From assembly GCA_025963725.1 (NCBI GenBank), contig JAOQAE010000002.1, forward strand, positions 1,356,411 through 1,420,410: a DNA stretch of 64,000 nt, read 5' to 3'. A program made the translations under genes and the position numbers. This DNA is from Bacteroidota bacterium (GTDB lineage Bacteria; Bacteroidota; Bacteroidia; 2-12-FULL-35-15). Position 1 is the first letter of the stretch, and each line of letters starts with the position of its first letter. Positions 1 through 64,000 of the stretch are shown here, piece by piece. The notes beneath the pieces were generated by a model. The model saw only the letters and a program-made list of their open reading frames with translations. It did no database searches and was not told where the DNA came from.

Positions 1-1954
1 TTGCAACAATGCGCGCCACGGTTGTTTTTCCTGTTCCCGGATTCCCGGTGAAAATACTGTGCAGCGAAAATTTGTTCAGCACATCCCTTCCTGTTTCCTT
101 GTAAAAGCGCACCAGCTTCACCAGCTCGTTGATCTCTTCCTTCACATTGGTCATGCCGGTGAGCGCATTGAGCTCGCCCAGGCCTTCCTTTAATAATTTC
201 TCGTTCACCTCCAGGCTCAGCTTTTTCCTGCCCTGTGATGCGAACACTTTCTGCATGTCGGCAAGCACTATGGTCGACAGCTCTTCATTGCTCATGTCGG
301 CCACATTCGGGTGCCCCATGAGGCGCAAACCGAGGTTCATCTTTGCTTCATCCACCAGCGAAAATACATAGCGCGCATTGCCGAATGAATTATCTCGGGT
401 ACGGTATACTTCCACCAGCATCTCCTGCATAAATGCTTTTGCATCCGGCGTAATGGTCACGCCTTTCTTTGTAGCTGCCAGCTCTGCGATCGCAAACATT
501 TCCTCCGGCATATAATCCTCGAAATGGAAATAATGGCTGAAGCGCGATTTTAACCCCGGGTTTGAATCGATGAAATTTTGCATCTCTTTCGGGTAGCCTG
601 CGCACATGATCGCGATATCGCCTGTTCCGTCGCTCATCTCCTTGATCAGGATCTCCAGCACCTCGTGCCCGAAATCATTGGAATCTTCTTTGGCGCGTGT
701 AAGCGAGTAAGCTTCATCAATAAATAAAATTCCGCCTTTCGCTTCCTCGATGATCTTCTTCACCTTCGGCGCGGTTTGCCCGATGTACTGGGCAACCAGG
801 TCGGAGCGGTCCACTTCCTTCACATGCCCTTTGCTGAGCAGCCCCATTTTCTTATAGAGCTTGCCAAGCATATTCACCACAGTGGTCTTTCCTGTGCCAG
901 GATTGCCGGTGAACACACTGTGCAGCGCGATCTTCCCCGAATCCTCGAAGCCTTTTTCCTTGCGGAGCTTTACGAAGTTGATATAATTGATATGATCCCT
1001 GATGTTCTTTTTCACCGCTTCCATGCCAATGAGCTCATCCAGCTTTGCAAGCAGCTGCTCAATGGTTTCCTCTTCCACTACAACCGCATTTTCCGTTGCT
1101 GTTGCCGGTGTGGCGGTAAATCCTTGTTCCACCGATACGAGCGGCGCAGTCACGCCTTCTTCATTTACGGAACCCATTTCAAAAGGCACCAGGGCTACAA
1201 GCGTATCCATGAACACGATCTCCACCGTGTATTTATCATCCTTCCAGGAGCCTGCAGCATCGCTTCCCCAGCCTGCATCGAAAGTATAGATCAGCTCATT
1301 CTTGTTCTTCTCGATGAAGCCCGTGCGCATTGTTTGTCCTTTCGCCTGCCCGGCATCATCGTAAAAATTAAAGACAAATTCATAGTTCCAGTCGGAAGCG
1401 GTTTTTGTTTTGATCTTGAACTCCACCCAGAGGTAAGGGGTTTCGGCCTTGCTTAATTTCTTAAGATAGGTCCGCTCTTTTATATTCCAGCCATCGAACG
1501 GGCCTGCATATAATTTCACCGATTCCACGCTGAAATACGGGTTGTTGCCGGCTGTTACCTTCCCAACCTCTTCCACGAAGAACTTCTTTGAGCCTACCAG
1601 CTCACCATCAATGTATCCTTCCCATACATAATCGCCGCGGAACCAGTAAGCTCCTTCTGTGGCATTTCCCCAGCCATCGCGCACGTACACAATGTTATCG
1701 TTCATAGAAATGGTCTGCTCCGAATCCAGCGAGCAAAGCTCCTTGCGGGTTTCGCCTGTTACCTCGAAGCATTTCAGGGTGATCTTTGCTTTCCAGTCCT
1801 GCTCATCGAACAGCTTGTTGTAAAAAGAGAATTCGGTCCTTAAATAAGTTGTTTCCGCCCTGTCGAAAACAGTACGGTATTTTTTTGATGCGTTCGCCAT
1901 CCATTCGTCGGATGAATAGACTTTCATGTCTTTGAACTTATAATTTTTTGCCAT
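1..1954 (-). CDS. AAA+ ATPase with tandem AAA modules (CbbX/SpoVK-like) and a ~330-aa N-terminal domain of unknown function; C-terminus runs off the window
   Basis: Minus-strand ORF from the ATG at 1954 is open to position 1. Two Walker A motifs (FTGNPGTGKTTV) lie near positions 870-900 and 40-70. The first module continues KEVDRSDLVAQYIGQTAPKVKKIIEEAKGGILFIDEAYSL, i.e. Walker B and arginine finger. The plus-strand ORFs 776-1456 and 1002-1289 are antisense artifacts. Confidence 0.75.
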   Translation of the reverse strand, partial: MAKNYKFKDMKVYSSDEWMANASKKYRTVFDRAETTYLRTEFSFYNKLFDEQDWKAKITLKCFEVTGETRKELCSLDSEQTISMNDNIVYVRDGWGNATEGAYWFRGDYVWEGYIDGELVGSKKFFVEEVGKVTAGNNPYFSVESVKLYAGPFDGWNIKERTYLKKLSKAETPYLWVEFKIKTKTASDWNYEFVFNFYDDAGQAKGQTMRTGFIEKNKNELIYTFDAGWGSDAAGSWKDDKYTVEIVFMDTLVALVPFEMGSVNEEGVTAPLVSVEQGFTATPATATENAVVVEEETIEQLLAKLDELIGMEAVKKNIRDHINYINFVKLRKEKGFEDSGKIALHSVFTGNPGTGKTTVVNMLGKLYKKMGLLSKGHVKEVDRSDLVAQYIGQTAPKVKKIIEEAKGGILFIDEAYSLTRAKEDSNDFGHEVLEILIKEMSDGTGDIAIMCAGYPKEMQNFIDSNPGLKSRFSHYFHFEDYMPEEMFAIAELAATKKGVTITPDAKAFMQEMLVEVYRTRDNSFGNARYVFSLVDEAKMNLGLRLMGHPNVADMSNEELSTIVLADMQKVFASQGRKKLSLEVNEKLLKEGLGELNALTGMTNVKEEINELVKLVRFYKETGRDVLNKFSLHSIFTGNPGTGKTTVARIVA

Positions 1955-2110
1955 GCCTGTAAAATGTTATATAGAGTAAGAAGAAATCCTGCATCTAATT
2001 TACAAAAAAAAGCAGCGGGACTTACATCGGTTAAAAAAACAGGCTTTTGTTTGTTCCCGGAATATTGACTATAAGCTTTGCCTGTTGTTTTTTACGGTAT
2101 CTTTACATTC

Positions 2111-4114
2111 ATGAAAACGAAGATCTGTTCTGCCTTCCTGGCTTTTTTATTCCTGGGCTATTTCTCAGCTGCACAAACTGCCGGATACCTCTGGGCCCAG
2201 GGCACGGGCAACGGCGGCAATAGTGATAATGCCTACATTGTTGCCAGCGATCCCTGGGGCAATGCCATTGTTACAGGAGCGTTTTCGAGCGCCACCATGA
2301 GCTGCGGCGGCACTACACTTTATAATGCCGACACTGCGGGCGTTGATCCCGATGTTTTTGTTGTAAAATATGATCCGGCCGGAAATGTACTCTGGGCGAG
2401 ATCGGCAGGCGGCAGTTCCCAGGACGAAGGTTTTTGTGTATCAACCGATGCTTCCGGAAATGTGATTGTCTGCGGTTATTTTTCAGGCGCTACTATTACA
2501 TTCGGTAGTGTTACCCTCACGAATACATTTGCAGGCTTAAATGATTTTTTCATCGTAAAATACGACCCGACGGGTACAGTGCTTTGGGCACGCAACGGGG
2601 TAGGCGGCAACGACGAGTATGCACAGGCTGTTTCTGTAGATCCTTCAGGCAATATTTTTGTGACAGGTGGCTTCGGCAGCTCAAGCCTGACCATAGGAAG
2701 TACAACACTTTACAATGCAAGCAGCACCCTGGGTGATATGGACATGTTCATTGCAGGCTATGATCCATCCGGTAATGTGATCTGGGCTTATAGCGCGGGA
2801 GGAGCTGAAACCGACTTCGGCCTGGGCATTGCTGCCGATGTAACCGGTAACATTACAGTGGTGGGATTCTTCTCCAGTTCTTCCATCACGTTTGATACCC
2901 ATACGCTTATAAATGCCGGCAGCCCGGGCACGCAGGATATTTTTGTAGTAAAATATCTGGCATCCGGGAGCATCGGTTTCGCAAAAAGGGCTGGCGGGGC
3001 CGGCGACGATCTTGCGCGAAACGTCAGCACAAATGCAACAGACGATATTTTTGTAACCGGCCATTTCGCGAGCTCCTCTATTACCATTGGTGGAAGCACT
3101 TTGAATAATGCAGGTACCGGAACATCAGACATGTTCCTTGCAAAATATGACAACCTGGGTAATGCGGTATGGGCCAATTCAGCAGGAGGCAGTGCAGAGG
3201 AAATGGGAAAGCGTATCATCGGCGATGATAGCGGAAACGCAACGGTGATCGGTTATTTTATGAGCGACACAATGAATTTTGATTCTGTTTCACTTACAAA
3301 TGCCGGAAGCGGCACTGCCGACATTTATCTTGCAAAATATGATGCGACAGGCAACCGTGAATGGGTGCAGCGAGCAGGATCAACCGGGAATGATTACGGC
3401 TGGGGGATCCGCACAAATGCAAACAACGACACGTATGTGACAGGCTTTTTCAACAGCCCGGGCTTTGCACTGGGCAGCACTATGATAACGAACAGCGATC
3501 CAACCGGCAGCACTTTCGATTACTTTCTCGCGAAATTGATCACCACACCACCCTGCCACGCGTATTATTCAACCGTGTACGATTCTGCCTCCAATACATT
3601 TAACATTACTGTGGATTCTGCTACCGCAGCCGCAGCCGTAACCTATCGCTGGGACTTTGGCGATGGCACAATCTCGGCTTCACCTGCTCCTGTGCATACC
3701 TATGCAGTGGATTCCATTTATTCCGTTTGCATGACAGTTCACACCACCTTTGGCGATTCCTGCTTTTATTGTTCGTTGATCGGGAAGGATACTGCAGGGA
3801 ATATAATCCGTACAACGGGTTTTACTATTAATGTGCACAATCCAACAACCGGAGCACAGGAAATTACATCCGCCGATCCGGAAATAAGCATATACCCAAA
3901 CCCGGGCACAGGAATTTTCAGCATCCGTTCGGGCAAGCCGGTATCTGTTGTTGAAGTACTTAACATACTTGGTGAAAACATCCTGAATGTAAAAGTTCAG
4001 CAATCGGCAGAAACGACAAGCGTTGATCTTTCTGCTGAGCCAAACGGGATCTATTTCATACGGATCATTTCAGGTAAGCAGGAAACAATCAAAAAGATTT
4101 GTATTTCCAGGTAA
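2111..4114 (+). CDS. T9SS-sorted secreted protein with SBBP-type beta-propeller repeats, a PKD-like domain and a Por-secretion C-terminal domain
   Basis: Signal peptide MKTKICSAFLAFLFLGYFSAAQ. Repeated DxSGNVxVTGxF units occur about 12 times. A PKD-like segment reads YRWDFGDGT...HTY. The C-terminus (IYPNPGTGIFSIR...NGIYFIRIISGKQ) matches the T9SS type A sorting domain. I moved the start from the TTG at 2078 to the ATG at 2111, which precedes the signal peptide. Confidence 0.8.
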   Translation: MKTKICSAFLAFLFLGYFSAAQTAGYLWAQGTGNGGNSDNAYIVASDPWGNAIVTGAFSSATMSCGGTTLYNADTAGVDPDVFVVKYDPAGNVLWARSAGGSSQDEGFCVSTDASGNVIVCGYFSGATITFGSVTLTNTFAGLNDFFIVKYDPTGTVLWARNGVGGNDEYAQAVSVDPSGNIFVTGGFGSSSLTIGSTTLYNASSTLGDMDMFIAGYDPSGNVIWAYSAGGAETDFGLGIAADVTGNITVVGFFSSSSITFDTHTLINAGSPGTQDIFVVKYLASGSIGFAKRAGGAGDDLARNVSTNATDDIFVTGHFASSSITIGGSTLNNAGTGTSDMFLAKYDNLGNAVWANSAGGSAEEMGKRIIGDDSGNATVIGYFMSDTMNFDSVSLTNAGSGTADIYLAKYDATGNREWVQRAGSTGNDYGWGIRTNANNDTYVTGFFNSPGFALGSTMITNSDPTGSTFDYFLAKLITTPPCHAYYSTVYDSASNTFNITVDSATAAAAVTYRWDFGDGTISASPAPVHTYAVDSIYSVCMTVHTTFGDSCFYCSLIGKDTAGNIIRTTGFTINVHNPTTGAQEITSADPEISIYPNPGTGIFSIRSGKPVSVVEVLNILGENILNVKVQQSAETTSVDLSAEPNGIYFIRIISGKQETIKKICISR

Positions 4115-4130
4115 CGTAACGGCTTGAAGC

Positions 4131-4166
4131 AATAAAAAACCCGTCCTCTTTGCAGGGGACGGGCAT
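4131..4166. terminator. Bidirectional intrinsic-terminator-like hairpin between convergent genes
   Basis: A 7-bp GC stem (cccgtcc / ggacggg, 4140-4146 and 4157-4163) is preceded by an A-run at 4134-4139, which gives a U-run on the minus strand. It sits between the convergent ends of the 2111-4114 (+) and 4201-4596 (-) genes. Confidence 0.5.
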
Positions 4167-4200
4167 AATTAGATAAATCTCTCTAAACTAAATCTAATTA

Positions 4201-4596
4201 TTAATAATTGCCGGAGGCAATTGCTTTTTGTGAAGGTGAACTGCTGCTGGCTTCCTGGAACAATACGCCGTTGATGTAGATCTGTACATGAACGCTTTTT
4301 CTTGCAGGTGCTGCATTTGAAGCTTCGAGGTAAAAGAACTTTCCTTTGATGCAGGAAAAGCTTACGGAATGAGCTGCCCTTGTAATGGTTTCAGATTTCA
4401 TTTCCAGTTGCCCATCCGCGTTCGGGAACATATAGGATGCTTCTACATCCGCCGATTCGCTTGTGATCTTATATTCAACATTGATCGAAACCGGGGTTGC
4501 CGCAACCGGTGATTGTGGCTGAAGGTCATTCTCCTTTTTGCAGGAAACTGCTGTAATGCTTATTATTACTGCAAAAGCGAGGATTATTCTTTTCAT
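4201..4596 (-). CDS. Small lipoprotein, hypothetical
   Basis: N-terminus MKRIILAFAVIISITAVSCKK is a lipobox-type signal peptide. There is no recognisable domain. Confidence 0.55.
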   Translation of the reverse strand: MKRIILAFAVIISITAVSCKKENDLQPQSPVAATPVSINVEYKITSESADVEASYMFPNADGQLEMKSETITRAAHSVSFSCIKGKFFYLEASNAAPARKSVHVQIYINGVLFQEASSSSPSQKAIASGNY

Positions 4597-4865
4597 TTTG
4601 TGTGTTTCTTAGTTTGAATTCGAGTGCAAAAGTACACTTTTTTAAACACAAAGCAAATATTTGACGATAAATTTATGGTATTGGACGATAAAATTATTCT
4701 GAAAGGGGATAAAGCGGGATTTGGAGCTGCTGAAAAAAGAAGCAAAAGGAATATGGGATATGAGAGATGGTCTACTTCTCGATACGCTTCACTGCGTTAC
4801 GCACTCGAAGTGACCTATAACAATGAGAAACTCAAAATTACAACCAAAGCATTTTTAAGCATTGA

Positions 4866-5864
4866 TTAGAACTGCAAACTCAGCTTCCGGTACCCTTCAT
4901 GCGTTTCAGCTTTCATGCGCTCGATGATCTCATGGCATGATGCTATATCATCGATGAGCTCCACGCTTTGCCCTGCGCACCAAAGGGTTTGGTAATTGCC
5001 CGGGTGAATGGATTTCTCCAGCTTCTTCATTCCGCTCAGCTGCACCCACATCTTAAAATATTTTTTAGTGGTGGAATTGTTCGACAGCATGCGTTCCATC
5101 CAATTCTGCCGGTAGCCGATCTTCTTTGCGAAAGGCGTGTTGATAATGGTGCAGGGCGTGCCCGATATTTTTTCGGTCAGCACAATGTCGCTCATCTTCG
5201 AGCTTACCACCGCATTCTTGTAATCGTTGCTTACACCCGCCTCAATGCTTGCTATAAAGCGTGTGCCCACTGAAACTCCTGCCGCCCCAAGCGCCAGCAT
5301 CGAAAGGATCCCTTCCCCGCCCGCTATTCCACCCGCCGCGATCACGATCTTATCCGGGAAATGATGATGCAATGATGGGATCAGCACCTGCAGTGTATTA
5401 GGCCCTGCGTGCCCGCCGGCGCCCTGTCCCACCGCAATAAATCCATCACAGCCAAGGTCGTTGCACTTCTGCGCATGCTCTATATTGGTAACATCGCAGA
5501 ATACCTTTGCCCCGTACTTATGCGCCTCTTCGATCACCTGCTTCGGATTCCCCAGCGAAGTGATGTAAAAGGGAACTTTCTTCGCAACACAGATCGCAAG
5601 GTGCTTTTCATACAATGGATTTGTTTTCTGAACAATCAGATTAATGCCATACGTGCCTTTTGCGCCAGGGCCTTCCTTTGCCGCATTCAGCGCATCCAGC
5701 AGCTTTTCCAGCTCACCTTCATTCCTGTAGTTCAGGCTCGGGAATGTAGCCGCGATGCCGCTGTTCATGCCCGCTTTTACCATGGCTTCATTGCTGACCA
5801 GGAACATAGGCGCCATGATCATCGGAAAATCAATATTCAGTACTTCAGTGAGCTTTGTTTGCAT
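4866..5864 (-). CDS. Nitronate monooxygenase / NAD(P)H-dependent flavin oxidoreductase (NMO/FabK-like)
   Basis: IDFPMIMAPMFLVSNEAMVKAGMNSGIAATFP plus GAxxGGHxG-like IAVGQGAGGHAG. These are typical of the 2-nitropropane dioxygenase / enoyl-ACP reductase II family. Confidence 0.75.
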   Translation of the reverse strand: MQTKLTEVLNIDFPMIMAPMFLVSNEAMVKAGMNSGIAATFPSLNYRNEGELEKLLDALNAAKEGPGAKGTYGINLIVQKTNPLYEKHLAICVAKKVPFYITSLGNPKQVIEEAHKYGAKVFCDVTNIEHAQKCNDLGCDGFIAVGQGAGGHAGPNTLQVLIPSLHHHFPDKIVIAAGGIAGGEGILSMLALGAAGVSVGTRFIASIEAGVSNDYKNAVVSSKMSDIVLTEKISGTPCTIINTPFAKKIGYRQNWMERMLSNNSTTKKYFKMWVQLSGMKKLEKSIHPGNYQTLWCAGQSVELIDDIASCHEIIERMKAETHEGYRKLSLQF

Positions 5865-5992
5865 TTGGAGACGTTTATGGTTGCGGAACCGCTAAAATAT
5901 TTTATTTTTGGAAATGTAAAGATACGGATAATCGATCGCAACGTCGTATCTCATCCGGTTTAAACACTAACCAATTCACTTATTCAACATTT

Positions 5993-7759
5993 ATGGCTGT
6001 AACACGCATTTTCGACATATTACCACAATTGCTTGAAAAATACAATAAGCCGGATGCGCTTGCATCGAAGGAAAACGGCAAATGGGCCACCGTCTCCACG
6101 CAGCAATTCGTTGACAATGTAAACAACCTGAGCTACGGGCTGTATAACCTCGGACTGCAGCGTGATGACAAGGTCGCGATCATTGCCAACAACCGCCCCG
6201 AATGGAACTTTACCGATTTTGCCATCCAGCAGTGCGGCGCGGTGAGTGTGCCTATTTACCCGACCATCAGCGAGCACGACCTTGCCTTTATCCTGAACGA
6301 TGCGAAAATAAAATATGTGTTCGTTTCCAGCGCCGAACTGTATAAGAAGCTGCAGGCCGCCGCTACAAATGTTCCTTCCATCCAGGGGATTTACACCTAT
6401 AACAAAGTGGAAGGCGCAAAACACTGGTCGGAGCTGGCCACTGAAGGCAAACAAAATCCAAAGGCCGCAGAGATCGAGGCGATCAAAAAGACCATTCAAC
6501 CCAACACGCTGTTCTCCATCCTTTACACTTCCGGCACCACGGGCAACCCGAAAGGCGTTATGCTTTCACACAATAACCTCATCAGCAACTCCATCGCCTG
6601 CCAGGTACTTGCGCCTTTCGAAAGCAACTGGAAAGCGCTGAGCTTCCTTCCGCTCAACCACGTGTACGAACGCATGCTGAGCACGCTCTATTTTTACCTC
6701 GGCGTATCGGTGTATTATGCCGAAAGCATCGACACGATCGGCGAGAACTTAAAAGAGGTGAAGCCGCAGATCTTCGGCACCGTGCCGCGACTGCTTGAAA
6801 AAGTGTACGACCGCATTGTTGCAAAAGGCGATGAGCAAACAGGCATTAAAAAGAAATTATTCTTCTGGGCCCTCGACCTCGGGCTGCGCTATGAAGTGAA
6901 CGGTGCGAACGGCTGGTTCTACGAGATGCAGCTGAAGCTGGCCAACAAGCTCATCTTTTCCAAATGGCGCGAAGCGCTCGGAGGAAACGTGGTGGCAGTA
7001 GCTTCCGGCGGTGCAGCACTGCAGCCAAGGCTTGCACGCGTATTCAACTCCGCAAACATAAAAGTGCTGGAAGGCTACGGCTTAACGGAAACATCGCCGG
7101 TGATCGCGGTGAACAGCTTCCTGCCCGACAGCATCCGCTTCGGAACGGTAGGCCCCGTGATAGAAGGCGTAACCGTGTCATTTGCCGAAGACGGTGAGAT
7201 CCTCGTGAAAGGCCCTAACGTGATGCTCGGCTATTACAACCGTCCGGATGCTACTGCAGAAGCCATCGATGAAAAAGGCTGGTTCCATACCGGCGATATC
7301 GGCGTGATGGTGGAGAACCGCTTCCTGAAGATCACCGACCGCAAGAAAGAGATCTTTAAAACTTCGGGAGGCAAGTACATCGCCCCCGTGATGATCGAAA
7401 ATAAATTAAAGGAATCGCAGTTCATCGAGCAGGTGATGGTGATCGGCGAGAACCAGAAATATGCTTCTGCGCTGATCGTCCCGGCTTTTGCTTTCCTGAA
7501 GGAATACTGCAAGCGCAAAGGGATCCCATACACTACCAACGAGGAGATGATTCAGAATCCCATGATCCGCGCACGTATCCTCCAATCGGTGGAGAAGGTG
7601 AACCAGACACTGGCGCAATACGAGACCATCAAGCGTCCTGAATTCTTAAGCCGCGAATGGAGCATTGAAAAAAATGAGATGACGCCGAAAATGTCGCTGA
7701 AGCGGAAAGTGATCATGGAAGCCAATAAAGCCCTGATCGATAAGATCTACAACGAATAA
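5993..7759 (+). CDS. Long-chain fatty acid-CoA ligase (AMP-dependent synthetase)
   Basis: AMP-binding motif ILYTSGTTGNPKGVMLSHNNL. GYGLTETSP and the FHTGDIG...GEILVKG motifs are also present. The ATG at 5993 (MAVTRIF) fits the family N-terminus better than the upstream TTG at 5855. Confidence 0.85.
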   Translation: MAVTRIFDILPQLLEKYNKPDALASKENGKWATVSTQQFVDNVNNLSYGLYNLGLQRDDKVAIIANNRPEWNFTDFAIQQCGAVSVPIYPTISEHDLAFILNDAKIKYVFVSSAELYKKLQAAATNVPSIQGIYTYNKVEGAKHWSELATEGKQNPKAAEIEAIKKTIQPNTLFSILYTSGTTGNPKGVMLSHNNLISNSIACQVLAPFESNWKALSFLPLNHVYERMLSTLYFYLGVSVYYAESIDTIGENLKEVKPQIFGTVPRLLEKVYDRIVAKGDEQTGIKKKLFFWALDLGLRYEVNGANGWFYEMQLKLANKLIFSKWREALGGNVVAVASGGAALQPRLARVFNSANIKVLEGYGLTETSPVIAVNSFLPDSIRFGTVGPVIEGVTVSFAEDGEILVKGPNVMLGYYNRPDATAEAIDEKGWFHTGDIGVMVENRFLKITDRKKEIFKTSGGKYIAPVMIENKLKESQFIEQVMVIGENQKYASALIVPAFAFLKEYCKRKGIPYTTNEEMIQNPMIRARILQSVEKVNQTLAQYETIKRPEFLSREWSIEKNEMTPKMSLKRKVIMEANKALIDKIYNE

Positions 7760-7771
7760 TCCTTCGCCTGT

Positions 7772-9709
7772 ATGAAAAAGCAAAAGCATGCCGCAAAGCA
7801 GAAGCAAACGGAGGCGCCCATTGTTGAGAAGAAGCTGCTGATCCGCCTTTCGCTCATCATTGCCGTTTTCTCATTCATCCTGTATGCCAATACGCTGCGC
7901 CACGAATTTGTGCTGGATGATAACTCCGTGATCAAGGAGAACACGATGACGCAGGGCGGCGTTTCCTCACTGAAAGCGATCTTCAGCTCCGCTTACCGTG
8001 CCGGCTATCCCAACGCCGAGAACAATCTATACAGGCCCCTTTCCAAAGCCATGTTTGCAGTGGAATGGCAGCTTTCACCCGACAATCCGCACATCCATCA
8101 TTTTGTGAATGTGCTGCTGTATGCGCTTGCCTGTGTGTTGCTTTTTATTGTTTTGAGCCGCTGGACGAAGATCAACATCTACGTGCTGTTCATCACCGCG
8201 CTTATTTTTGCCGCACATCCTATCCACACCGAAGTGGTTGCCAACATCAAAAGCAGGGACGAGATCCTTACCATGCTTTTCCTGTTGCTTTCACTGAATG
8301 CTGCATTGAACCACCTCAGCAATCAAAAAGCGCTTTCGCTGATCGCTTACCTCTTCTGTTTCTTCCTTGCGTTATTATCGAAGGAATCCGCGATCGTATT
8401 CATTGCCATTGTTCCGCTGTTCATTTATTTTTTCACGGAATTCCCTTTAAAGAAAAATTTGCTGCTCACATTCGCTGCGGCGGGTGTCGCCATTATCTAC
8501 CTGCTCATCCACAAAAGCGTGATCGGCAGCATCGGCTTATCGAACATTCCGGCCATCGACAATTCACTGCTGATCACCGACAATATATTCCTTCAAAAGG
8601 CGACTGCTATCATGATCATGGGCCGCTACCTGCTGCTGCTTATTTTCCCTCACCCGCTTTCCAGCGATTACTCCTTCAACACCATTCCCATTGTGAGCGG
8701 CGCCGGCGATCCTGCATTCCTGATTGCGCTGCTGATCCATGTATTCCTGCTTACATACGCGATAAAAAAAATAAAGGGAAAGCACCTGCTCTCTTTCTGC
8801 ATTCTCTTTTACCTCGTCAGCATGTCGATCGCCTCCAACATTTTCATGACCATCGGGACACACCTGGCGGAGCGACTGCTGTTCCTGCCCTCCATCGCAT
8901 ACTGCCTCGCACTGAGCTATCTCGCGTGTAAGCTGTTCAAAATAAATACCGCAACGGCGACAAACCTCAGTGCATTTTTTCGCACAGCAAAGCCGTATTC
9001 ATTTCTTACCGCAGCCCTGCTCCTGCTCTTCACATTCAAAACCACGGCAAGGAATAAGGACTGGAGATCGAACGGGGTGCTTTTCGAAAAGGATCTGCAA
9101 ACCGTTCCCAACAGCGCCCACATGCTGATGTACTATACCGATCACCTGCTCAAAAAAGAGAACCTCGACAAGCTTTCGCCGGAAGCAAGGCAGGCGCAGC
9201 TGATCAAAGCAAAAGGCTATATTGAGAAAGCGCTAAAGATATACGAGCTATTCCCCGACGCGCATTATTTATCCGGCAGGGCACACTATGAGCTGAAAGA
9301 TTACGAAAGCGCCTATAGGGAATATTTCAGGGCATTGTCGCTGAACCCCGGAAAGGCCATGTACCACAACAATGCAGGAACATCCCTTTTCTCACTGGGC
9401 AGGTACCCGGAAGCGGCAAAGGAATTTGAAACGGCCATGCAGCTGAACCCCGCCGATCCCGATCCTCCCTTCAATCTCGGAAGTGCATACGGCGCCATGG
9501 GCGAAGGCTACAGGCAGAAGAACGACATGGAAAATGCAGTCAAAATGTTTAACATCGCCATCCCGAATTTCCAGAAAGCGATCCGCATGAAGCCGGATTA
9601 TAAATCGGCTTACCAGTTCCTTGGCGCCACGTATATGAACATGGGCGATACGGTGAATGGGAAGATCTATTTGGGGAAGGCTGCGCTGGTGGTGGAGAGG
9701 AAGAAGTGA
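7772..9709 (+). CDS. Multi-pass membrane protein with C-terminal TPR repeats (DUF1736/TMTC/PMT-like glycosyltransferase family)
   Basis: At least 10 hydrophobic segments, with the motif YANTLRHEFVLDD near the N-terminus. C-terminal TPR-like repeats read AHYLSGRAHYELKDYESAYREYFRALSLNP... Confidence 0.7.
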   Translation: MKKQKHAAKQKQTEAPIVEKKLLIRLSLIIAVFSFILYANTLRHEFVLDDNSVIKENTMTQGGVSSLKAIFSSAYRAGYPNAENNLYRPLSKAMFAVEWQLSPDNPHIHHFVNVLLYALACVLLFIVLSRWTKINIYVLFITALIFAAHPIHTEVVANIKSRDEILTMLFLLLSLNAALNHLSNQKALSLIAYLFCFFLALLSKESAIVFIAIVPLFIYFFTEFPLKKNLLLTFAAAGVAIIYLLIHKSVIGSIGLSNIPAIDNSLLITDNIFLQKATAIMIMGRYLLLLIFPHPLSSDYSFNTIPIVSGAGDPAFLIALLIHVFLLTYAIKKIKGKHLLSFCILFYLVSMSIASNIFMTIGTHLAERLLFLPSIAYCLALSYLACKLFKINTATATNLSAFFRTAKPYSFLTAALLLLFTFKTTARNKDWRSNGVLFEKDLQTVPNSAHMLMYYTDHLLKKENLDKLSPEARQAQLIKAKGYIEKALKIYELFPDAHYLSGRAHYELKDYESAYREYFRALSLNPGKAMYHNNAGTSLFSLGRYPEAAKEFETAMQLNPADPDPPFNLGSAYGAMGEGYRQKNDMENAVKMFNIAIPNFQKAIRMKPDYKSAYQFLGATYMNMGDTVNGKIYLGKAALVVERKK

Positions 9710-9836
9710 GGGCAAGAGGGCTCTTGCGACACTTGAACATTAATAATTTGATGTAGGAAGACGTTTAACAGTTTCAAAAGCTTCACCCACGCCAAACTCA
9801 AAATCGTAGTAGTAATAATAAATAAAAAACAAGACA

Positions 9837-10985
9837 ATGGCATCATTAAAAGTATTTGTTTCATCTACATGCTATGACCTGAATATAGTTAGAGCACAAC
9901 TACGCTCTTTCTTGATTAATCTAGGTCACGAACCGGTAATGAGTGATTATAATGACGTATTGTTTGATCCTCGATCACATACGCATGAAAGTTGTATCCA
10001 AGAAATAAAAAACGCAGATGTCGTAATATTAATAATTGGTTCTAGATTTGGTGGAATGGCCACGCCAAAAGTTATTACGTCCTTAGATTTAGAAAATTTA
10101 AAAAACTTATCTAAAGGAAATAAGTTGATTGATACCCCTGATAAGATGTCCATAACCCAACTTGAAATATTAAATGCTGTTGAATCTAACATCCCCATTT
10201 TTACATTTATTGATTCTAGAGTATCGTATGATCATTTATTTTACGAAAAAAATAAAAATAAAGGATTTCTAGAAAATCTCGACTTTCCATCTATTGAAAA
10301 AAAAGAAAGTGCGATTTACATTTTCGAATTCATCAATTTTTTACGATTAAGATCAAAAAACAACAGTATTACAGAATTTAGTAAATCGGGTGATATAGAG
10401 GACTTTTTAAAAAAACAATGGTCATCTCTATTACAACGACTCCTGTCTGAACAGAAAAATAAAATTGTTGAAGAAAAACGACTCGATTTCTTATCGAAAC
10501 AGATCGAAGATATAAAAACAGCCATCTTAACTACCATTCCCAGTGACGAATTAAAAGAAACCGCTAAAGGTGCAATTAAGTATAGAGCCATCATAGACTT
10601 TTTGTTAAGTTTTAAAAACATTCCAACTACTGAAGAAATTATTTTAAGCAGGCTCAACTGGGAAGAACTTTTACTAAAATTTGGTATCGTTCGCACAGTG
10701 TTAACCCGAGATATAAAAAGAAAATACACTAAAAGAATGGTGATAGCTTTTATAAGAGCTGACGAGAGATTCTATTTAAGCAGATATGACAATGAGATAA
10801 TCGAAAATTATATTAAAATAGGTTGGATGGAGTTCACTCAACTACCAGATCAAAGAAAAAAAGCAATTTATAACGCTATCAAAGACAATTTTATAGAACG
10901 AGACTTTATCAGAGATTTAGAATTTATTGATAGGAAATTCGAGGACTATGAAATGGATACTAAACAGGAAGAAAAAACAGAATAA
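9837..10985 (+). CDS. DUF4062-like (TIR-superfamily) N-terminal domain protein with a helical C-terminal region; AT-rich islet
   Basis: N-terminus KVFVSSTCYDLNIVRAQLRSFLINLGHEPVMSDY...CIQEIKNADVVILIIGSRFGG matches the DUF4062 signature (VFISST.DL..eR). The gene is markedly AT-rich (about 33% GC), while flanking genes are about 50-55% GC. Confidence 0.6.
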   Translation: MASLKVFVSSTCYDLNIVRAQLRSFLINLGHEPVMSDYNDVLFDPRSHTHESCIQEIKNADVVILIIGSRFGGMATPKVITSLDLENLKNLSKGNKLIDTPDKMSITQLEILNAVESNIPIFTFIDSRVSYDHLFYEKNKNKGFLENLDFPSIEKKESAIYIFEFINFLRLRSKNNSITEFSKSGDIEDFLKKQWSSLLQRLLSEQKNKIVEEKRLDFLSKQIEDIKTAILTTIPSDELKETAKGAIKYRAIIDFLLSFKNIPTTEEIILSRLNWEELLLKFGIVRTVLTRDIKRKYTKRMVIAFIRADERFYLSRYDNEIIENYIKIGWMEFTQLPDQRKKAIYNAIKDNFIERDFIRDLEFIDRKFEDYEMDTKQEEKTE

Positions 10986-11087
10986 CTACTTGACCTGTAA
11001 GACAACAAGAGCAATTGAAAACGGATTTCCAATTGCCTTGGAACGAATTTGCCAACCTACTCTCGTTTAAAATAACTATCCATAAGA

Positions 11088-11618
11088 ATGTTCAACAATG
11101 ACAAACTTTCCAAATTAGTTATTCGTCAGTTTAATAACTCCGATAGTCTCGAAGAGCTCACTTCCTTACTTCATAAATCATATAAGAAGCTGGCTGATCA
11201 AGGTTTTCGCTTTCATGCATCTCACCAAGATATTCATACTACAAAGCAACGCATAGAAAACGCTGAATGCTATGTTATGACCATTGAGAATAAACTTATT
11301 GGCACAATTTCTTACCGTTCTCCAGCAGCCAAGGATGAACATCCCTATTACGATCAACCATTTGTTGCTTCGTTTGGACAATTTGCTGTTGATCCAGAGT
11401 ACCAGGAAATGGGGCTTGGCAGTAAATTAATAGACACGGCTGAAAAATGCGCCGTTCGTGACGGTGCAGAAGAAATTGCAATAGACACCGCAGAAGGAGC
11501 GACAAACCTTATCGAATACTATAATAAACGCGGCTACCGGTTCGTGACATATACGCAATGGGAAGTAACGAATTACCGGAGCGTAATACTTGCGAAAAGG
11601 TTAAAAACTCATCAGTAA
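11088..11618 (+). CDS. GNAT family N-acetyltransferase
   Basis: QFAVDPEYQEMGLGSKLIDTAEKCA matches acetyl-CoA binding motif A (Q/RxxGxG/A). Confidence 0.7.
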   Translation: MFNNDKLSKLVIRQFNNSDSLEELTSLLHKSYKKLADQGFRFHASHQDIHTTKQRIENAECYVMTIENKLIGTISYRSPAAKDEHPYYDQPFVASFGQFAVDPEYQEMGLGSKLIDTAEKCAVRDGAEEIAIDTAEGATNLIEYYNKRGYRFVTYTQWEVTNYRSVILAKRLKTHQ

Positions 11619-11695
11619 ACCCCGGAACGCCAATTACTATTATACTTCTGTAACAAATCTCCCCTTCCACCGTCACAGGATAAAAAATTCAAAAA

Positions 11696-12655
11696 ATGCG
11701 CTCTATCTTCATCACCATTTTCACGATCTTCTCTTTTGTTGCTTTCGCTCAAAATCCAGCGCACGGAACTTTTAAAAGAGACAGCCTGCTTGTTATTAAA
11801 AAGAATCCCGAAAAAGGATTTTACAATGACTACATCCTGTTCATTCCAAAAGGAACGCCCCTCAACAAACAAATCTTCCTGCTGGTGGAGCCGAACAACA
11901 CCGGCAAGCTATCCGACAGCATAGAGGTGCATGAAAAACATGCTGTTTACCTGGCCTCGGTAAGCTCGGTCGGGAACAACATTTCCACCGAGCTCAAAAT
12001 CCCTTTGCTGGTCCCTGTTTTCCCGAGGCCCGCATCCCGGCCGCTGATGTATACTCACGCCTTAGACAGGGATGTAATGGAAGAACGATCACCGGAACTA
12101 AAGCGGCTTGACCTGCAATTACTGGCAATGACAGACAATGTCAGGAGCATCTTGGCTGCGATGAATATCCGGGTTGCCCCTAAATTCTTCATGAGCGGAT
12201 TTTCGGCGTCCGCTACATTCACCAACCGCTTTTCCTTCATGCATCCCGAAAAAATACAGGCACTGGCCATCGGAGGATTCAACGGGGAGCTGATGCTTCC
12301 TCAAAAGGAAATAAACGGCATTAACCTTAATTATCCCCTCGGAACAAACGACTTTCCGGCATTATTCGGTAAAAGCTTTGACATTGATACATACAGGTCT
12401 ATCCCGCAGTTTATTTATATGGGGAAGCTGGATGAAAATGATGCCGTTCAGTATGACGACGCTTATAACGACACTGAACGCAACATTATTAATAATAACA
12501 TAGGAGCAGCTGTACAGAAAAGATATTTGAAATGTCAGGAAATTTACATAACGAATAATATTCAGCCCATCTTCAAAGTTTATGAAAACATTGGCCACTG
12601 GACTACTTCAGGCATGAATTTAGAGGTTATTAAATTCTTCGCGGGCCAAATGTGA
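11696..12655 (+). CDS. Secreted hypothetical protein (alpha/beta-hydrolase-like)
   Basis: Signal peptide MRSIFITIFTIFSFVAFAQ. A GFSAS pentapeptide resembles the nucleophile elbow GxSxG. No confident family assignment. Confidence 0.45.
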   Translation: MRSIFITIFTIFSFVAFAQNPAHGTFKRDSLLVIKKNPEKGFYNDYILFIPKGTPLNKQIFLLVEPNNTGKLSDSIEVHEKHAVYLASVSSVGNNISTELKIPLLVPVFPRPASRPLMYTHALDRDVMEERSPELKRLDLQLLAMTDNVRSILAAMNIRVAPKFFMSGFSASATFTNRFSFMHPEKIQALAIGGFNGELMLPQKEINGINLNYPLGTNDFPALFGKSFDIDTYRSIPQFIYMGKLDENDAVQYDDAYNDTERNIINNNIGAAVQKRYLKCQEIYITNNIQPIFKVYENIGHWTTSGMNLEVIKFFAGQM

Positions 12656-12734
12656 CGTGTCCGCATTTTTGCATTTACAATTCATTTTGTACCTTTAATA
12701 AGGTCAATGAGTAGAAACATATAAACACATTCAC

Positions 12735-13184
12735 ATGCCAGATAACAGCGTAAAATTGCATAAAGTGGTCAAAGCAGATCCTGCAAAAGTATACCGTGCC
12801 TTTACCGAAGCGCTCGCCATTTCATCTTGGCTCCCGCCTTACGGCTTTTTATGTACGGTGCATGAAATGGACGTACGTGTTGGCGGCGGCTATAAAATGT
12901 CCTTCACCAATTTCACTACCGGTAACAGCCATTCCTTTAGCGGAAAATACCTGGAACTAAAGCCGGGAGAATTCCTTAAATACACAGACAAATTTGATGA
13001 TCCCAACCTGCCGGGAGATATGATGACAACAGTACGCCTCAGGAAGGTTTCCTGCGGCACCGAACTGGAAGTTGTCCAGGAGAACATTCCTCCGGCTATA
13101 CCGGCAGAAATGTGCTACCTGGGCTGGCAGGATTCCATTGAAAAGCTGACGAAGCTGGTTGAGCCTCAGATTCCGGATGCCTGA
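12735..13184 (+). CDS. SRPBCC family protein (Aha1/AHSA1 activator-of-Hsp90-like domain)
   Basis: VVKADPAKVYRAFTEALAISSWLPP...GGGYKMSFTNFTTG...GKYLELKPGEFLKYT is typical of AHSA1/SRPBCC. Confidence 0.7.
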   Translation: MPDNSVKLHKVVKADPAKVYRAFTEALAISSWLPPYGFLCTVHEMDVRVGGGYKMSFTNFTTGNSHSFSGKYLELKPGEFLKYTDKFDDPNLPGDMMTTVRLRKVSCGTELEVVQENIPPAIPAEMCYLGWQDSIEKLTKLVEPQIPDA

Positions 13185-13215
13185 GAGACATTCGTTCAAG
13201 TCATAAATCAATTAC

Positions 13216-13485
13216 ATGGAAGAGCACATAAAACGCGACGCTTACCTGAAAGGACTGAAGCTGAAAAACACAGGGCTCGATGAAGAGACTATCTGTATCC
13301 GGCTTGAAAAGCAAGGTATTCCCTATGACCTTGCCCAAGAAGTTGCTAAGAACGTGTTCCTCCAGAGGCAGATCGATGCGGTCAACAATCAGCCTGCACC
13401 TGTTTTTAGTATTCCTAAACGACCCATCATCAGCATTCTGATCGATGAAATACGTCTTTGGTTTCAAATGAGAAAACAGAAATAA
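13216..13485 (+). CDS. Small hypothetical protein
   Basis: An 89-aa ORF in an intergenic gap. No recognisable domain, so it may be non-coding. Confidence 0.3.
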   Translation: MEEHIKRDAYLKGLKLKNTGLDEETICIRLEKQGIPYDLAQEVAKNVFLQRQIDAVNNQPAPVFSIPKRPIISILIDEIRLWFQMRKQK

Positions 13486-13533
13486 TGATGATATGGTTAT
13501 TTATGAACCGGGACATTTAAAATCCCCGGACAA

Positions 13534-14169
13534 TCACACGATCCTGTCCTTGAACGCCTTCGCCACTGCTTCCGACTTGCTGTTCACATGCAGCTTTTCA
13601 TAGATCTTCTTAATGTGGCTCCGCACCGTATCGATCGCGATGAACATATCCGCTGCGATCATTTTATAGGAATAGCCTTTCACTAAATATTCGAGCACTT
13701 CCCGCTCCCTTGCAGTAAGATTATAATTATCCTTTTTCCTCGAATAGATCTCCGAGAACATCTTCAGCACCTGCGTAGCAACGCTGGAGGTCATTGGCGA
13801 GCCGCCGTGGTAAGCGTCGTAAATATGCTCCAGCAGCTTCGAGGGCGCTGTTTTTTTCAGCAGGTAGCCATTCGCTCCCGACTGGATAGCATCAAACACG
13901 CTTTTATCGTCATCAAAAACGGTAAGCATCAGCACTTTTGTTTCGGTGTTCCCGGAAGCCCGCAGCAGCTTCAACCCTTCTATCCCTTTCAGCCCGGGCA
14001 TATCGATATCGAGCAGCAGCACATCTGCCGGATGCTGCATGCAATCGTCCACAATATTGTTGCAGTTGGGGAATGTTCCCACTACGGTAAATCCTTCCGA
14101 GCCATCGATCAGGATCCCGAGGCTTTCGCGCAGCTGGGCATTGTCTTCATAGATTGAAACTGTGATCAT
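13534..14169 (-). CDS. Two-component response regulator, NarL/LuxR family
   Basis: Receiver domain with DVLLLDIDMPGLKG and KVLMLTVFDDD. C-terminal LuxR helix-turn-helix reads LTAREREVLEYLVKGYSYKMIAADMFIAIDTVRSHIKKIYEKL. The start codon abuts the sensor kinase stop at 14171. Confidence 0.9.
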   Translation of the reverse strand: MITVSIYEDNAQLRESLGILIDGSEGFTVVGTFPNCNNIVDDCMQHPADVLLLDIDMPGLKGIEGLKLLRASGNTETKVLMLTVFDDDKSVFDAIQSGANGYLLKKTAPSKLLEHIYDAYHGGSPMTSSVATQVLKMFSEIYSRKKDNYNLTAREREVLEYLVKGYSYKMIAADMFIAIDTVRSHIKKIYEKLHVNSKSEAVAKAFKDRIV

Positions 14170-14170
14170 C

Positions 14171-17100
14171 TTATAACTTTTTTAATGGGATTAACAGTGA
14201 AACGCGTGTGCCCTTCCCCGGTTCTGATTCCACCTTCAGCAATCCTCCTGCATCTTCCGCCCTTTTCTTCATGTTGGTGAGGCCGTTCCCGCCGCGTGTC
14301 TCCTGTGGGTTGAACCCGGCGCCGTCGTCCGTGATGCACAGTGAAAGGCTCCTACTGCTGACGCTGATCCGGATCGTCACATTTTTACATTCCGAATATT
14401 TCGCCGCATTGTTGATCGCCTCCTTGAACACAAGGAAGAAGTCCCTTCGCCATCTCATCTTTGTGCCGATCGCAGGCACGGCATCATCCACCTCAAAGGC
14501 CAGGCTGATGTTGAGCGGCTCGAGAATGCCTGCCGCGAATTCGCGCATCCTCACCACCACCTTCGCCATTGTATCGTTCACGGGGTTGATGCTCCAGATG
14601 ATGTCGTCCATGCTCTGCATCATCTCCTGCGAGATCCTGTTGATCCGCTTTAAATATTCCCTGCTCAGCGGTGCTTCCTGCTCGATCTTATTCTCTGCCA
14701 TTACGCTGAGGATATTGATCGTGCTCAGCGTCGAGCCCATGTCATCGTGCAGGTCCCTCGAAAGATCGAAGCGGATCTTCTCGATGGCCAGCAGCTTGTT
14801 CACCCTGATGCGGTACAACAGGTAAAAGAGCGTGCATACGAACAGCGCCAGCAGCAGGTAGAACCAGGCGGTCTGAAAGAACGGCTTTGCAACGCTGAAG
14901 CCCATTTTTAATTCCTGGATGCTGCTTTTGTTCTCCTGGAAAATGCATTTCAGGCGGAATGTGTAATCGCCGCCCTTGAGGTTATTGTAGGTGACCACCC
15001 TGTTGCTCCCTGCGGGCAGCCATTCCTGGTCGATGCCTTCCAGCATGTAATAGTAATCGATGGAGTTGTAATACTTGAACGTGGAAGAGCCGAACTCGAT
15101 GTTGATGGTATTGTGATCCTTATCAAAATGCAAAAGCTCTTCCTGGTTTTCCTTTAAGAAGAACGACTTGTCGAAGCTGCTCACCGTATAAATGCAGGAG
15201 GCCGGCATCGTCTTTTTTTCAGAGCGGCTTACAGGCAGGCTGTACAAATATTCATCATCCGCGAGCAGCACTTCCTTTCCATTCCTTCTCAGGCAGATGC
15301 CATTGAAACCTTTATAAAGGTTCGCGTTCTTATCGATCCGCTCAAAGCTTTTCAGCTCCCAGTTGATCCGGTACAGGCCGTCGCTGGTGATCGCGATCAT
15401 GGTGTTATCGCCCGCATTTACGAGATCATACACATTGCTGAAAGGAAGCCCGTCATAAAATGTATAAAAGCTGAATTTATTTTTGCCGTAATCAAAATAA
15501 CCCAGCCCGTTGGAAGTGCCTGCAAAATAGCCTTTGCCGGGATCGGGAAGCAGGCCGAAAATATTATTGCTTTTCAATGCGCCCGGGTCGCTGATGCTCA
15601 TTTTATAATGAACGGTTTTTTCATTCTTCAGGTTCACACGGATAATGCCGTCGTAATTTGTAGCGATCAGCAGCTCATTACCATCGCAGAAAATACTGGT
15701 CACCGCTCCGGCTGCGGTCCTTGCTTCGAGCTGTTTTGAGTCATAGACCCGTCTGAAAGAGGGTGAGCCCTTTTCCTTTTTCACCACTGCGCCGCCAATC
15801 GTCCCGAAAAACAAATCCCCATCATTATTTTCCGTGATGCACATTACTGTCTTTTCGCCAAATGCAGGATCATTGTAAAAGCTGAATTCACTCGTAGCGC
15901 GGTCGAAACGGATCAGCCTTCCCTGCTGGCAGCCCATCCATACCTCTTTCCTGTCCTTAGTTTCAGCGATACACCAGAGCATGTTAAAATAATGATCCTT
16001 TATCTTCTTCTCCAGATCAATGACCTTAACCAGCTTCAGATCCTTATCAAGAATGAATAATCCCTGCCCGAATGTACCTGTCCATACCATGCCGTCAGCG
16101 CATTCGTTGATGCAGTTGTAAATGTGCTTCACATATCCCGTTCCATCCGACTCGTTACGGATCCTGAAACCGCGCTCTTTTATATCAAACACAAAAAGCC
16201 CGGCATTGGTGCACAGCCATACATTGTGCTCTCCGTCTTCAAACATCCTGACACATACCGAAAAATCGATGGCCTTTCCTTCCTTCAGATTTTCCTTGAT
16301 CGGAACGATCTCATCGGAACCTGCAGGGATCACATCAAGCCCATCGCCATATACCCAGATGTTGTTATCGGAATCCTTAAAAAAGCGGCGCCCCGCATAC
16401 GATCTTATATCCCATTTCCGGCAGTCACCGCTTTTTTTATTCAGCCGCATCAGGTCATAGTTCAGCTTTTCATCGTTCCATACAAGCGCATACACGTGCT
16501 CACCATCGTCGTACAGGTCATTCACAGCGCCTTTCAGGCAGGAAGCATTCAGCCAGAAAAGGTTCCCCGGAAGCTCGTTCGTCTCCAGCATCCTGTCTTT
16601 TGCGGCATCAAAAACCCCGCATCCGCCCTTATGAAAAACAAGCAGCCTGTTATTTCCCGCAGCCAGGGCTTTCACCTTTTTCAGGAGATGAAAATTCTTA
16701 TCGCCCACCCTTACAAAGGAATTTTTACCGGGGATGTACCTGATCAGCCCAAGCTCGCGTGAAGTTGCCCAGATGATACCGGACCCGTCTTTGAACAGTG
16801 AGCTGAAAGCCAGTGTTTGTTCTGGTGTTTCCTTAGGAACAGGGATGTATTCAAATGTGCGCGAGTAGAGGTTGAACTTCGCGATGCCCTGGTAATGCGC
16901 TACCCAGAGAATGCTGTCGTTTCCCGGCAATAAAAATGAAACTGAATTGGAACCGGCTATGCCATTTTGCGAAAGCGGGAGATGGTACTTTTTGAATGTT
17001 TTTCCATCGAACAGCTGCAATCCGTTCAGTGTGCCGATCCAGTAGAGGTTGCGTGAATCCTGCACCATGGAATTCACAAGCGCGCCGGTGAGCCCTTCGT

Positions 17101-17203
17101 TTTTCCCGATCTTCCGGAAGCCGGGCTGGGTAAACTGGCTGTACAGCGTGCCTGTAACAAGAAGGAATAAGAGTAGCAGAAGCCCGTTCCTGGTGATCTT
17201 CAT
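14171..17203 (-). CDS. Hybrid sensor: two-component-regulator beta-propeller (Y_Y_Y) domain fused to a histidine kinase
   Basis: Signal peptide, about 700 aa of propeller repeats, one TM segment (WFYLLLALFVCTLFYLLY), and a HisKA_3/HATPase_c module (LSRDLHDDMGSTLS ... GGNGLTNMKKRAEDAGG). It is co-directional with the downstream LuxR regulator. Confidence 0.9.
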   Translation of the reverse strand: MKITRNGLLLLLFLLVTGTLYSQFTQPGFRKIGKNEGLTGALVNSMVQDSRNLYWIGTLNGLQLFDGKTFKKYHLPLSQNGIAGSNSVSFLLPGNDSILWVAHYQGIAKFNLYSRTFEYIPVPKETPEQTLAFSSLFKDGSGIIWATSRELGLIRYIPGKNSFVRVGDKNFHLLKKVKALAAGNNRLLVFHKGGCGVFDAAKDRMLETNELPGNLFWLNASCLKGAVNDLYDDGEHVYALVWNDEKLNYDLMRLNKKSGDCRKWDIRSYAGRRFFKDSDNNIWVYGDGLDVIPAGSDEIVPIKENLKEGKAIDFSVCVRMFEDGEHNVWLCTNAGLFVFDIKERGFRIRNESDGTGYVKHIYNCINECADGMVWTGTFGQGLFILDKDLKLVKVIDLEKKIKDHYFNMLWCIAETKDRKEVWMGCQQGRLIRFDRATSEFSFYNDPAFGEKTVMCITENNDGDLFFGTIGGAVVKKEKGSPSFRRVYDSKQLEARTAAGAVTSIFCDGNELLIATNYDGIIRVNLKNEKTVHYKMSISDPGALKSNNIFGLLPDPGKGYFAGTSNGLGYFDYGKNKFSFYTFYDGLPFSNVYDLVNAGDNTMIAITSDGLYRINWELKSFERIDKNANLYKGFNGICLRRNGKEVLLADDEYLYSLPVSRSEKKTMPASCIYTVSSFDKSFFLKENQEELLHFDKDHNTINIEFGSSTFKYYNSIDYYYMLEGIDQEWLPAGSNRVVTYNNLKGGDYTFRLKCIFQENKSSIQELKMGFSVAKPFFQTAWFYLLLALFVCTLFYLLYRIRVNKLLAIEKIRFDLSRDLHDDMGSTLSTINILSVMAENKIEQEAPLSREYLKRINRISQEMMQSMDDIIWSINPVNDTMAKVVVRMREFAAGILEPLNISLAFEVDDAVPAIGTKMRWRRDFFLVFKEAINNAAKYSECKNVTIRISVSSRSLSLCITDDGAGFNPQETRGGNGLTNMKKRAEDAGGLLKVESEPGKGTRVSLLIPLKKL

Positions 17204-17284
17204 ATAAAGTAAATTTACTAAGAATCACCAAGCGGTGTATTGCCGCTTCAAAAAAATAACATATTTATGCGATGAAGGCCCACA

Positions 17285-18616
17285 TCATAATTTCTGGATG
17301 GTATATGTTTTTACCTTTCCCGACGTTGTGTTTATCTTCACAAGAAAGATCCCGGAAGCAAGGCCCGAAAGATCGATCCTGCTTTCCTTTCGGGAGCTCA
17401 TTACCTGTTGCCCCGAGGCGGCATACACGGTTATTTCTGAAATGCGTTCTGTATTCATCAATTGAACATCCCCGTTCCCGGAATTGGATCCGATAAATTC
17501 AGGATCTTCATTCTCAGTTGAATATTCAAGGGAGATCACGGAAGAATAGGATTCATGCCCGTCGCAATCCTGCTGCCTCAGCCTGTAATAATAAACCTGC
17601 CCGGGAACGATCGTAGGATCCGACAGCTGGTAGCTGAGCATCGCGGTAGAATTCACCGCACCGCTTACCGTTCCCACGGAGTTGTAATTCACCGCGTCCT
17701 GTGAGCGCTCCACAAAGAACCGGCAGTTATTTGTTTCCGACATGGTAACCCATTCGAGCAGGGCTGCTTCTCCGTCGATCCGCCCCTCAAAGGAAAGCAG
17801 CTCTATCGGCAACGCAACAAGACAGCCGTTGCAGCCGGTATTCACCGTGGCGCTTCCCCAGTTGGGAATGCCGCTGTAGTTGATGCCCGAGGGCACACAA
17901 ACGCTTAACCCGGGGTCGGGCGATACGGGATAATCATTCGATGCATATTGCCGGATGTTAAGGCAGGCGCTTCCGGAAGGCACAACTACGCTGTTCGTGG
18001 TACGGTTATAAAAATAATTTCCGGTTGTCCAGCTGTTCCCGCCCAGGCACAGGCATCCGGGCGCGCTGGGGATCCATGCCATGAAACCGCCGCAATCCAC
18101 CCGGTAATTATTCACCATCCATGAATTGAGCCCCTGCACAATGATGTAATTAAAAGGAGATGCAAAATACCAGTCGTTGATCACCGTAACATTCGCACTG
18201 AGGATCACATGGCCGGCGAACAGTGAAGTACCCCAGTTATAATAGCTGGTATTCGAGCCGATCACCAGCGCTCCGCCGCCGTTGTAATTAAGCGTGGCGC
18301 CGGTGTTTACCCAGATCACGCCCGAGTTCACCGTAAAGTTGGTGATCGAAAGGTTCCCGCAAACGATGAGCCTGCCGCCGTTTACAGTCACATTCGCGTA
18401 GGTTGCAGTTCCCGAAAAGGTCATAGTGGTGCCGGCGTTGATCACGGCGCCATCGGTAAGCGGAATACTGCCTGCCGGCGTGCAGCCCGGAAATGCAGGG
18501 GCCACGGCACATTGCGAAAAGCTGCTGAAAAAATACAGGAAGAATACGATACAGCATGCAAACCTGTAGAAAAGCACAGGCGGCGCAGCTGCAGGGCGGC
18601 GGTTGTTTTTATTCAT
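17285..18616 (-). CDS. T9SS-sorted secreted protein (beta-helix-like)
   Basis: Start taken at MNKNNRR... before the hydrophobic signal. C-terminal T9SS type A domain reads ITVYAASGQQV...GIFLVKINTTSGKVKTYTIQKL. Confidence 0.65.
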   Translation of the reverse strand: MNKNNRRPAAAPPVLFYRFACCIVFFLYFFSSFSQCAVAPAFPGCTPAGSIPLTDGAVINAGTTMTFSGTATYANVTVNGGRLIVCGNLSITNFTVNSGVIWVNTGATLNYNGGGALVIGSNTSYYNWGTSLFAGHVILSANVTVINDWYFASPFNYIIVQGLNSWMVNNYRVDCGGFMAWIPSAPGCLCLGGNSWTTGNYFYNRTTNSVVVPSGSACLNIRQYASNDYPVSPDPGLSVCVPSGINYSGIPNWGSATVNTGCNGCLVALPIELLSFEGRIDGEAALLEWVTMSETNNCRFFVERSQDAVNYNSVGTVSGAVNSTAMLSYQLSDPTIVPGQVYYYRLRQQDCDGHESYSSVISLEYSTENEDPEFIGSNSGNGDVQLMNTERISEITVYAASGQQVMSSRKESRIDLSGLASGIFLVKINTTSGKVKTYTIQKL

Positions 18617-18687
18617 GATGCTACAGGAGATTTTATCCGGGCGCAAAAGTGGATAAGATGATCCTCACAAAAAATAGCATGAATGTG

Positions 18688-19008
18688 TTAAATGCAGATG
18701 ACAGGCTTGAGATAGCTTAACAGGATCTCCGTATGCCCCGGCTTTAAGATCACAACAGGCTCCGGAACAGCACCGAGGCTGCTGAATGCGCTTTTTTCGG
18801 GAACAGTGATGAAGAAGATGAACTGCGTGCCGGAATGAGATACTGAGCTGTTCTTTTTCAGCTCATCGAGGTAGAACAGCTGCCCGATAATGATGTAATC
18901 GAAAAAGCCCTGCGAGCAGTCGCAGGTAACATCAAGGCCATGCTTCAGCAGCTGCAGCTCTATGTCTTTTCTAACGATCTGTTCTTTCTCAAGAAGTAAT
19001 ATCCTCAT
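18688..19008 (-). CDS. Receiver-like domain protein (possibly a degenerate response regulator)
   Basis: MRILLLEKEQIV...DYIIIG...ITVPE resembles the CheY fold, but the acidic pocket is substituted. Weak call. Confidence 0.3.
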   Translation of the reverse strand: MRILLLEKEQIVRKDIELQLLKHGLDVTCDCSQGFFDYIIIGQLFYLDELKKNSSVSHSGTQFIFFITVPEKSAFSSLGAVPEPVVILKPGHTEILLSYLKPVICI

Positions 19009-19190
19009 TCGCTTGATATACTGAAGGTGTTCTTCTGCAAAATTGGAGCATGCAAAACCCAAAGGAAATCACATAAAGATGTTAAAGTGTAACAATTTGC
19101 GTTTCGGGTGCGTCAATGTACCGCAACACATATTTATGCGATCACATTATTAAAAAAACCTATTTAACTTTGCAAAAAAATTTAATCACC

Positions 19191-20471
19191 ATGAAAAAGA
19201 TCTTACTTACCCTTTCCTCCTTTTTGAGCGTTTTCCTTTGCCAGGCGCAATGGGCCCCGCTAAACTCCACCACTACCGTAAAGCTGAACGATGTGGATTT
19301 CATCGACGAGAATTACGGCGTGATCGTTGGCGACGGCAACACCATTCTCCTCACCACCGATGGCGGGATCACCTGGAACGACGCCAACCATCACAACATT
19401 AGCGGCGATGTAACAAATGTAACACTGATCTCCACCGACACGATGTATGTGAGCACCTACGACTTCAGCAGCGCCACCGGAACAGTTTATTATTCTACCG
19501 ATGCAGGCTTAAGCTGGGCGCCTGTTGCAGCAGACCCGGGGCTCAACCACCGCATCGATCTTGAAATGAACGCTCCTTCCGGGAAGCTGTTCGCATCTTC
19601 AAGCCACCTGATCTCTTCGGATGACCATGGCACAACCTGGGACACGCTATTAAGTAACATTGCAGGAACAACCTCTACCGACCTGCTGCATTTTGCCGAC
19701 AGCCAGACGGGAAGCCTCTCGGGAAACATTTCCGGTTTTATCGGCTATTCAGCATACTTTTTCCGCACGGAAGATGCGGGCGCGCACTGGTATGCAGGCG
19801 ACCCTTTCTCTTTCCCGAATTCCAATGCGCTTACCACCATGTGCTTCGTGAATGCCGACACTGCTTTTGCATTCATGAACCAGTACAGCGGCTGGGCACC
19901 TTCGGCAGTGAACAGGCTGGTGAAGATCTTTAACTTCAACCTTTCCATTCCTTCACCGGGTGATACTTCCTACGTATTCAGCAACCAGATGGTGAACACC
20001 ACCATGCCGGATTATATGAACGATGCGCGTTTCGAGGATTCTTCGAACGGGCTTGCTGTAGGGAACGCAGGAAAGATCTACCGCACCACCAACGGCGGTA
20101 CCTCCTGGACAGTTGATTACACAGATACCTGCAGCAGCTGCCCGATCCTGAAAATGGATTTTGAAAACGGCACTGGCTACGCAGTGGGCGCGAACGGGAT
20201 CCTTGTGAAATACGGTGTTACAACCGGCACTCCTGAAGCTGCTGCCGCAAGCTTCGGCATTTATCCGAACCCCGGACACGATGTATTTTATATTAAGACA
20301 AATTCAGCCAAAGCATCCCTTGAAGTTTACAATGCCATTGGCGAGCTGATCACAGCTGCTGAAACAGGCAATGAATACAGGCTTGACCTTTCGGGATATT
20401 CAAAAGGAATTTATTTTGCGAAGCTGACCGTTAATGGAAAAGCAGTGAGTAAAAAGATAGTGCTGGAATAA
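19191..20471 (+). CDS. T9SS-sorted secreted protein with BNR/Asp-box (Ycf48-like) repeats
   Basis: Signal peptide MKKILLTLSSFLSVFLCQAQ. Repeated S/TxDGGxTW motifs (TTDGGITWN, STDAGLSWA, SDDHGTTWD, TTNGGTSWT). T9SS C-terminal domain IYPNPGHDVFYIK...GIYFAKLTVNGKAVSKKIVLE. Confidence 0.75.
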   Translation: MKKILLTLSSFLSVFLCQAQWAPLNSTTTVKLNDVDFIDENYGVIVGDGNTILLTTDGGITWNDANHHNISGDVTNVTLISTDTMYVSTYDFSSATGTVYYSTDAGLSWAPVAADPGLNHRIDLEMNAPSGKLFASSSHLISSDDHGTTWDTLLSNIAGTTSTDLLHFADSQTGSLSGNISGFIGYSAYFFRTEDAGAHWYAGDPFSFPNSNALTTMCFVNADTAFAFMNQYSGWAPSAVNRLVKIFNFNLSIPSPGDTSYVFSNQMVNTTMPDYMNDARFEDSSNGLAVGNAGKIYRTTNGGTSWTVDYTDTCSSCPILKMDFENGTGYAVGANGILVKYGVTTGTPEAAAASFGIYPNPGHDVFYIKTNSAKASLEVYNAIGELITAAETGNEYRLDLSGYSKGIYFAKLTVNGKAVSKKIVLE

Positions 20472-20493
20472 TTAAAATGAGATTTATAAAATG

Positions 20494-20526
20494 AAAAGAG
20501 CTGCATGATGCGGCTCTTTTTGTTTT
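20494..20526 (+). terminator. Rho-independent terminator
   Basis: A 9-bp stem (agagctgca / tgcggctct) with a 3-nt loop is followed by TTTTTGTTTT. It lies directly after the stop of the 19191-20471 gene. Confidence 0.7.
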
Positions 20527-20649
20527 ATATCAAAGCGGTACCGGGAAAGGAGAAATCAGGGAATTAAAATTTTGTACTATATTAGCTATCACGACTCCTC
20601 TAACGAGCTTTCGGGCCAACAGCAAAACCAAATAACCAAACTATAAATT

Positions 20650-22167
20650 ATGATAACAGAGAACCCGACCAGCTCACTTGAAAAAATATTTTCAGGCGCT
20701 TCCTTTAAAAACCTTGATCAGGCCGCATTGGTAAAACAATTTGACATTTCGCCGCAGCTCCGTAAAAACAATTCAGCGGCAAAGCCTGCAGCCGCATACG
20801 TGCCGCAGGTTGGCCCTGACATAAGCAACATTCCTTCCGGGGGTATTATAATAAATCAGCCGGGACAATACCGGTTCTTAAATGATATAACATGGGCCCC
20901 TGCAGGTGCAGGTGCGGCTATTCTTGTATTAGCCAATGATGTAGTGCTGGACCTGAAGGGGTTCACATTAACGGTAAATGCGCCCGGGCCAAATGCAGGC
21001 ACTCAATACAATGGCATCAGTTTGGGGATCAGTGATAAGGGCGTTACCACTGTAAATGCGGTTACATTGCAAAACGGAACTGTAAACGGAGCCAGTTATT
21101 ACGGAGTAAGCGCAATGCAAACAACTAATCTGCAGATCAGTAATATAACCGTTGGCAATATAAGCTATAATGAAACAGCCACAGCCAATCTAACGGCCTG
21201 TGGAATATTTATCGATTCCTCGGATGTATTTAACGTGCAGAATTGCATCGTGCAAAACATAACGGTAATGGCTCCTTCCTGTGCGGGCATCCAGATCCTT
21301 TCTTCAACCAACGGGAACGTGTCGGGCTGCACAATGAAACAATTCGTTAATTCCGACGGAGGTGTGCAGGGATTCAGCTACCTCAAATCTTCAAACATAA
21401 CTACGAATGCATGCATTTCAGAAAACTTCAGGTCGCACTACAGGGGCCAGACAGATACAACAGGCCATACGGTGATTGGTTATGTGCCGATATTTTGCAA
21501 CGACCTTGAATATAACGACTGTAGTGCCGATGGCATGACGGGCTGCTGCGATGATTGCCATGGCATGTCGGTTTTCCTGAATTCATACGTCCAGGTAAAT
21601 AATTTCAGCGCTACAAATGTGATCGATGGCGCGTGCAGCGTGAACACGGGGGCGAAAGCTACCGGACTGGAAGTTTACGGCGATTATATTACAATAAACA
21701 ATTGCACTTCGAGCAACATTAAAGCTATTGTTCCACAGGACTTACAAAGCGCGGGGTTCAGCGCATGGGGAACAAACATTACATTTAACAACTGCGTGGC
21801 AACGGATGTACTTGTCCTGGATGCCAATCAACAGCCCTCAACCCAGTACGGTTATGGTGTAGGCTTTGGCTGGGCGCCTGATCCCCGTACCGTATTTAAT
21901 TTCAACTCAACACCGGCACACCTTACGCAATACAACAACTGTAACGCAAATAATTGCCAGGTTGGCTTCGATACATGGTTTCATACGAATTCACAATGGA
22001 ACAATGTGATGACACAAGATTGCCCTATTTTTATTCTGGCAGAAAAGTATGGTACGCCGAGAACACTTTCTATGGACAAATGTTCCGAGTCGCCCAGCGG
22101 AGAGCCCGTATCGGTTACTATCACCAACATAGCTGCCGATAATACCTTTCCACAACTTCACGTATAG
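20650..22167 (+). CDS. Hypothetical Cys-rich protein, likely right-handed beta-helix fold
   Basis: Repetitive N/T/G-rich segments (NISYNETATANLTACGIFIDSS, NITVMAPSCAGIQILSS) typical of parallel beta-helix. No signal peptide. Confidence 0.45.
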   Translation: MITENPTSSLEKIFSGASFKNLDQAALVKQFDISPQLRKNNSAAKPAAAYVPQVGPDISNIPSGGIIINQPGQYRFLNDITWAPAGAGAAILVLANDVVLDLKGFTLTVNAPGPNAGTQYNGISLGISDKGVTTVNAVTLQNGTVNGASYYGVSAMQTTNLQISNITVGNISYNETATANLTACGIFIDSSDVFNVQNCIVQNITVMAPSCAGIQILSSTNGNVSGCTMKQFVNSDGGVQGFSYLKSSNITTNACISENFRSHYRGQTDTTGHTVIGYVPIFCNDLEYNDCSADGMTGCCDDCHGMSVFLNSYVQVNNFSATNVIDGACSVNTGAKATGLEVYGDYITINNCTSSNIKAIVPQDLQSAGFSAWGTNITFNNCVATDVLVLDANQQPSTQYGYGVGFGWAPDPRTVFNFNSTPAHLTQYNNCNANNCQVGFDTWFHTNSQWNNVMTQDCPIFILAEKYGTPRTLSMDKCSESPSGEPVSVTITNIAADNTFPQLHV

Positions 22168-22239
22168 TCTTTTAAATTTTCTAAGGGCTATTTTTCTAAA
22201 ATGCCGGACTGATCCAGGAAGCGATCGGTCCGGTATTTA

Positions 22240-23118
22240 TTACAAATACCTTTTTAAGGTCATCTCCACTTCCTTCGCATATCCGCCTCCGAATAAATTC
22301 ACGTGCACCAGCAAAGGATATAAATTACACAGCTCCATACGCTGCTCCCAGCCTTTTTCCATTGGGAAAGCCTCGTTGTATGAGCGGTAAAATGCCGGCG
22401 GGAAGCCTCCGAACAGCCGCGTCATGGCGAGATCCATTTCCCTGTGCCCGTAATACACAGCAGGATCATACATACAGGGATTTCTATCCGCGTCGGTCAT
22501 AAAATTTCCGCTCCAGAGGTCGCCATGCAGTAATGCAGGCTTCTCCTGCGGGAATAGCTGATCCATTTTACCAAAGAGGCGTTCAAATGAAGTGAGGATG
22601 CTCCTGCTTATTTTTCGCTGATCGTAGGCTGGCTGCAATTGCTTCAACAAGCGCTCATGAATAAAGAACTCCGGCCAGGAAGCATGAAAGGAATTTGTTT
22701 GTTTCAATGAGCCGATGTAATTATCGTGACCGAGGCCGAAATGCTCATTGCTGCGCCGGTGCATTTGGGCAAGCAGCCTGCCGAACTCCTCGAAGGAGCG
22801 GTCTGTATTAATGCCGGGCATCAGATATTCAAGCACAAGAAATGCCTGTTCATCAGCAAGCCCGTTTATAATTACAGTCGGAATTTTTATTTCTGAATTT
22901 TTCGCGAGCAGCTCCAGTCCTTTGCATTCCGCTTCGAACATTCCCGGGAATTTTCCGGCATTGTTCAGCTTCATAAAATAATCGGAACCACCGGCCGATA
23001 TTTTATAAGCTTCGTTGATGCTGCCGCCCGAAAGGCTGCTGGCAGCAGTGATCTTCGCAGGCTTTGAAAAATGAAGCGTGAGCGCCTGCTCTATCTGTGA
23101 AACAAGGGAAACATCCAC
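22240..23118 (-). CDS. Fructosamine/ketosamine-3-kinase family protein
   Basis: ALLHGDLWSGN catalytic motif and overall FN3K-like length and order. Confidence 0.8.
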   Translation of the reverse strand: MDVSLVSQIEQALTLHFSKPAKITAASSLSGGSINEAYKISAGGSDYFMKLNNAGKFPGMFEAECKGLELLAKNSEIKIPTVIINGLADEQAFLVLEYLMPGINTDRSFEEFGRLLAQMHRRSNEHFGLGHDNYIGSLKQTNSFHASWPEFFIHERLLKQLQPAYDQRKISRSILTSFERLFGKMDQLFPQEKPALLHGDLWSGNFMTDADRNPCMYDPAVYYGHREMDLAMTRLFGGFPPAFYRSYNEAFPMEKGWEQRMELCNLYPLLVHVNLFGGGYAKEVEMTLKRYL

Positions 23119-23127
23119 AGAATAAGC

Positions 23128-25146
23128 CTATTTGGTTTGTGCGGGGATCAGGCCTAATTTTTCCAGTTCTTCAAGGTACACACGCTTGCCCTGGTAAATT
23201 GCCGTTACGAAAGCATCTGTTTGTCCTGCAGCCCTTACCTTATCCTTGTGCGCAATTGCTTCGTTCAGCGTATTAAATGCGCCACCGATCGTGAAACGCG
23301 TGATGCCGTCATCCAGCAAAAGCTTTTCCACTTTGCCAAGGCCTTTTAAGTGATTGTAATTATAATTCTTTGGCAGGTTATACGCTGCGATCTGCACCTT
23401 GAACTCCAAGCCTTCCTTGGATGAATTCCCAACCCTGTTCACTACTTCCCCGATCGTTGGCTTGCGCGCTACGGTATCTGTTTTTACAGGAGGAATAGAA
23501 TCGGCCTTCGGCAGCGTATCCTTCGGGATCGTAAAATTAATGTTCACTTTCTTTTCGGTGTAAGCGGAGAGCGCGCGCGCTTCTACATTTACTGTCTGCG
23601 AAGGATAATCCTTCAATGAATAGGTTACCTTATAATCCGTGCCCGGTGGCAGGTTCACGAGGTAGCTTCCGCTCTGTAAGTTGGAGGCAAATTCACGGAA
23701 CACCGTATTCCCGCTTGTCGTTTCCACTTTGATCTGTGCTTCCACCGGTTTTGAATCAACAGTTGTGATCCCGCTCAGCATGAATACGGCCGGCGCTTTC
23801 ATCACCTTGCTCACGTCCACGGAATAAATATCCTGCAAACCAAAGCCGCCCGATTTACCGGAAGCATAATATCCTCTTGTTCCGTTTGCAGCCAGCACAA
23901 AGTAAATGTCCTCATCCGGCGTATTGATCGGGTAGCCCATATTTACGGGCGTCGACCAGGATGAATCCTTCGGGTTCAGCTCTGTTTTAAAAATATCGTA
24001 GCCGCCCATGCTGTTCAATCCCTTTGAGCTGTAAAGCATGGTAACGCCATCGGGATGTATGAAAGGCGCATCGTCATCATATACCGTATTCACGGTTGCT
24101 CCCAGGTTTTTGATCTTCCCCCAGGATCCGTCAGGCATAAGGCTTGCCATGTATAAGTCTTTCCCGCCGAAGCCTCCCGGCCATTCGCTTGAAAAGTAAA
24201 GTATTTTTTCATCGGCCGATAAAGAAGCGCTGCCTTCCCATGCGGAAGTGTTCACATCCCCTCTTAGCTTCTCCGGCTCGCTCCAGGTATCTCCGCGCAG
24301 TACGCTTATATAAATGTCGCCGCCATCGTACCCGTTATCGCGGAACACAAATAATTTCTGCCCGTCGTTCGAGATCCCGATCGCAGCATCATGCGCATTG
24401 GTATTGATGTTTGGCCCTATGCTGCCACCGGCAACCCACTTATCACCTTCTTTGTGCGTGATGAACACATCCTCGTAATAGATCCCGAACTCATCGGGCT
24501 GGTTAAATGCGTTCTGCTTTCCGCCGGTGCTTTCATCGCCGCGGTAAGTATAGATCATCACCTGCTCATCGGAAGAGATCACGGGCACATATTCGGAATT
24601 GGTGGTATTCACGATCTCGCCGATGTTCTCGATCTGCGCCTCTACCGGCGAGGCAACAAGGGCCTTCGCATTATTACAATAGGAGGCCAGCTGTTCGGCC
24701 AGCTTCTTTTTCTCAGGGGTGGTGCTTTTTCGCTTTACGTATTTATCAAGCATCGCGAGCGCCTCATCAAATTTATAATTGTAATGATAAGCACGGGCAA
24801 TGTCGTACTCCACATCGGCAGCTTTCTTGTTCTTTTCATAAACCTGCAACAGCAGTTCCAGCGCACGCGCGTGGTAATCGCTGCGGTAAAGCCCGCAGAT
24901 GCCCGTCACATATTTCAGGTAGGTTTCCTTCGGATGGTTTTCCAGCATCTTTTCATAATACGGCAGGGCCATAACAAAGTTCTCTTCCTCGAACATCGTT
25001 TGTGCTTTGGCCAGGGAATCGAGCTCTGTCTTTCGCCATTTCCGGGTTTTCATGCTTCCCTGTGAAAAGGCTGCATGCACCGAGCACAGGATCAGCAACA
25101 GGAGTAGATTTTTTTTCATAACCGTAAAGATTGATTGCCTGCTCAA
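23128..25146 (-). CDS. Periplasmic/OM-associated protein with TPR-like N-terminus, PD40 (TolB-like) beta-propeller repeats and C-terminal SPOR-like domains
   Basis: Signal peptide. PD40-type repeats read SLSADEKILYFSSE...GGKDLY and HPDGVTMLYSSKG..GGYDIF. C-terminal FKVQIAAYNLPKNYN...GITRFTIGGAFNTLNEA resembles a SPOR peptidoglycan-binding domain. It is a paralog of 25384-28203. Confidence 0.65.
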   Translation of the reverse strand: MSRQSIFTVMKKNLLLLLILCSVHAAFSQGSMKTRKWRKTELDSLAKAQTMFEEENFVMALPYYEKMLENHPKETYLKYVTGICGLYRSDYHARALELLLQVYEKNKKAADVEYDIARAYHYNYKFDEALAMLDKYVKRKSTTPEKKKLAEQLASYCNNAKALVASPVEAQIENIGEIVNTTNSEYVPVISSDEQVMIYTYRGDESTGGKQNAFNQPDEFGIYYEDVFITHKEGDKWVAGGSIGPNINTNAHDAAIGISNDGQKLFVFRDNGYDGGDIYISVLRGDTWSEPEKLRGDVNTSAWEGSASLSADEKILYFSSEWPGGFGGKDLYMASLMPDGSWGKIKNLGATVNTVYDDDAPFIHPDGVTMLYSSKGLNSMGGYDIFKTELNPKDSSWSTPVNMGYPINTPDEDIYFVLAANGTRGYYASGKSGGFGLQDIYSVDVSKVMKAPAVFMLSGITTVDSKPVEAQIKVETTSGNTVFREFASNLQSGSYLVNLPPGTDYKVTYSLKDYPSQTVNVEARALSAYTEKKVNINFTIPKDTLPKADSIPPVKTDTVARKPTIGEVVNRVGNSSKEGLEFKVQIAAYNLPKNYNYNHLKGLGKVEKLLLDDGITRFTIGGAFNTLNEAIAHKDKVRAAGQTDAFVTAIYQGKRVYLEELEKLGLIPAQTK

Positions 25147-25171
25147 AAATAGTTAATTTTACACTCGAATT

Positions 25172-25387
25172 ATGAACCTGCAGGCCCCGCATACTCCCAA
25201 CATGTACCGTGAAAATATCCGGCTTGGACTTCTCGTGGACGTTGTATTAAAAAAAGACCAGCGCACCGGTAAGCGAACCAGGGGAAAAGTTCAGGCGATC
25301 CTCACGAGCAGCCCCTTTCACTCACGCGGCATCAAAGTGATGCTCGATACACGGCAGGTGGGCCGCGTCCAGGAAATTATCGGTTAA
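25172..25387 (+). CDS. YwbE family (DUF2196) small protein
   Basis: IRLGLLVDVVLKKDQRTGKRTRGKVQAILTSSPFHSRGIKVMLDTRQVGRVQEI matches the YwbE signature. It is sandwiched between the two paralogs. Confidence 0.65.
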   Translation: MNLQAPHTPNMYRENIRLGLLVDVVLKKDQRTGKRTRGKVQAILTSSPFHSRGIKVMLDTRQVGRVQEIIG

Positions 25388-28203
25388 TTGATCCTCTTAT
25401 TGAAAAAATTGTTGGCGATCAGTTCCTGCAGTAGCATGCGCTTGCCCTGGTACACTGCGGTGATCCACGCATCTTTCGTTCCCAGGCGGATACACTCCTG
25501 GCGGAACGCTTCCGCATCCTTTATCGTAGTGAAATCGCGCATGGTGAAACGCGTGATCCCGTCGGGATACGGCAATACCAGTGTCGGCGGCGGCTCCAGT
25601 GAATTCAGGTTCTTGTGCTTGAAATTCTGCGGATGCCTGTAAGCGCCGATCTGCACGCGGAAGACCAGTCCTTCCGAACAGATGCTTCCCGCCTGCGCGA
25701 TCAGCCTGTCATATACTTCCTTATTATTCAGGTCTTTCCCTACAAAGGCTGTAAAATCGGCATTAGCGCCCGGATCGCATGGATTATTATATTCCTCGAG
25801 GGTTTTACGCGTGCCGAAGAAGAACACCGTAACAATTGATTTGGAAGCATCCGGCTCCTTCTCGATCAGGTTCTTTTTGAATGCATCCGCTTCTGCCAGG
25901 GTTTTAAAAGGGCCGAATGTGTATCTGATCTTTCCGTCAGGATAGGTCTTCTTCTCTATCTTGCCGTATTTGCTTAAGTGATCAAGCTTGAAATCCTCTT
26001 CCTTATCCACCGCCGCGATCTCTACCTTATAGCTCAGCCCGGAGATCTCCGATTTGCCATTGTCCTTTACAAGGTTGTTCACTTCCTCGCCGGTGTTCAG
26101 GCCGACAATCCCGCTTTTCTTCTTGATCACCCGGGTGTCTTTCGGCGCCGTGTAATCCTTGCGTGTGTATTCGCTGGCAAACTCCTGCTGGATGAGCTTG
26201 CGCTGGTTGCAGGAATCAACCGTTACGGTAATGTTCTTCAGCGATGTATCCTTTTCAATGATGCGGTATTTATAGATCTCCGCATCCAATAATGTTTTAA
26301 AGCCCTTCAGGTAAAAGGTTGTATTGCCGTTCGCATCCGTCCTGCTCTTAATGCTGTCAACACCTGTTAATTTTTCAGCGCTGAAATCCGCGGCATTCTC
26401 AAATGTTCCAAGCTCCACATTGTACGTTACGCACTCTTTTTTACGGTCGCCGTATTTTTTCAGGATCTCCTGGTACACCCGCGCTTCGTACACTTCAGCC
26501 TTCTTCTCCTCATTGAACCGCTTGATCTGCTCGTTGATCTGCGTCTGGATCACATTCGATGAATCCTTCACAGCCACCACTTCATTCTGCTTTACGTACG
26601 TTTCAGAGTAGAACTTAAAGTCCTTCTGCACCTGCACATACGTATCAAGGTTCTTTACGTTCACATACTGGTATTGCGATTCATAGCCTTCCACTTCGAT
26701 GGCCACCTTGTAATTATTGCCGGGCGTGAGCGCGATGATGTATTTCCCGGATGATGAATTGGAATGATAAGATCCCTGCTTCTCCCCGGTTTCAGCATTC
26801 GTAACGTTAATGGTAGCATCCACGGGCTTTCCGTCGGCAGTCACAGTTCCCACCACCAGCGCAAGCACGGGAGCCTCACCGAAATAACCGGGAGTTACGG
26901 TATAAAGATCCTGCTGTCCGAAGCCGCCTTTCCTGTCGGAGGAAAAATAGCCGTGCGCTCCATCGGCTGTCAGCACATAAAAGCGCTCATCTTCGGTAGT
27001 GTTGATCGGGTAGCCAAGGTTTACAGATTCATTCCACTTTCCGTCCTTGAACGTAGAATACATAATATCATATCCGCCAATGCTGTTATGTCCTTCGGAG
27101 CTGTAGAACAAAGTGATCCCGTCGGGATGGATAAAAGGGGAATCATCATTATAAGGAGTGTTGATCACAGGGCCCAGGTTTTGTGCCTTGCCCCAAGTGC
27201 CATCCGCCATTTTATCGCTTACATAAATATCCCTTCCGCCCAATCCGCCCGGACGCTCGCTTGCAAAATACAAATGCTTTTCGTCGGCCGACAATGAAAC
27301 GCTTCCTTCCCAGTATTTCGTATTGATCTCAGGGCCCAAGGGCACCGGTGCGCCCCACACTTCACCTGTTAATACGCTCATGTAAATATCGCCGCCATCC
27401 TTCGGCGTGCTGTGGAATATAAACAGCTTTTGCCCGTCGGCTGACAAGGCAATGCTGGCATCATGATTCTTTGTATTGATATTGCTTCCGATGCTTTCCG
27501 GCGTAAGCCATGCATCCCCGAGCCGGTGGGAAACAAAAACATCCTCATAATAATTCCCATTCGGGTCCGGGTTGAAATCATCATCCATTAGTCCACCTGT
27601 GCTGTTCGGGCCGGTATATGTATAGATCAGCACCGATTCATCGGAAGAGATCACGGGCACATATTCCTGGTTCTCCGTATTGATCACTTCCCCCACATTC
27701 TTGATCTCGCATTTCACCTTCAGCTCCACGAAAGCCTTACCGTTCTTGCTGTTCTCGATGTACCGCTCGGTGAGAAGGCGCTGGTTGATCGGCGGTGCAG
27801 TGGCAAGGTATTTCTTAAAATAAGTGATCGCATCATCAAACTTATAGTTCAGGTGATACGAGCGGCCAATATAAAAATCGATGTCGGGCGCATTGGGAGC
27901 AGCCTCTGCCACCTGCAGCAGCAGGTCGGTTGAGCGCTGCTTTTCATCGCTTTTATACAGCAGGCAGATCCCCGAGCGGTATTTGAAATACAATTCGTTC
28001 GGGTAAGTATCCATCAGCTGCATGTACAAAGGAAGTGCGCGGAGATAGCTTTGTTCGCTGTAAAAATATTCGGCGTTTTCCAGCTTTTGCTTATCGTCTT
28101 TGCTCAGGGTTTTCAGGTTGGGGGAAAGATCTTTCTGAGCAACTATGTTTATAGAGCTTATAAACAGGAGCACAAAGGAGATCACAAATATTTGGTTCTT
28201 CAT
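25384..28203 (-). CDS. Paralog of 23128-25146: TPR-like plus PD40 beta-propeller plus multiple SPOR-like repeats
   Basis: Same domain order (SLSADEKHLYFASE..GGRDIY, HPDGITLFYSSEG..GGYDIM), with an expanded C-terminus carrying about three FxVQIxAY SPOR-like units. Confidence 0.65.
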   Translation of the reverse strand: MKNQIFVISFVLLFISSINIVAQKDLSPNLKTLSKDDKQKLENAEYFYSEQSYLRALPLYMQLMDTYPNELYFKYRSGICLLYKSDEKQRSTDLLLQVAEAAPNAPDIDFYIGRSYHLNYKFDDAITYFKKYLATAPPINQRLLTERYIENSKNGKAFVELKVKCEIKNVGEVINTENQEYVPVISSDESVLIYTYTGPNSTGGLMDDDFNPDPNGNYYEDVFVSHRLGDAWLTPESIGSNINTKNHDASIALSADGQKLFIFHSTPKDGGDIYMSVLTGEVWGAPVPLGPEINTKYWEGSVSLSADEKHLYFASERPGGLGGRDIYVSDKMADGTWGKAQNLGPVINTPYNDDSPFIHPDGITLFYSSEGHNSIGGYDIMYSTFKDGKWNESVNLGYPINTTEDERFYVLTADGAHGYFSSDRKGGFGQQDLYTVTPGYFGEAPVLALVVGTVTADGKPVDATINVTNAETGEKQGSYHSNSSSGKYIIALTPGNNYKVAIEVEGYESQYQYVNVKNLDTYVQVQKDFKFYSETYVKQNEVVAVKDSSNVIQTQINEQIKRFNEEKKAEVYEARVYQEILKKYGDRKKECVTYNVELGTFENAADFSAEKLTGVDSIKSRTDANGNTTFYLKGFKTLLDAEIYKYRIIEKDTSLKNITVTVDSCNQRKLIQQEFASEYTRKDYTAPKDTRVIKKKSGIVGLNTGEEVNNLVKDNGKSEISGLSYKVEIAAVDKEEDFKLDHLSKYGKIEKKTYPDGKIRYTFGPFKTLAEADAFKKNLIEKEPDASKSIVTVFFFGTRKTLEEYNNPCDPGANADFTAFVGKDLNNKEVYDRLIAQAGSICSEGLVFRVQIGAYRHPQNFKHKNLNSLEPPPTLVLPYPDGITRFTMRDFTTIKDAEAFRQECIRLGTKDAWITAVYQGKRMLLQELIANNFFNKRIN

Positions 28204-28443
28204 AAATATTTTTTTACCAGCCTGGAGGATAAGCCCCGGGAATAGGATGCACTAAATTGAATATAAATGAAAAAGAATCCACTGCTGTACATTCAAACTT
28301 ATAAACAGCGAGGGGTTAATAAAGGCGATAGTTATTGAAACCAGACCTCCCGCAGGCCCAATGGAATCAAATCATCCGGCTGACCGCAAATCCGATTTCA
28401 ATCAATTGATATTATTCCGTATTTTCGTTCAAAACCCAAACAA

Positions 28444-29085
28444 ATGGAATTTTTAGAAAAAGGAATTGAAGATTATTCGCTGGCGCATTCGCAGCAGGAA
28501 AGTGAGATCTTAAAAAAGGTGAACAGGGAAACGCATGCAAAAGTGATGCAGCCGAGAATGCTCTCAGGGCACATGCAGGGAAATTTCCTTTCCATGCTCA
28601 GCCACATGATCCGCCCGAAGCAGGTGCTCGAGATCGGCACTTACACAGGCTACTCTGCCATCTGCCTTGCACAGGGATTGCAGGAGGGCGGGAAGCTGCG
28701 TACCATCGATGTGAATGAGGAGCTTGAAAAAAGAGTGCGCGGTTACTTTAAGGAAGCCGGGATGGAAAACCGCATCAGCTATTATGTAGGCGACGCTATG
28801 AAGATCATTCCTTCCATCAGCGAAAAGCTCGACCTTGTATTCATTGACGCGGATAAAAAAAATTACAGCAATTATTACGATCTTGTGTTCGACAAAGTAA
28901 ACAGCGGCGGCTTTATCATTGCCGATAACGTGCTTTGGAGCGGCAAGGTGCTCGACCTGGAGAAGAACAGGGATGCAGACACACAATTGATCGATGCGTA
29001 CAATAAAAAGATCCACAACGACCCGAGAGTTGAGCATATGCTCTTACCTTTGCGCGACGGATTGATGATCGCGAGGAAATTATAG
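28444..29085 (+). CDS. Class I SAM-dependent O-methyltransferase (caffeoyl-CoA OMT-like)
   Basis: VLEIGTYTGYSAICLA (SAM motif I), DLVFIDADKKNY and IIADNVLW are typical of the OMT3 family. Confidence 0.85.
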   Translation: MEFLEKGIEDYSLAHSQQESEILKKVNRETHAKVMQPRMLSGHMQGNFLSMLSHMIRPKQVLEIGTYTGYSAICLAQGLQEGGKLRTIDVNEELEKRVRGYFKEAGMENRISYYVGDAMKIIPSISEKLDLVFIDADKKNYSNYYDLVFDKVNSGGFIIADNVLWSGKVLDLEKNRDADTQLIDAYNKKIHNDPRVEHMLLPLRDGLMIARKL

Positions 29086-29119
29086 TTGGGAGGTTGGAGT
29101 TGGTTGATGTAATGACTGT

Positions 29120-29263
29120 AGCGTCAGTTCGAGTAGTGAGGCACGAGCGTATCGAGAACAAGCCCACGCGCTTTCTCGATACTCTCCCTTCGGTCGATCC
29201 CGATAGCTATCGGGACGAAATGACAACACACAGATTCGTACATTAGTAAAAATTCGTAATTCG
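29120..29263 (+). repeat. Composite intergenic repeat: a palindromic element plus a promoter-proximal shared motif
   Basis: CGTCAGTTCGAGT (29122-29134), a 10-bp inverted repeat GTATCGAGAA / TTCTCGATAC (29149-29158 and 29174-29183), and the palindrome TCCCGATAGCTATCGGGA (29198-29215). A CACAGATTCGTACATTAGTAAAAATTCGTAATTCG block (29229-29263) recurs inverted at 39542-39576. The palindromic element recurs inverted at 35597-35655. Confidence 0.5.
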
Positions 29264-29296
29264 CAGGAATAAAAATTATAATCGATATAAAGTAAC

Positions 29297-30313
29297 ATGA
29301 TAGTAGATCTAAGAAGCGACACAGTAACCAAGCCCTCAAAGGAAATGCTGGAGGCGATGTTCAATGCGGAAGTAGGCGACGATGTTTTTGCCGAAGAGCC
29401 CACAGTGAATGCGCTGGAAGAAAAAACCGCGAAGCTGTTCGGCAAGGAAGCCGCGCTGTTTTGTCCATCGGGCACCATGACCAACCAGATCGCGATCAAA
29501 GTGCATACACAGCCCGGCGATGAGCTGCTCTGCGATTCCACTGCGCATATCTATAATTATGAAGGCGGCGGGATCTCTTTCAACTCGGGCGTGCAGGCAA
29601 AATTGTTACCCGGCGAGCGCGGGCGCATTTCCGCAAAGCAACTAGAGGAAAGCATCAACCCTTCCTTCGACTGGCTCACGCGGACAAGCCTTGTATGTGT
29701 TGAGAATACAGCCAACCGTGCAGGAGGCAGCTATTATTCGCTGCAGCAGATGCAGGAGCTGGCGGATGTTTGCAAGAAGCACCAGCTGCGCTATCACCTC
29801 GATGGCGCGCGGATCTTCAACGCGATCGTGGAGAATGATTATACGCCTGCCGACCTTGGGAAGATCTTTGACTCCATCTCTGTATGCCTTTCAAAGGGCC
29901 TCGGCGCGCCTGTAGGTTCCCTGCTTGTAGGAAACAAGGAGCTGGTGCGGCAGGCACGCAGGATCCGCAAAGTTTTCGGAGGCGGAATGCGCCAGGCCGG
30001 ATACCTTGCCGCTGCGGGGATCTACGCGCTCGACAATAATGTGAACAGGCTAAAGGATGACCATGCACGCGCAAAGCAGCTTGCATCTACCATGAGCAAG
30101 CTCGGCTTTATCGACAACGTGTTGCCTGTTGATACCAACATCATTATTTTTAACCTCAATGAAAAGCTGAAGCCGGAAGAGTTCGTGAAAAAGCTGGCAT
30201 CCCACGATATTAAAGCGACCGGGTTCGGCAAGCAGGCTATCCGCTTTGTAACGCATCTCGATTTCAACGATGCCATGCTTGAAAAAACGGAAAAGGTTCT
30301 AAAAACACTGTAA
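29297..30313 (+). CDS. ltaE: Low-specificity L-threonine aldolase
   Basis: MIVDLRSDTVTKPS...FCPSGTMTNQIAI... and the PLP-lysine region SVCLSKGLGAPVGS are typical of threonine aldolase. Confidence 0.85.
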   Translation: MIVDLRSDTVTKPSKEMLEAMFNAEVGDDVFAEEPTVNALEEKTAKLFGKEAALFCPSGTMTNQIAIKVHTQPGDELLCDSTAHIYNYEGGGISFNSGVQAKLLPGERGRISAKQLEESINPSFDWLTRTSLVCVENTANRAGGSYYSLQQMQELADVCKKHQLRYHLDGARIFNAIVENDYTPADLGKIFDSISVCLSKGLGAPVGSLLVGNKELVRQARRIRKVFGGGMRQAGYLAAAGIYALDNNVNRLKDDHARAKQLASTMSKLGFIDNVLPVDTNIIIFNLNEKLKPEEFVKKLASHDIKATGFGKQAIRFVTHLDFNDAMLEKTEKVLKTL

Positions 30314-30314
30314 C

Positions 30315-30980
30315 ATGAAAAAATTATTTTTTTTGATCTGCCTGACGTGTGCGATCCAGGTGCAGGCGCAAACTACCCAACCGGAAAATGATGTATTAAC
30401 CATCGCAGAAAAAATGCCTGCCTTCCCCGGAGGCGACCAGGCAATGACGCAATTTGTCCAGAAAAACCTGCAATACCCGGCAGTTGAAAGGGAATACGGC
30501 ATTTCAGGCACTGTGTATGTTACCTTTGTAGTTGAAAAAGACGGCAGCCTTTCCGGCATCCGCTGCCTGCGGGGAGTTAATGCAGGGCCCGGACTGAACA
30601 AGGAAGCGCTGCGCATAATAAGCAGCATGCCTAACTGGATACCCGGATCACAGAACGGCCGGTTGGTAAGAATTCAGTATAATTTTCCCATCAAGTTCAG
30701 GCTGGAAGTGAAGCCGCTGAATGAAAAAGACATGAAGGAAACTGCGGACAAGCATTACAAAAAAGGGCTGGCACTTGCAAAGCAGGAGAAATATAAAGAA
30801 GCCATTGCAGAATTTGATTATACGGTGTTCTATCTTCCGGCCGATGTTGATGTGCTTTACCAACGCGGGCTTGCCTTTCACAACTTAAAGAATAATAAAG
30901 CGGCCTGCGATGAATGGAACAAAATAAAATTTGCCGGAAGCAACGCGGCAGACAAAATGCTTGATAAATACTGTAAATAA
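30315..30980 (+). CDS. TonB C-terminal domain protein with a TPR-like tail
   Basis: Signal peptide. PAFPGGDQAMTQFVQKNLQYPAVEREYGISGTVYVTFVVEKDGSLS is the TonB_C fold signature. Confidence 0.7.
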   Translation: MKKLFFLICLTCAIQVQAQTTQPENDVLTIAEKMPAFPGGDQAMTQFVQKNLQYPAVEREYGISGTVYVTFVVEKDGSLSGIRCLRGVNAGPGLNKEALRIISSMPNWIPGSQNGRLVRIQYNFPIKFRLEVKPLNEKDMKETADKHYKKGLALAKQEKYKEAIAEFDYTVFYLPADVDVLYQRGLAFHNLKNNKAACDEWNKIKFAGSNAADKMLDKYCK

Positions 30981-30982
30981 AT

Positions 30983-31537
30983 ATGTATAAGATCGCTATC
31001 ATTTCAGGAAGCGTGCGCACAGGACGGAAAAGCCACCATGTAGCACATTACTTCAACAACTACATCAACGGGAACAAGCTGGGCACTGCGGAGATCCTCG
31101 ACCTGAAGGAATTTAACTTTCCCGTGCTGGAAGAGCGCCTGTCGATGACACCGGAGCCGGATGCATCCTCGCTCCTCTTCTCTGAAAAAATAAAAACTGC
31201 CGACATCGTTATTGTCGTATTCCCCGAATACAACGGCGGGTACCCGGCAAGCGTGAAGAACGCGATCGACCTGCTGTACAGCGAATGGTATCACAAACCT
31301 GTGGGACTTGTAAGCGTATCGTCGGGCAATTTTGGCGGCGTGAATGCAATGTCGCTGCTGCAGACCATCTTCTTAAAGATCAAGGCGGTTCCGGCTGCAA
31401 GCTTCCCGGTTCCAAACGTGGAAAGCAGCTTCGATGAGAATGGCAATGCCCTGAACAAAGAGGCCACCGATAAAAGGGCAGCAGCCTTCCTGAAGGAGCT
31501 GCTGTGGTTTGCAGAAGCATTTAACAAAATGAAATAA
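30983..31537 (+). CDS. NADPH-dependent FMN reductase family oxidoreductase
   Basis: MYKIAIISGSVRTGRKSHHVAHYF...ADIVIVVFPEYNGGYPASVKNAID is the flavodoxin-like NADPH:FMN reductase signature. Confidence 0.8.
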   Translation: MYKIAIISGSVRTGRKSHHVAHYFNNYINGNKLGTAEILDLKEFNFPVLEERLSMTPEPDASSLLFSEKIKTADIVIVVFPEYNGGYPASVKNAIDLLYSEWYHKPVGLVSVSSGNFGGVNAMSLLQTIFLKIKAVPAASFPVPNVESSFDENGNALNKEATDKRAAAFLKELLWFAEAFNKMK

Positions 31538-31539
31538 CA

Positions 31540-31821
31540 ATGGAAATACAACATTCGCTCACAGGCACTAACGGCGTTTTCTTTATCGAGGAGAACGGCG
31601 AAAGGCTCGCAGAAATGACCTATAGAGTGTCGGGCCCCACAAAAATGATCATCGACCATACCGAAGTAAGCAAGAAGCTTGCAGGCAAAGGCATCGGGAA
31701 ACAGCTGGTGGCAAAGGGAGTTGAGCATGCGCGTGAAAACGGCATGAAGGTCCTTCCGCTCTGCTCCTTCGCCAAATCATTGTTTGATAAGGTGCCGGAG
31801 TTTTCAGACGTGCTGTTTTAG
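31540..31821 (+). CDS. Small GNAT-fold N-acetyltransferase (YjdJ-like)
   Basis: 93 aa; LAGKGIGKQLVAKGVEHARENGMKVLPLCSFA matches the minimal GNAT_acetyltran_2 family. Confidence 0.65.
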   Translation: MEIQHSLTGTNGVFFIEENGERLAEMTYRVSGPTKMIIDHTEVSKKLAGKGIGKQLVAKGVEHARENGMKVLPLCSFAKSLFDKVPEFSDVLF

Positions 31822-32663
31822 GCCTTCGGCTTTTTCCTGCTTGCCCTATCAATCTCCTGCATCCAGTGCTTCGCTTTCGCTGAATTATCGGAATTGGCCT
31901 GCCTGCGCTTGTCCGAAGCTTCCTTACGGGAGCCGGAGCTTACCTGGATCTCTCTTCTTTTTATAATGCTCAGGCGGTCCATTTTAGAGCGAACTGTAGA
32001 ACCTCTCATTCTTTCCGTATCACTTGTGATGTTCTCGAATTTCACTTTTTTTCCAAAATACGAAGCCTGCCACCATTCATCCTTTGCAGGCAAATACCAG
32101 CTCAGGTAACCGCCCTTCAGGATCTGCTTCGGCTCCTTGATAAAGCCGGTATAGCTGTAACGTGTGCCCGTAGTTTTTACCGGGTCAAAATACTCAGGCG
32201 TGTAGAAATCGGAAACACGCTCGCCGTTGATGCTGTACCCGAAACGGTCGTCCTCAGAAGGATCACAAACCTCCACGAGGTATTGCGCACGGCCCTGTCC
32301 TTTAATGATGCTGTCGGAAGTAAACAGGCGGTTGCCGAACGGATCAACAAGCATCTCGAGCATTTCATGGCTCACAGTGATCGACCAGTCTTCCGTATAG
32401 GCCACAAGCGAAAAAGGCTGTCCGTGCTTATCGGTATGATAACCGGCAGCAGTCTCATCGTCGATCTTATCCTTGATGATGATCGGCCAATAGCCTACCG
32501 GAACACTGTTCACGTGCGGGAAAACATCCACGGTAGCCTTAATGCCCCAGATAGGGCCAAGGTCGCGGATCGCCTGTTTTTGCAGGGCAGCGCCGACAGA
32601 AGCTAAACGCTCCGGCTTAATTTTTTTGCTGAGGCTCACAAGAGCGATGTGGTGAAGGATCAT
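31818..32663 (-). CDS. Hypothetical protein with a basic C-terminal tail
   Basis: 281-aa ORF. The HEMLEML segment is HExxE-like, not a clean HExxH motif. The C-terminus is K/R-rich. No confident family. Confidence 0.45.
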   Translation of the reverse strand: MILHHIALVSLSKKIKPERLASVGAALQKQAIRDLGPIWGIKATVDVFPHVNSVPVGYWPIIIKDKIDDETAAGYHTDKHGQPFSLVAYTEDWSITVSHEMLEMLVDPFGNRLFTSDSIIKGQGRAQYLVEVCDPSEDDRFGYSINGERVSDFYTPEYFDPVKTTGTRYSYTGFIKEPKQILKGGYLSWYLPAKDEWWQASYFGKKVKFENITSDTERMRGSTVRSKMDRLSIIKRREIQVSSGSRKEASDKRRQANSDNSAKAKHWMQEIDRASRKKPKA

Positions 32664-32758
32664 GATAAATAGCTTTTGTTTGTATCACAAACCTAAACCA
32701 TTTTTACAATGTTTCCATGGACACTTTTTGGGTTTTGTGACATGGAACCGATGAGAGA

Positions 32759-33924
32759 TTATTCCTTTTGCTTTACCAGGTAAACGATCACTACCACTAC
32801 TCCAGCCGCAGAGACCAGGAACATTGCAGAAGCATTGAACATTACCCAGATCAACCCGGCAAGCGAGCTGGAGATCATCGTAACTATGCTGGTGCAGCTT
32901 GCATGGAACCCGATGGCTGTAGCAGTTCCGCTGAAGGCACTGTATTGGCGATCCAGGCTTTTGAAACGCCATCGGTGGCAGCTGCATAAATTCCATAGAT
33001 AAAAAAAAGAACATACATCATCCATTCATTCTGCAGGAATGCCATCCCGGTGTACACGATCACAAAAAGCATCAGGCCGGCAATGAACATTTTTTTCATC
33101 CCGATCCTGTCGGCCACCGAGCCCAGCGGATACGCAAACAATGCGTAGACAAGATTATAGAACACATATACCCCGATCACATGAAGGTCGTCCATGCCAG
33201 CTGATTTCGCCATCAGTAAAAGGAAGACATCCGAGCTGTTGAAAAGCGTAAAAAGCAGCAAGCCGGTGACCAGCTTTTTGAATTCGGCAGGAGCAACCTT
33301 CCAGTACAGGAAGAACGAAAAGAAATTTCCTTTTTTGAGATTGACAACCGGTGCCAGCTTTTTTTCTTTGATAAAGAAAGTCAGCGCCACAACAGCCGCT
33401 CCGGGAATGAAGGTCAGGAGGAACAGCGTTTTGTATTCGCCGGGATAATAATACAGGAACAGGATCGCGAGCACCGGGCCGATGGCAGCACCCACCGTAT
33501 CCATGGCACGGTGCAGTCCGAACACTTTTCCTTTGTTCTCTTTTGAGCATTCATCGGAAAGCATTGCATCACGCGCACCTGTGCGTAAGCCTTTGCCGAG
33601 CCTGTCGCCGGTGCGGATCAGCAGCACCCATGCGGGATATGCGAACAGCGCCATCAGCGGCTTCGATAAAGCGCTCAGGGCATACCCCCACTGAACAAAA
33701 GGAAGCCTCCTGCCCCGTTCATCCGATAATTTTCCGAAATAGCCTTTTGAAATGCCTGCAATGGCTTCCGCGATGCCTTCAAGGACCCCGATCCACAGGG
33801 CGGTGAAGCCGATGGTTTTGAGATAGATCGGCATTACCGGGATCAGGATCTCGCTGCCAATATCATTGAAGAGGCTGATAAAGGACAGCATCCAGATGGT
33901 ACGGGTGAAGATCTTAGACCTCAT
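32759..33924 (-). pseudogene. MFS transporter gene interrupted by a frameshift (pseudogene or assembly error)
   Basis: Frame A (32884-33924) encodes about 10 TM helices and ends ...KAWIANTV then PSAELLQPSGSMQAAPA*. Frame B (32759-33025) continues with MFS-like ...SGTATAIGFHASCTSIVTMISSSLAGLIWVMF... plus the last TM segment. The two frames overlap on the same nucleotides near 32925-32945, so a 1-nt indel lies there. Confidence 0.55.
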
Positions 33925-33928
33925 GTTC

Positions 33929-35563
33929 TTACTTTACCAAAAACGGGATCGGCTTGCCGGTGCAGCCATTCGGAAACTGGATGTTCAGCATCATGGCAAG
34001 CGTGGCGGCGACATCTGTAATATACACCTGCTCAGCCGAGCTTCCCTGCTTGATGTTCCATCCGTAAAAGATCAGCGGCACATGCGTATCATAGCTGTAT
34101 GGCGAGCCATGCGTAGTGCCTGTTTTCTGGTAATCGACCCAGGCCGGAAGGTAATTGATCAGCACATCGCCGGAACGCTTTGCATGGTAGCCCTTCTGCA
34201 TAAGATAACGCGAGCCTTCCACAAAAGAGGTATTGTTCATGGTTGCAGCGGTGATCACTTCCGATACGCCTTCCATTTTCCTCAAAAACACGGCAGCATC
34301 TTCCTGCACCTGCTCCAGCATTAGCTTTTTATCGTCGATCACTTTGTGGTTGAGGAACACCTGCTGGTTCGACATCGACAATACCAGCGTATCGCCGTAC
34401 ATCTGCTTTAAATAATTCTTGAGGTCGGCGTTCAGCTTTCCTTCATCCACATATCCCGCAGGCACTTTCAGGTCCATCAGATATGAAGGCACTTCTGGCG
34501 CGGCATGATCTGCTGTAAGGAACACCAGCACGTTCTCTTTTCCAAGCTGTGTGTCAATGAACTTCAGTAATTCTGCAAGGTCCCTGTCGAGCCTTAAATA
34601 ATCATCCTCCTGCTCCACAGAATTCGGCCCCCAGGTATGCCCGATGTAATCAGGCGAAGAAAAGGAGATCGCTAAAAAATCCGTGGCTGCAGACTTTCCA
34701 AGGTTCTCATTTTTGATCACTTCGATGGCAAAATCCTTCGTAAGCGAATTCCCGAAAGGCGTGCTCCTGATCATGTTCAATCCGCCATTTGCAGCCATCA
34801 GCTTCGGAAGGTCATGAGGGAATACCGGCTTTGCTTCTCCTTTTGCAAGGCCTTCATATTTGTTGTCGTCCTGGATGCTTTCCGTATACTGATCGATCGG
34901 CAGCAATGTATTCCAGGGCTGCGACATGTATTGTTTCGGCAGCTCTTTTTTATTGAACTCCTGCACCCATGCAGGAAGCGCGGTCATATAATACGTACTG
35001 GAAATAAAGCTCCCGATACTGCCATCGTACCAATACGCTGCATTTGCAACGTGCCCGGCGGGCATGATCGCGCTGCGATCTTTCAGGGCGATGCCGATCA
35101 CCTTTGATTTCATATTGGAAGAAATGCGCAGCTCATCGGTGATGGTAGTGGTAAGGTTGTTTGCCGGCGAGCGCCTGCCTTCCCCGGATGTTGTTCCAAC
35201 CCCGCTTACAGCATTGTCTTCCGCGCAATACATATACTTACCCGTTTTCCGGTCGAACCACTCGTTCGCAATGATCCCGTGCACCGCAGGCGTGGTGCCT
35301 GTATAGATAGAGGTATGGCCCGGGCCGGTGTAGGTCGGAACATAATTATAATTCGTATTCCTGCAGAAAAAACCTTCATTAACAAGGCGCTTGAAACCAT
35401 CGTTGCCGAACTTGTCCCAATAGCGGTAAATGTAATCATAGCGCATCTGGTCGACCACGATGCCCACAACGAGCTTTGGCTTTGAAGGTGCGGCAGGAGG
35501 AACTTTTCCGGCTATAAGAGTGAATGATAAAAAACTGCAGGTGATGGCTACTGTATATTTCAT
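33929..35563 (-). CDS. Alkaline phosphatase family protein (PafA-type / nucleotide pyrophosphatase superfamily)
   Basis: Signal peptide. VVGIVVDQMRYDYI (metal-binding Asp region), TPAVHGIIANEW, and the typical AP-superfamily length and order. Confidence 0.8.
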   Translation of the reverse strand: MKYTVAITCSFLSFTLIAGKVPPAAPSKPKLVVGIVVDQMRYDYIYRYWDKFGNDGFKRLVNEGFFCRNTNYNYVPTYTGPGHTSIYTGTTPAVHGIIANEWFDRKTGKYMYCAEDNAVSGVGTTSGEGRRSPANNLTTTITDELRISSNMKSKVIGIALKDRSAIMPAGHVANAAYWYDGSIGSFISSTYYMTALPAWVQEFNKKELPKQYMSQPWNTLLPIDQYTESIQDDNKYEGLAKGEAKPVFPHDLPKLMAANGGLNMIRSTPFGNSLTKDFAIEVIKNENLGKSAATDFLAISFSSPDYIGHTWGPNSVEQEDDYLRLDRDLAELLKFIDTQLGKENVLVFLTADHAAPEVPSYLMDLKVPAGYVDEGKLNADLKNYLKQMYGDTLVLSMSNQQVFLNHKVIDDKKLMLEQVQEDAAVFLRKMEGVSEVITAATMNNTSFVEGSRYLMQKGYHAKRSGDVLINYLPAWVDYQKTGTTHGSPYSYDTHVPLIFYGWNIKQGSSAEQVYITDVAATLAMMLNIQFPNGCTGKPIPFLVK

Positions 35564-35596
35564 AGTGTTTTTAATTATTAAATCATTATGTAATTA

Positions 35597-35655
35597 GCGC
35601 CGCCTGTTCTCGATACATCCTTCCTGAAGAGGGAAGGACACTCGAACTGACGGCG
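35597..35655 (-). repeat. Palindromic intergenic element, inverted copy of the 29120-29185 element
   Basis: Reverse complement reads CGCCGTCAGTTCGAGTG-[TCCTTCC CTCTTCA GGAAGGA]-TGTATCGAGAACAGGCGGCGC. It shares CGTCAGTTCGAGT and GTATCGAGAACA.GC with 29122-29165. Imperfect long arms suggest a REP/MITE-like hairpin. It lies between the ends of two minus-strand genes. Confidence 0.5.
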
Positions 35656-35658
35656 TTA

Positions 35659-36663
35659 TTAAAATTCCTTATCACTTTCCACGCCAAATAATTTTCCTTT
35701 TTGCCAGAGCTTTATTTCCTTTTTCAGCGATTTGCTATTTTGCTTTGTCAGTTCTTCAGAATCGATCTTGCTGAGGTCCGGCTTGCCCGCATTTACCCAT
35801 GCAGTATACCAGAAACTTGCAGTGGCCAGCACCGATGCCCGCATCTGCTTTTCCACCATTCCCTTTAAGGCGGTGTGCAATTGCGTTGCATATTCGTCGG
35901 AATAAACGGTTTGCCCGTATTTGTTCTTCATCACTTTCCCGTTCTCCATTTTAAAGATCTTATCTTCCGTCAAGCCTTTTCTTAATCCCAGGTCAACCGC
36001 AAGCAAGGTATCCTTTAGCTTATGGGAATTAAAGATAATATTCCAGATCTCTTTATTTACATCCTCGATATACTTCGCATCGCCGGTATGATAATTATAG
36101 TCCTTCCCGAACATCTCCGGCAGGCGCGATTCCCATAATGCATGAATGCCTTTCTGGTTGCTTTGCTGCCCGTCGTAATTCGCGGATGTGTGCAGGGGCA
36201 TGTGCGCATCGCCAAGGTAATGCCCGAGGTCGGCGGCAATGAACAGGATCTCCGTTTTCTTTTTTTCCCTGAATGCTTTTGTGAGCTTCTCCATCAGGTC
36301 CTGCATGTACCATGGAAGGATACCGTTCGATTGTAAAAACTTATCGTCGTATTTCTTTTTGGTTTCTTCCATGTTCTTCGGCAGACTGTCCGCTGAGCCG
36401 AAGTTCTCGAGGTCGACAAAATGGCGCGGGCCTTCGGCCTTATCATTGATGGTGTATTTGCGAAGGTCGGGCACTGTGGATTCCTGGGTAATAAAATCGA
36501 TGTGGTTGTAAAAGAAAGGGCGCATCGGTTCCGGCAATGCGAATACGGCGGCCCTGTCGATGTGCTCATGGCCGAATGCCCCCCAGGAGATGATAAGGGG
36601 TGCGACAGCCAAGAGGCTGGCGATTGCTATAATATGCAGCTTACGTTTGTTGTTGATCTTCAT
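35659..36663 (-). CDS. S1/P1 nuclease family protein (zinc-dependent phospholipase C/nuclease superfamily)
   Basis: Signal peptide then WGAFGHEHIDRAAVFAL, ...PRHFVDLE..., and LGHYLGDAHMPLHTS...ALWESRL, which are the metal-ligand motifs of the S1-P1/PLC-Zn fold. Confidence 0.6.
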   Translation of the reverse strand: MKINNKRKLHIIAIASLLAVAPLIISWGAFGHEHIDRAAVFALPEPMRPFFYNHIDFITQESTVPDLRKYTINDKAEGPRHFVDLENFGSADSLPKNMEETKKKYDDKFLQSNGILPWYMQDLMEKLTKAFREKKKTEILFIAADLGHYLGDAHMPLHTSANYDGQQSNQKGIHALWESRLPEMFGKDYNYHTGDAKYIEDVNKEIWNIIFNSHKLKDTLLAVDLGLRKGLTEDKIFKMENGKVMKNKYGQTVYSDEYATQLHTALKGMVEKQMRASVLATASFWYTAWVNAGKPDLSKIDSEELTKQNSKSLKKEIKLWQKGKLFGVESDKEF

Positions 36664-36702
36664 TTTGAAATTCTTTGTTTGTATTACCGATTTAAATTTT
36701 GT

Positions 36703-36727
36703 TTTTTACACACCCCTTGCCCCTCTT
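36703..36727 (+). repeat. Short GC-rich repeat motif TTTTTTACACACCCCTTGCCCCTCT
   Basis: 24 of 25 nt identical to the reverse complement of 39597-39621. A related CACCCAGCCCTCTCC is at 42113-42129. All three sit at gene 3' ends or intergenic boundaries. Confidence 0.5.
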
Positions 36728-36824
36728 CCTTCGACTTCGCTCAGGATAAACCGGGGAATTGATCCTGCACGACTTATGATTAAGGTCAACGAGAATCACA
36801 TCGTCGATGATCCACATTCTATTC

Positions 36825-37193
36825 CTACGCAGTTTGCTTCGCAAGGAACCAGATCAGCACAACACATACGCTTACGCTGATGAGGATATTTGCGATCGCC
36901 ATGAGCATATTTCCCGAGCGCATCAGCTCCACCGTTTCGTAACTGAAGGTAGAAAAAGTGCTGAAGCCTCCGCAAAAGCCAACAATGATCAGGGTTCTCA
37001 GCGCAGGATTCCCTTCCGCCTTCCCGTTGAAATAAGCGATCGTTAATGCAAGAATGATGCAACTAAGCACATTCGAGCAAAAGGTTGCAAGCGGAAACGA
37101 GGATCTGAAATTTGTGCGTACAAGCTCCGAGATCCCAAACCTGGCAAGGCTTCCCAATCCACCACCTAAAAAGATCAAAAGCAGGTTATTCAT
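36825..37193 (-). CDS. crcB: Fluoride ion channel CrcB
   Basis: 122 aa with four TM segments and the signature GGxxGSLARF...FCGGFSTFSTF. Confidence 0.85.
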   Translation of the reverse strand: MNNLLLIFLGGGLGSLARFGISELVRTNFRSSFPLATFCSNVLSCIILALTIAYFNGKAEGNPALRTLIIVGFCGGFSTFSTFSYETVELMRSGNMLMAIANILISVSVCVVLIWFLAKQTA

Positions 37194-37223
37194 GCGTTTA
37201 GCTTAGTTTAACAAATCATCCAC

Positions 37224-37814
37224 TTATTTTCTTCGCTTCTGAAGCCACAGGTTCGCCTTGTAGCAAACAAATGCGGAACCTGCGCCAATCACTGCGCCGC
37301 CGAGCACATCGCCCGGATAATGAACCCCGAGGTGCATCCTTGAATAACCGACAGAGCAGGCCCAAAGATACGAAGGAACCGCCACATACCATTCCGGAAA
37401 AGCAAGGCTCATGGAGGTGGCTGTGGCAAATGCATCGGAAGTATGTCCCGATGGAAATGAAGGGCTCCCGCCGCTGGTAGCCTTTTCAATAAAGGGATAG
37501 GTGACGTAAGGGCGCGTGCGCCTGACACTGTATTTGAGGCCTGTGGAAATCCCCGCTGCAAGCAGCAATGAGCCGGCAATGTAAAAGCCTTTATTCTTTA
37601 TTGCGCTGTCGTGCTTTATGAAGCCTGTGGCAAGAACCGTGACGGGAAGCGCAATGCTGAGCGGGGTCACTGTATTTGTGACCACCTTAAATGTACCGTC
37701 GAGGTTTTTGTTCCTTCCTTTGTTGATGCTTTTTAACAGGTTGATGTCGGGATTCTGAGACAGAACGGAAATGCATGTAAGGCATAATATGAGCACCGCA
37801 GAAAGCTGCTTCAT
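37224..37814 (-). CDS. PAP2 superfamily phosphatase
   Basis: Acid phosphatase motifs KxxxxxxRP (KYSVRRTRP), PSGH (SFPSGHTS) and SRxxxxxHxxxD (SRMHLGVHYPGDV). Confidence 0.7.
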   Translation of the reverse strand: MKQLSAVLILCLTCISVLSQNPDINLLKSINKGRNKNLDGTFKVVTNTVTPLSIALPVTVLATGFIKHDSAIKNKGFYIAGSLLLAAGISTGLKYSVRRTRPYVTYPFIEKATSGGSPSFPSGHTSDAFATATSMSLAFPEWYVAVPSYLWACSVGYSRMHLGVHYPGDVLGGAVIGAGSAFVCYKANLWLQKRRK

Positions 37815-38386
37815 TCCGTTCTTATTTTTGAGGCCGCGTAAAAAAACAGTTTGTAAACCACGATGCCGATGCCCATCCCGACAATGGCTCCTCCAAGCAC
37901 ATCCGCAGGATAATGAACGCCATTATAGATCCTGCTGTAGGAAACAAAGGTTGCCCAGATAAAAACAAAGAGCCCGAAATATTTTATTTTTCCCCTAAAG
38001 AGGAGACAGAGAAACATGGCCAGCGCGAATGTATTTGCAGCATGCGAGGAGATGAAGCCGTACATCCCACCGCGGCCATCGTTCAGATGCACCTGATCCT
38101 GTATAACAAGGTTGTGGCAGGGACGGTAACGCAGGAAAACATTTTTAAAGGCATGAACGGAGATCTGGTCGGAAAGCACAATGAGCAACACAGCGGCCAG
38201 CGCAACCAGCCAGACCTTTTTACCATAATGTTTCCAGGCAAGGGCAAAGAAAAGAACATACAGCGGGATCCAGAAATACCGGTGGCTGGCCCAGAACATG
38301 ATGGGGTCGAAAAAGGAATTGTGCCTGCTGTTGAGGAACAGGAAGAGCTGGGTATCGAGGCCTTTTATTGTATCGATAATGTTCAT
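37811..38386 (-). CDS. PAP2 superfamily phosphatase (second, tandem)
   Basis: KNVFLRYRPCH..., SFISSHAAN, SRIYNGVHYPADVLGG. The stop overlaps the start of the downstream PAP2 gene, giving a PAP2-PAP2-crcB operon. Confidence 0.7.
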   Translation of the reverse strand: MNIIDTIKGLDTQLFLFLNSRHNSFFDPIMFWASHRYFWIPLYVLFFALAWKHYGKKVWLVALAAVLLIVLSDQISVHAFKNVFLRYRPCHNLVIQDQVHLNDGRGGMYGFISSHAANTFALAMFLCLLFRGKIKYFGLFVFIWATFVSYSRIYNGVHYPADVLGGAIVGMGIGIVVYKLFFYAASKIRTE

Positions 38387-38452
38387 TGCAAGCTTTTATA
38401 GGATTCTTCGCTATACCATCTTCCGCTCAGAATGACAACACCGTTATCTTCC

Positions 38453-39481
38453 TTAATAATCAAACGAATTTTCCTTGCTGTTGAGCTGCTTCCAGATCTC
38501 ATCCTTCAGCTCCACAATTCCTTGTCCTGACTGGGCAGAAATATAATGCAGCGGAACCGTTTTCTTTTCCTTAAAGCGCTTGTTGAGGTCTTTCTTCATT
38601 TCAGTGAGCAGCTCCTCATCCAGCATATCGCATTTGGAGATCGCGAGGATCCTTTTTTTATGAAGGAGCTCCGGGTTGAACTGATCCAGCTCATTCAGCA
38701 GGATCTTGTATTCTTTTATAATGTCATCCGAATCGGCGGGAATCAGGAACAGCAATGTGGAATTGCGCTCGATGTGCCTTAAAAAGCGCAGCCCGATCCC
38801 TTTCCCTTCATGCGCTCCCTCAATGATCCCGGGAATATCGGCCATCACGAACGATTTATAATCGCGGTATTTTACAATTCCAAGATTAGGAACGAGTGTA
38901 GTAAACGGATAATTGGCGATCTCCGGCTTTGCTGCCGAGACCACGGATAACAACGTTGATTTACCGGCATTCGGGAAGCCAACCAGTCCTACATCAGCCA
39001 GCACTTTCAACTCAAGGATCTTCCACTCCATTCTTCCATCCTCTCCCGGCTGCGCATAACGCGGCGTTTGATTGGTGGATGATTTGAAATGGTCATTTCC
39101 CAAACCGCCTCTTCCGCCCGGAACAATAATGATCTCTTGTCCTTCTTCCGTTATTTCGGCTTCTATCTCGCCTGTTTCAGCATCCTTAACAATAGTGCCC
39201 AGCGGCACATCCAGGATCTCATCCTTTCCCTCCTTGCCGGTCATGCGCGCGCTTCCGCCGCTGCCGCCATCTTCAGCGATCACATGCTTCCTGTATTTCA
39301 GGTGGATCAGCGTCCAGAACTGCTTGTTCCCGCGGAGAATAATATGTCCGCCCCGGCCGCCATCGCCGCCATCCGGGCCGCCTTTGGAGGTAAGCTTGCT
39401 CCTGTGCAGGTGCACGGAGCCGCCGCCGCCTTTGCCTGAGCGGCAACAGATCTTCACATAATCAACAAAATTTGTATCCAT
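38453..39481 (-). CDS. obg: GTPase Obg
   Basis: Glycine-rich Obg fold ([13 protein letters not shown]...[12 protein letters not shown]) followed by a G domain ([25 protein letters not shown]). Confidence 0.95.
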
Positions 39482-39541
39482 ACCCTGCTACTAATTACGA
39501 ATCTATACTAATCCTACTAAATACTAATCTATACGAATTTA

Positions 39542-39621
39542 CCAATTACGAATTTGTTCGAATTTACAAATCTGTGCACTATCTATTCCCCTCTTGAGAG
39601 GGGCTAGGGGTGTGTTTTTTT
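39542..39621 (-). repeat. Composite intergenic repeat (promoter-proximal motif plus GC-rich hairpin motif)
   Basis: Minus-strand reading gives AAAAAAACACACCCCTAGCCCCTCT (39597-39621) with hairpin CCCCTC-tcaa-GAGGGG (39588-39603). CACAGATTTGTAAATTCGAACAAATTCGTAATTGG (39542-39576) follows. It is located 60-140 nt upstream of the obg start and downstream of the adk stop. Confidence 0.5.
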
Positions 39622-39626
39622 CTGCT

Positions 39627-40907
39627 TTATCTCCTCGCTTTCTTCGCAGCTTTTTTAATTACCTTTTTTGCAGAGGCTTTTTTCGCAGCAACCTTCTTCA
39701 CAACCTTTTTAGGAGCTGTTTTCTTTGAAGCTTTTTTAACAATCTTCTTAGGAGCCACTTTCTTCACTGCCTTTTTTACAGGCTTCCTGTTAGCTACCTT
39801 CTTCACTGTTTTCTTAACCACTTTCTTTGCTACTTTTTTAGCAACAGGCCTTTTTGCCGCCACTTTCTTAGCAACCTTCTTCGCTGCTTTTTTAACTGTC
39901 TTTTTTGCAAGCGGTTTTTTTGCAGCTACTTTTTTAGCCACATTCTTTTTCAGGGCAGTTTTCTTAGCCGCTACTTTCTTAACCGTTGGCTTTTTAGCTA
40001 TTGGCTTTTTAGCTGCAACTTTTTTAGCAGCGATCTTTTTTGCTGCTGCTTTTTTAACGGGCGCCACTTTCTTACCAGCGGGCTTCACTGCTTTTGCAGC
40101 TGTTTTTATTGTCTTTTGAGCGATCGCTTTTTTTGCGGCAGGCTTCACCTGGTTCCTGGCTGCAGGCTTAGTTTCCTTTTTAGCAGCGGGCTTCGAAGCT
40201 ACTTTTACTTTTTTCGGCGCAGCCTTTTTCACAGGAGCATCTTCATTTTTAGAGAACACCTTTCTCACCATGTCAACCACTTTCGCAACAACACCTTGTT
40301 CGGCAGCAGGCTGCGCCTTTGGTGTTTTTTCGCTTTGTGAAAAATTGATCGCATTGCAAAGCCCTTCAAAGATCTCATCGATAGTTCCGATGCCGTGCAC
40401 TGCGCGGTATTTATTCTGCGCCATGTAGTAATCCTTTAAAGGCGCAGTCTTAGAGTTGTATTCATCGATGCGCTTGCGGATCACTTCCTCATCGCGGTCA
40501 TCGGCACGGCCGCTGTTCTCGCCGCGGAGCAGCAAGCGTTTAGTAAGCTCCTCATTGCTTACTTCCAGCGCCAGCATCATGGAAATGCCGGTATTGTTCT
40601 CTTTCAGAAGGCTGTCGAGCGCTTCTGCCTGTGCAACGGTACGCGGAAAGCCGTCAAAAATAAAGCCTTTCGCATCTTTGTTCTGTGCAAGCTTTGAGCG
40701 GATCATGCCGATCACCACTTCATCCGGAACAAGAATCCCTTGGTCCATTAACTTTTTCGCTTCCATTCCAAGCTCTGTACCCTCAGCGATCTCGCCGCGT
40801 AAAAGATCACCTGTAGAAAGATGCACCAATTGGTATGCTGCAATTAATTTTTCGGATTGAGTTCCTTTTCCTGCACCCGGAGGGCCGAATAATACGATGT
40901 TTAACAT
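39627..40907 (-). CDS. adk: Adenylate kinase fused to a ~235-aa Lys/Ala/Pro-rich histone-H1-like C-terminal tail
   Basis: N-terminal 190 aa is a canonical short-LID adenylate kinase ([17 protein letters not shown]...[10 protein letters not shown]...[17 protein letters not shown]). The reading frame continues without a stop into [24 protein letters not shown]...KKVAAKK repeats. The repeat DNA spans about 39630-40340. Confidence 0.85.
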
Positions 40908-40937
40908 AGGATTGAGTTATTGGTTTGGGGTTAAGTT

Positions 40938-41474
40938 TTAATTATCTAAGACATAAATATCAGGCAGGTTCCTTCCTAATCCGTCGTAATCCAGCCCATA
41001 CCCTACAAGGAAATCATTTGGTACCACAATGGCCACATAATCGAGCTCGATGCGCTTGCGGTATGCTTCAGGCTTGTACAATAATGTAGCGATCTTTATT
41101 TCCGCAGGCTCCATCGCTTCCAGCTGCTTCACCACCGCTTCAATGGTAAGCCCGGTATCCACAATGTCCTCAACGATCACCACCGTGCGGCCTTTAATAT
41201 TTTCATTCAGCCCGATCAGCTGCTTTACCGATCCGCTGGTTTCGGTGCCGTGATAGGATGATACTTTAACGAAGGAGATCTCACAATCGATGGTGAGCTT
41301 TTTCATGAGGTCGGAAGCGAACATGAACGAGCCGTTGAGCACAGCAAGGAACAAAGGCTTTTTATCTTTCAGCTCGGTGTTGATCCTGTGGGCCACTTCA
41401 CCAACAGCCTTGTTTATATCCCCGGCAGGGATATTCACCCTGAATGTTTTATCTTTTAATGTTACTTTGCCCAT
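40938..41474 (-). CDS. hpt: Hypoxanthine phosphoribosyltransferase
   Basis: PRPP-binding motif VVIVEDIVDTGLT and overall HPRT similarity. The start is at MGKVTLKDK (41474). The longer ORF reaching 41759 has a non-homologous N-terminal extension. Confidence 0.85.
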   Translation of the reverse strand: MGKVTLKDKTFRVNIPAGDINKAVGEVAHRINTELKDKKPLFLAVLNGSFMFASDLMKKLTIDCEISFVKVSSYHGTETSGSVKQLIGLNENIKGRTVVIVEDIVDTGLTIEAVVKQLEAMEPAEIKIATLLYKPEAYRKRIELDYVAIVVPNDFLVGYGLDYDGLGRNLPDIYVLDN

Positions 41475-41597
41475 ACACCGTATTTGAACTGCGAATTTAC
41501 GTAAAATATACCGACAAAAAACGGGTGGTTTTATTTTATTGTTAAGTTCAAAAAAGGTATTTTTACGGCCTAACCATAGCAAACCAAGCGTATAATT

Positions 41598-42110
41598 ATG
41601 ACACCAAAAGTAAGCATTATTATGGGCAGCACTTCTGACATGCCCATCATGCAGGAAGCTGCAAAAATCCTTAATGAATTCAAGATCCCCTTTGAGATCA
41701 ATGCACTGAGCGCACACAGGGTGCCTGAACAGGTAGCCGAGTTTGCCAAGAACGCACATTCAAAAGGGATCCGTGTGATCATTGCCGGCGCCGGCGGAGC
41801 TGCCCACCTTCCGGGCGTTGTGGCTGCGTTTACCCCGCTGCCTGTGATCGGCGTTCCCTGCCGCTCTTCCATCTCTATCGATGGCTGGGATTCGGTGCTT
41901 TCCATCCTGCAGATGCCTCCGGGAATTCCTGTTGCTACAGTAGCGCTGGATGGCGGACAGAATGCCGGGATCCTTGCCGTACAGGTGCTTGCAGCAGGCG
42001 ATGATGCATTGCTGCAAAAAGTGGTCGAGTTCAAGGAAAACCTGAAGAACAAGATCCTGAAGGCAAATAAAGAGCTGTCGGAGATCAAGTTTGATTACAA
42101 GACGAATTAA
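41598..42110 (+). CDS. purE: 5-(carboxyamino)imidazole ribonucleotide mutase
   Basis: VSIIMGSTSDMPIM...SAHRVPE...VIIAGAGGAAHLPGVVAA is the classic PurE signature. Confidence 0.9.
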   Translation: MTPKVSIIMGSTSDMPIMQEAAKILNEFKIPFEINALSAHRVPEQVAEFAKNAHSKGIRVIIAGAGGAAHLPGVVAAFTPLPVIGVPCRSSISIDGWDSVLSILQMPPGIPVATVALDGGQNAGILAVQVLAAGDDALLQKVVEFKENLKNKILKANKELSEIKFDYKTN

Positions 42111-42121
42111 ACCTCACCCAG

Positions 42122-42140
42122 CCCTCTCCAAAGGAGAGGG
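42122..42140 (+). terminator. GC-rich hairpin downstream of purE (terminator-like, no clear U-tract)
   Basis: CCCTCTCC-aaa-GGAGAGGG, an 8-bp stem with a 3-nt loop, starts 12 nt after the purE stop. It belongs to the CCCTCT...AGAGGG motif family also seen at 36703-36727 and 39588-39621. Confidence 0.4.
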
Positions 42141-42181
42141 AGTTGGCATCCTGTTAATTAAAAAATGACCACGTAGAGGAA

Positions 42182-43513
42182 ATGGCACTGGAAAATGTAA
42201 GAAAGGCGGAGCTTCTGAAAGAGGAGCTGGACGGCCTGCGGCCCTTAAACGGCGAGCAGGAAGCCCGGATCATGCAGAAGTTCCGCCTCGACTGGAACTA
42301 CCACTCCAACCACCTGGAGGGGAACAGCCTTACATTCGGTGAGACAAAAGCGCTTATCCTGCACGGTATTACCGCGCAGGGTAAGCCTTTAAAAGACCAT
42401 TTCGAGATCACCGGCCATGATGAAGCCATCAAATGGATCGATGAGGTTATTAAGGATGAACGGCCGCTTACTGAGAATTTCATCCGGGAATTGCATACGC
42501 TCTTACTAAAGGAATCTTCCGAAAAAAAAGCCATCACTCCCGATGGAAAAGCCACTACAAGAGTTATTGCGGTTGGGAAATACAAAACAAGCCCCAACCA
42601 TGTGCTGACCAGCACGGGCGAAACATTTTATTTCGCCACACCGGAGGAAACACCGGCAAAAATGCATGATCTGCTGGAATGGTACCACAGGCAGAAAGAG
42701 AATAAAAATGTTAATCCGATCCTGTTAGCTGCAGAGTTCCATTATGAATTTATCCGCATCCATCCCTTTGATGATGGAAACGGAAGAACCGCCAGGATAT
42801 TAATGAATTTCATACTGATGCAGTTCCATTATCCTCCTGTGATCATTAAAACAGAGGATAAGGAAAATTACTTTATCGCCTTGCGGCAGGCCGATGCCGG
42901 AATGATAGAGCCTTTTATTGACTATATCGCAAACAACTTGATTCGATCATTGGAAATTATGATCAAAGGTGCAAAGGGTGGAAATATTGATGAGGAGGAT
43001 GATATTGATAAAGAGCTTCTTTTATTAGATCAGAAAATAAACTACATAAGTAAAAAAGCGCAACCATTAAAAAATCAGGATTCTATTAAACAAATCTATG
43101 AGAATTCGATTCTTCCATTAGCTAAACAATTGTCAGCTTCCGGTAAAAGGTTTGAACGATTTTACTCAAATTACATTTCGGCTCTTCAAATTAATGACGA
43201 CACGAGTGTTTACGACATAAACTCCGCGTTTAAATCAATTATCAAAAGCAACACAGATCAAATATATTTGATCCATAATTATAAGCAGTTTAATTGTCCG
43301 GGCATTGAAAAATTTGACTTTGATATAGTCATCACATTTGAATTCGCACCCAAAAAATTTACTGTTAAGACCACTTCCCAAAAGCTGGTTTATTCGAAAT
43401 ACTATAATGAATTTTTAAGTCTAAATGAAATCAAAGAAATTGCAGATTACTATACAAAACTCCATTTATCTGTACTTAAAATCGTAGTCGATAGCGCAGA
43501 AACAGAAGAATAA
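42182..43513 (+). CDS. Fic family protein (class II, N-terminal inhibitory helix) with an AT-rich C-terminal extension
   Basis: Fic active-site motif HPFDDGNGRTAR. Inhibitory motif SNHLEG ([S/T]xxxE[G/N]) sits in the N-terminal helix. The last 190 aa or so (nt ~42950-43513) are markedly AT-rich with no recognisable domain. Confidence 0.85.
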   Translation: MALENVRKAELLKEELDGLRPLNGEQEARIMQKFRLDWNYHSNHLEGNSLTFGETKALILHGITAQGKPLKDHFEITGHDEAIKWIDEVIKDERPLTENFIRELHTLLLKESSEKKAITPDGKATTRVIAVGKYKTSPNHVLTSTGETFYFATPEETPAKMHDLLEWYHRQKENKNVNPILLAAEFHYEFIRIHPFDDGNGRTARILMNFILMQFHYPPVIIKTEDKENYFIALRQADAGMIEPFIDYIANNLIRSLEIMIKGAKGGNIDEEDDIDKELLLLDQKINYISKKAQPLKNQDSIKQIYENSILPLAKQLSASGKRFERFYSNYISALQINDDTSVYDINSAFKSIIKSNTDQIYLIHNYKQFNCPGIEKFDFDIVITFEFAPKKFTVKTTSQKLVYSKYYNEFLSLNEIKEIADYYTKLHLSVLKIVVDSAETEE

Positions 43514-43560
43514 TTATTTATTAAGCAATATTTATTGCATCATTGTTTAAGCACCAGCAA

Positions 43561-44415
43561 ATGAAAAAATTATACGCGTCTCTTTTTGCTTCCATGCTGC
43601 TCCTTACTGCATTTGCCGGTAACGAAGATTACCCCATCGGCGCCCGCTCAGCTGCATTGGGAAATGCTTCCGTATCGCTGAGCGATCTGTGGAGCGCGCA
43701 TCATAACCAGGCGGGGCTCGGCTTTGTGCGTGACATTTCCGCAGGCGTATCCTATGAGAACCGCTTTTTATTAAAAGAGATCAGCGTGAGAGGCGGCGCC
43801 GTTGCATTGCCGATCAAGGCAGGCACCTTCGGGCTCTGCATCACCAATTTCGGATATTCACAATACAGCGAGAACAAATACAGCCTTTCCTTCGCAAAAG
43901 CTTTCAGCAATAAGTTCTCCGCAGGCATCGCGATGGATTACCTGAACACGAAGATCGCGGAAGGCTACGGCAGCAGAGGCGCGCTGGCAGCGGAAGCAGG
44001 CATCATTGCAAAGCCCATTAAAGGTTTAACGATCGGTGCACATGTGTTCAACCCTACGCGCGCAAAAATTTCCGCTTACGACGATGAACGCTTGCCTACC
44101 ATCATCCGCCTCGGCGGCGATTATTTATTTTCTGATAAGGTGCGGCTCGCAGTTGAAGCACAAAAAGATATTAAATACAAAGCCGAGTTCAAGGCGGGGC
44201 TTGAATACCTTCCCGTGAAAGAGCTGTACCTGCGCATCGGTATTTCCACGAACCCAACATTAAGCACATTCGGCTTCGGCCTCAACCTCAATAATTTCAA
44301 GATCGACCTTTCCGCAAGCTATCATCAAACGCTGGGGATCAGTCCGCAGCTCGGACTGAGCTATTCTTTCAAAAAAGCAAAAAAAGAGCTCCACGAATCC
44401 GAAGACGTTTTTTGA
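43561..44415 (+). CDS. Outer-membrane beta-barrel-like protein, hypothetical
   Basis: Signal peptide MKKLYASLFASMLLLTAFAG. Alternating amphipathic beta strands; C-terminal residue F. Its stop overlaps the TTG start of the downstream helix-hairpin-helix (HhH) protein. Confidence 0.5.
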   Translation: MKKLYASLFASMLLLTAFAGNEDYPIGARSAALGNASVSLSDLWSAHHNQAGLGFVRDISAGVSYENRFLLKEISVRGGAVALPIKAGTFGLCITNFGYSQYSENKYSLSFAKAFSNKFSAGIAMDYLNTKIAEGYGSRGALAAEAGIIAKPIKGLTIGAHVFNPTRAKISAYDDERLPTIIRLGGDYLFSDKVRLAVEAQKDIKYKAEFKAGLEYLPVKELYLRIGISTNPTLSTFGFGLNLNNFKIDLSASYHQTLGISPQLGLSYSFKKAKKELHESEDVF

Positions 44416-46565
44416 GAACATTTTTTTCATACCTCTCTTTCTGCGCAGCCCTTCTCCTGCTGCTGACGGGCTCCCCCCTGCGGGCCCAGGATACGATCGC
44501 GCCCAAAACCGATGAAAGCGATATCCAGCAGCAGCTGGAAACCATTACAGAGAACAGCCAGAACGAAGATGCCGATTATACCACCCTGCTCGATGCGCTG
44601 AACCAATATAAAGAACACCCGATCAATCTTAATAATACCAGCAGGGAAGAATTACGTCAGCTGCAGCTGCTGACCGACATCCAGATCAACAACCTGTTCA
44701 ACCATATTAAAAAGAACGGAAAGCTGATCACCATCTATGAGCTTCAGGGGATCAGCGGCTTCGACCTGCAGACGATCCAGAAGATCCTGCCGTATGTACG
44801 CGTTTCCGACAAATTCAATTCCTCGCATTTTGGGATGAAGGAGATGTTCAAGAATGGCTCTCATGCAGTGCTGCTACGCTACGGAAGGAACATTGAAGAC
44901 CAGGCAGGATTTTCCGAGATCGATAGCGCAAAACTATACAGTAGCCAGAACTCGCGGTATATCGGCAGTCCCGATAAGCTGTATGCACGCTACCGCTTTA
45001 CCTATAGCAATAAGGTGAGCTGGGGCGTAACCGCGGAAAAGGACCAGGGTGAATTATTCTTCAAGAACAAACAGCGCTTTAATTACGACTGGTACGAACA
45101 GGGCTTAAAAGGAAAGCAGAAAAGCGGATTTGATTTTTATTCCGCGCACTTTTACCTGCACAACACCCGCTTCATTAAATCGCTGGCGCTGGGCGATTAC
45201 CAGGCTACGTTCGGACAAGGGCTCACCATGTGGAGCGGCTATTCCTTCGGCAAAAGCTCGGACATCATGGGCACAAAAAAATCGGCCATGGGAATTAAGC
45301 CATACGCCTCGGTGGATGAAAATAAATTTTTGCGGGGCGCTGCTACCACCATCGGGTTCAAAAAAATGGAGGCTACCGCTTTTTATTCGCAGAAGCACAT
45401 CGATGCAAATATCACGGATACATTGCCGGATGGCGAAGCGGCTGCGATCTCCTCCCTGCAGGAAACGGGCTACCATACCACACTGAGCGAGATCGCCGAC
45501 AAGCATGCGATCCTGCAGACGATCTACGGCGGAAATGTAGCGTACAAGGGAAGCCAGTTCAGTGTCGGCATCACGGGGATGCATTATGAGCTGAATGCCG
45601 ACCTGAGGCGAAGTCTCGACATTTACAGCCAGTTTGAATATACCTCAAGGCAAAATACCAACATCGGCATTGATTATAATTTCATTCTCCGCAATTTTAA
45701 TTTCTTCGGCGAGGAGGCCATGAGCGCAAACGGCGGAAGGGCGTTCCTGAACGGCGTTCTCGTGAGCCTCGATCCGCGCCTGTCGCTCACGGTATTGCAC
45801 CGCTACTACCAGCGCAACTTCCAGAACCTCCTCAGCAATGGCTTTGCAGAGAACACCGCTGCGGCTAATGAAAAAGGATTGTACGCCGGCATTGTTGCAA
45901 AGCCAAGCCCGAAGTTCACGCTTACCGCGTATTACGACCGCTTTGAATTCCCATGGCTGAAATACCAGGTAAATGCGCCTTCACAGGGAACCGATTACAT
46001 GGCGCAGCTGAATTATACGCCTTCGAAAAGGTTTGATGCGTATGTGAAGATTCGCAGCCGCAGCAAGTACAAGAACACCAGCGCAACGATCGACGATATT
46101 GATTTTATTGTTCCCTATGCGCAAACGAATTACCGGATCAATACTTCCTTCACGGTCCTTCCTTCTGTGAAGCTGAAGAACAGGATCGAGATGGTAGACT
46201 ACCAGGTGGATAATGGCAAAACACAAAAGGGCTTCCTCATTTACCAGGACATCACCTACAGTAAGCTCGGAAGTAAATTCTCTGCGAGCATGCGCTATGC
46301 GCTGTTCCAGACCGATTCTTACGATGCCCGCCTGTATGCTTATGAAAATGACATGCCGGGCGCCTACTCTATTCCTGCTTACTATGACCGCGGCTCGCGC
46401 TTTTACCTGCTGCTCGATTACAATGTGACAAGAAGGATCGAAGTGTGGCTGCGTTACGCGCAAACTGTTTACGATAATAAAAAGGTGATCTCCGAAGGAT
46501 CGCTCACGGAGATCAAAGGCAATACAAAGTCGGAGATCAAGGCCCAGGTGCGTTTTAAATTCTGA
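44412..46565 (+). CDS. Secreted helix-hairpin-helix (ComEA-like) domain protein with a large beta-rich C-terminal domain
   Basis: Probable TTG start with signal peptide RTFFSYLSFCAALLLLLTGSPLRAQ. Tandem HhH units read INLNNTSREELRQL...ITIYELQGISGFDLQTIQKILPYV. The C-terminus ends ...VRFKF, which is beta-barrel-like. Confidence 0.6.
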   Translation: MRTFFSYLSFCAALLLLLTGSPLRAQDTIAPKTDESDIQQQLETITENSQNEDADYTTLLDALNQYKEHPINLNNTSREELRQLQLLTDIQINNLFNHIKKNGKLITIYELQGISGFDLQTIQKILPYVRVSDKFNSSHFGMKEMFKNGSHAVLLRYGRNIEDQAGFSEIDSAKLYSSQNSRYIGSPDKLYARYRFTYSNKVSWGVTAEKDQGELFFKNKQRFNYDWYEQGLKGKQKSGFDFYSAHFYLHNTRFIKSLALGDYQATFGQGLTMWSGYSFGKSSDIMGTKKSAMGIKPYASVDENKFLRGAATTIGFKKMEATAFYSQKHIDANITDTLPDGEAAAISSLQETGYHTTLSEIADKHAILQTIYGGNVAYKGSQFSVGITGMHYELNADLRRSLDIYSQFEYTSRQNTNIGIDYNFILRNFNFFGEEAMSANGGRAFLNGVLVSLDPRLSLTVLHRYYQRNFQNLLSNGFAENTAAANEKGLYAGIVAKPSPKFTLTAYYDRFEFPWLKYQVNAPSQGTDYMAQLNYTPSKRFDAYVKIRSRSKYKNTSATIDDIDFIVPYAQTNYRINTSFTVLPSVKLKNRIEMVDYQVDNGKTQKGFLIYQDITYSKLGSKFSASMRYALFQTDSYDARLYAYENDMPGAYSIPAYYDRGSRFYLLLDYNVTRRIEVWLRYAQTVYDNKKVISEGSLTEIKGNTKSEIKAQVRFKF

Positions 46566-46579
46566 TAATTATTTTAACT

Positions 46580-47959
46580 ATGAGTCCGAAGCTCAAAAAA
46601 ATTCGTCTTGCGTTAAAATGGACCGGCTTTTACATCCCGTTCACATTTTACTGTGCGCTGTTCTGCATCGCCTGCGGCATCGGCTATGCATGGCTGCACA
46701 GCAAGGCCGGCATCCCGGATTCGGCGTACAAAGACATCTTCACGCTCCTGCTTCGCTTCTCTGCCGGCTTTTGCCTCATCTTTCTTTCCACGGGATTTAT
46801 CACGGTGGCACTTCCCTTCGTTTATTTCCTGATCAGGCGGAAAAGCAACGAGGTGGATTTCAGCATCTCCACTCCTTCCCGCACCGATAATGAACAGGCG
46901 CGGCAGGCGATCGACATTCACCTGCATCCTGTTTTAAAGCCGCTGCTCGGATTTGTGAAGATCCGCCTGAAATATGGCGATGCACAATTTTCCGATAAGT
47001 TTTCGCTGGTGAAGCGCTCCGATAAAAAATTATTTTCCACCAGCCTCGACGGCACCTATTACTGGGAGCTTCCCGAGATCAAAGAATACCGCATCGACAA
47101 AGCGATCATTTATTTCGAAGATTTTTTCCAGTTCTTCTCCTTTGCAATGCCGCTGGAAACAAGCAGCGGATTTCATACTTACCCGCTGTCGCGGCCTTCG
47201 AAAGCCCTCAATGCCTTTCCGCGGAAAACGGAGGAAACCAGCATGCGCATCGAGGAAATAAAGCGCGTGGAAGGCGAGCTGATCAATTACAAGAACTTTG
47301 AAAGCAATGATGACGTGCGCAGGATCGTCTGGAAAATATATGCAAAGAACAAGGAGCTGGTGGTGCGCATTCCCGAGGTCATGGATCCCTACGCATCGCA
47401 CATGTACCTCTATCCATCCTTCTTTTCTTCCTTTGATGTGAAAGACAATGAAGTGATCGGCATACCTTTTCTCAACTATTATAAAACGGTGTGCTGGTCG
47501 GTTTACCGGCAGCTTGTTTCCAAAGGATTTGATGTGCGTTACGTTGCCGACCAGGACATCCCGCAAAATAAGCTTGAGAATGATGCCGAGCAGGTGCGCT
47601 ATGCGATCAGCGTAAGCAAATGGCATTCGGAAAAAGAGCTGCGCGATTTTGTAAAGCTGAAGGATGCATCAGTGGTGATCATCTCTTCGCTGAGCGATCC
47701 CGAGCAGGTGAAACAATTGCTGGAAGCGAGCGGGAATGAAATTTCATTTGTGTTTATTCCGCTTACGGAAGGGCTCAATAAGCAGCACCTTGGCGACTGG
47801 CTGCAATGGCTGTTCCTGCAGCGTGAAAAAGATTCGATGGCGGTGCATAAAACAAACTGGAGCCTTTCGCTGCTGCGCTTAAAGCTGTCGAAAAATGAAA
47901 AGGCATTGAAGCAATTGCTGGATGCCTATGAGCGTTCATCGGTATTGGAAAAGAAATGA
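46580..47959 (+). CDS. DUF58 domain membrane protein (MoxR-associated)
   Basis: Two N-terminal TM helices. DDVRRIVWKIYAKNKELVVRIPE matches the DUF58 core (D.R.IdWka.Ar...l.vre). It is in an operon with transglutaminase-like and MoxR genes. Confidence 0.6.
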   Translation: MSPKLKKIRLALKWTGFYIPFTFYCALFCIACGIGYAWLHSKAGIPDSAYKDIFTLLLRFSAGFCLIFLSTGFITVALPFVYFLIRRKSNEVDFSISTPSRTDNEQARQAIDIHLHPVLKPLLGFVKIRLKYGDAQFSDKFSLVKRSDKKLFSTSLDGTYYWELPEIKEYRIDKAIIYFEDFFQFFSFAMPLETSSGFHTYPLSRPSKALNAFPRKTEETSMRIEEIKRVEGELINYKNFESNDDVRRIVWKIYAKNKELVVRIPEVMDPYASHMYLYPSFFSSFDVKDNEVIGIPFLNYYKTVCWSVYRQLVSKGFDVRYVADQDIPQNKLENDAEQVRYAISVSKWHSEKELRDFVKLKDASVVIISSLSDPEQVKQLLEASGNEISFVFIPLTEGLNKQHLGDWLQWLFLQREKDSMAVHKTNWSLSLLRLKLSKNEKALKQLLDAYERSSVLEKK

Positions 47960-48005
47960 TTCAGTGGTTCACCACAGATTACACGGATAGCACAGATAAA
48001 GCAAC

Positions 48006-50624
48006 ATGAGCATAGGAAAAGTACATAGCATAAAAAAGATGATCGCGCAGCTGTTGCTGTTAGCTGCTCCTACGGCCATCCTGTTCTTTTATCTCTTATG
48101 GGATGTTAACCGCTTTTACGACATCCTCGAGAACAACTGGATCAGACAGGGAATTTATTTTACATCAGGGATCGTCGCCGCGATCATATTCTATGCGTTC
48201 CGCTTCCGATTCTTCACAACGGCTGCCATCGTTTTCCTGTTTTGCTATTCCTGCTATAAGCTATTGGGCAGCGTTTCGTTCGGGGAGTTCGATGCGTTTT
48301 ATTTTTCCATCCAGTTCCTCATTTTCACTTTCCTCTTCTCCGTAGGATGGCTTGCCGGCTTCGGCTTCAGCAGGTCGCGGTACTTTACGGTTGCATGGAG
48401 CGTGCTGCTGCTGGTGGCGCAGATCGTGGTGGTGAGCAAAACAACCGACATCAAGGTGAATGTGCTCATCAATGCTTTTGTGCCCATTCTTGCTTACGCT
48501 TTTTACATCATCTATACAGCAGAGCTGATCCGTAACATGAACGATGATGAGCCGAAATTCAGCTGGTTCATCCTGAAGCGCCTTTCCGGATTTGCCGTGG
48601 TGGCAATGCTGCTCTTTCTCCTCGTCTTCACTTTCTTTAAGAACGATTTCATGGCTGTAGAGCGTGAATGGGGCGGTTCCCAGCCGCAATCTGAGAAAGG
48701 AAAGGACAAGAGCGAGAACATGAATAAGAAGGACGGCAAAGGCAATGTGAGCAACAAGGACCAGACAAAGCTTACCGGCTCCTTGAGCAAGGACAAGCAG
48801 CTCGTGTTTGTTGCCAAGCTCGATAACTATTTCGATGATAACATAACGCCAAATCCTCTTTACTTCACCGCTTTCTATTACGGAAAGTTTGATACGCTTA
48901 CGCAGACCTTTGAACAGGATAGCCTCATGCCTTACAACGACCTGTTCAGTCCGGACCCATCGAAGATCCCTCTGTATTTTTCGAAATCCGACTCTTCCGT
49001 CCTTAAGAACAGCTTCGCTACAAAGAACCGTAAAGTGGTGACTGCCGACATTTACAAAGTGGTGCTTTCGCCGGACGTGTACCTTGCGCCTTCAACGGCT
49101 TTCTTCTGCCAGCCGATGTCGGTGCCGAAAGAATTCAAGGACCAGTACAAAAGCTCCTACCGCGCCAAAATGTGGGTAAGCGACCTGAACAGCGCCTACT
49201 TCATCTACAACCCGGCTGGTAACAAACAGCTCGCCGCTTTCCAGGAGCTCCGCTTCAACAAATTAAGAGAGATCAAAAAGGTAACTGGCCCCGATAAAAA
49301 ATTCATGGATTATTACACCTTCATGCCGAAGGATGAAGAATACAAAAAGATCGGCGAGCTGGCAAAAGAGGTTACAGCGAATGCTTCAACGCAGATCGAC
49401 AAGATGATCGCGATCCGCGATTATTTTTTAAGCAAAGATGAATTCGGCCAGCCGCTTTTCAAATACTCCGATAATCCCGGCATCCCCGGGCTGCCAAGCG
49501 CCAACAAGCTTACGTATTTCCTTCTGGAGAACAGGAAAGGCTACTGCGCGTATTTCGCGGGGGCAACATTATTCATGCTGCGTTCGCTCGGCATTCCTTC
49601 ACGCGTTGCGGCAGGTTATCTCACAGTCGACCGCAGCAGCAAAAACCCCGGCTGGTACTGGTACTATGCCGACCAGGCACATGCATGGGTGCAGGTGTAT
49701 TTCCCTGAATACGGCTGGATCGATTTTGATACTACAGTGCCTGATGTAAATACACAGCAATCGCCGCAGCCGGATGGCACGCCCCCGATGAACATCCCGC
49801 AGACGTACATGGTCGCTGATGGGGAGATAAAATCGGTGGATGTAAAAGCAAAGAAGATCAGCATGACGATCACCAAGCTGCTCTACCATGATAAGGATTA
49901 TGAAACAAAGATCGCCAAAGAGCTGAGCATCGATGTATCGATCGCAACCATATCGGCTGATACAGGCGCCGTGCAGCTTTCTGCGCTCACACCGGGATTG
50001 CACATTACAGCCGTTTCCTATTCCGAAGCACTGAAAAATATTCTTGCTGAACAAGATGACAGCCTGGCTTCCATCCTGGAAAAACTCCCGGTACCAACTC
50101 CGGTGGACGAAGTGAAGCTGCTTTTAAAAGATGAACTGAAGGAGCAGCAAAAGAAAAAAGAGGACCAGGCAAAAGCGCCTGTCGACTGGGCAAAAACAAT
50201 CCTCTATTTGCTAACCGCCCTCGCCGGCCTGCTTGTATTGTTGTTCCTGAGCCCGTGGTTCATCTGGATCTTCCTCAATGCAAAAGCGAAAGGCAAAGGC
50301 AATTCCAAAGCCTACAACAGCTACAGGGCATCGCTTTATTACCTGAACCAGCTTGGCTTTGAGCGGCAGAACATGGGCCCGCAGGAATATGCATACAGCA
50401 TCGACAACCGTTTCGGAAGCTCATTCAATACGTTCAACACTGCGTACCAGAAAGCGAAATACAGCTCTGTGCCGCTTACTGCGGCGGAAAAAGAAGTGCT
50501 GAACAATTCCTACAACAGCTTCATTAAAAAAGTAAGATCGCAGGTGCCGCTGAAAACACGCATCAGCAGGTTCCTTAATATTTACAACACAATTCATTTT
50601 TTCACGCAACCTAAAATAAAGTAA
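48006..50624 (+). CDS. Transglutaminase-like domain membrane protein
   Basis: Multiple N-terminal TM helices. TGase core Cys-His-Asp: GYCAYFAGATLFMLRSLGIPSRVAAGY ... HAWVQVYFPEYGWIDFDTT. One further TM helix after the core. Confidence 0.75.
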   Translation: MSIGKVHSIKKMIAQLLLLAAPTAILFFYLLWDVNRFYDILENNWIRQGIYFTSGIVAAIIFYAFRFRFFTTAAIVFLFCYSCYKLLGSVSFGEFDAFYFSIQFLIFTFLFSVGWLAGFGFSRSRYFTVAWSVLLLVAQIVVVSKTTDIKVNVLINAFVPILAYAFYIIYTAELIRNMNDDEPKFSWFILKRLSGFAVVAMLLFLLVFTFFKNDFMAVEREWGGSQPQSEKGKDKSENMNKKDGKGNVSNKDQTKLTGSLSKDKQLVFVAKLDNYFDDNITPNPLYFTAFYYGKFDTLTQTFEQDSLMPYNDLFSPDPSKIPLYFSKSDSSVLKNSFATKNRKVVTADIYKVVLSPDVYLAPSTAFFCQPMSVPKEFKDQYKSSYRAKMWVSDLNSAYFIYNPAGNKQLAAFQELRFNKLREIKKVTGPDKKFMDYYTFMPKDEEYKKIGELAKEVTANASTQIDKMIAIRDYFLSKDEFGQPLFKYSDNPGIPGLPSANKLTYFLLENRKGYCAYFAGATLFMLRSLGIPSRVAAGYLTVDRSSKNPGWYWYYADQAHAWVQVYFPEYGWIDFDTTVPDVNTQQSPQPDGTPPMNIPQTYMVADGEIKSVDVKAKKISMTITKLLYHDKDYETKIAKELSIDVSIATISADTGAVQLSALTPGLHITAVSYSEALKNILAEQDDSLASILEKLPVPTPVDEVKLLLKDELKEQQKKKEDQAKAPVDWAKTILYLLTALAGLLVLLFLSPWFIWIFLNAKAKGKGNSKAYNSYRASLYYLNQLGFERQNMGPQEYAYSIDNRFGSSFNTFNTAYQKAKYSSVPLTAAEKEVLNNSYNSFIKKVRSQVPLKTRISRFLNIYNTIHFFTQPKIK

Positions 50625-50625
50625 A

Positions 50626-51645
50626 ATGGAAGAGAACATTCAAATAGAGCAAGCCCTCGCCAATATCGGGAAGCTGGTTGACAACATCGAAACGGTGATC
50701 CGCGGCAAGCGCCAGCAGATTCAGTTCGTGCTCACCGCCCTTCTTGCAAAAGGGCATATCCTCATGGAAGATAATCCCGGCACAGGAAAAACGGTGATGG
50801 CAAAAACGCTGGCGAAAAGCATCTCGGGTGCGGAAGGCTCTTCGGGCGCCAATTTCAAGCGCATCCAGTTCACTCCCGACCTTCTCCCGATGGACCTGAT
50901 CGGCTCGCACATTTTCGACGATGTGAAAAAAGAGTTCGTGTTCAAGAAAGGGCCGTTATTCTGCAATGTGCTGCTGGCGGATGAGATCAACCGCGCCTCG
51001 CCGAAAGTGCAGTCGGCGCTGCTCGAGTGCATGGCAGAGCACCAGATCACCATGGGTGAAACCACCTACCCGCTCGAAAAATTATTCTTCACCATCGCCA
51101 CGCAAAACCCCGTGGAGATGGAAGGAACTTACCCGCTGCCGGCAGCGCAGCTCGACCGATTCTTCATCAAGATCTACTTCGGCTATGTTGACGAAGCCAC
51201 AGAGCTCAATATCTACAAGGATTACCTCGGCATCCAGAACAACCAGGACAACCTTCAGCAGGTGCTGAGTATGAAGGAGATCTTATTCCTGCAGGAAGAA
51301 ACTGAAAAGGTATTTATCCACGAAGAGCTGATCAACGCCGTGAAAAATATTGTGCGTGATACAAGAAGCCACCCCGATATTGTACTCGGCGCTTCCATCC
51401 GCAGCGGGATCACCTTTTTAAAATGCCTCAAAGCATTTGCTCTGGTGAACGGAAGAACCTTTGTAACAGAGGACGACATCCGCGGGATCACCTTTGCCGT
51501 GCTGGATCACAGGCTGATCTACCGCAACAGGGACGCCCGCCAGAAAGCGCTGCCGCTGATCATCGGCAGGGAGCTCGACCGTTTAAGCAAGTTGAACATC
51601 ACCACTAACAGAACAGCCTTTGCAGCCCCTGTACAAAATATCTAA
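50626..51645 (+). CDS. MoxR family AAA+ ATPase
   Basis: GHILMEDNPGTGKT (Walker A), LLADEINRASPKVQSALLE (Walker B / sensor) and the typical 320-340 aa length. Confidence 0.9.
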   Translation: MEENIQIEQALANIGKLVDNIETVIRGKRQQIQFVLTALLAKGHILMEDNPGTGKTVMAKTLAKSISGAEGSSGANFKRIQFTPDLLPMDLIGSHIFDDVKKEFVFKKGPLFCNVLLADEINRASPKVQSALLECMAEHQITMGETTYPLEKLFFTIATQNPVEMEGTYPLPAAQLDRFFIKIYFGYVDEATELNIYKDYLGIQNNQDNLQQVLSMKEILFLQEETEKVFIHEELINAVKNIVRDTRSHPDIVLGASIRSGITFLKCLKAFALVNGRTFVTEDDIRGITFAVLDHRLIYRNRDARQKALPLIIGRELDRLSKLNITTNRTAFAAPVQNI

Positions 51646-53677
51646 AACCCGGTTTCTCTTGCCCGCGCTGCTGTGCATGAGCCTGTTCCTCCACAAAAGT
51701 GCGGGAGCGCAGGGCAATGCATCGGCGCGCTATGAGATCGATGCAAAGCGCATCGGCGTATCTCCTACCGATAAGGACGCGCTGCCGCGGAGCCGCGAGT
51801 TCCTCCGCCTCGACAGCACCTATTATGTTGGCTGGATGTACGAAGGGCTTTATAAATTTGAACGCAGCGCCGATTATTTAGGATATAAGTATGCAGCAGT
51901 GCCTTTGCAGAAAGCATTCGACCTGCTCGACAAAGATTACGGCAACCGGCTGAGGAATATCTACTCCTCCTTCATGTATTACGAGCAGAACAGGAACCGC
52001 ATGAGCGACCTGTTCGAGATCGCCTATGCGCTGCAGAACTGCTACAACAGCATCGAGATGCCTGATTCCACGATGGCGCTCCTCGACAGGATAGAAAGCT
52101 ACCGTTTTCAAAAAGACTATTTCGGCGTTTACAACGAGCGCGCATGGATCTACCACCGTAACCGCTTTTTCACTTCCGAAAAATTCAGCTTCCTGAAAAA
52201 TTCCGTGGAAGAGAATGAAGACATGGCCTTCCGCTGCTGCTACCACCAGCTCGACCTGATCCAGCAGAACAGGAGCATCAACGATTACTGGTACGGGCCG
52301 CAGCAAAGCGAAGATGATATTTTAAGCGTGGAGCATAACCTCGCGCTGCTGCATTGCTACAATAAAAATTACGACAGCGCCGAATATCATTACCAGCACC
52401 TCATCGCCGGCAACCGCGTGGTATGGGGAAATTATGCGAACATGCAGCATGAGATGGGGAACATCGACAGCGCGATCACCTACTACTCCATGCCGCAAGG
52501 TGTAAGAGAACACGCGCTGAGCGAGCCCGATTATTATCTGCCGGAGATCTTTGTGTACGGCGGGCGCACAAAAGAGGCGATCACGATGGTGCGTGAAAAG
52601 ATCGAATCGAGCGGCTCCACTCCCGGTTTCGGATGGTACAACATTGCGCTGGCACGCAGCTACCTGTACGACGGACAGCTCGACAGCGCGGGCTTCTTCC
52701 TCGATAAAGCGCAAAACTTCAAAGAGCTTCACCTGCATACTACGCTAACACAATCACAGTATGAATTCACCATCAACCTGCTGAGGGTGCAGCTGCTCGA
52801 TAAAAAAATGGATGAAGTGAAGTTCCTCAACAAAGGATGGTGGTATTCGCCGGGCAGCCTGTACGACCTGCTTTCGCTGAAGGTTCAGAAGATGATGATG
52901 GAGTATGTAGTTGTGAACGAGCTTGCCGCGAATCCCGAGCGGCAGCGGATCATCTACGACCTGTTCTGCGGCGAATCAACCGTAAGCTACGATGAGATCA
53001 TGTACCTGCTGAAGGACTTTAATTCCCCCTACTTCCGCAAGCGCTGCGATTACAGCAAGGGCAACGACAAGCGGATGCGGATCCGGAAATACTTCAAGCT
53101 GTTCTCCGCAAAATTAAAGCTGGAAGACGGTGATGACGAAGATGCAAACATGGAAGCGGATTCACTGCTACAGGAAGTATACGCACAGGAAGGCATCCAG
53201 CTCGATACGGCCAATGAAAAGCTTTTCCTCGCAAGGGCCTATGAAATCCTCTCCAATACAAGCGATGATGAGGACAAGCAGGCGGAGCACGACCGTTACC
53301 AGAACAGCTTCCTTGAAGAATACCCACAGCTGGTTCCCTTTTCGAACCTGCGGATGAAAATGAAATTAACAGTCGCAGGAAATGATGATGCCATCACCGC
53401 ACAGGTAATAGAAGATCTTAAAGACTGCAACATTGAATGGCTGGAAGAAGGCGACAACGTTGCAGAAGCCAGCATCAGCTTTGTAAAGAAAGGAAAGAAC
53501 TACCAGGTGCTTTTCAACGTGGTGAGCGCCAGCGGAAAAGCGATCGTTTCCGGCGGCGAGATGATCTTTAAGGATGCGGAGAAAACCGGGAAGGAGCTGG
53601 CATTGCGGCTGTTTGCAAAGGGCGGAGGATTGGAATTTGAAGCGGTGAAGGAAGAAGCGGCGGAGCAGTTACCATAA
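51620..53677 (+). CDS. Secreted hypothetical protein (operon partner of MoxR/DUF58/TGase)
   Basis: Likely TTG start overlapping the MoxR 3' end. Hydrophobic signal-like N-terminus LLPALLCMSLFLHKSAGAQ. TPR-like helical content. No assigned family. Confidence 0.5.
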   Translation: MQPLYKISKTRFLLPALLCMSLFLHKSAGAQGNASARYEIDAKRIGVSPTDKDALPRSREFLRLDSTYYVGWMYEGLYKFERSADYLGYKYAAVPLQKAFDLLDKDYGNRLRNIYSSFMYYEQNRNRMSDLFEIAYALQNCYNSIEMPDSTMALLDRIESYRFQKDYFGVYNERAWIYHRNRFFTSEKFSFLKNSVEENEDMAFRCCYHQLDLIQQNRSINDYWYGPQQSEDDILSVEHNLALLHCYNKNYDSAEYHYQHLIAGNRVVWGNYANMQHEMGNIDSAITYYSMPQGVREHALSEPDYYLPEIFVYGGRTKEAITMVREKIESSGSTPGFGWYNIALARSYLYDGQLDSAGFFLDKAQNFKELHLHTTLTQSQYEFTINLLRVQLLDKKMDEVKFLNKGWWYSPGSLYDLLSLKVQKMMMEYVVVNELAANPERQRIIYDLFCGESTVSYDEIMYLLKDFNSPYFRKRCDYSKGNDKRMRIRKYFKLFSAKLKLEDGDDEDANMEADSLLQEVYAQEGIQLDTANEKLFLARAYEILSNTSDDEDKQAEHDRYQNSFLEEYPQLVPFSNLRMKMKLTVAGNDDAITAQVIEDLKDCNIEWLEEGDNVAEASISFVKKGKNYQVLFNVVSASGKAIVSGGEMIFKDAEKTGKELALRLFAKGGGLEFEAVKEEAAEQLP

Positions 53678-53843
53678 TACAGATAATAGATATTTACGAA
53701 TAATCTGTGTGAATAGCCAGCTTAGGATAAGCTATTGACTATTTATTAAATAATTAATAGATTTGTTAACTACCATACAACAGGCTCATTGTTAATATAG
53801 TGAATTAGAAACCACTAGAGAAATTAATTACAAACAACGAAAT

Positions 53844-55301
53844 ATGACTATAAAAAATCTTGAAGATGTATTTGTTACGGAAGGTGTTCCCCTTTATACC
53901 TTCGTAAAACCACCAAACTATAATGATATACTTTTAGACATTCGTAAAATTGGTAAGCCGGTTATTATTGAAGGGCAATCTGGGACTGGAAAAACAACCA
54001 CAGTGAAAAAAGTTCTTGAACAACTTGCTGAGAGGATTCAAATCAACTATTTGTCAGCAAGAAAAGCGATTGACGTAGAACAAATAGTGAAAATTGCTTC
54101 CACATCAATGTCCGGTTTTTTTGTCATCGACGATTTTCATAGGTTATCAAGCGAATTGCAGGAAAACCTCGCCAACATTGCTAAAGTTGCCGCGGAAGAA
54201 GGAAATGAAACACAACTTCCTAAGCTTATTTTTATTGGAATTAATCAAATTGGGTCGGAACTGATTCAATTAGTTCCTGACATTGCTAAACGATTTGGTA
54301 TACATAGAATTGATGCTGGAAGAAGCGATGATATTAAAAAGCTTATTGACAGCGGCTGCGCCGAATTAAATATTTCAATTACCAATCTAGAAGAAATTTA
54401 TTCTGAGTCCAAAGGTGATTATTGGCTAACTCAAATACTATGTCAGTCAATTTGTGGTTTGAATGACGTCACTGAAACCCAACAAAAAAAACGGCAAATA
54501 CATTATGATATTGACAAAACGCGCGCAAAAGTTGTTGGTAAGCTAGAAGCTTCTTATCACATTCCAGTGAAGGACTTTTGCCGGGGAAAGCGATTTCGAA
54601 AATCAAATGATCCGTATTTTAAGCTTCTTCGAGTTATCGGACAACAAGATTCGTCCATAGTTGACCTCAACAAACTTGCCAATCAGCATGAGGATGTCAA
54701 AGGTTCGATTAATAACATTAAGGAGCGACGTCTTGACATTTTGTTGGAGACTAAAGAATCATTAGTTAGATACTTTTATTATAACAGTGATACAAAAAAT
54801 TTCGCCATCGAAGATCCCGCACTATTTTATTACATAAAGCACTTAAATTGGGAGAAATTAAGAGATGATTGTGGCTTCAATGATGGAGAACGAAATTACG
54901 AATTTGAGATTGCTATCTCCTTCGCTGGGGAAAACCGTGAACTTGCAAGAAAATTCACTGAAAAACTAGAGATTTTTGATGTAAGCGTGTTTTTTGATGA
55001 ATTATACGAATCTAATCTATTAGGAAAGGCTTTAACGAAGCAATTTACTAGAATATTTAATGAAGGAAGCAAGTTTGTATTATGCCTGTTAGACCATCAT
55101 CATCATGAAAAAATATGGCCAACATTCGAGAGAGAAACTTTCCGCGTACGCGTTCAAGAAGAAGCTATCATACCTACTTATCTTGACAATACTAAGTTTC
55201 TTGGAATTCCAGAAGATTTGTATGGTTTTGATATGAAAAATGGATATTCTGAAGATGATATAGATAACGCGGTTATTAAATTGGTAGAAAGAATTAGTTG
55301 A
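53844..55301 (+). CDS. P-loop NTPase with C-terminal TIR domain (defense-like); AT-rich
   Basis: Walker A PVIIEGQSGTGKTTTV and Walker B FFVIDDFH in the first 110 aa or so. C-terminal EFEIAISFAGENRELARKFTEKLEIFDVSVFFDE...SKFVLCLLDHHHHEKIWPTFE matches TIR secondary-structure motifs (FISY/FAGED..., αC SxWCxxEL-like). GC is about 36%, against about 50% in neighbours. Confidence 0.65.
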   Translation: MTIKNLEDVFVTEGVPLYTFVKPPNYNDILLDIRKIGKPVIIEGQSGTGKTTTVKKVLEQLAERIQINYLSARKAIDVEQIVKIASTSMSGFFVIDDFHRLSSELQENLANIAKVAAEEGNETQLPKLIFIGINQIGSELIQLVPDIAKRFGIHRIDAGRSDDIKKLIDSGCAELNISITNLEEIYSESKGDYWLTQILCQSICGLNDVTETQQKKRQIHYDIDKTRAKVVGKLEASYHIPVKDFCRGKRFRKSNDPYFKLLRVIGQQDSSIVDLNKLANQHEDVKGSINNIKERRLDILLETKESLVRYFYYNSDTKNFAIEDPALFYYIKHLNWEKLRDDCGFNDGERNYEFEIAISFAGENRELARKFTEKLEIFDVSVFFDELYESNLLGKALTKQFTRIFNEGSKFVLCLLDHHHHEKIWPTFERETFRVRVQEEAIIPTYLDNTKFLGIPEDLYGFDMKNGYSEDDIDNAVIKLVERIS

Positions 55302-55503
55302 AAGTTTTCAGCGGTGTGACACCAGCTAGTCCTTTTTCAATCATTTATTTCTTCCACTTCCCCAGAGATGTGATTGATGTGCAGAACACCAAGCAAGGAA
55401 CTATTATTCGGTTCCAAAACCTCTCCAATCGTAGCTGTATTTCTCTCTTTTCCCCCACCGGATAAATTCCGTATTTTTAGATACTCATTCCAACACCGCG
55501 TTT

Positions 55504-56706
55504 ATGCTCAAACCATTCGAATTTCAGTTCCGGTTAAGGGATCATTTCAAAAAGCAGGAAAAAACCTGGAAATGGTTCTCGGAAGTAAAAGTTAAGAACG
55601 AACAAAGCGAGGAGTTCAAAGCCGAGCTTTTACAAAACACCTATCGCCTCGACCCTATCTCCGAAGCCGGCATTTATACATTGCTGGAGGAAGCCAAAAC
55701 AAAGCTGGGCATCATCATCCCGGTCACCATCTATCAGTCGCAATCTTCACAGGCAAGCAACGCGGGGATCATCTTCATCGGGAACGAAGCGCACCTTGTG
55801 CTTTCAGGCCCTGTCATAAAATTACTCGAAGAAAAGGAATTGCTGGCGCTGATCGCGCACGAGCTCTCGCATGTGCTGCTGTATACAATTGATAATGGCG
55901 ATTTTGAGGTGACCAGCAGGATCATCACAGCGATCGGCAACGATCACCGCAGCGAAGAAGCATTCATGGAAACGTCAAGGCTGTTCAGTCTTTTCACTGA
56001 ATTATACTGCGACATCGGGGCTTACCAGGTTTGCGGAAGCATGGATACGGTGATCTCGACGCTTGTGAAAATTGAAACAGGCCTTGATAAGATCTCCGCG
56101 GAAAATTACCTGAAACAGGCGGATGAGATCCTGGAAAAAATTGAAAAAGGCTCGCTTGGCGACTCGCATCCCGAATCATTTATCCGCGCAAAATGCATTG
56201 CCCTCTACGCTGAAAAAGGCGCGGAATCAGTAAAAGAAGTAAGCGCCCTTATTCTTGGGAAACAAGGTATTTTCAGCCTGAATATTTTTTCAAGGGATGA
56301 GATCTATGAAACAACACGCGAGCTGATCCACCTTATCATGAAGCCTAAATGGATGCAGAGCGAGCACAACAAAGCGCATTACAGGCAGTATTTCAGGGAC
56401 TTCAAAACCGACAGCAATGCCATGCTCACACCTGAGCTGAAAGCCAAGCTGGTCAGCGGCAATAATTCGCTGAAAGATTATTACGCGTATGTTATGCTTG
56501 ATTTTGCGCTGAGCGATACAGAGATCAGTGAACCCGCTTCCGGCCTTGTGCTCGACCTTGCAGAGCAGATGGAGCTACAGGAGCCGCTTGCAAAGGTCTT
56601 CAAAAAGGAGCTAAACCTGAGCGATAAGAAATTCAACGAGTACTCAAGAAATGCAGCAACAGCCTTAAATAATATCCTGGAATCGGAGCAGGAAAAATCA
56701 TATTGA
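55504..56706 (+). CDS. Soluble M48-like zinc metallopeptidase (HExxH...E...HPxxxxR)
   Basis: LLALIAHELSHVLLY (HExxH), a downstream Glu in ELYCD, and LGDSHPESFIRAKC. No TM segments. Its stop (56704-56706) is 1 nt before the ATG of the giant helicase gene, so the two are translationally coupled. Confidence 0.55.
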   Translation: MLKPFEFQFRLRDHFKKQEKTWKWFSEVKVKNEQSEEFKAELLQNTYRLDPISEAGIYTLLEEAKTKLGIIIPVTIYQSQSSQASNAGIIFIGNEAHLVLSGPVIKLLEEKELLALIAHELSHVLLYTIDNGDFEVTSRIITAIGNDHRSEEAFMETSRLFSLFTELYCDIGAYQVCGSMDTVISTLVKIETGLDKISAENYLKQADEILEKIEKGSLGDSHPESFIRAKCIALYAEKGAESVKEVSALILGKQGIFSLNIFSRDEIYETTRELIHLIMKPKWMQSEHNKAHYRQYFRDFKTDSNAMLTPELKAKLVSGNNSLKDYYAYVMLDFALSDTEISEPASGLVLDLAEQMELQEPLAKVFKKELNLSDKKFNEYSRNAATALNNILESEQEKSY

Positions 56707-56707
56707 T

Positions 56708-59700
56708 ATGCTTACAATAAAAGAAACGGAATTTTACAGCTTCCTCAGCGAAGGGATCGGCAAGGGCGGGTTTACCAATGATGATGTGGTTGCTGTTATA
56801 ATGCCATTGCTGGAAGAAGTGCATTCATTTCATCTTTCGGGAAAGGTGGCCCCGCTGGATAAGCTCAGCTCGATACTTGTAACAAACGAAAAGCTCGATA
56901 TTGATGAGTCGCTTGCGGGAAGCCCCTGCAATAACGTTGACAAGGTAACAGCCATCCTGCCAAAGAAAAATGAGGTGTTCGAGATCAGCGGCCACCTGAA
57001 GCAATCGACAGAGATCGGCGAATACAATTCCACCGAAGTAAAGAACCGCGAGATACAATCTGATGCGAATGCGGACATCCTGATGCCGGTGTACCTGCCC
57101 AATTATAAATGCTACGAGGTGTCGCTCGGCCATCACGATGCTGCTACCGACATTTACATCCTGGGGATGATCCTCGCGAGCCTAGCGCTGGGGCTTGACT
57201 TCACGCAGGAAGATGACCTTGCAGGCTTCGCGGAGAACAGGGGAAGCATGATCTTCCTGAATCACAAGATCCATCCTTCGATCGCGAACATCATTTTCGG
57301 GATGACCGAGCTCGACCGCCGCAAACGCTGGAAAGACCTTGGCGAGATCATCGATAATTTAAAGAACTACCGCGATTACAACCCGGAAACCGAGCACGAC
57401 CTTGCCACTATCGCCAATGCAAAGAACAAGGACAAAAGCAACAGGCAGCACTACATCCAGGGCAAGCTGCGCAACAGGCTGTTCGACATCAGCCGCCGCA
57501 ACAGGCTCTTGTATTTCAAGCCCAATCTTAAATTTTTAAATCTTTCCGTGTCTTCCGTTCCTGCGGTCCTTAATTACAAAAACATCGATCCTGAATCGTT
57601 GTTCTTCTGGAACAGGGATGTTTCCGAAAAGGTGATAAAAGGAAAAGACATTTCCCTTTCGAAATACATCCGCTTTGAAGACAATCCTTACATCGCGCCT
57701 TCCCTCGACAAGATCAGGCTGGAAGCGAACAGGGATGTGAATGAATATGGCTTCAGCCAGCTTAAGCTTGTGATCAGCTTCCTCAACTGGTACAATACAA
57801 AGGAGCAAACAACCGAAAAGATCTGCTCACCGCTCATACTTGTACCGGTAAACCTCGTTAAGAAAAAAGGCGTGAAAGACCAGTACATCCTGGAAATTGT
57901 GGACAATGAAGCGGAAATAAACCCGGTGCTTTCATTCATGCTGAAAGACCTGTACGACATCCGCCTGCCGGAAAGCATACAGCTTTCGGAGAGCAGCCTC
58001 GATGAGCTTTTCCGGAATTTAAAGACACAGATAGAAAAGGCGCGCTCGGGGATCGTGCTCGAAATGATCAACAAACCAAAGATCAAGCTGATCCATGCGC
58101 AGGCCAGGCAAACGCTGTCGCAATACAAAAGAAGGGTGAACAGGAACAGGAAAGTACAAACCTTTCACAACCTTGATTATTCGTACAATGCAGATAATTT
58201 CCAGCCTTTAGGCCTGCAGCTTTTCCGCAATTATGTGAAGCCGGAGCATTCCTCGCTCGAGTTCCTTATCAACAGCGACATAAAAGCGAATCCCTCCTAC
58301 TTCAGCGACAGCAGCATGTCGGAAACAACCCGCGAACTGTACCAGCTCGATGGGGGAAATACAAATCCTTTCAAATGGGAGTTCGATACCTGCAACATGG
58401 TGCTGGGGAATTTCAATTATAAAAAGATGTCGCTGGTGCGCGATTACAATTCCATCATCGACGAGAACATTCAAAGCAGCGTGTTCGAATCGCTGTTCAG
58501 CAGCCTTCCGAAAAAGGCCCGGCCGGAACAGGAAACGGAAAGCAGGATCGAAGAGCAGTTCAATGTGATCCAGTCGGACCCGACACAAAACAAGTCAGTA
58601 ATATATTCCCGCAAAGGGGAAAGCTATATCATCCAGGGCCCTCCGGGCACAGGGAAATCGCAGACCATTTCCAACCTTATTGCAGATTATGTGGCAAGAG
58701 GAAAAAAAGTGCTGTTCGTTTGTGAGAAAAGGGCCGCTATCGATGTGGTGTATTACAGGCTGAAGCAGCAGCAGCTCGATCAGCTGTGCTGTCTCATACA
58801 CGATTCCCAAACCGACAAGAAAGAGTTCATCCAGAACCTGAAAGCTACCTTCGGAACATTTACAACGAAGCCGCTTTCCGCAAAGGAAGCAGAAAAGGAA
58901 CGGAACGCTATCGTTGCGCAGATCAATTCGGAGCTCAGCGTCATCAAAGAATTTCACTCCTCCATGCAGCATTACCTTGATCATGCGCAGCTGAAAATAA
59001 GGGAGCTGATGGAAGTGTTGATCCAGAGTAAGCAGCATATTCCGGAAGGCAAAGAAATACCGGGAAGCATTGGCTATAAAGACTGGCTTGCCTACGGCGG
59101 GCTGATTCAGAAGATCTCCCGGACAAGCAACGAGCTGGAGGGAAGCCCTTTTTATTCGAAACATCCATTCAGGTACTTGGGTGAAAAAGCGATCTATAAC
59201 GAGAAGCCGGGAACTGAGCTGAAGGCAGAGCTTATAAGATCGATGGAGCTGGTCGGCGAGATCGCTGAGAGGCTTGAAATGGCCGACGTTCCGGAATCAT
59301 GCATAGGCAGCATTACAGCGCTCCGGGAATTCCTGGAACAGGTGGAAATGCTTCTTCCGTTCAAAGAGCAGGACCGGGCCGGGCTGCTTACCGTCAACAG
59401 CGAACTTCATAAAAAGCTTTCCGATGCAGTGACCAACCTCGAAACGATGCATGCGAAAGTGGAAGAAGCCGCAGGAAAGAATAAGTTCTGGCTTCAGAAG
59501 TTTTCGGAGACCGATGCGGAAAATGCGCTTGAGATCGTGCAAAAACATGAAAGATCATTTTTCTCATTCTTCAATTCCAGCTTCAGGAAGATCAAAAAAG
59601 CGATCCATCAATCCTATAATTTTTCCATGCACCAGGTAAAGCCGCCGCTCACACAGGTGGTTTCCAACCTCAAGGCGGAATACGATGTGCGCAATAGCTT

Positions 59701-62170
59701 CAATAAAGAAAAGCAAAGCACGGAGCAGTTCTTCAGGCTGGGCGATCTGTTCAGCCTTGCTAAAAAGCTGAAAGAGATAGAACCGAGATCAGGCACGCCG
59801 GCCTTTGCCTATGTGAAGAATGAAGAAACCGGCCTTGGCAAGCTAAAAGACCTTGCGGAGATCAGGATCCTCTTCGGCCAGCTGGATGCTTCCCTGCAGG
59901 AAAACCTGCGTGATACTTCCCGCCAAACACTGGAAAGCCTTTCTGAGATCATGCAGGCGATCATCGCGCGCACAAAGGACCTTTCCGCCTTTGCACCGCT
60001 GATGCGCGAACTGAATAGCGCAGATGCCGCGCTGAAGCAGATCGTGCTGGAGGAAAACCTGCTTCCCTCGCAGGTTAAAGGGCTTCTTGCAAAAGCGAGC
60101 ATTGATAAGTTCTACAGCACAAACCGCGATGCCCGGAAGATCGAAGGAGAAAAGATCCTGCACCAGGTAGCAAAGATCAAAAAGCTCTACCAAAAATTCT
60201 TAGCTGTCAACTCGGGATACATCATTGCGAAACAGCAGGAGCGCTTTAATAAGCTGATCCAGAAATCGGAAATGTCGATGGCAGGGAAAAGCAACCAGGA
60301 AAAAGAAGAAAAAAGATCACTGGTGGAAGGAAGAAAGATCCTTGACAATGAATTCGGGAAAAGCATGCGGTATAAATCGATCCGCGAAATGGCAACCTCC
60401 GAATCGGGACAGATCATCCGCGAGCTAAAACCTGTGTGGCTGATGAGCCCACTCAGCGTTTCGGATACGCTTCCGCTGCGCACCGATTATTTCGATGTGG
60501 TGATCTTTGATGAGGCCAGCCAGATCACGCTTGAAGAAGGTGTGCCGCCGGTTTACCGCGCCTCGCAGATCATCATCGTGGGTGACGAGATGCAGATGCC
60601 GCCGAGCAATTATTTCAGCAGCTCCTCCTCCGACCCCGACGATCTTTGGGAAGAGGACGATGAAGATTCGAAGCTGCTTTCACTCGATGCCGACAGCTTC
60701 CTCACGCAGGGCGCACGAAAATTTCCTTCTGTAATGCTTGGCTGGCACTACCGCAGCAGGCATGAATCGCTGATCGGCTTTTCCAATGCATCTTTCTATA
60801 AAAATGAATTGCTCACGATCCCGGATAATCTAGACAATCAGAATGAGCTGAACGAAATAACAGCAGAAAATAAAAACGATGCTGTAACCAATGCGGCTGC
60901 ATTGCTCGAACGCCCCATCAGCTATCATTTTCTGAAGCATGGCGTTTATGAGAGCCGCAGCAACATTGCCGAAGCGGAGTATATCGCGGAGATGATCCGC
61001 ACATTGCTCCTGCAGAAAAAAGGGCTAAGCATCGGCGTGGTTGCCTTCTCCATGGAACAGCAGGGAGAGATCGAAAGCGCGGTGACGAACCTTGCCAGGG
61101 AGGACAAGGAATTTGAAAAGGCGATAGAGGAAGAATACAAGCGCATGGAAGACAACCAGTTTGTGGGGATCTTCTTTAAAAATTTAGAGAATGTGCAGGG
61201 CGACGAGCGCGATATCATTATCATGAGCACCTGCTACGGGTACGACCCTAAAGGCAAGATGATCATGAACTTCGGGCCGATCAACAGGCGCGGCGGCGAA
61301 AAAAGGCTGAACGTTATTTTTTCACGCGCGAAAAAAAGGATGTGCGTAGTAAGCTCCATTAAGTATACCGACATTAAAAATGAATACAATGAAGGCGCGA
61401 ACTACTTCCGGAAATATTTGCAGTATGCGGAACATGCAAGCAAAGGCAATATGGAAATGGCGAACCTGGTGCTTCAATCCGTGATTGCGGAGGAAAAGAA
61501 AATAAAGCAGGAGCTATACAATACGGTGGTGATCGGCCAGCTGGTGAAAATGCTGGAAGATAACGGCTACAGCACCACAAAGCTGATCGGGCAATCGTAT
61601 TTCAAATGCCATATCGGGGTCAAAAGATCAGCCTCCGATACTTCCTATACTGCGGGCATTCTCGTGGACGACATGTTTCATTATTCGAACAGCGACCTTC
61701 TTGAGCAATACCTGTTCAAGCCGGAGATCCTTCGCTCCAGCGGATGGAAAGTGATGCAGGTGTACTCAAAGGATTGGTACGATGACCCGGATAAATTAAC
61801 AAAGCGCATCCTTGGCTTTATTGAAAGCGATGCGCTTGCTGAACCAAGGGATGAAGCCCCGGAAGAGGAAACGGGATTTACTGAAGAACAACCAAATGAT
61901 GAAACATTTCCGGAGTCTCCCGCAGAAGAAGCAGGAGATGATAATTCCCTGAGCACCGGCGCTGTTCGCCTGCTCAACAGTGAGAACAACAGCAACAAGT
62001 TCTGGGAGATCCATGCAGAAGAAAATAATTTAGTGATCCGCTATGGCAAAGCCGGTACGAAAGGGCAAAGGATCATCAAATCATTCGATACAAAAGCAAT
62101 GGCGGAAAATGAAATGCAGAAGCTGATCAGGCAGAAGCTTGCCAAAGGATATAAAGCCAGCGAAGGCTGA
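56708..62170 (+). CDS. 1820-aa multidomain protein: kinase-like N-terminal remnant, DUF4011, Upf1/DNA2-like SF1 helicase, Vsr/DUF559-like endonuclease fold, and a C-terminal WGR domain
   Basis: N-terminus: LLEEVHSFHLSGKV...ILVTNEKLDIDESLAG and YEVSLGHHDAATDIYILGMILASLALGLDF resemble kinase subdomains VIb-IX without an N-lobe. DUF4011-like segment: DISRRNRLLYFKPNLKFLNLS. Helicase motif I: QGPPGTGKSQT. Motif II: VIFDEASQ. Further motifs: VGDEMQMPP, WHYRSRHESL and RLNVIFSRAKKR (motif VI). Endonuclease-like region: CHIGVKRSASD...AGILVDDMFHYS...GWKVMQVYSKDWYDDP (DUF559/Vsr-like). Terminal WGR: NKFWEIHAEENNLVIRYGKAGTKGQ...KLAKGYKA. Confidence 0.8.
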   Translation: MLTIKETEFYSFLSEGIGKGGFTNDDVVAVIMPLLEEVHSFHLSGKVAPLDKLSSILVTNEKLDIDESLAGSPCNNVDKVTAILPKKNEVFEISGHLKQSTEIGEYNSTEVKNREIQSDANADILMPVYLPNYKCYEVSLGHHDAATDIYILGMILASLALGLDFTQEDDLAGFAENRGSMIFLNHKIHPSIANIIFGMTELDRRKRWKDLGEIIDNLKNYRDYNPETEHDLATIANAKNKDKSNRQHYIQGKLRNRLFDISRRNRLLYFKPNLKFLNLSVSSVPAVLNYKNIDPESLFFWNRDVSEKVIKGKDISLSKYIRFEDNPYIAPSLDKIRLEANRDVNEYGFSQLKLVISFLNWYNTKEQTTEKICSPLILVPVNLVKKKGVKDQYILEIVDNEAEINPVLSFMLKDLYDIRLPESIQLSESSLDELFRNLKTQIEKARSGIVLEMINKPKIKLIHAQARQTLSQYKRRVNRNRKVQTFHNLDYSYNADNFQPLGLQLFRNYVKPEHSSLEFLINSDIKANPSYFSDSSMSETTRELYQLDGGNTNPFKWEFDTCNMVLGNFNYKKMSLVRDYNSIIDENIQSSVFESLFSSLPKKARPEQETESRIEEQFNVIQSDPTQNKSVIYSRKGESYIIQGPPGTGKSQTISNLIADYVARGKKVLFVCEKRAAIDVVYYRLKQQQLDQLCCLIHDSQTDKKEFIQNLKATFGTFTTKPLSAKEAEKERNAIVAQINSELSVIKEFHSSMQHYLDHAQLKIRELMEVLIQSKQHIPEGKEIPGSIGYKDWLAYGGLIQKISRTSNELEGSPFYSKHPFRYLGEKAIYNEKPGTELKAELIRSMELVGEIAERLEMADVPESCIGSITALREFLEQVEMLLPFKEQDRAGLLTVNSELHKKLSDAVTNLETMHAKVEEAAGKNKFWLQKFSETDAENALEIVQKHERSFFSFFNSSFRKIKKAIHQSYNFSMHQVKPPLTQVVSNLKAEYDVRNSFNKEKQSTEQFFRLGDLFSLAKKLKEIEPRSGTPAFAYVKNEETGLGKLKDLAEIRILFGQLDASLQENLRDTSRQTLESLSEIMQAIIARTKDLSAFAPLMRELNSADAALKQIVLEENLLPSQVKGLLAKASIDKFYSTNRDARKIEGEKILHQVAKIKKLYQKFLAVNSGYIIAKQQERFNKLIQKSEMSMAGKSNQEKEEKRSLVEGRKILDNEFGKSMRYKSIREMATSESGQIIRELKPVWLMSPLSVSDTLPLRTDYFDVVIFDEASQITLEEGVPPVYRASQIIIVGDEMQMPPSNYFSSSSSDPDDLWEEDDEDSKLLSLDADSFLTQGARKFPSVMLGWHYRSRHESLIGFSNASFYKNELLTIPDNLDNQNELNEITAENKNDAVTNAAALLERPISYHFLKHGVYESRSNIAEAEYIAEMIRTLLLQKKGLSIGVVAFSMEQQGEIESAVTNLAREDKEFEKAIEEEYKRMEDNQFVGIFFKNLENVQGDERDIIIMSTCYGYDPKGKMIMNFGPINRRGGEKRLNVIFSRAKKRMCVVSSIKYTDIKNEYNEGANYFRKYLQYAEHASKGNMEMANLVLQSVIAEEKKIKQELYNTVVIGQLVKMLEDNGYSTTKLIGQSYFKCHIGVKRSASDTSYTAGILVDDMFHYSNSDLLEQYLFKPEILRSSGWKVMQVYSKDWYDDPDKLTKRILGFIESDALAEPRDEAPEEETGFTEEQPNDETFPESPAEEAGDDNSLSTGAVRLLNSENNSNKFWEIHAEENNLVIRYGKAGTKGQRIIKSFDTKAMAENEMQKLIRQKLAKGYKASEG

Positions 62171-62200
62171 CATTGAATACGATGTCAACACCTCAGCTGT

Positions 62201-62659
62201 TCACGCGATGATCTTTTCCATTTTTATATTCGCCCGCTCATAATGTCCGGCCTCAAGCGGTATCTCATAAAACCCGTACTTTTCATACAGGTGGATCGCG
62301 GGGCCCAGCTGGCGGTTGGAGTACAGCACAAGCTTTTTAATATCATGCCGCTTTGCAAAGCCGATGCAATGTTCCATTAATATTTTGCCGAGCTTCAATC
62401 CCTGGTACTTTTCAGTCACCGCCATCTTTGCAAGCTCGAATGTTCCTTCATTTATTTTCAGCAGGGCTATCACACCCACTATCTCATCGTTGTAAGCGGC
62501 ATAAAAAATAAAGCCGCCTTTATCAATGATCTGCCCTTTCGGATCTGCCAGCGAGATCACGTCATTCGGCTCCACCTTAAAATATTTCTGCAGCCATTCA
62601 TAATTAAGGATGCGGATGTGTTCTTTCAGCTCCTCCCTGTATTCGATGATATTTACCAT
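62201..62659 (-). CDS. GNAT family N-acetyltransferase
   Basis: IVGVIALLKINEGTFELAKMAVTEKYQGLKLGKILMEH matches GNAT motif A. Confidence 0.8.
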   Translation of the reverse strand: MVNIIEYREELKEHIRILNYEWLQKYFKVEPNDVISLADPKGQIIDKGGFIFYAAYNDEIVGVIALLKINEGTFELAKMAVTEKYQGLKLGKILMEHCIGFAKRHDIKKLVLYSNRQLGPAIHLYEKYGFYEIPLEAGHYERANIKMEKIIA

Positions 62660-62713
62660 ATATTATGCGCTTTGTGCAGCGTTCCGAAAATTACTAAACA
62701 TTTATTCTTTCAA

Positions 62714-62751
62714 CAAAAACGCCCTGTTCAAAAGAACAAGGCGTTTTTTTA
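62714..62751 (-). terminator. Rho-independent terminator (hairpin flanked by A-run and T-run, bidirectional-looking)
   Basis: Stem ACGCCCTGTTC / GAACAAGGCGT (one mismatch), loop AAAA, then T7 on the plus strand, with A5 before it giving a U-run on the minus strand. It lies just downstream of the minus-strand gene ending at 62771. Confidence 0.65.
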
Positions 62752-62770
62752 AAATATACTTACTTATCTT

Positions 62771-64000
62771 TTAATTATTAAAGATGTGGACAAATCCATA
62801 TTTCGGCTCCTTCAGCTCCGGCCCGTCGAGTATAAAATAATACACGCCATCCGAATGTCCGCCGCCGTTCCAGTCGTTATGATAATCGGAGCTGCTGTAG
62901 ATCTTGCTGCCCCAGCGGTTGTAAACGGTTAAGGCCGTGTTCGGGAAATACTCGATGTTCCTGAATGCAAGGTAATCGTTCTTGCCATCATTGTTCGGCG
63001 TAAACACATTCGGCACCTCCAGCTCGGAGATGATCACGTAATCATGCTGGATGGTATCCCAGCAGCCGTTGTTCGACTGAACAGCCAGCGTTACATGATA
63101 GATCCCGTTTGCAGGGAAGATGTGCGAAGGATTCTGCAGCGGTGAAAAGCTTGTTGCGCTGTCGCCGAAGTTCCAGTACCAGCTTACGATGCTTCCCGGC
63201 GTAACCTGCGACTGGTCCATGAACTGCGTCACTGTTCCAAGGAACGCGGAGCCTGACGGAGAGCTGGAGAACGCCGCAATTGGCTGTCCGTACTGCGTTA
63301 CAGTTACCGTATCTGCCGTGGAGCAGCCGTTCGAATAGTTCACGGTAACAATGTAGGTGCCGTTCGAATTTACATTGATCGAAGAGCTTGTTTCCGTAGT
63401 AGACCATGTATAGCTCGCTCCGGAAGGCAGGTTCAGGTTTGCAACCAACGAGGTGCTGTCGCCCGGACAAAAGTTAAGGTTCCCGGTTATGTTCACCAGT
63501 GGATTTGCGTTCACCACCGTTACGGGAGGCGATGTGGCAGTACATCCGTTTTGCGTTACGGTAACAGTGTAGGTTCCGCTGTTGGTTGTTACGGAATCGC
63601 CGGTGCTTGCATCCGACCAGGTAATGCCTGTGTACAGGGAAGCCGAATCAAGATAAATAGTGGTGGAATTGCTGCTGCAGGTGAACAATGGCCCCGCGAT
63701 AGCCGGTGTTGGTGCAGGATTCGGAGCAGGCACATTGAGTGTTGTATCCATCGAGCAGCCGTTTGCATAGCTCAGCGTTACTGTTACAGGCCCGCCTGAA
63801 CTGATGTACGAAGAAGCGGTGTTATCGCCGTTCGACCATGAATAGCTTGCGCCGGCAGCAGGTGTGCCCGATGCGGTAAGCAGGATGCTGTCGTTAGAGC
63901 AGAACGGAACTACACCGCCGGCCGTAAGTGAATAATTGAAGGGGAACACCGAGAATGGCGCCGATGTGATCGTACATCCGTTGATATCCACACAGGTAAC
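62771..64000 (-). CDS. Secreted protein with Ig/PKD-like repeats and a T9SS type B (gliding-motility CHU_C) C-terminal domain; N-terminus beyond the window
   Basis: C-terminus NVFTPNNDGKNDYLAFRNIEYFPNTALTVYNRWGSKIYSS...GVYYFILD matches the T9SS type B sorting domain. Upstream are S/T/N-rich beta-sandwich repeats. The ORF is still open at position 64000. Confidence 0.7.
   Translation of the reverse strand, partial: VTCVDINGCTITSAPFSVFPFNYSLTAGGVVPFCSNDSILLTASGTPAAGASYSWSNGDNTASSYISSGGPVTVTLSYANGCSMDTTLNVPAPNPAPTPAIAGPLFTCSSNSTTIYLDSASLYTGITWSDASTGDSVTTNSGTYTVTVTQNGCTATSPPVTVVNANPLVNITGNLNFCPGDSTSLVANLNLPSGASYTWSTTETSSSINVNSNGTYIVTVNYSNGCSTADTVTVTQYGQPIAAFSSSPSGSAFLGTVTQFMDQSQVTPGSIVSWYWNFGDSATSFSPLQNPSHIFPANGIYHVTLAVQSNNGCWDTIQHDYVIISELEVPNVFTPNNDGKNDYLAFRNIEYFPNTALTVYNRWGSKIYSSSDYHNDWNGGGHSDGVYYFILDGPELKEPKYGFVHIFNN

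What the first reader, a model, noticed from the sequence alone, without database searches (positions are those of the whole stretch)
56708..62170. Unusual domain fusion: kinase-like remnant + DUF4011 + SF1 helicase + Vsr-like nuclease + WGR
The C-terminal 70 aa (KFWEIHAEENNLVIRYGKAGTKGQ...KLAKGYKA) match a WGR domain, which is a nucleic-acid-break sensing module best known from PARPs. It is placed after a DUF559/Vsr-like endonuclease fold. The first ~190 aa retain recognisable kinase C-lobe-like features, with catalytic-loop-like H-LSGKV-APLDKLSSILVT, a DFG-like DIDESLAG segment and an APE/subdomain IX-like DIYILGMILASLALGLDF segment. There is no glycine-rich N-lobe, which suggests a pseudokinase scaffold. 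Large DUF4011 helicases are common, but this combination could couple break or structure sensing (WGR) to helicase-nuclease action.
Basis: partly seen in the sequence, partly recalled or inferred. Interest (0 to 1): 0.65.

Follow-up and report, generated by a model that had tools for sequence, protein, structure and literature searches.

The report
Protease-partnered pseudokinase–helicase–WGR gene pair
The giant gene really does encode a dead kinase-like domain, a helicase motor, a degenerate nuclease-like module and a WGR domain. It is not a one-off: it belongs to an undescribed, protease-partnered branch of the known Hhe/ProA anti-phage helicase superfamily, found in hundreds of bacterial species.

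Summary
Pfam finds DUF4011, a split SF1B helicase, REase_MTES_1575 (Vsr fold) and WGR. Residues 1-225 are a kinase C-lobe-only pseudokinase, supported by a PDB profile search, a PHROG hit and a confident AF2 model whose fold matches are almost all kinases.

Three corrections apply.
1. The fusion is not unusual. At least 404 species genomes encode relatives. WGR is present in 116/120 close relatives but in only 25/77 wider cluster representatives.
2. In the window's clade the nuclease-like module has lost the metal-binding Asp (0/120), so helicase-nuclease action is doubtful.
3. A soluble M48-type zinc protease with an intact active site (55504-56706) lies directly upstream in 73/80 loci and usually abuts or overlaps the helicase gene. 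The validated relatives ProA and Hhe lack both the pseudokinase and the protease.

Best reading (about 0.5): a two-gene sensor/effector cassette of the Hhe/ProA type. WGR plus helicase sense nucleic acid, the pseudokinase docks or gates the protease, and proteolysis is the output. The function is untested, and the flanking genes show no clear defence-island signal. Rated a new variant of a known kind, with moderate interest.

The parts
55464..55503 (+). Start of the conserved cassette: a 40-nt upstream leader and possible promoter region of the protease gene.
   Evidence: Homology with the 90%-identical relative L001 resumes exactly at 55464, after a non-homologous 1.8-kb stretch. The sequence was read. 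Promoter function is inferred and was not tested; the sigma-70 scan does not cover Bacteroidota promoters.
55504..56706 (+). Partner gene: a 400-aa soluble M48-type zinc metalloprotease with an unassigned helical C-terminal half.
   Evidence: Pfam Peptidase_M48 29.7 bits (cut-off 20.3) and SprT-like 24.4 bits (just below its cut-off). H119, E120, H123, E166, H222, P223, E224 and R228 are invariant in 24 homologues. AF2 pLDDT is 89.6. Weak fold matches go to BepA, ZMPSTE24, BlaR1, selecase, SPRTN and HtpX. No TM segment. The gene lies directly upstream on the same strand in 73/80 loci and in 3 of 4 distant members.
55858..55872 (+). HExxH zinc-binding and catalytic motif of the protease (H119-E-L-S-H123).
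   Evidence: Invariant in alignment A4. It aligns with the HtpX HExxH motif.
56708..62170 (+). Whole 1820-aa multidomain helicase gene. Its ATG lies 1 nt after the protease stop.
56708..57382 (+). Kinase C-lobe-only pseudokinase domain (aa 1-225).
   Evidence: Searches support the kinase fold. Residue counts are: no HRD Asp, the catalytic-loop Asn is present in 9/120, and the DFG Asp position is E in 86 and D in 19. E137, H142, H143, D144, D148, G153 and R207 are invariant. The domain occurs only at the N-terminus of this helicase family among 1.84 billion representatives.
57476..57943 (+). DUF4011 (aa 257-412).
   Evidence: Pfam 58.2 bits.
57944..58567 (+). Conserved pre-helicase region (aa 413-620), including the near-invariant GNFNYKKMSLVRDYN.
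   Evidence: Conservation. The match to ProA/Hhe-type relatives starts here, at about residue 557.
58568..58969 (+). Helicase domain 1A, N-terminal half, with Walker A (GPPGTGKS 644-651).
   Evidence: AAA_11 residues 630-753 match profile positions 9-144. K650 is invariant. PDB hits to IGHMBP2 and Upf1 fall here.
58970..60307 (+). Poorly conserved insert of about 440 aa that splits the AAA_11 domain.
   Evidence: Low conservation. In relatives the second AAA_11 stretch resumes at about residue 1130-1200. No function is assigned.
60308..61492 (+). Helicase domain 1A C-terminal half (Walker B DEAS 1268-1271, motif III Q1296) and domain 2A (AAA_12 1338-1550).
   Evidence: D1268, E1269, Q1296, R1501 and R1533 are invariant. 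Matches to Sen1 and the IGHMBP2 family.
61541..61816 (+). Vsr-fold REase_MTES_1575-like module (aa 1612-1703), degenerate in this clade.
   Evidence: Pfam 42.6 bits, against 118 bits in ProA. Position 1635 is S77/H31/N10/A2 with 0 D, and position 1652 is hydrophobic. D1654, H1658, Y1659, E1666, Q1667, Y1668, K1688, D1689 and W1690 are invariant or nearly so. In the wider family, position 1635 is D in 59/77.
61817..61972 (+). Acidic low-complexity linker (aa 1704-1755; 17 D/E against 2 K/R).
   Evidence: It is gapped and variable in alignments.
61973..62161 (+). WGR domain (aa 1756-1818).
   Evidence: Pfam 60.2 bits. PDB 2ra8 (B. fragilis) E = 4e-6. W1766, G1780, K1791 and Y1815 are conserved. 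It occupies the place of DUF3320 in ProA.

Best explanation
Genes 55504-56706 and 56708-62170 form a two-gene cassette. It is an undescribed branch of the Hhe/ProA superfamily of large DUF4011/SF1B helicase-nuclease proteins, two of which NCBI names as anti-phage proteins.

Proposed working:
1. The two genes are co-expressed. Tight spacing is shown; co-expression is inferred.
2. The large protein is an ATP-driven Upf1-like SF1B translocase. Intact motifs are shown; the activity is inferred.
3. Its C-terminal WGR recruits or activates it at nucleic-acid discontinuities such as breaks, ends or nicks. This is inferred from the role of WGR in PARP1-3.
4. The Vsr-like module in this clade has lost its metal-binding Asp (shown). 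It probably acts as a DNA-reading or clamping module rather than a cutter (inferred).
5. The N-terminal kinase C-lobe is catalytically dead (shown). It probably serves as a protein docking site or allosteric switch for the partner. This is inferred from co-occurrence: the pseudokinase and the protease are both present in this branch and both absent from ProA.
6. The soluble M48 protease, whose active site is intact (shown), is the enzymatic output. It would cleave a phage or host protein once the helicase has sensed foreign or damaged nucleic acid (inferred).
For: - Conserved pairing. The protease gene is immediately upstream on the same strand in 73/80 genome loci, while every other window neighbour is conserved in 0-3/80. 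The spacing is -11 to +10 nt in about 38/62 loci. The same pair, with a 4-nt overlap, is found in Ralstonia and in 3 of 4 distant members.
- Superfamily membership. NCBIfam antiphage_ProA scores 658 bits and Hhe_antiphage 439 bits over residues ~557-1765. PADLOC gives PDC-S37 2e-203 and Hhe 1e-97.
- Intact motor residues, a dead kinase and a degenerate nuclease.
- Intact protease residues.
- The N-domain is exclusive to this family. It is absent from ProA-type proteins, which also lack the protease neighbour.
- Patchy, multi-phylum distribution: Bacteroidota, Verrucomicrobiota, Betaproteobacteria, Binatia and Obscuribacterales.
- In the window, a TIR-STAND gene has been inserted right next to the cassette.
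Against: - No experiment exists for this branch. The ProA and Hhe scores are far below the equivalog cut-offs of 1500 and 2000 bits.
- Flanking genes across 80 loci are mostly housekeeping. Only about 6-8 of 149 non-redundant flanking ORFs hit PADLOC models, so the usual defence-island signal is weak.
- No close relatives are found on viral contigs.
- A few loci sit beside repair genes: uvrA in Ralstonia and UvrD-like genes in L072 and L096.
- Six loci and one distant member lack the protease, so it is not strictly obligatory.
- The pseudokinase-protease contact is inferred only from co-occurrence.
- The nuclease module keeps an invariant alternative polar set, and the window protein has His at the lost Asp position, so residual nuclease activity cannot be excluded.
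Confidence: 0.5

Rival explanations
1. Genome-maintenance system for protein-blocked DNA. WGR finds a break or nick next to a covalently or tightly bound protein, such as a trapped topoisomerase. The SF1B motor pushes or unfolds the protein. The M48/SprT-like protease degrades it, analogous to SPRTN-type DNA-protein-crosslink repair.
For: - The partner has weak sequence similarity (24.4 bits, just below the cut-off) and weak fold similarity to SprT/SPRTN in addition to M48.
- Flanking genes are mainly housekeeping.
- The cassette is adjacent to a giant uvrA paralogue in Ralstonia and to UvrD-like helicases in L072 and L096.
- Other bacterial WGR proteins (MolR, DR2173) belong to DNA-damage regulons (PMC8533742).
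- A nuclease is dispensable in this model, which fits the lost Asp.
Against: - The cassette is rare and patchy: about 404 of 185,579 species, spread over unrelated phyla. That is unusual for a core repair function.
- The closest named relatives are anti-phage proteins.
- The repair-gene adjacency amounts to 3 of about 85 loci and could be chance.
- The SprT-like match covers only the generic HExxH region.
Confidence: 0.2
2. A self-contained Hhe/ProA-like helicase-nuclease. The Vsr-like module still cuts DNA through a non-canonical site (D1654, D1655, H1658, E1666, and His/Ser at 1635). The M48 protein is only a regulator, for example an activator that cleaves the big protein or an immunity or antitoxin-like factor, and not the effector.
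For: - The module keeps an invariant polar constellation under strong selection.
- The wider family mostly retains the first Asp (59/77), and Ralstonia has it.
- Hhe works as a single helicase-nuclease gene (bioRxiv 10.1101/2024.10.10.617714).
- Some family members lack the protease.
Against: - The Vsr D51-equivalent is absent in 120/120 members of the window's clade.
- The Pfam score of the module is barely above threshold: 42.6 bits, against 100-118 bits in ProA.
- Strict conservation of an intact protease active site and of the coupling argues that proteolysis is central.
Confidence: 0.2
3. An RNA-directed surveillance machine. The Upf1-like motor and WGR act on RNA or RNA-DNA hybrids rather than on DNA breaks.
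For: - The nearest solved helicases are Upf1, Sen1 and IGHMBP2, which act on RNA or on both nucleic acids.
- WGR is described generically as a nucleic-acid-binding module.
Against: - The Vsr-fold and DUF3320/wHTH context of the superfamily points to DNA (PMC3710099).
- No RNA-specific domain is present.
Confidence: 0.05

Closest known systems
ProA (NCBIfam NF058533, 'anti-phage protein ProA'): DUF3320-type helicases of about 1960-1985 aa, e.g. Klebsiella plasmid WP_064360768 and B. finegoldii WP_237924679
   Same: DUF4011, a split AAA_11/AAA_12 SF1B motor, then a Vsr-fold MTES_1575 module in the same order. About 33% identity over residues ~557-1765.
   Different: - ProA has a different N-terminus of about 370-410 aa with no pseudokinase.
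- It has a canonical RIDLG...(E/I)CDG nuclease motif.
- It carries DUF3320 instead of WGR at the C-terminus.
- It has no M48 neighbour.
- The window protein scores 658 bits against the 1500-bit cut-off.
Hhe (Gao et al. 2020 single-gene helicase + Vsr-nuclease defence; NCBIfam NF042953, PADLOC Hhe)
   Same: A large DUF4011 SF1 helicase with a C-terminal Vsr-like nuclease. The HMM matches the C-terminal helicase and nuclease.
   Different: Only residues ~1175-1727 match, at 439 bits against a 2000-bit cut-off. Hhe is a single-gene system with an active-type nuclease. Here there is a pseudokinase, a WGR, a protease partner and a degenerate nuclease.
PADLOC PDC-S37 (unvalidated phage defence candidate)
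   Same: The strongest PADLOC hit: 2e-203 and 677 bits in three stretches.
   Different: The best stretch covers residues 1064-1741 against model positions 756-1368 of 1550, and the score is about that of the ProA match. This is probably homology of the core only. PADLOC has no model for the protease partner (0 hits).
[quoted passage not shown]
   Same: A kinase C-lobe retained without an N-lobe or catalytic residues and used, in eukaryotes, as a protein-protein interaction module (PMC2064798 and PMC6615252). This is the functional logic proposed here.
   Different: KIND is described only in eukaryotes. No Pfam KIND hit appears at E<=1 in the window protein or in 29 family members. This is an analogy, not membership.
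WGR domain of PARP1-3 and bacterial WGR proteins (MolR, DR2173, B. fragilis 2ra8)
   Same: A Pfam WGR match well above threshold and a sequence match to the solved bacterial WGR protein 2ra8.
   Different: It is not attached to an ADP-ribosyltransferase. Here it is the C-terminal appendage of a helicase and is dispensable in two thirds of the wider family's clusters.
M48 zinc metalloproteases (HtpX, BepA, Ste24/ZMPSTE24) and the related sensor-protease BlaR1
   Same: HExxH, a downstream Glu and an HPE...R signature. Pfam M48 is above the cut-off, and the best fold matches are BepA, ZMPSTE24 and BlaR1.
   Different: It is soluble and cytoplasmic, with no TM segment or signal peptide. It has a C-terminal helical domain of about 170 aa with no structural match, and its gene is coupled to a helicase gene.

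Membership tests
ProA anti-phage protein (NCBIfam NF058533, equivalog) | Whole-protein score at or above the curated cut-off of 1500 bits, with end-to-end coverage of the 1903-position model. | tested here: not met
   657.6 bits, with only residues 557-1765 aligned to positions 577-1756. True ProA proteins score about 2200 bits end to end.
ProA anti-phage protein (NCBIfam NF058533, equivalog) | C-terminal DUF3320 (wHTH) after the Vsr-like nuclease. | tested here: not met
   WGR occupies this position. DUF3320 is present in ProA.
Hhe (NCBIfam NF042953 / PADLOC Hhe) | Score at or above 2000 bits; a single-gene helicase plus Vsr-nuclease. | tested here: not met
   438.6 bits, covering residues 1175-1727 only. 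A conserved second gene is present.
PADLOC PDC-S37 candidate | Full-length match to the 1550-position model. | tested here: inconclusive
   E = 2e-203, but in three stretches, the best covering residues 1064-1741 against model positions 756-1368. No cut-off is available, and the family is unvalidated.
Upf1-like SF1B helicases (AAA_11/AAA_12) | Walker A GxxGxGK[ST], Walker B DE, motif III Q and arginine fingers. | tested here: met
   GPPGTGKS 644-651, DEAS 1268-1271, Q1296, R1501 and R1533 are invariant in 120/120. Pfam AAA_11 and AAA_12 are above their cut-offs. PDB hits to IGHMBP2, Sen1 and Upf1.
Eukaryotic-like protein kinase superfamily | Bilobal fold with a Gly-rich loop and a VAIK Lys in the N-lobe. 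| tested here: not met
   Only about 41 residues precede the catalytic-loop equivalent. The ORF start is fixed by the upstream stop and by the homologues.
Eukaryotic-like protein kinase superfamily | C-lobe fold: alphaE, catalytic loop/DFG strands, APE, alphaF-alphaI. | tested here: met
   Foldseek top 50 in PDB are all kinases, and in BFVD nearly all of the top ~38 named matches are kinases. The profile alignment covers subdomains VIII-XI. E137, D148 and R207 are invariant.
Eukaryotic-like protein kinase superfamily | Catalytic HRD Asp, catalytic-loop Asn and DFG Asp. | tested here: not met
   The HRD Asp position is F/L/I in 120/120. The Asn is present in 9/120. The DFG Asp position is E in 86 and D in 19. 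Pfam Pkinase reaches only E = 0.01 at best, in 4/29 members.
KIND domain | Match to the KIND sequence family. | tested here: not met
   No KIND hit at E<=1 in Pfam scans of the protein or of 29 N-domains.
WGR domain (PF05406) | Pfam score at or above 22 bits, with the conserved aromatic-Gly-Arg/Lys and Trp positions. | tested here: met
   60.2 bits. W1766 in 116/120, [YF]1779-G1780, and K1791 and Y1815 conserved. Nucleic-acid binding was not tested.
Vsr-fold REase_MTES_1575 (PF18741) | Pfam score at or above 38.2 bits. | tested here: met
   42.6 bits, residues 1612-1703.
Vsr-fold REase_MTES_1575 (PF18741) | Metal-binding Asp on the first core strand (RIDLG in ProA; the equivalence to Vsr D51 is from my own knowledge) plus the downstream (E)xD..H. 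| tested here: not met
   Position 1635 is H in the window and S77/H31/N10/A2 in 120 relatives. Position 1652 is hydrophobic. D1654 and H1658 are retained. Position 1635 is D in 59/77 of the wider family.
Peptidase M48 (the partner protein) | HExxH, a third Glu ligand and the C-terminal HP...R motif; Pfam score at or above 20.3 bits. | tested here: met
   29.7 bits. H119, E120, H123, E166, H222, P223, E224 and R228 are invariant.
Peptidase M48 (the partner protein) | Membrane-embedded or periplasmic location, typical of HtpX, Ste24 and BepA (from my own knowledge). | tested here: not met
   The maximum 19-residue Kyte-Doolittle hydropathy is 1.4, with no N-terminal hydrophobic segment.

The most novel reading that the evidence does not exclude
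A bacterial counterpart of the eukaryotic KIND principle. A kinase C-lobe stripped of catalysis acts as the docking site or allosteric gate that couples a WGR-guided, break-sensing SF1B helicase to a dedicated soluble M48 protease. Proteolysis, not DNA cleavage, would then be the output of this branch of the Hhe/ProA immune helicases. This would be a new sensor-to-protease signalling architecture in prokaryotic immunity or DNA-protein-adduct repair.
Probability: 0.3. Interest if true: 0.75.

Novelty: new variant of a known kind. Interest (0 to 1): 0.5.

Why it matters
Hhe and ProA are accepted anti-phage genes, but I found no worked-out mechanism for either in the literature I could search. 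This branch shows that the same helicase chassis can swap its terminal modules: a pseudokinase replaces the ProA N-terminus and WGR replaces DUF3320. It can also lose the canonical nuclease site while gaining a dedicated protease. That gives three testable handles: what the helicase senses (WGR), how the signal is passed on (pseudokinase) and what the output is (protease).

It would also be, to my knowledge, the first C-lobe-only kinase-like domain described in bacteria, and a rare case of a prokaryotic WGR attached to a motor protein. If the repair reading is right instead, it would be a candidate bacterial DNA-protein-crosslink protease-helicase system.

Tried and rejected
- A profile of the nuclease module against PDB sequences gave only spurious de novo TIM-barrel repeats and no Vsr or DUF559 structure. 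Catalytic residues were therefore judged by alignment to ProA-type relatives instead.
- The fold search of the protease partner was weak (best E = 0.027), and its C-terminal half stayed unassigned.
- Defence-island enrichment: pooled scans of 149 flanking ORFs gave mostly housekeeping families. This neither supports nor excludes defence.
- The viral-contig scan found no close relatives, so a phage-borne origin was rejected.
- The window has no tRNA genes and no Rfam matches, and I did not look for integrase genes, so I could not place the cassette on a recognisable integrative element.
- Literature searches for DUF4011/WGR/PDC-S37/ProA combinations found no description of this architecture or of ProA itself. 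The 'ProA' name rests on NCBIfam alone.
- The sigma-70 and terminator scan is not informative for Bacteroidota.
- I considered and rejected a missed N-lobe encoded upstream. The upstream frame is the protease gene, and homologues start at the same Met.
Full report
OBSERVATION

The window carries an uninterrupted 1820-codon ORF at 56708-62170 on the + strand. An identical protein is deposited as a hypothetical protein of a Bacteroidetes MAG. Pfam places four things above the curated cut-offs:
- DUF4011 at residues 257-412.
- An SF1B helicase, with AAA_11 at 630-753 plus a second stretch and AAA_12 at 1338-1550.
- REase_MTES_1575 at 1612-1703, at 42.6 bits against a cut-off of 38.2.
- WGR at 1756-1818, at 60.2 bits against a cut-off of 22.

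So the DUF4011, helicase, Vsr-like and WGR parts of the finding are correct at the stated coordinates.

THE N-TERMINAL 'KINASE REMNANT'

Pfam gives no kinase hit for the window protein at E<=1. I aligned the first 256 residues of 29 diverse relatives (A1).

The profile search against all PDB sequences returned 38 hits, nearly all Ser/Thr kinases. The best were E = 0.0024 (S. aureus PrkC 4eqm and 9ymt). Residues 131-222 aligned on kinase subdomains VIII-XI.

AlphaFold2 on this alignment gave a confident model, with pLDDT 84.9 and pTM 0.80. Foldseek against the PDB returned protein kinases for all 50 top matches, including AMPK, STK16, PknB and PknG (probability 1.0, TM 0.40-0.49). Against BFVD, nearly all of the top ~38 matches that carry a name are kinases. 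PHROGs gives a serine-threonine kinase family at E = 8.7e-4. Pkinase is the commonest sub-threshold Pfam hit among family members, at 4/29.

In 120 relatives:
- The structural hallmarks of the C-lobe are invariant: E137 (APE Glu), D148 and G153 (DxWxxG of subdomain IX) and R207 (subdomain XI).
- The HRD Asp position is F/L/I in 120/120.
- The catalytic-loop Asn is present in 9/120.
- The DFG Asp position is Glu in 86 and Asp in 19.

Only about 41 residues precede the catalytic-loop equivalent. The ATG follows the upstream stop by one base, so no N-lobe exists. The domain is therefore a C-lobe-only pseudokinase.

A profile search of 1.84 billion cluster representatives found 415 proteins at E<=1e-3. 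In the best 150, the domain is always at residues ~1-255 of proteins of 1640-1940 aa, or of fragments. It appears private to this helicase family. An extra invariant H142-H143-D144 motif has no kinase counterpart and is unexplained.

HOW UNUSUAL IS THE FUSION?

It is not unusual.
- The 120 best clusters in the 5.8-billion-protein search are almost all about 1800 aa, 43-100% identical and aligned end to end. 116 of them carry WGR.
- A scan of one genome per species found at least 404 species with a relative. The best 80 loci are full length. They come from Bacteroidota (Flavobacterium, Chitinophagaceae, Pedobacter and others), Verrucomicrobiota, a Binatia MAG and an Obscuribacterales MAG.
- Ralstonia solanacearum megaplasmids carry a 48%-identical copy annotated 'WGR domain-containing protein'.

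Public annotations already call these proteins 'SF1 helicase/predicted DNA-binding WGR domain protein'.

Across the wider set of cluster representatives that carry the N-domain, only 25 of 77 full-length proteins have WGR. Most of the other 52 end within 2-39 residues of the Vsr-like module, and three carry other tails of 133-155 residues. WGR is therefore a lineage-specific C-terminal add-on. It sits where the ProA-type relatives carry DUF3320. DUF3320 was described as two wHTH domains after the 'novel Vsr-REase' of MTES_1575 (PMC3710099).

THE NUCLEASE MODULE

I aligned the C-terminus with two canonical DUF3320-type proteins (Klebsiella WP_064360768 and B. finegoldii WP_237924679) and with the Ralstonia orthologue. 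The canonical proteins read FRIDLG...VECDG..YH...ARDRD. The window protein reads FKCHIG...ILVDD..HY...LLEQY.

In 120 close relatives:
- The position of the first metal-binding Asp is S77/H31/N10/A2 and never D.
- The canonical Glu position is always hydrophobic.
- D1654 is invariant and H1658 nearly so.
- A different polar set is invariant or nearly so: Q1629, S1630, Y1659, E1666, Q1667, Y1668, K1688, D1689 and W1690.

In the wider family the first Asp is present in 59/77 representatives, and in Ralstonia. The loss is therefore specific to the window's clade. The Pfam score of the module is correspondingly marginal, at 42.6 bits against 100-118 bits in ProA.

The module is under selection but probably does not act as a canonical endonuclease.

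THE MISSED PARTNER

The 400-aa ORF at 55504-56706 ends one base before the helicase ATG. It has the following properties:
- Pfam Peptidase_M48 at 29.7 bits against a 20.3-bit cut-off, with a near-threshold SprT-like hit.
- tblastn of all window neighbours against the 80 loci found this gene immediately upstream, on the same strand, in 73/80 loci. Every other neighbour was found in 0-3/80.
- Of the seven exceptions, one locus is cut at the contig end and three are a shorter Chitinophaga variant.
- The spacing is -11 to +10 nt in about 38 of 62 cleanly called pairs.
- The pair recurs in Ralstonia with a 4-nt overlap and in three of four distant N-domain-bearing members, including two that lack WGR.
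- The protein family is annotated 'M48 family metalloprotease'. It keeps H119-E-x-x-H123, E166 and H222-P-E...R228 invariant.
- It has no membrane segment and folds confidently, with pLDDT 89.6.
- Only its N-terminal core weakly resembles BepA, ZMPSTE24, BlaR1, selecase, SPRTN and HtpX. The C-terminal helical half matches nothing.

ProA-type relatives have neither the pseudokinase nor a protease neighbour. Pseudokinase and protease therefore co-occur as features of this branch. That is the basis for proposing that they interact.

RELATION TO KNOWN SYSTEMS

- NCBIfam's best models are antiphage_ProA (657.6 bits against a cut-off of 1500; residues 557-1765) and Hhe_antiphage (438.6 bits against 2000).
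- The Klebsiella and B. finegoldii proteins are genuine ProA, at about 2200 bits.
- PADLOC gives PDC-S37 at 2e-203 and Hhe at 1e-97, and nothing for the protease. PDC entries are unvalidated candidates.
- Hhe is used in the literature as a validated single-gene helicase-nuclease defence.
- I found no paper describing ProA or the present architecture.

The window family is thus a distinct, unmodelled branch of a superfamily with anti-phage members.

CONTEXT

- Flanking genes differ between loci. When pooled (149 non-redundant ORFs), they are mostly housekeeping, with only a handful of PADLOC hits.
- No close relative lies on viral contigs.
- In the window, the 1.8 kb directly upstream of the cassette (53678-55463) carries an AAA/STAND-TIR gene and has low GC. 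It is absent from the 90%-identical relative L001. That is reminiscent of defence-gene clustering, but it is a single case.
- Three loci lie beside uvrA or UvrD-type genes.

MECHANISM

Shown:
- An intact SF1B motor, a WGR domain, a dead kinase C-lobe and a Vsr-like module without its canonical Asp.
- A tightly linked, active-site-intact soluble M48 protease.
- Co-occurrence of the protease and the pseudokinase.

Inferred:
- The motor patrols or loads on nucleic acid.
- WGR directs it to discontinuities, as it does in PARPs.
- The Vsr-like module reads or clamps DNA.
- The pseudokinase docks or gates the protease, as KIND domains dock partners in eukaryotes.
- Proteolysis is the output.

I put this defence-type sensor/protease model at about 0.5. 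A DNA-protein-adduct repair system gets about 0.2, and a still-active Hhe-like nuclease with the protease as a mere regulator gets about 0.2.

VERDICT

The object is a new variant of a known kind and not a singular fusion. Its most interesting features are the bacterial C-lobe-only pseudokinase and the dedicated protease partner.

Noticed in passing
window 53678-55463 (gene 53844-55301, + strand): A 485-aa AAA/STAND-like NTPase with a C-terminal TIR_2 domain (28.9 bits against a cut-off of 28; weak PADLOC PDC-S59 and PDC-S66 hits). It lies in a low-GC (0.39) stretch that is absent from the 90%-identical relative L001, which has 759 bp of unrelated sequence there. It looks like a recent insertion of a defence-type gene right next to the cassette.
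   Followed up: partly
window 39627-40907 (- strand): An adenylate kinase (GPPGAGKGT...) fused to a Lys/Ala/Pro-rich, histone-H1-like repetitive tail of about 230 aa. The long ORF on the opposite strand (39610-40119) is probably an artefact of the repeat.
   Followed up: no
window 42182-43513 (+ strand): A 443-aa protein with a Fic-type motif (HPFDDGNGRTAR) in a region of lowered GC (0.43). It was identified from the motif only and was not scanned against profiles.
   Followed up: no
window 10001-12000: The strongest GC dip in the window (0.356, against about 0.48 elsewhere). Its content was not examined.
   Followed up: no
L081 10096-15933 (Ralstonia solanacearum CP047139): A 1945-aa gene annotated uvrA lies immediately downstream of the M48 + WGR-helicase pair, on the same strand. 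Molybdopterin genes (moeB and the sulfur carrier) lie upstream on the other strand.
   Followed up: no
L083 9078-10208 (B. finegoldii plasmid): The genuine ProA gene is followed, convergently and with a 1-nt gap, by a 'reverse transcriptase family protein' gene. This may be a ProA-associated partner or a separate defence gene.
   Followed up: no
L044, L045, L047 (Chitinophaga): A shorter variant of the helicase (1735-1738 aa) keeps the N-domain and still aligns to the query's C-terminus (residues ~1817-1820). It lacks the upstream M48 gene, and a TonB-type receptor-sized gene on the opposite strand sits there instead.
   Followed up: partly
window residues H142-H143-D144 of the helicase (nt 57131-57139): An invariant His-His-Asp triplet lies between the APE-like Glu and the subdomain IX Asp of the pseudokinase. 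It has no counterpart in protein kinases and could be a metal site or a partner-binding site.
   Followed up: no
L007 14621-15166 and about 9 other Flavobacterium loci: A Nudix/NrtR-like regulator (NrtR_WHD, NUDIX) is the conserved downstream neighbour of the cassette in about 10 loci. This is probably genus-level synteny, but a preprint links Hhe defence to NAD+/adenine metabolism.
   Followed up: no
window 46641-53677: A block encoding a 459-aa protein, an 872-aa multi-pass membrane protein that I only provisionally labelled transglutaminase-like from reading the sequence (not profile-scanned), a MoxR-type AAA ATPase (its L001 counterpart probably accounts for the single AAA_3 hit) and a 685-aa protein. 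It is syntenic with L001 at 87% DNA identity and is unrelated to the cassette.
   Followed up: no
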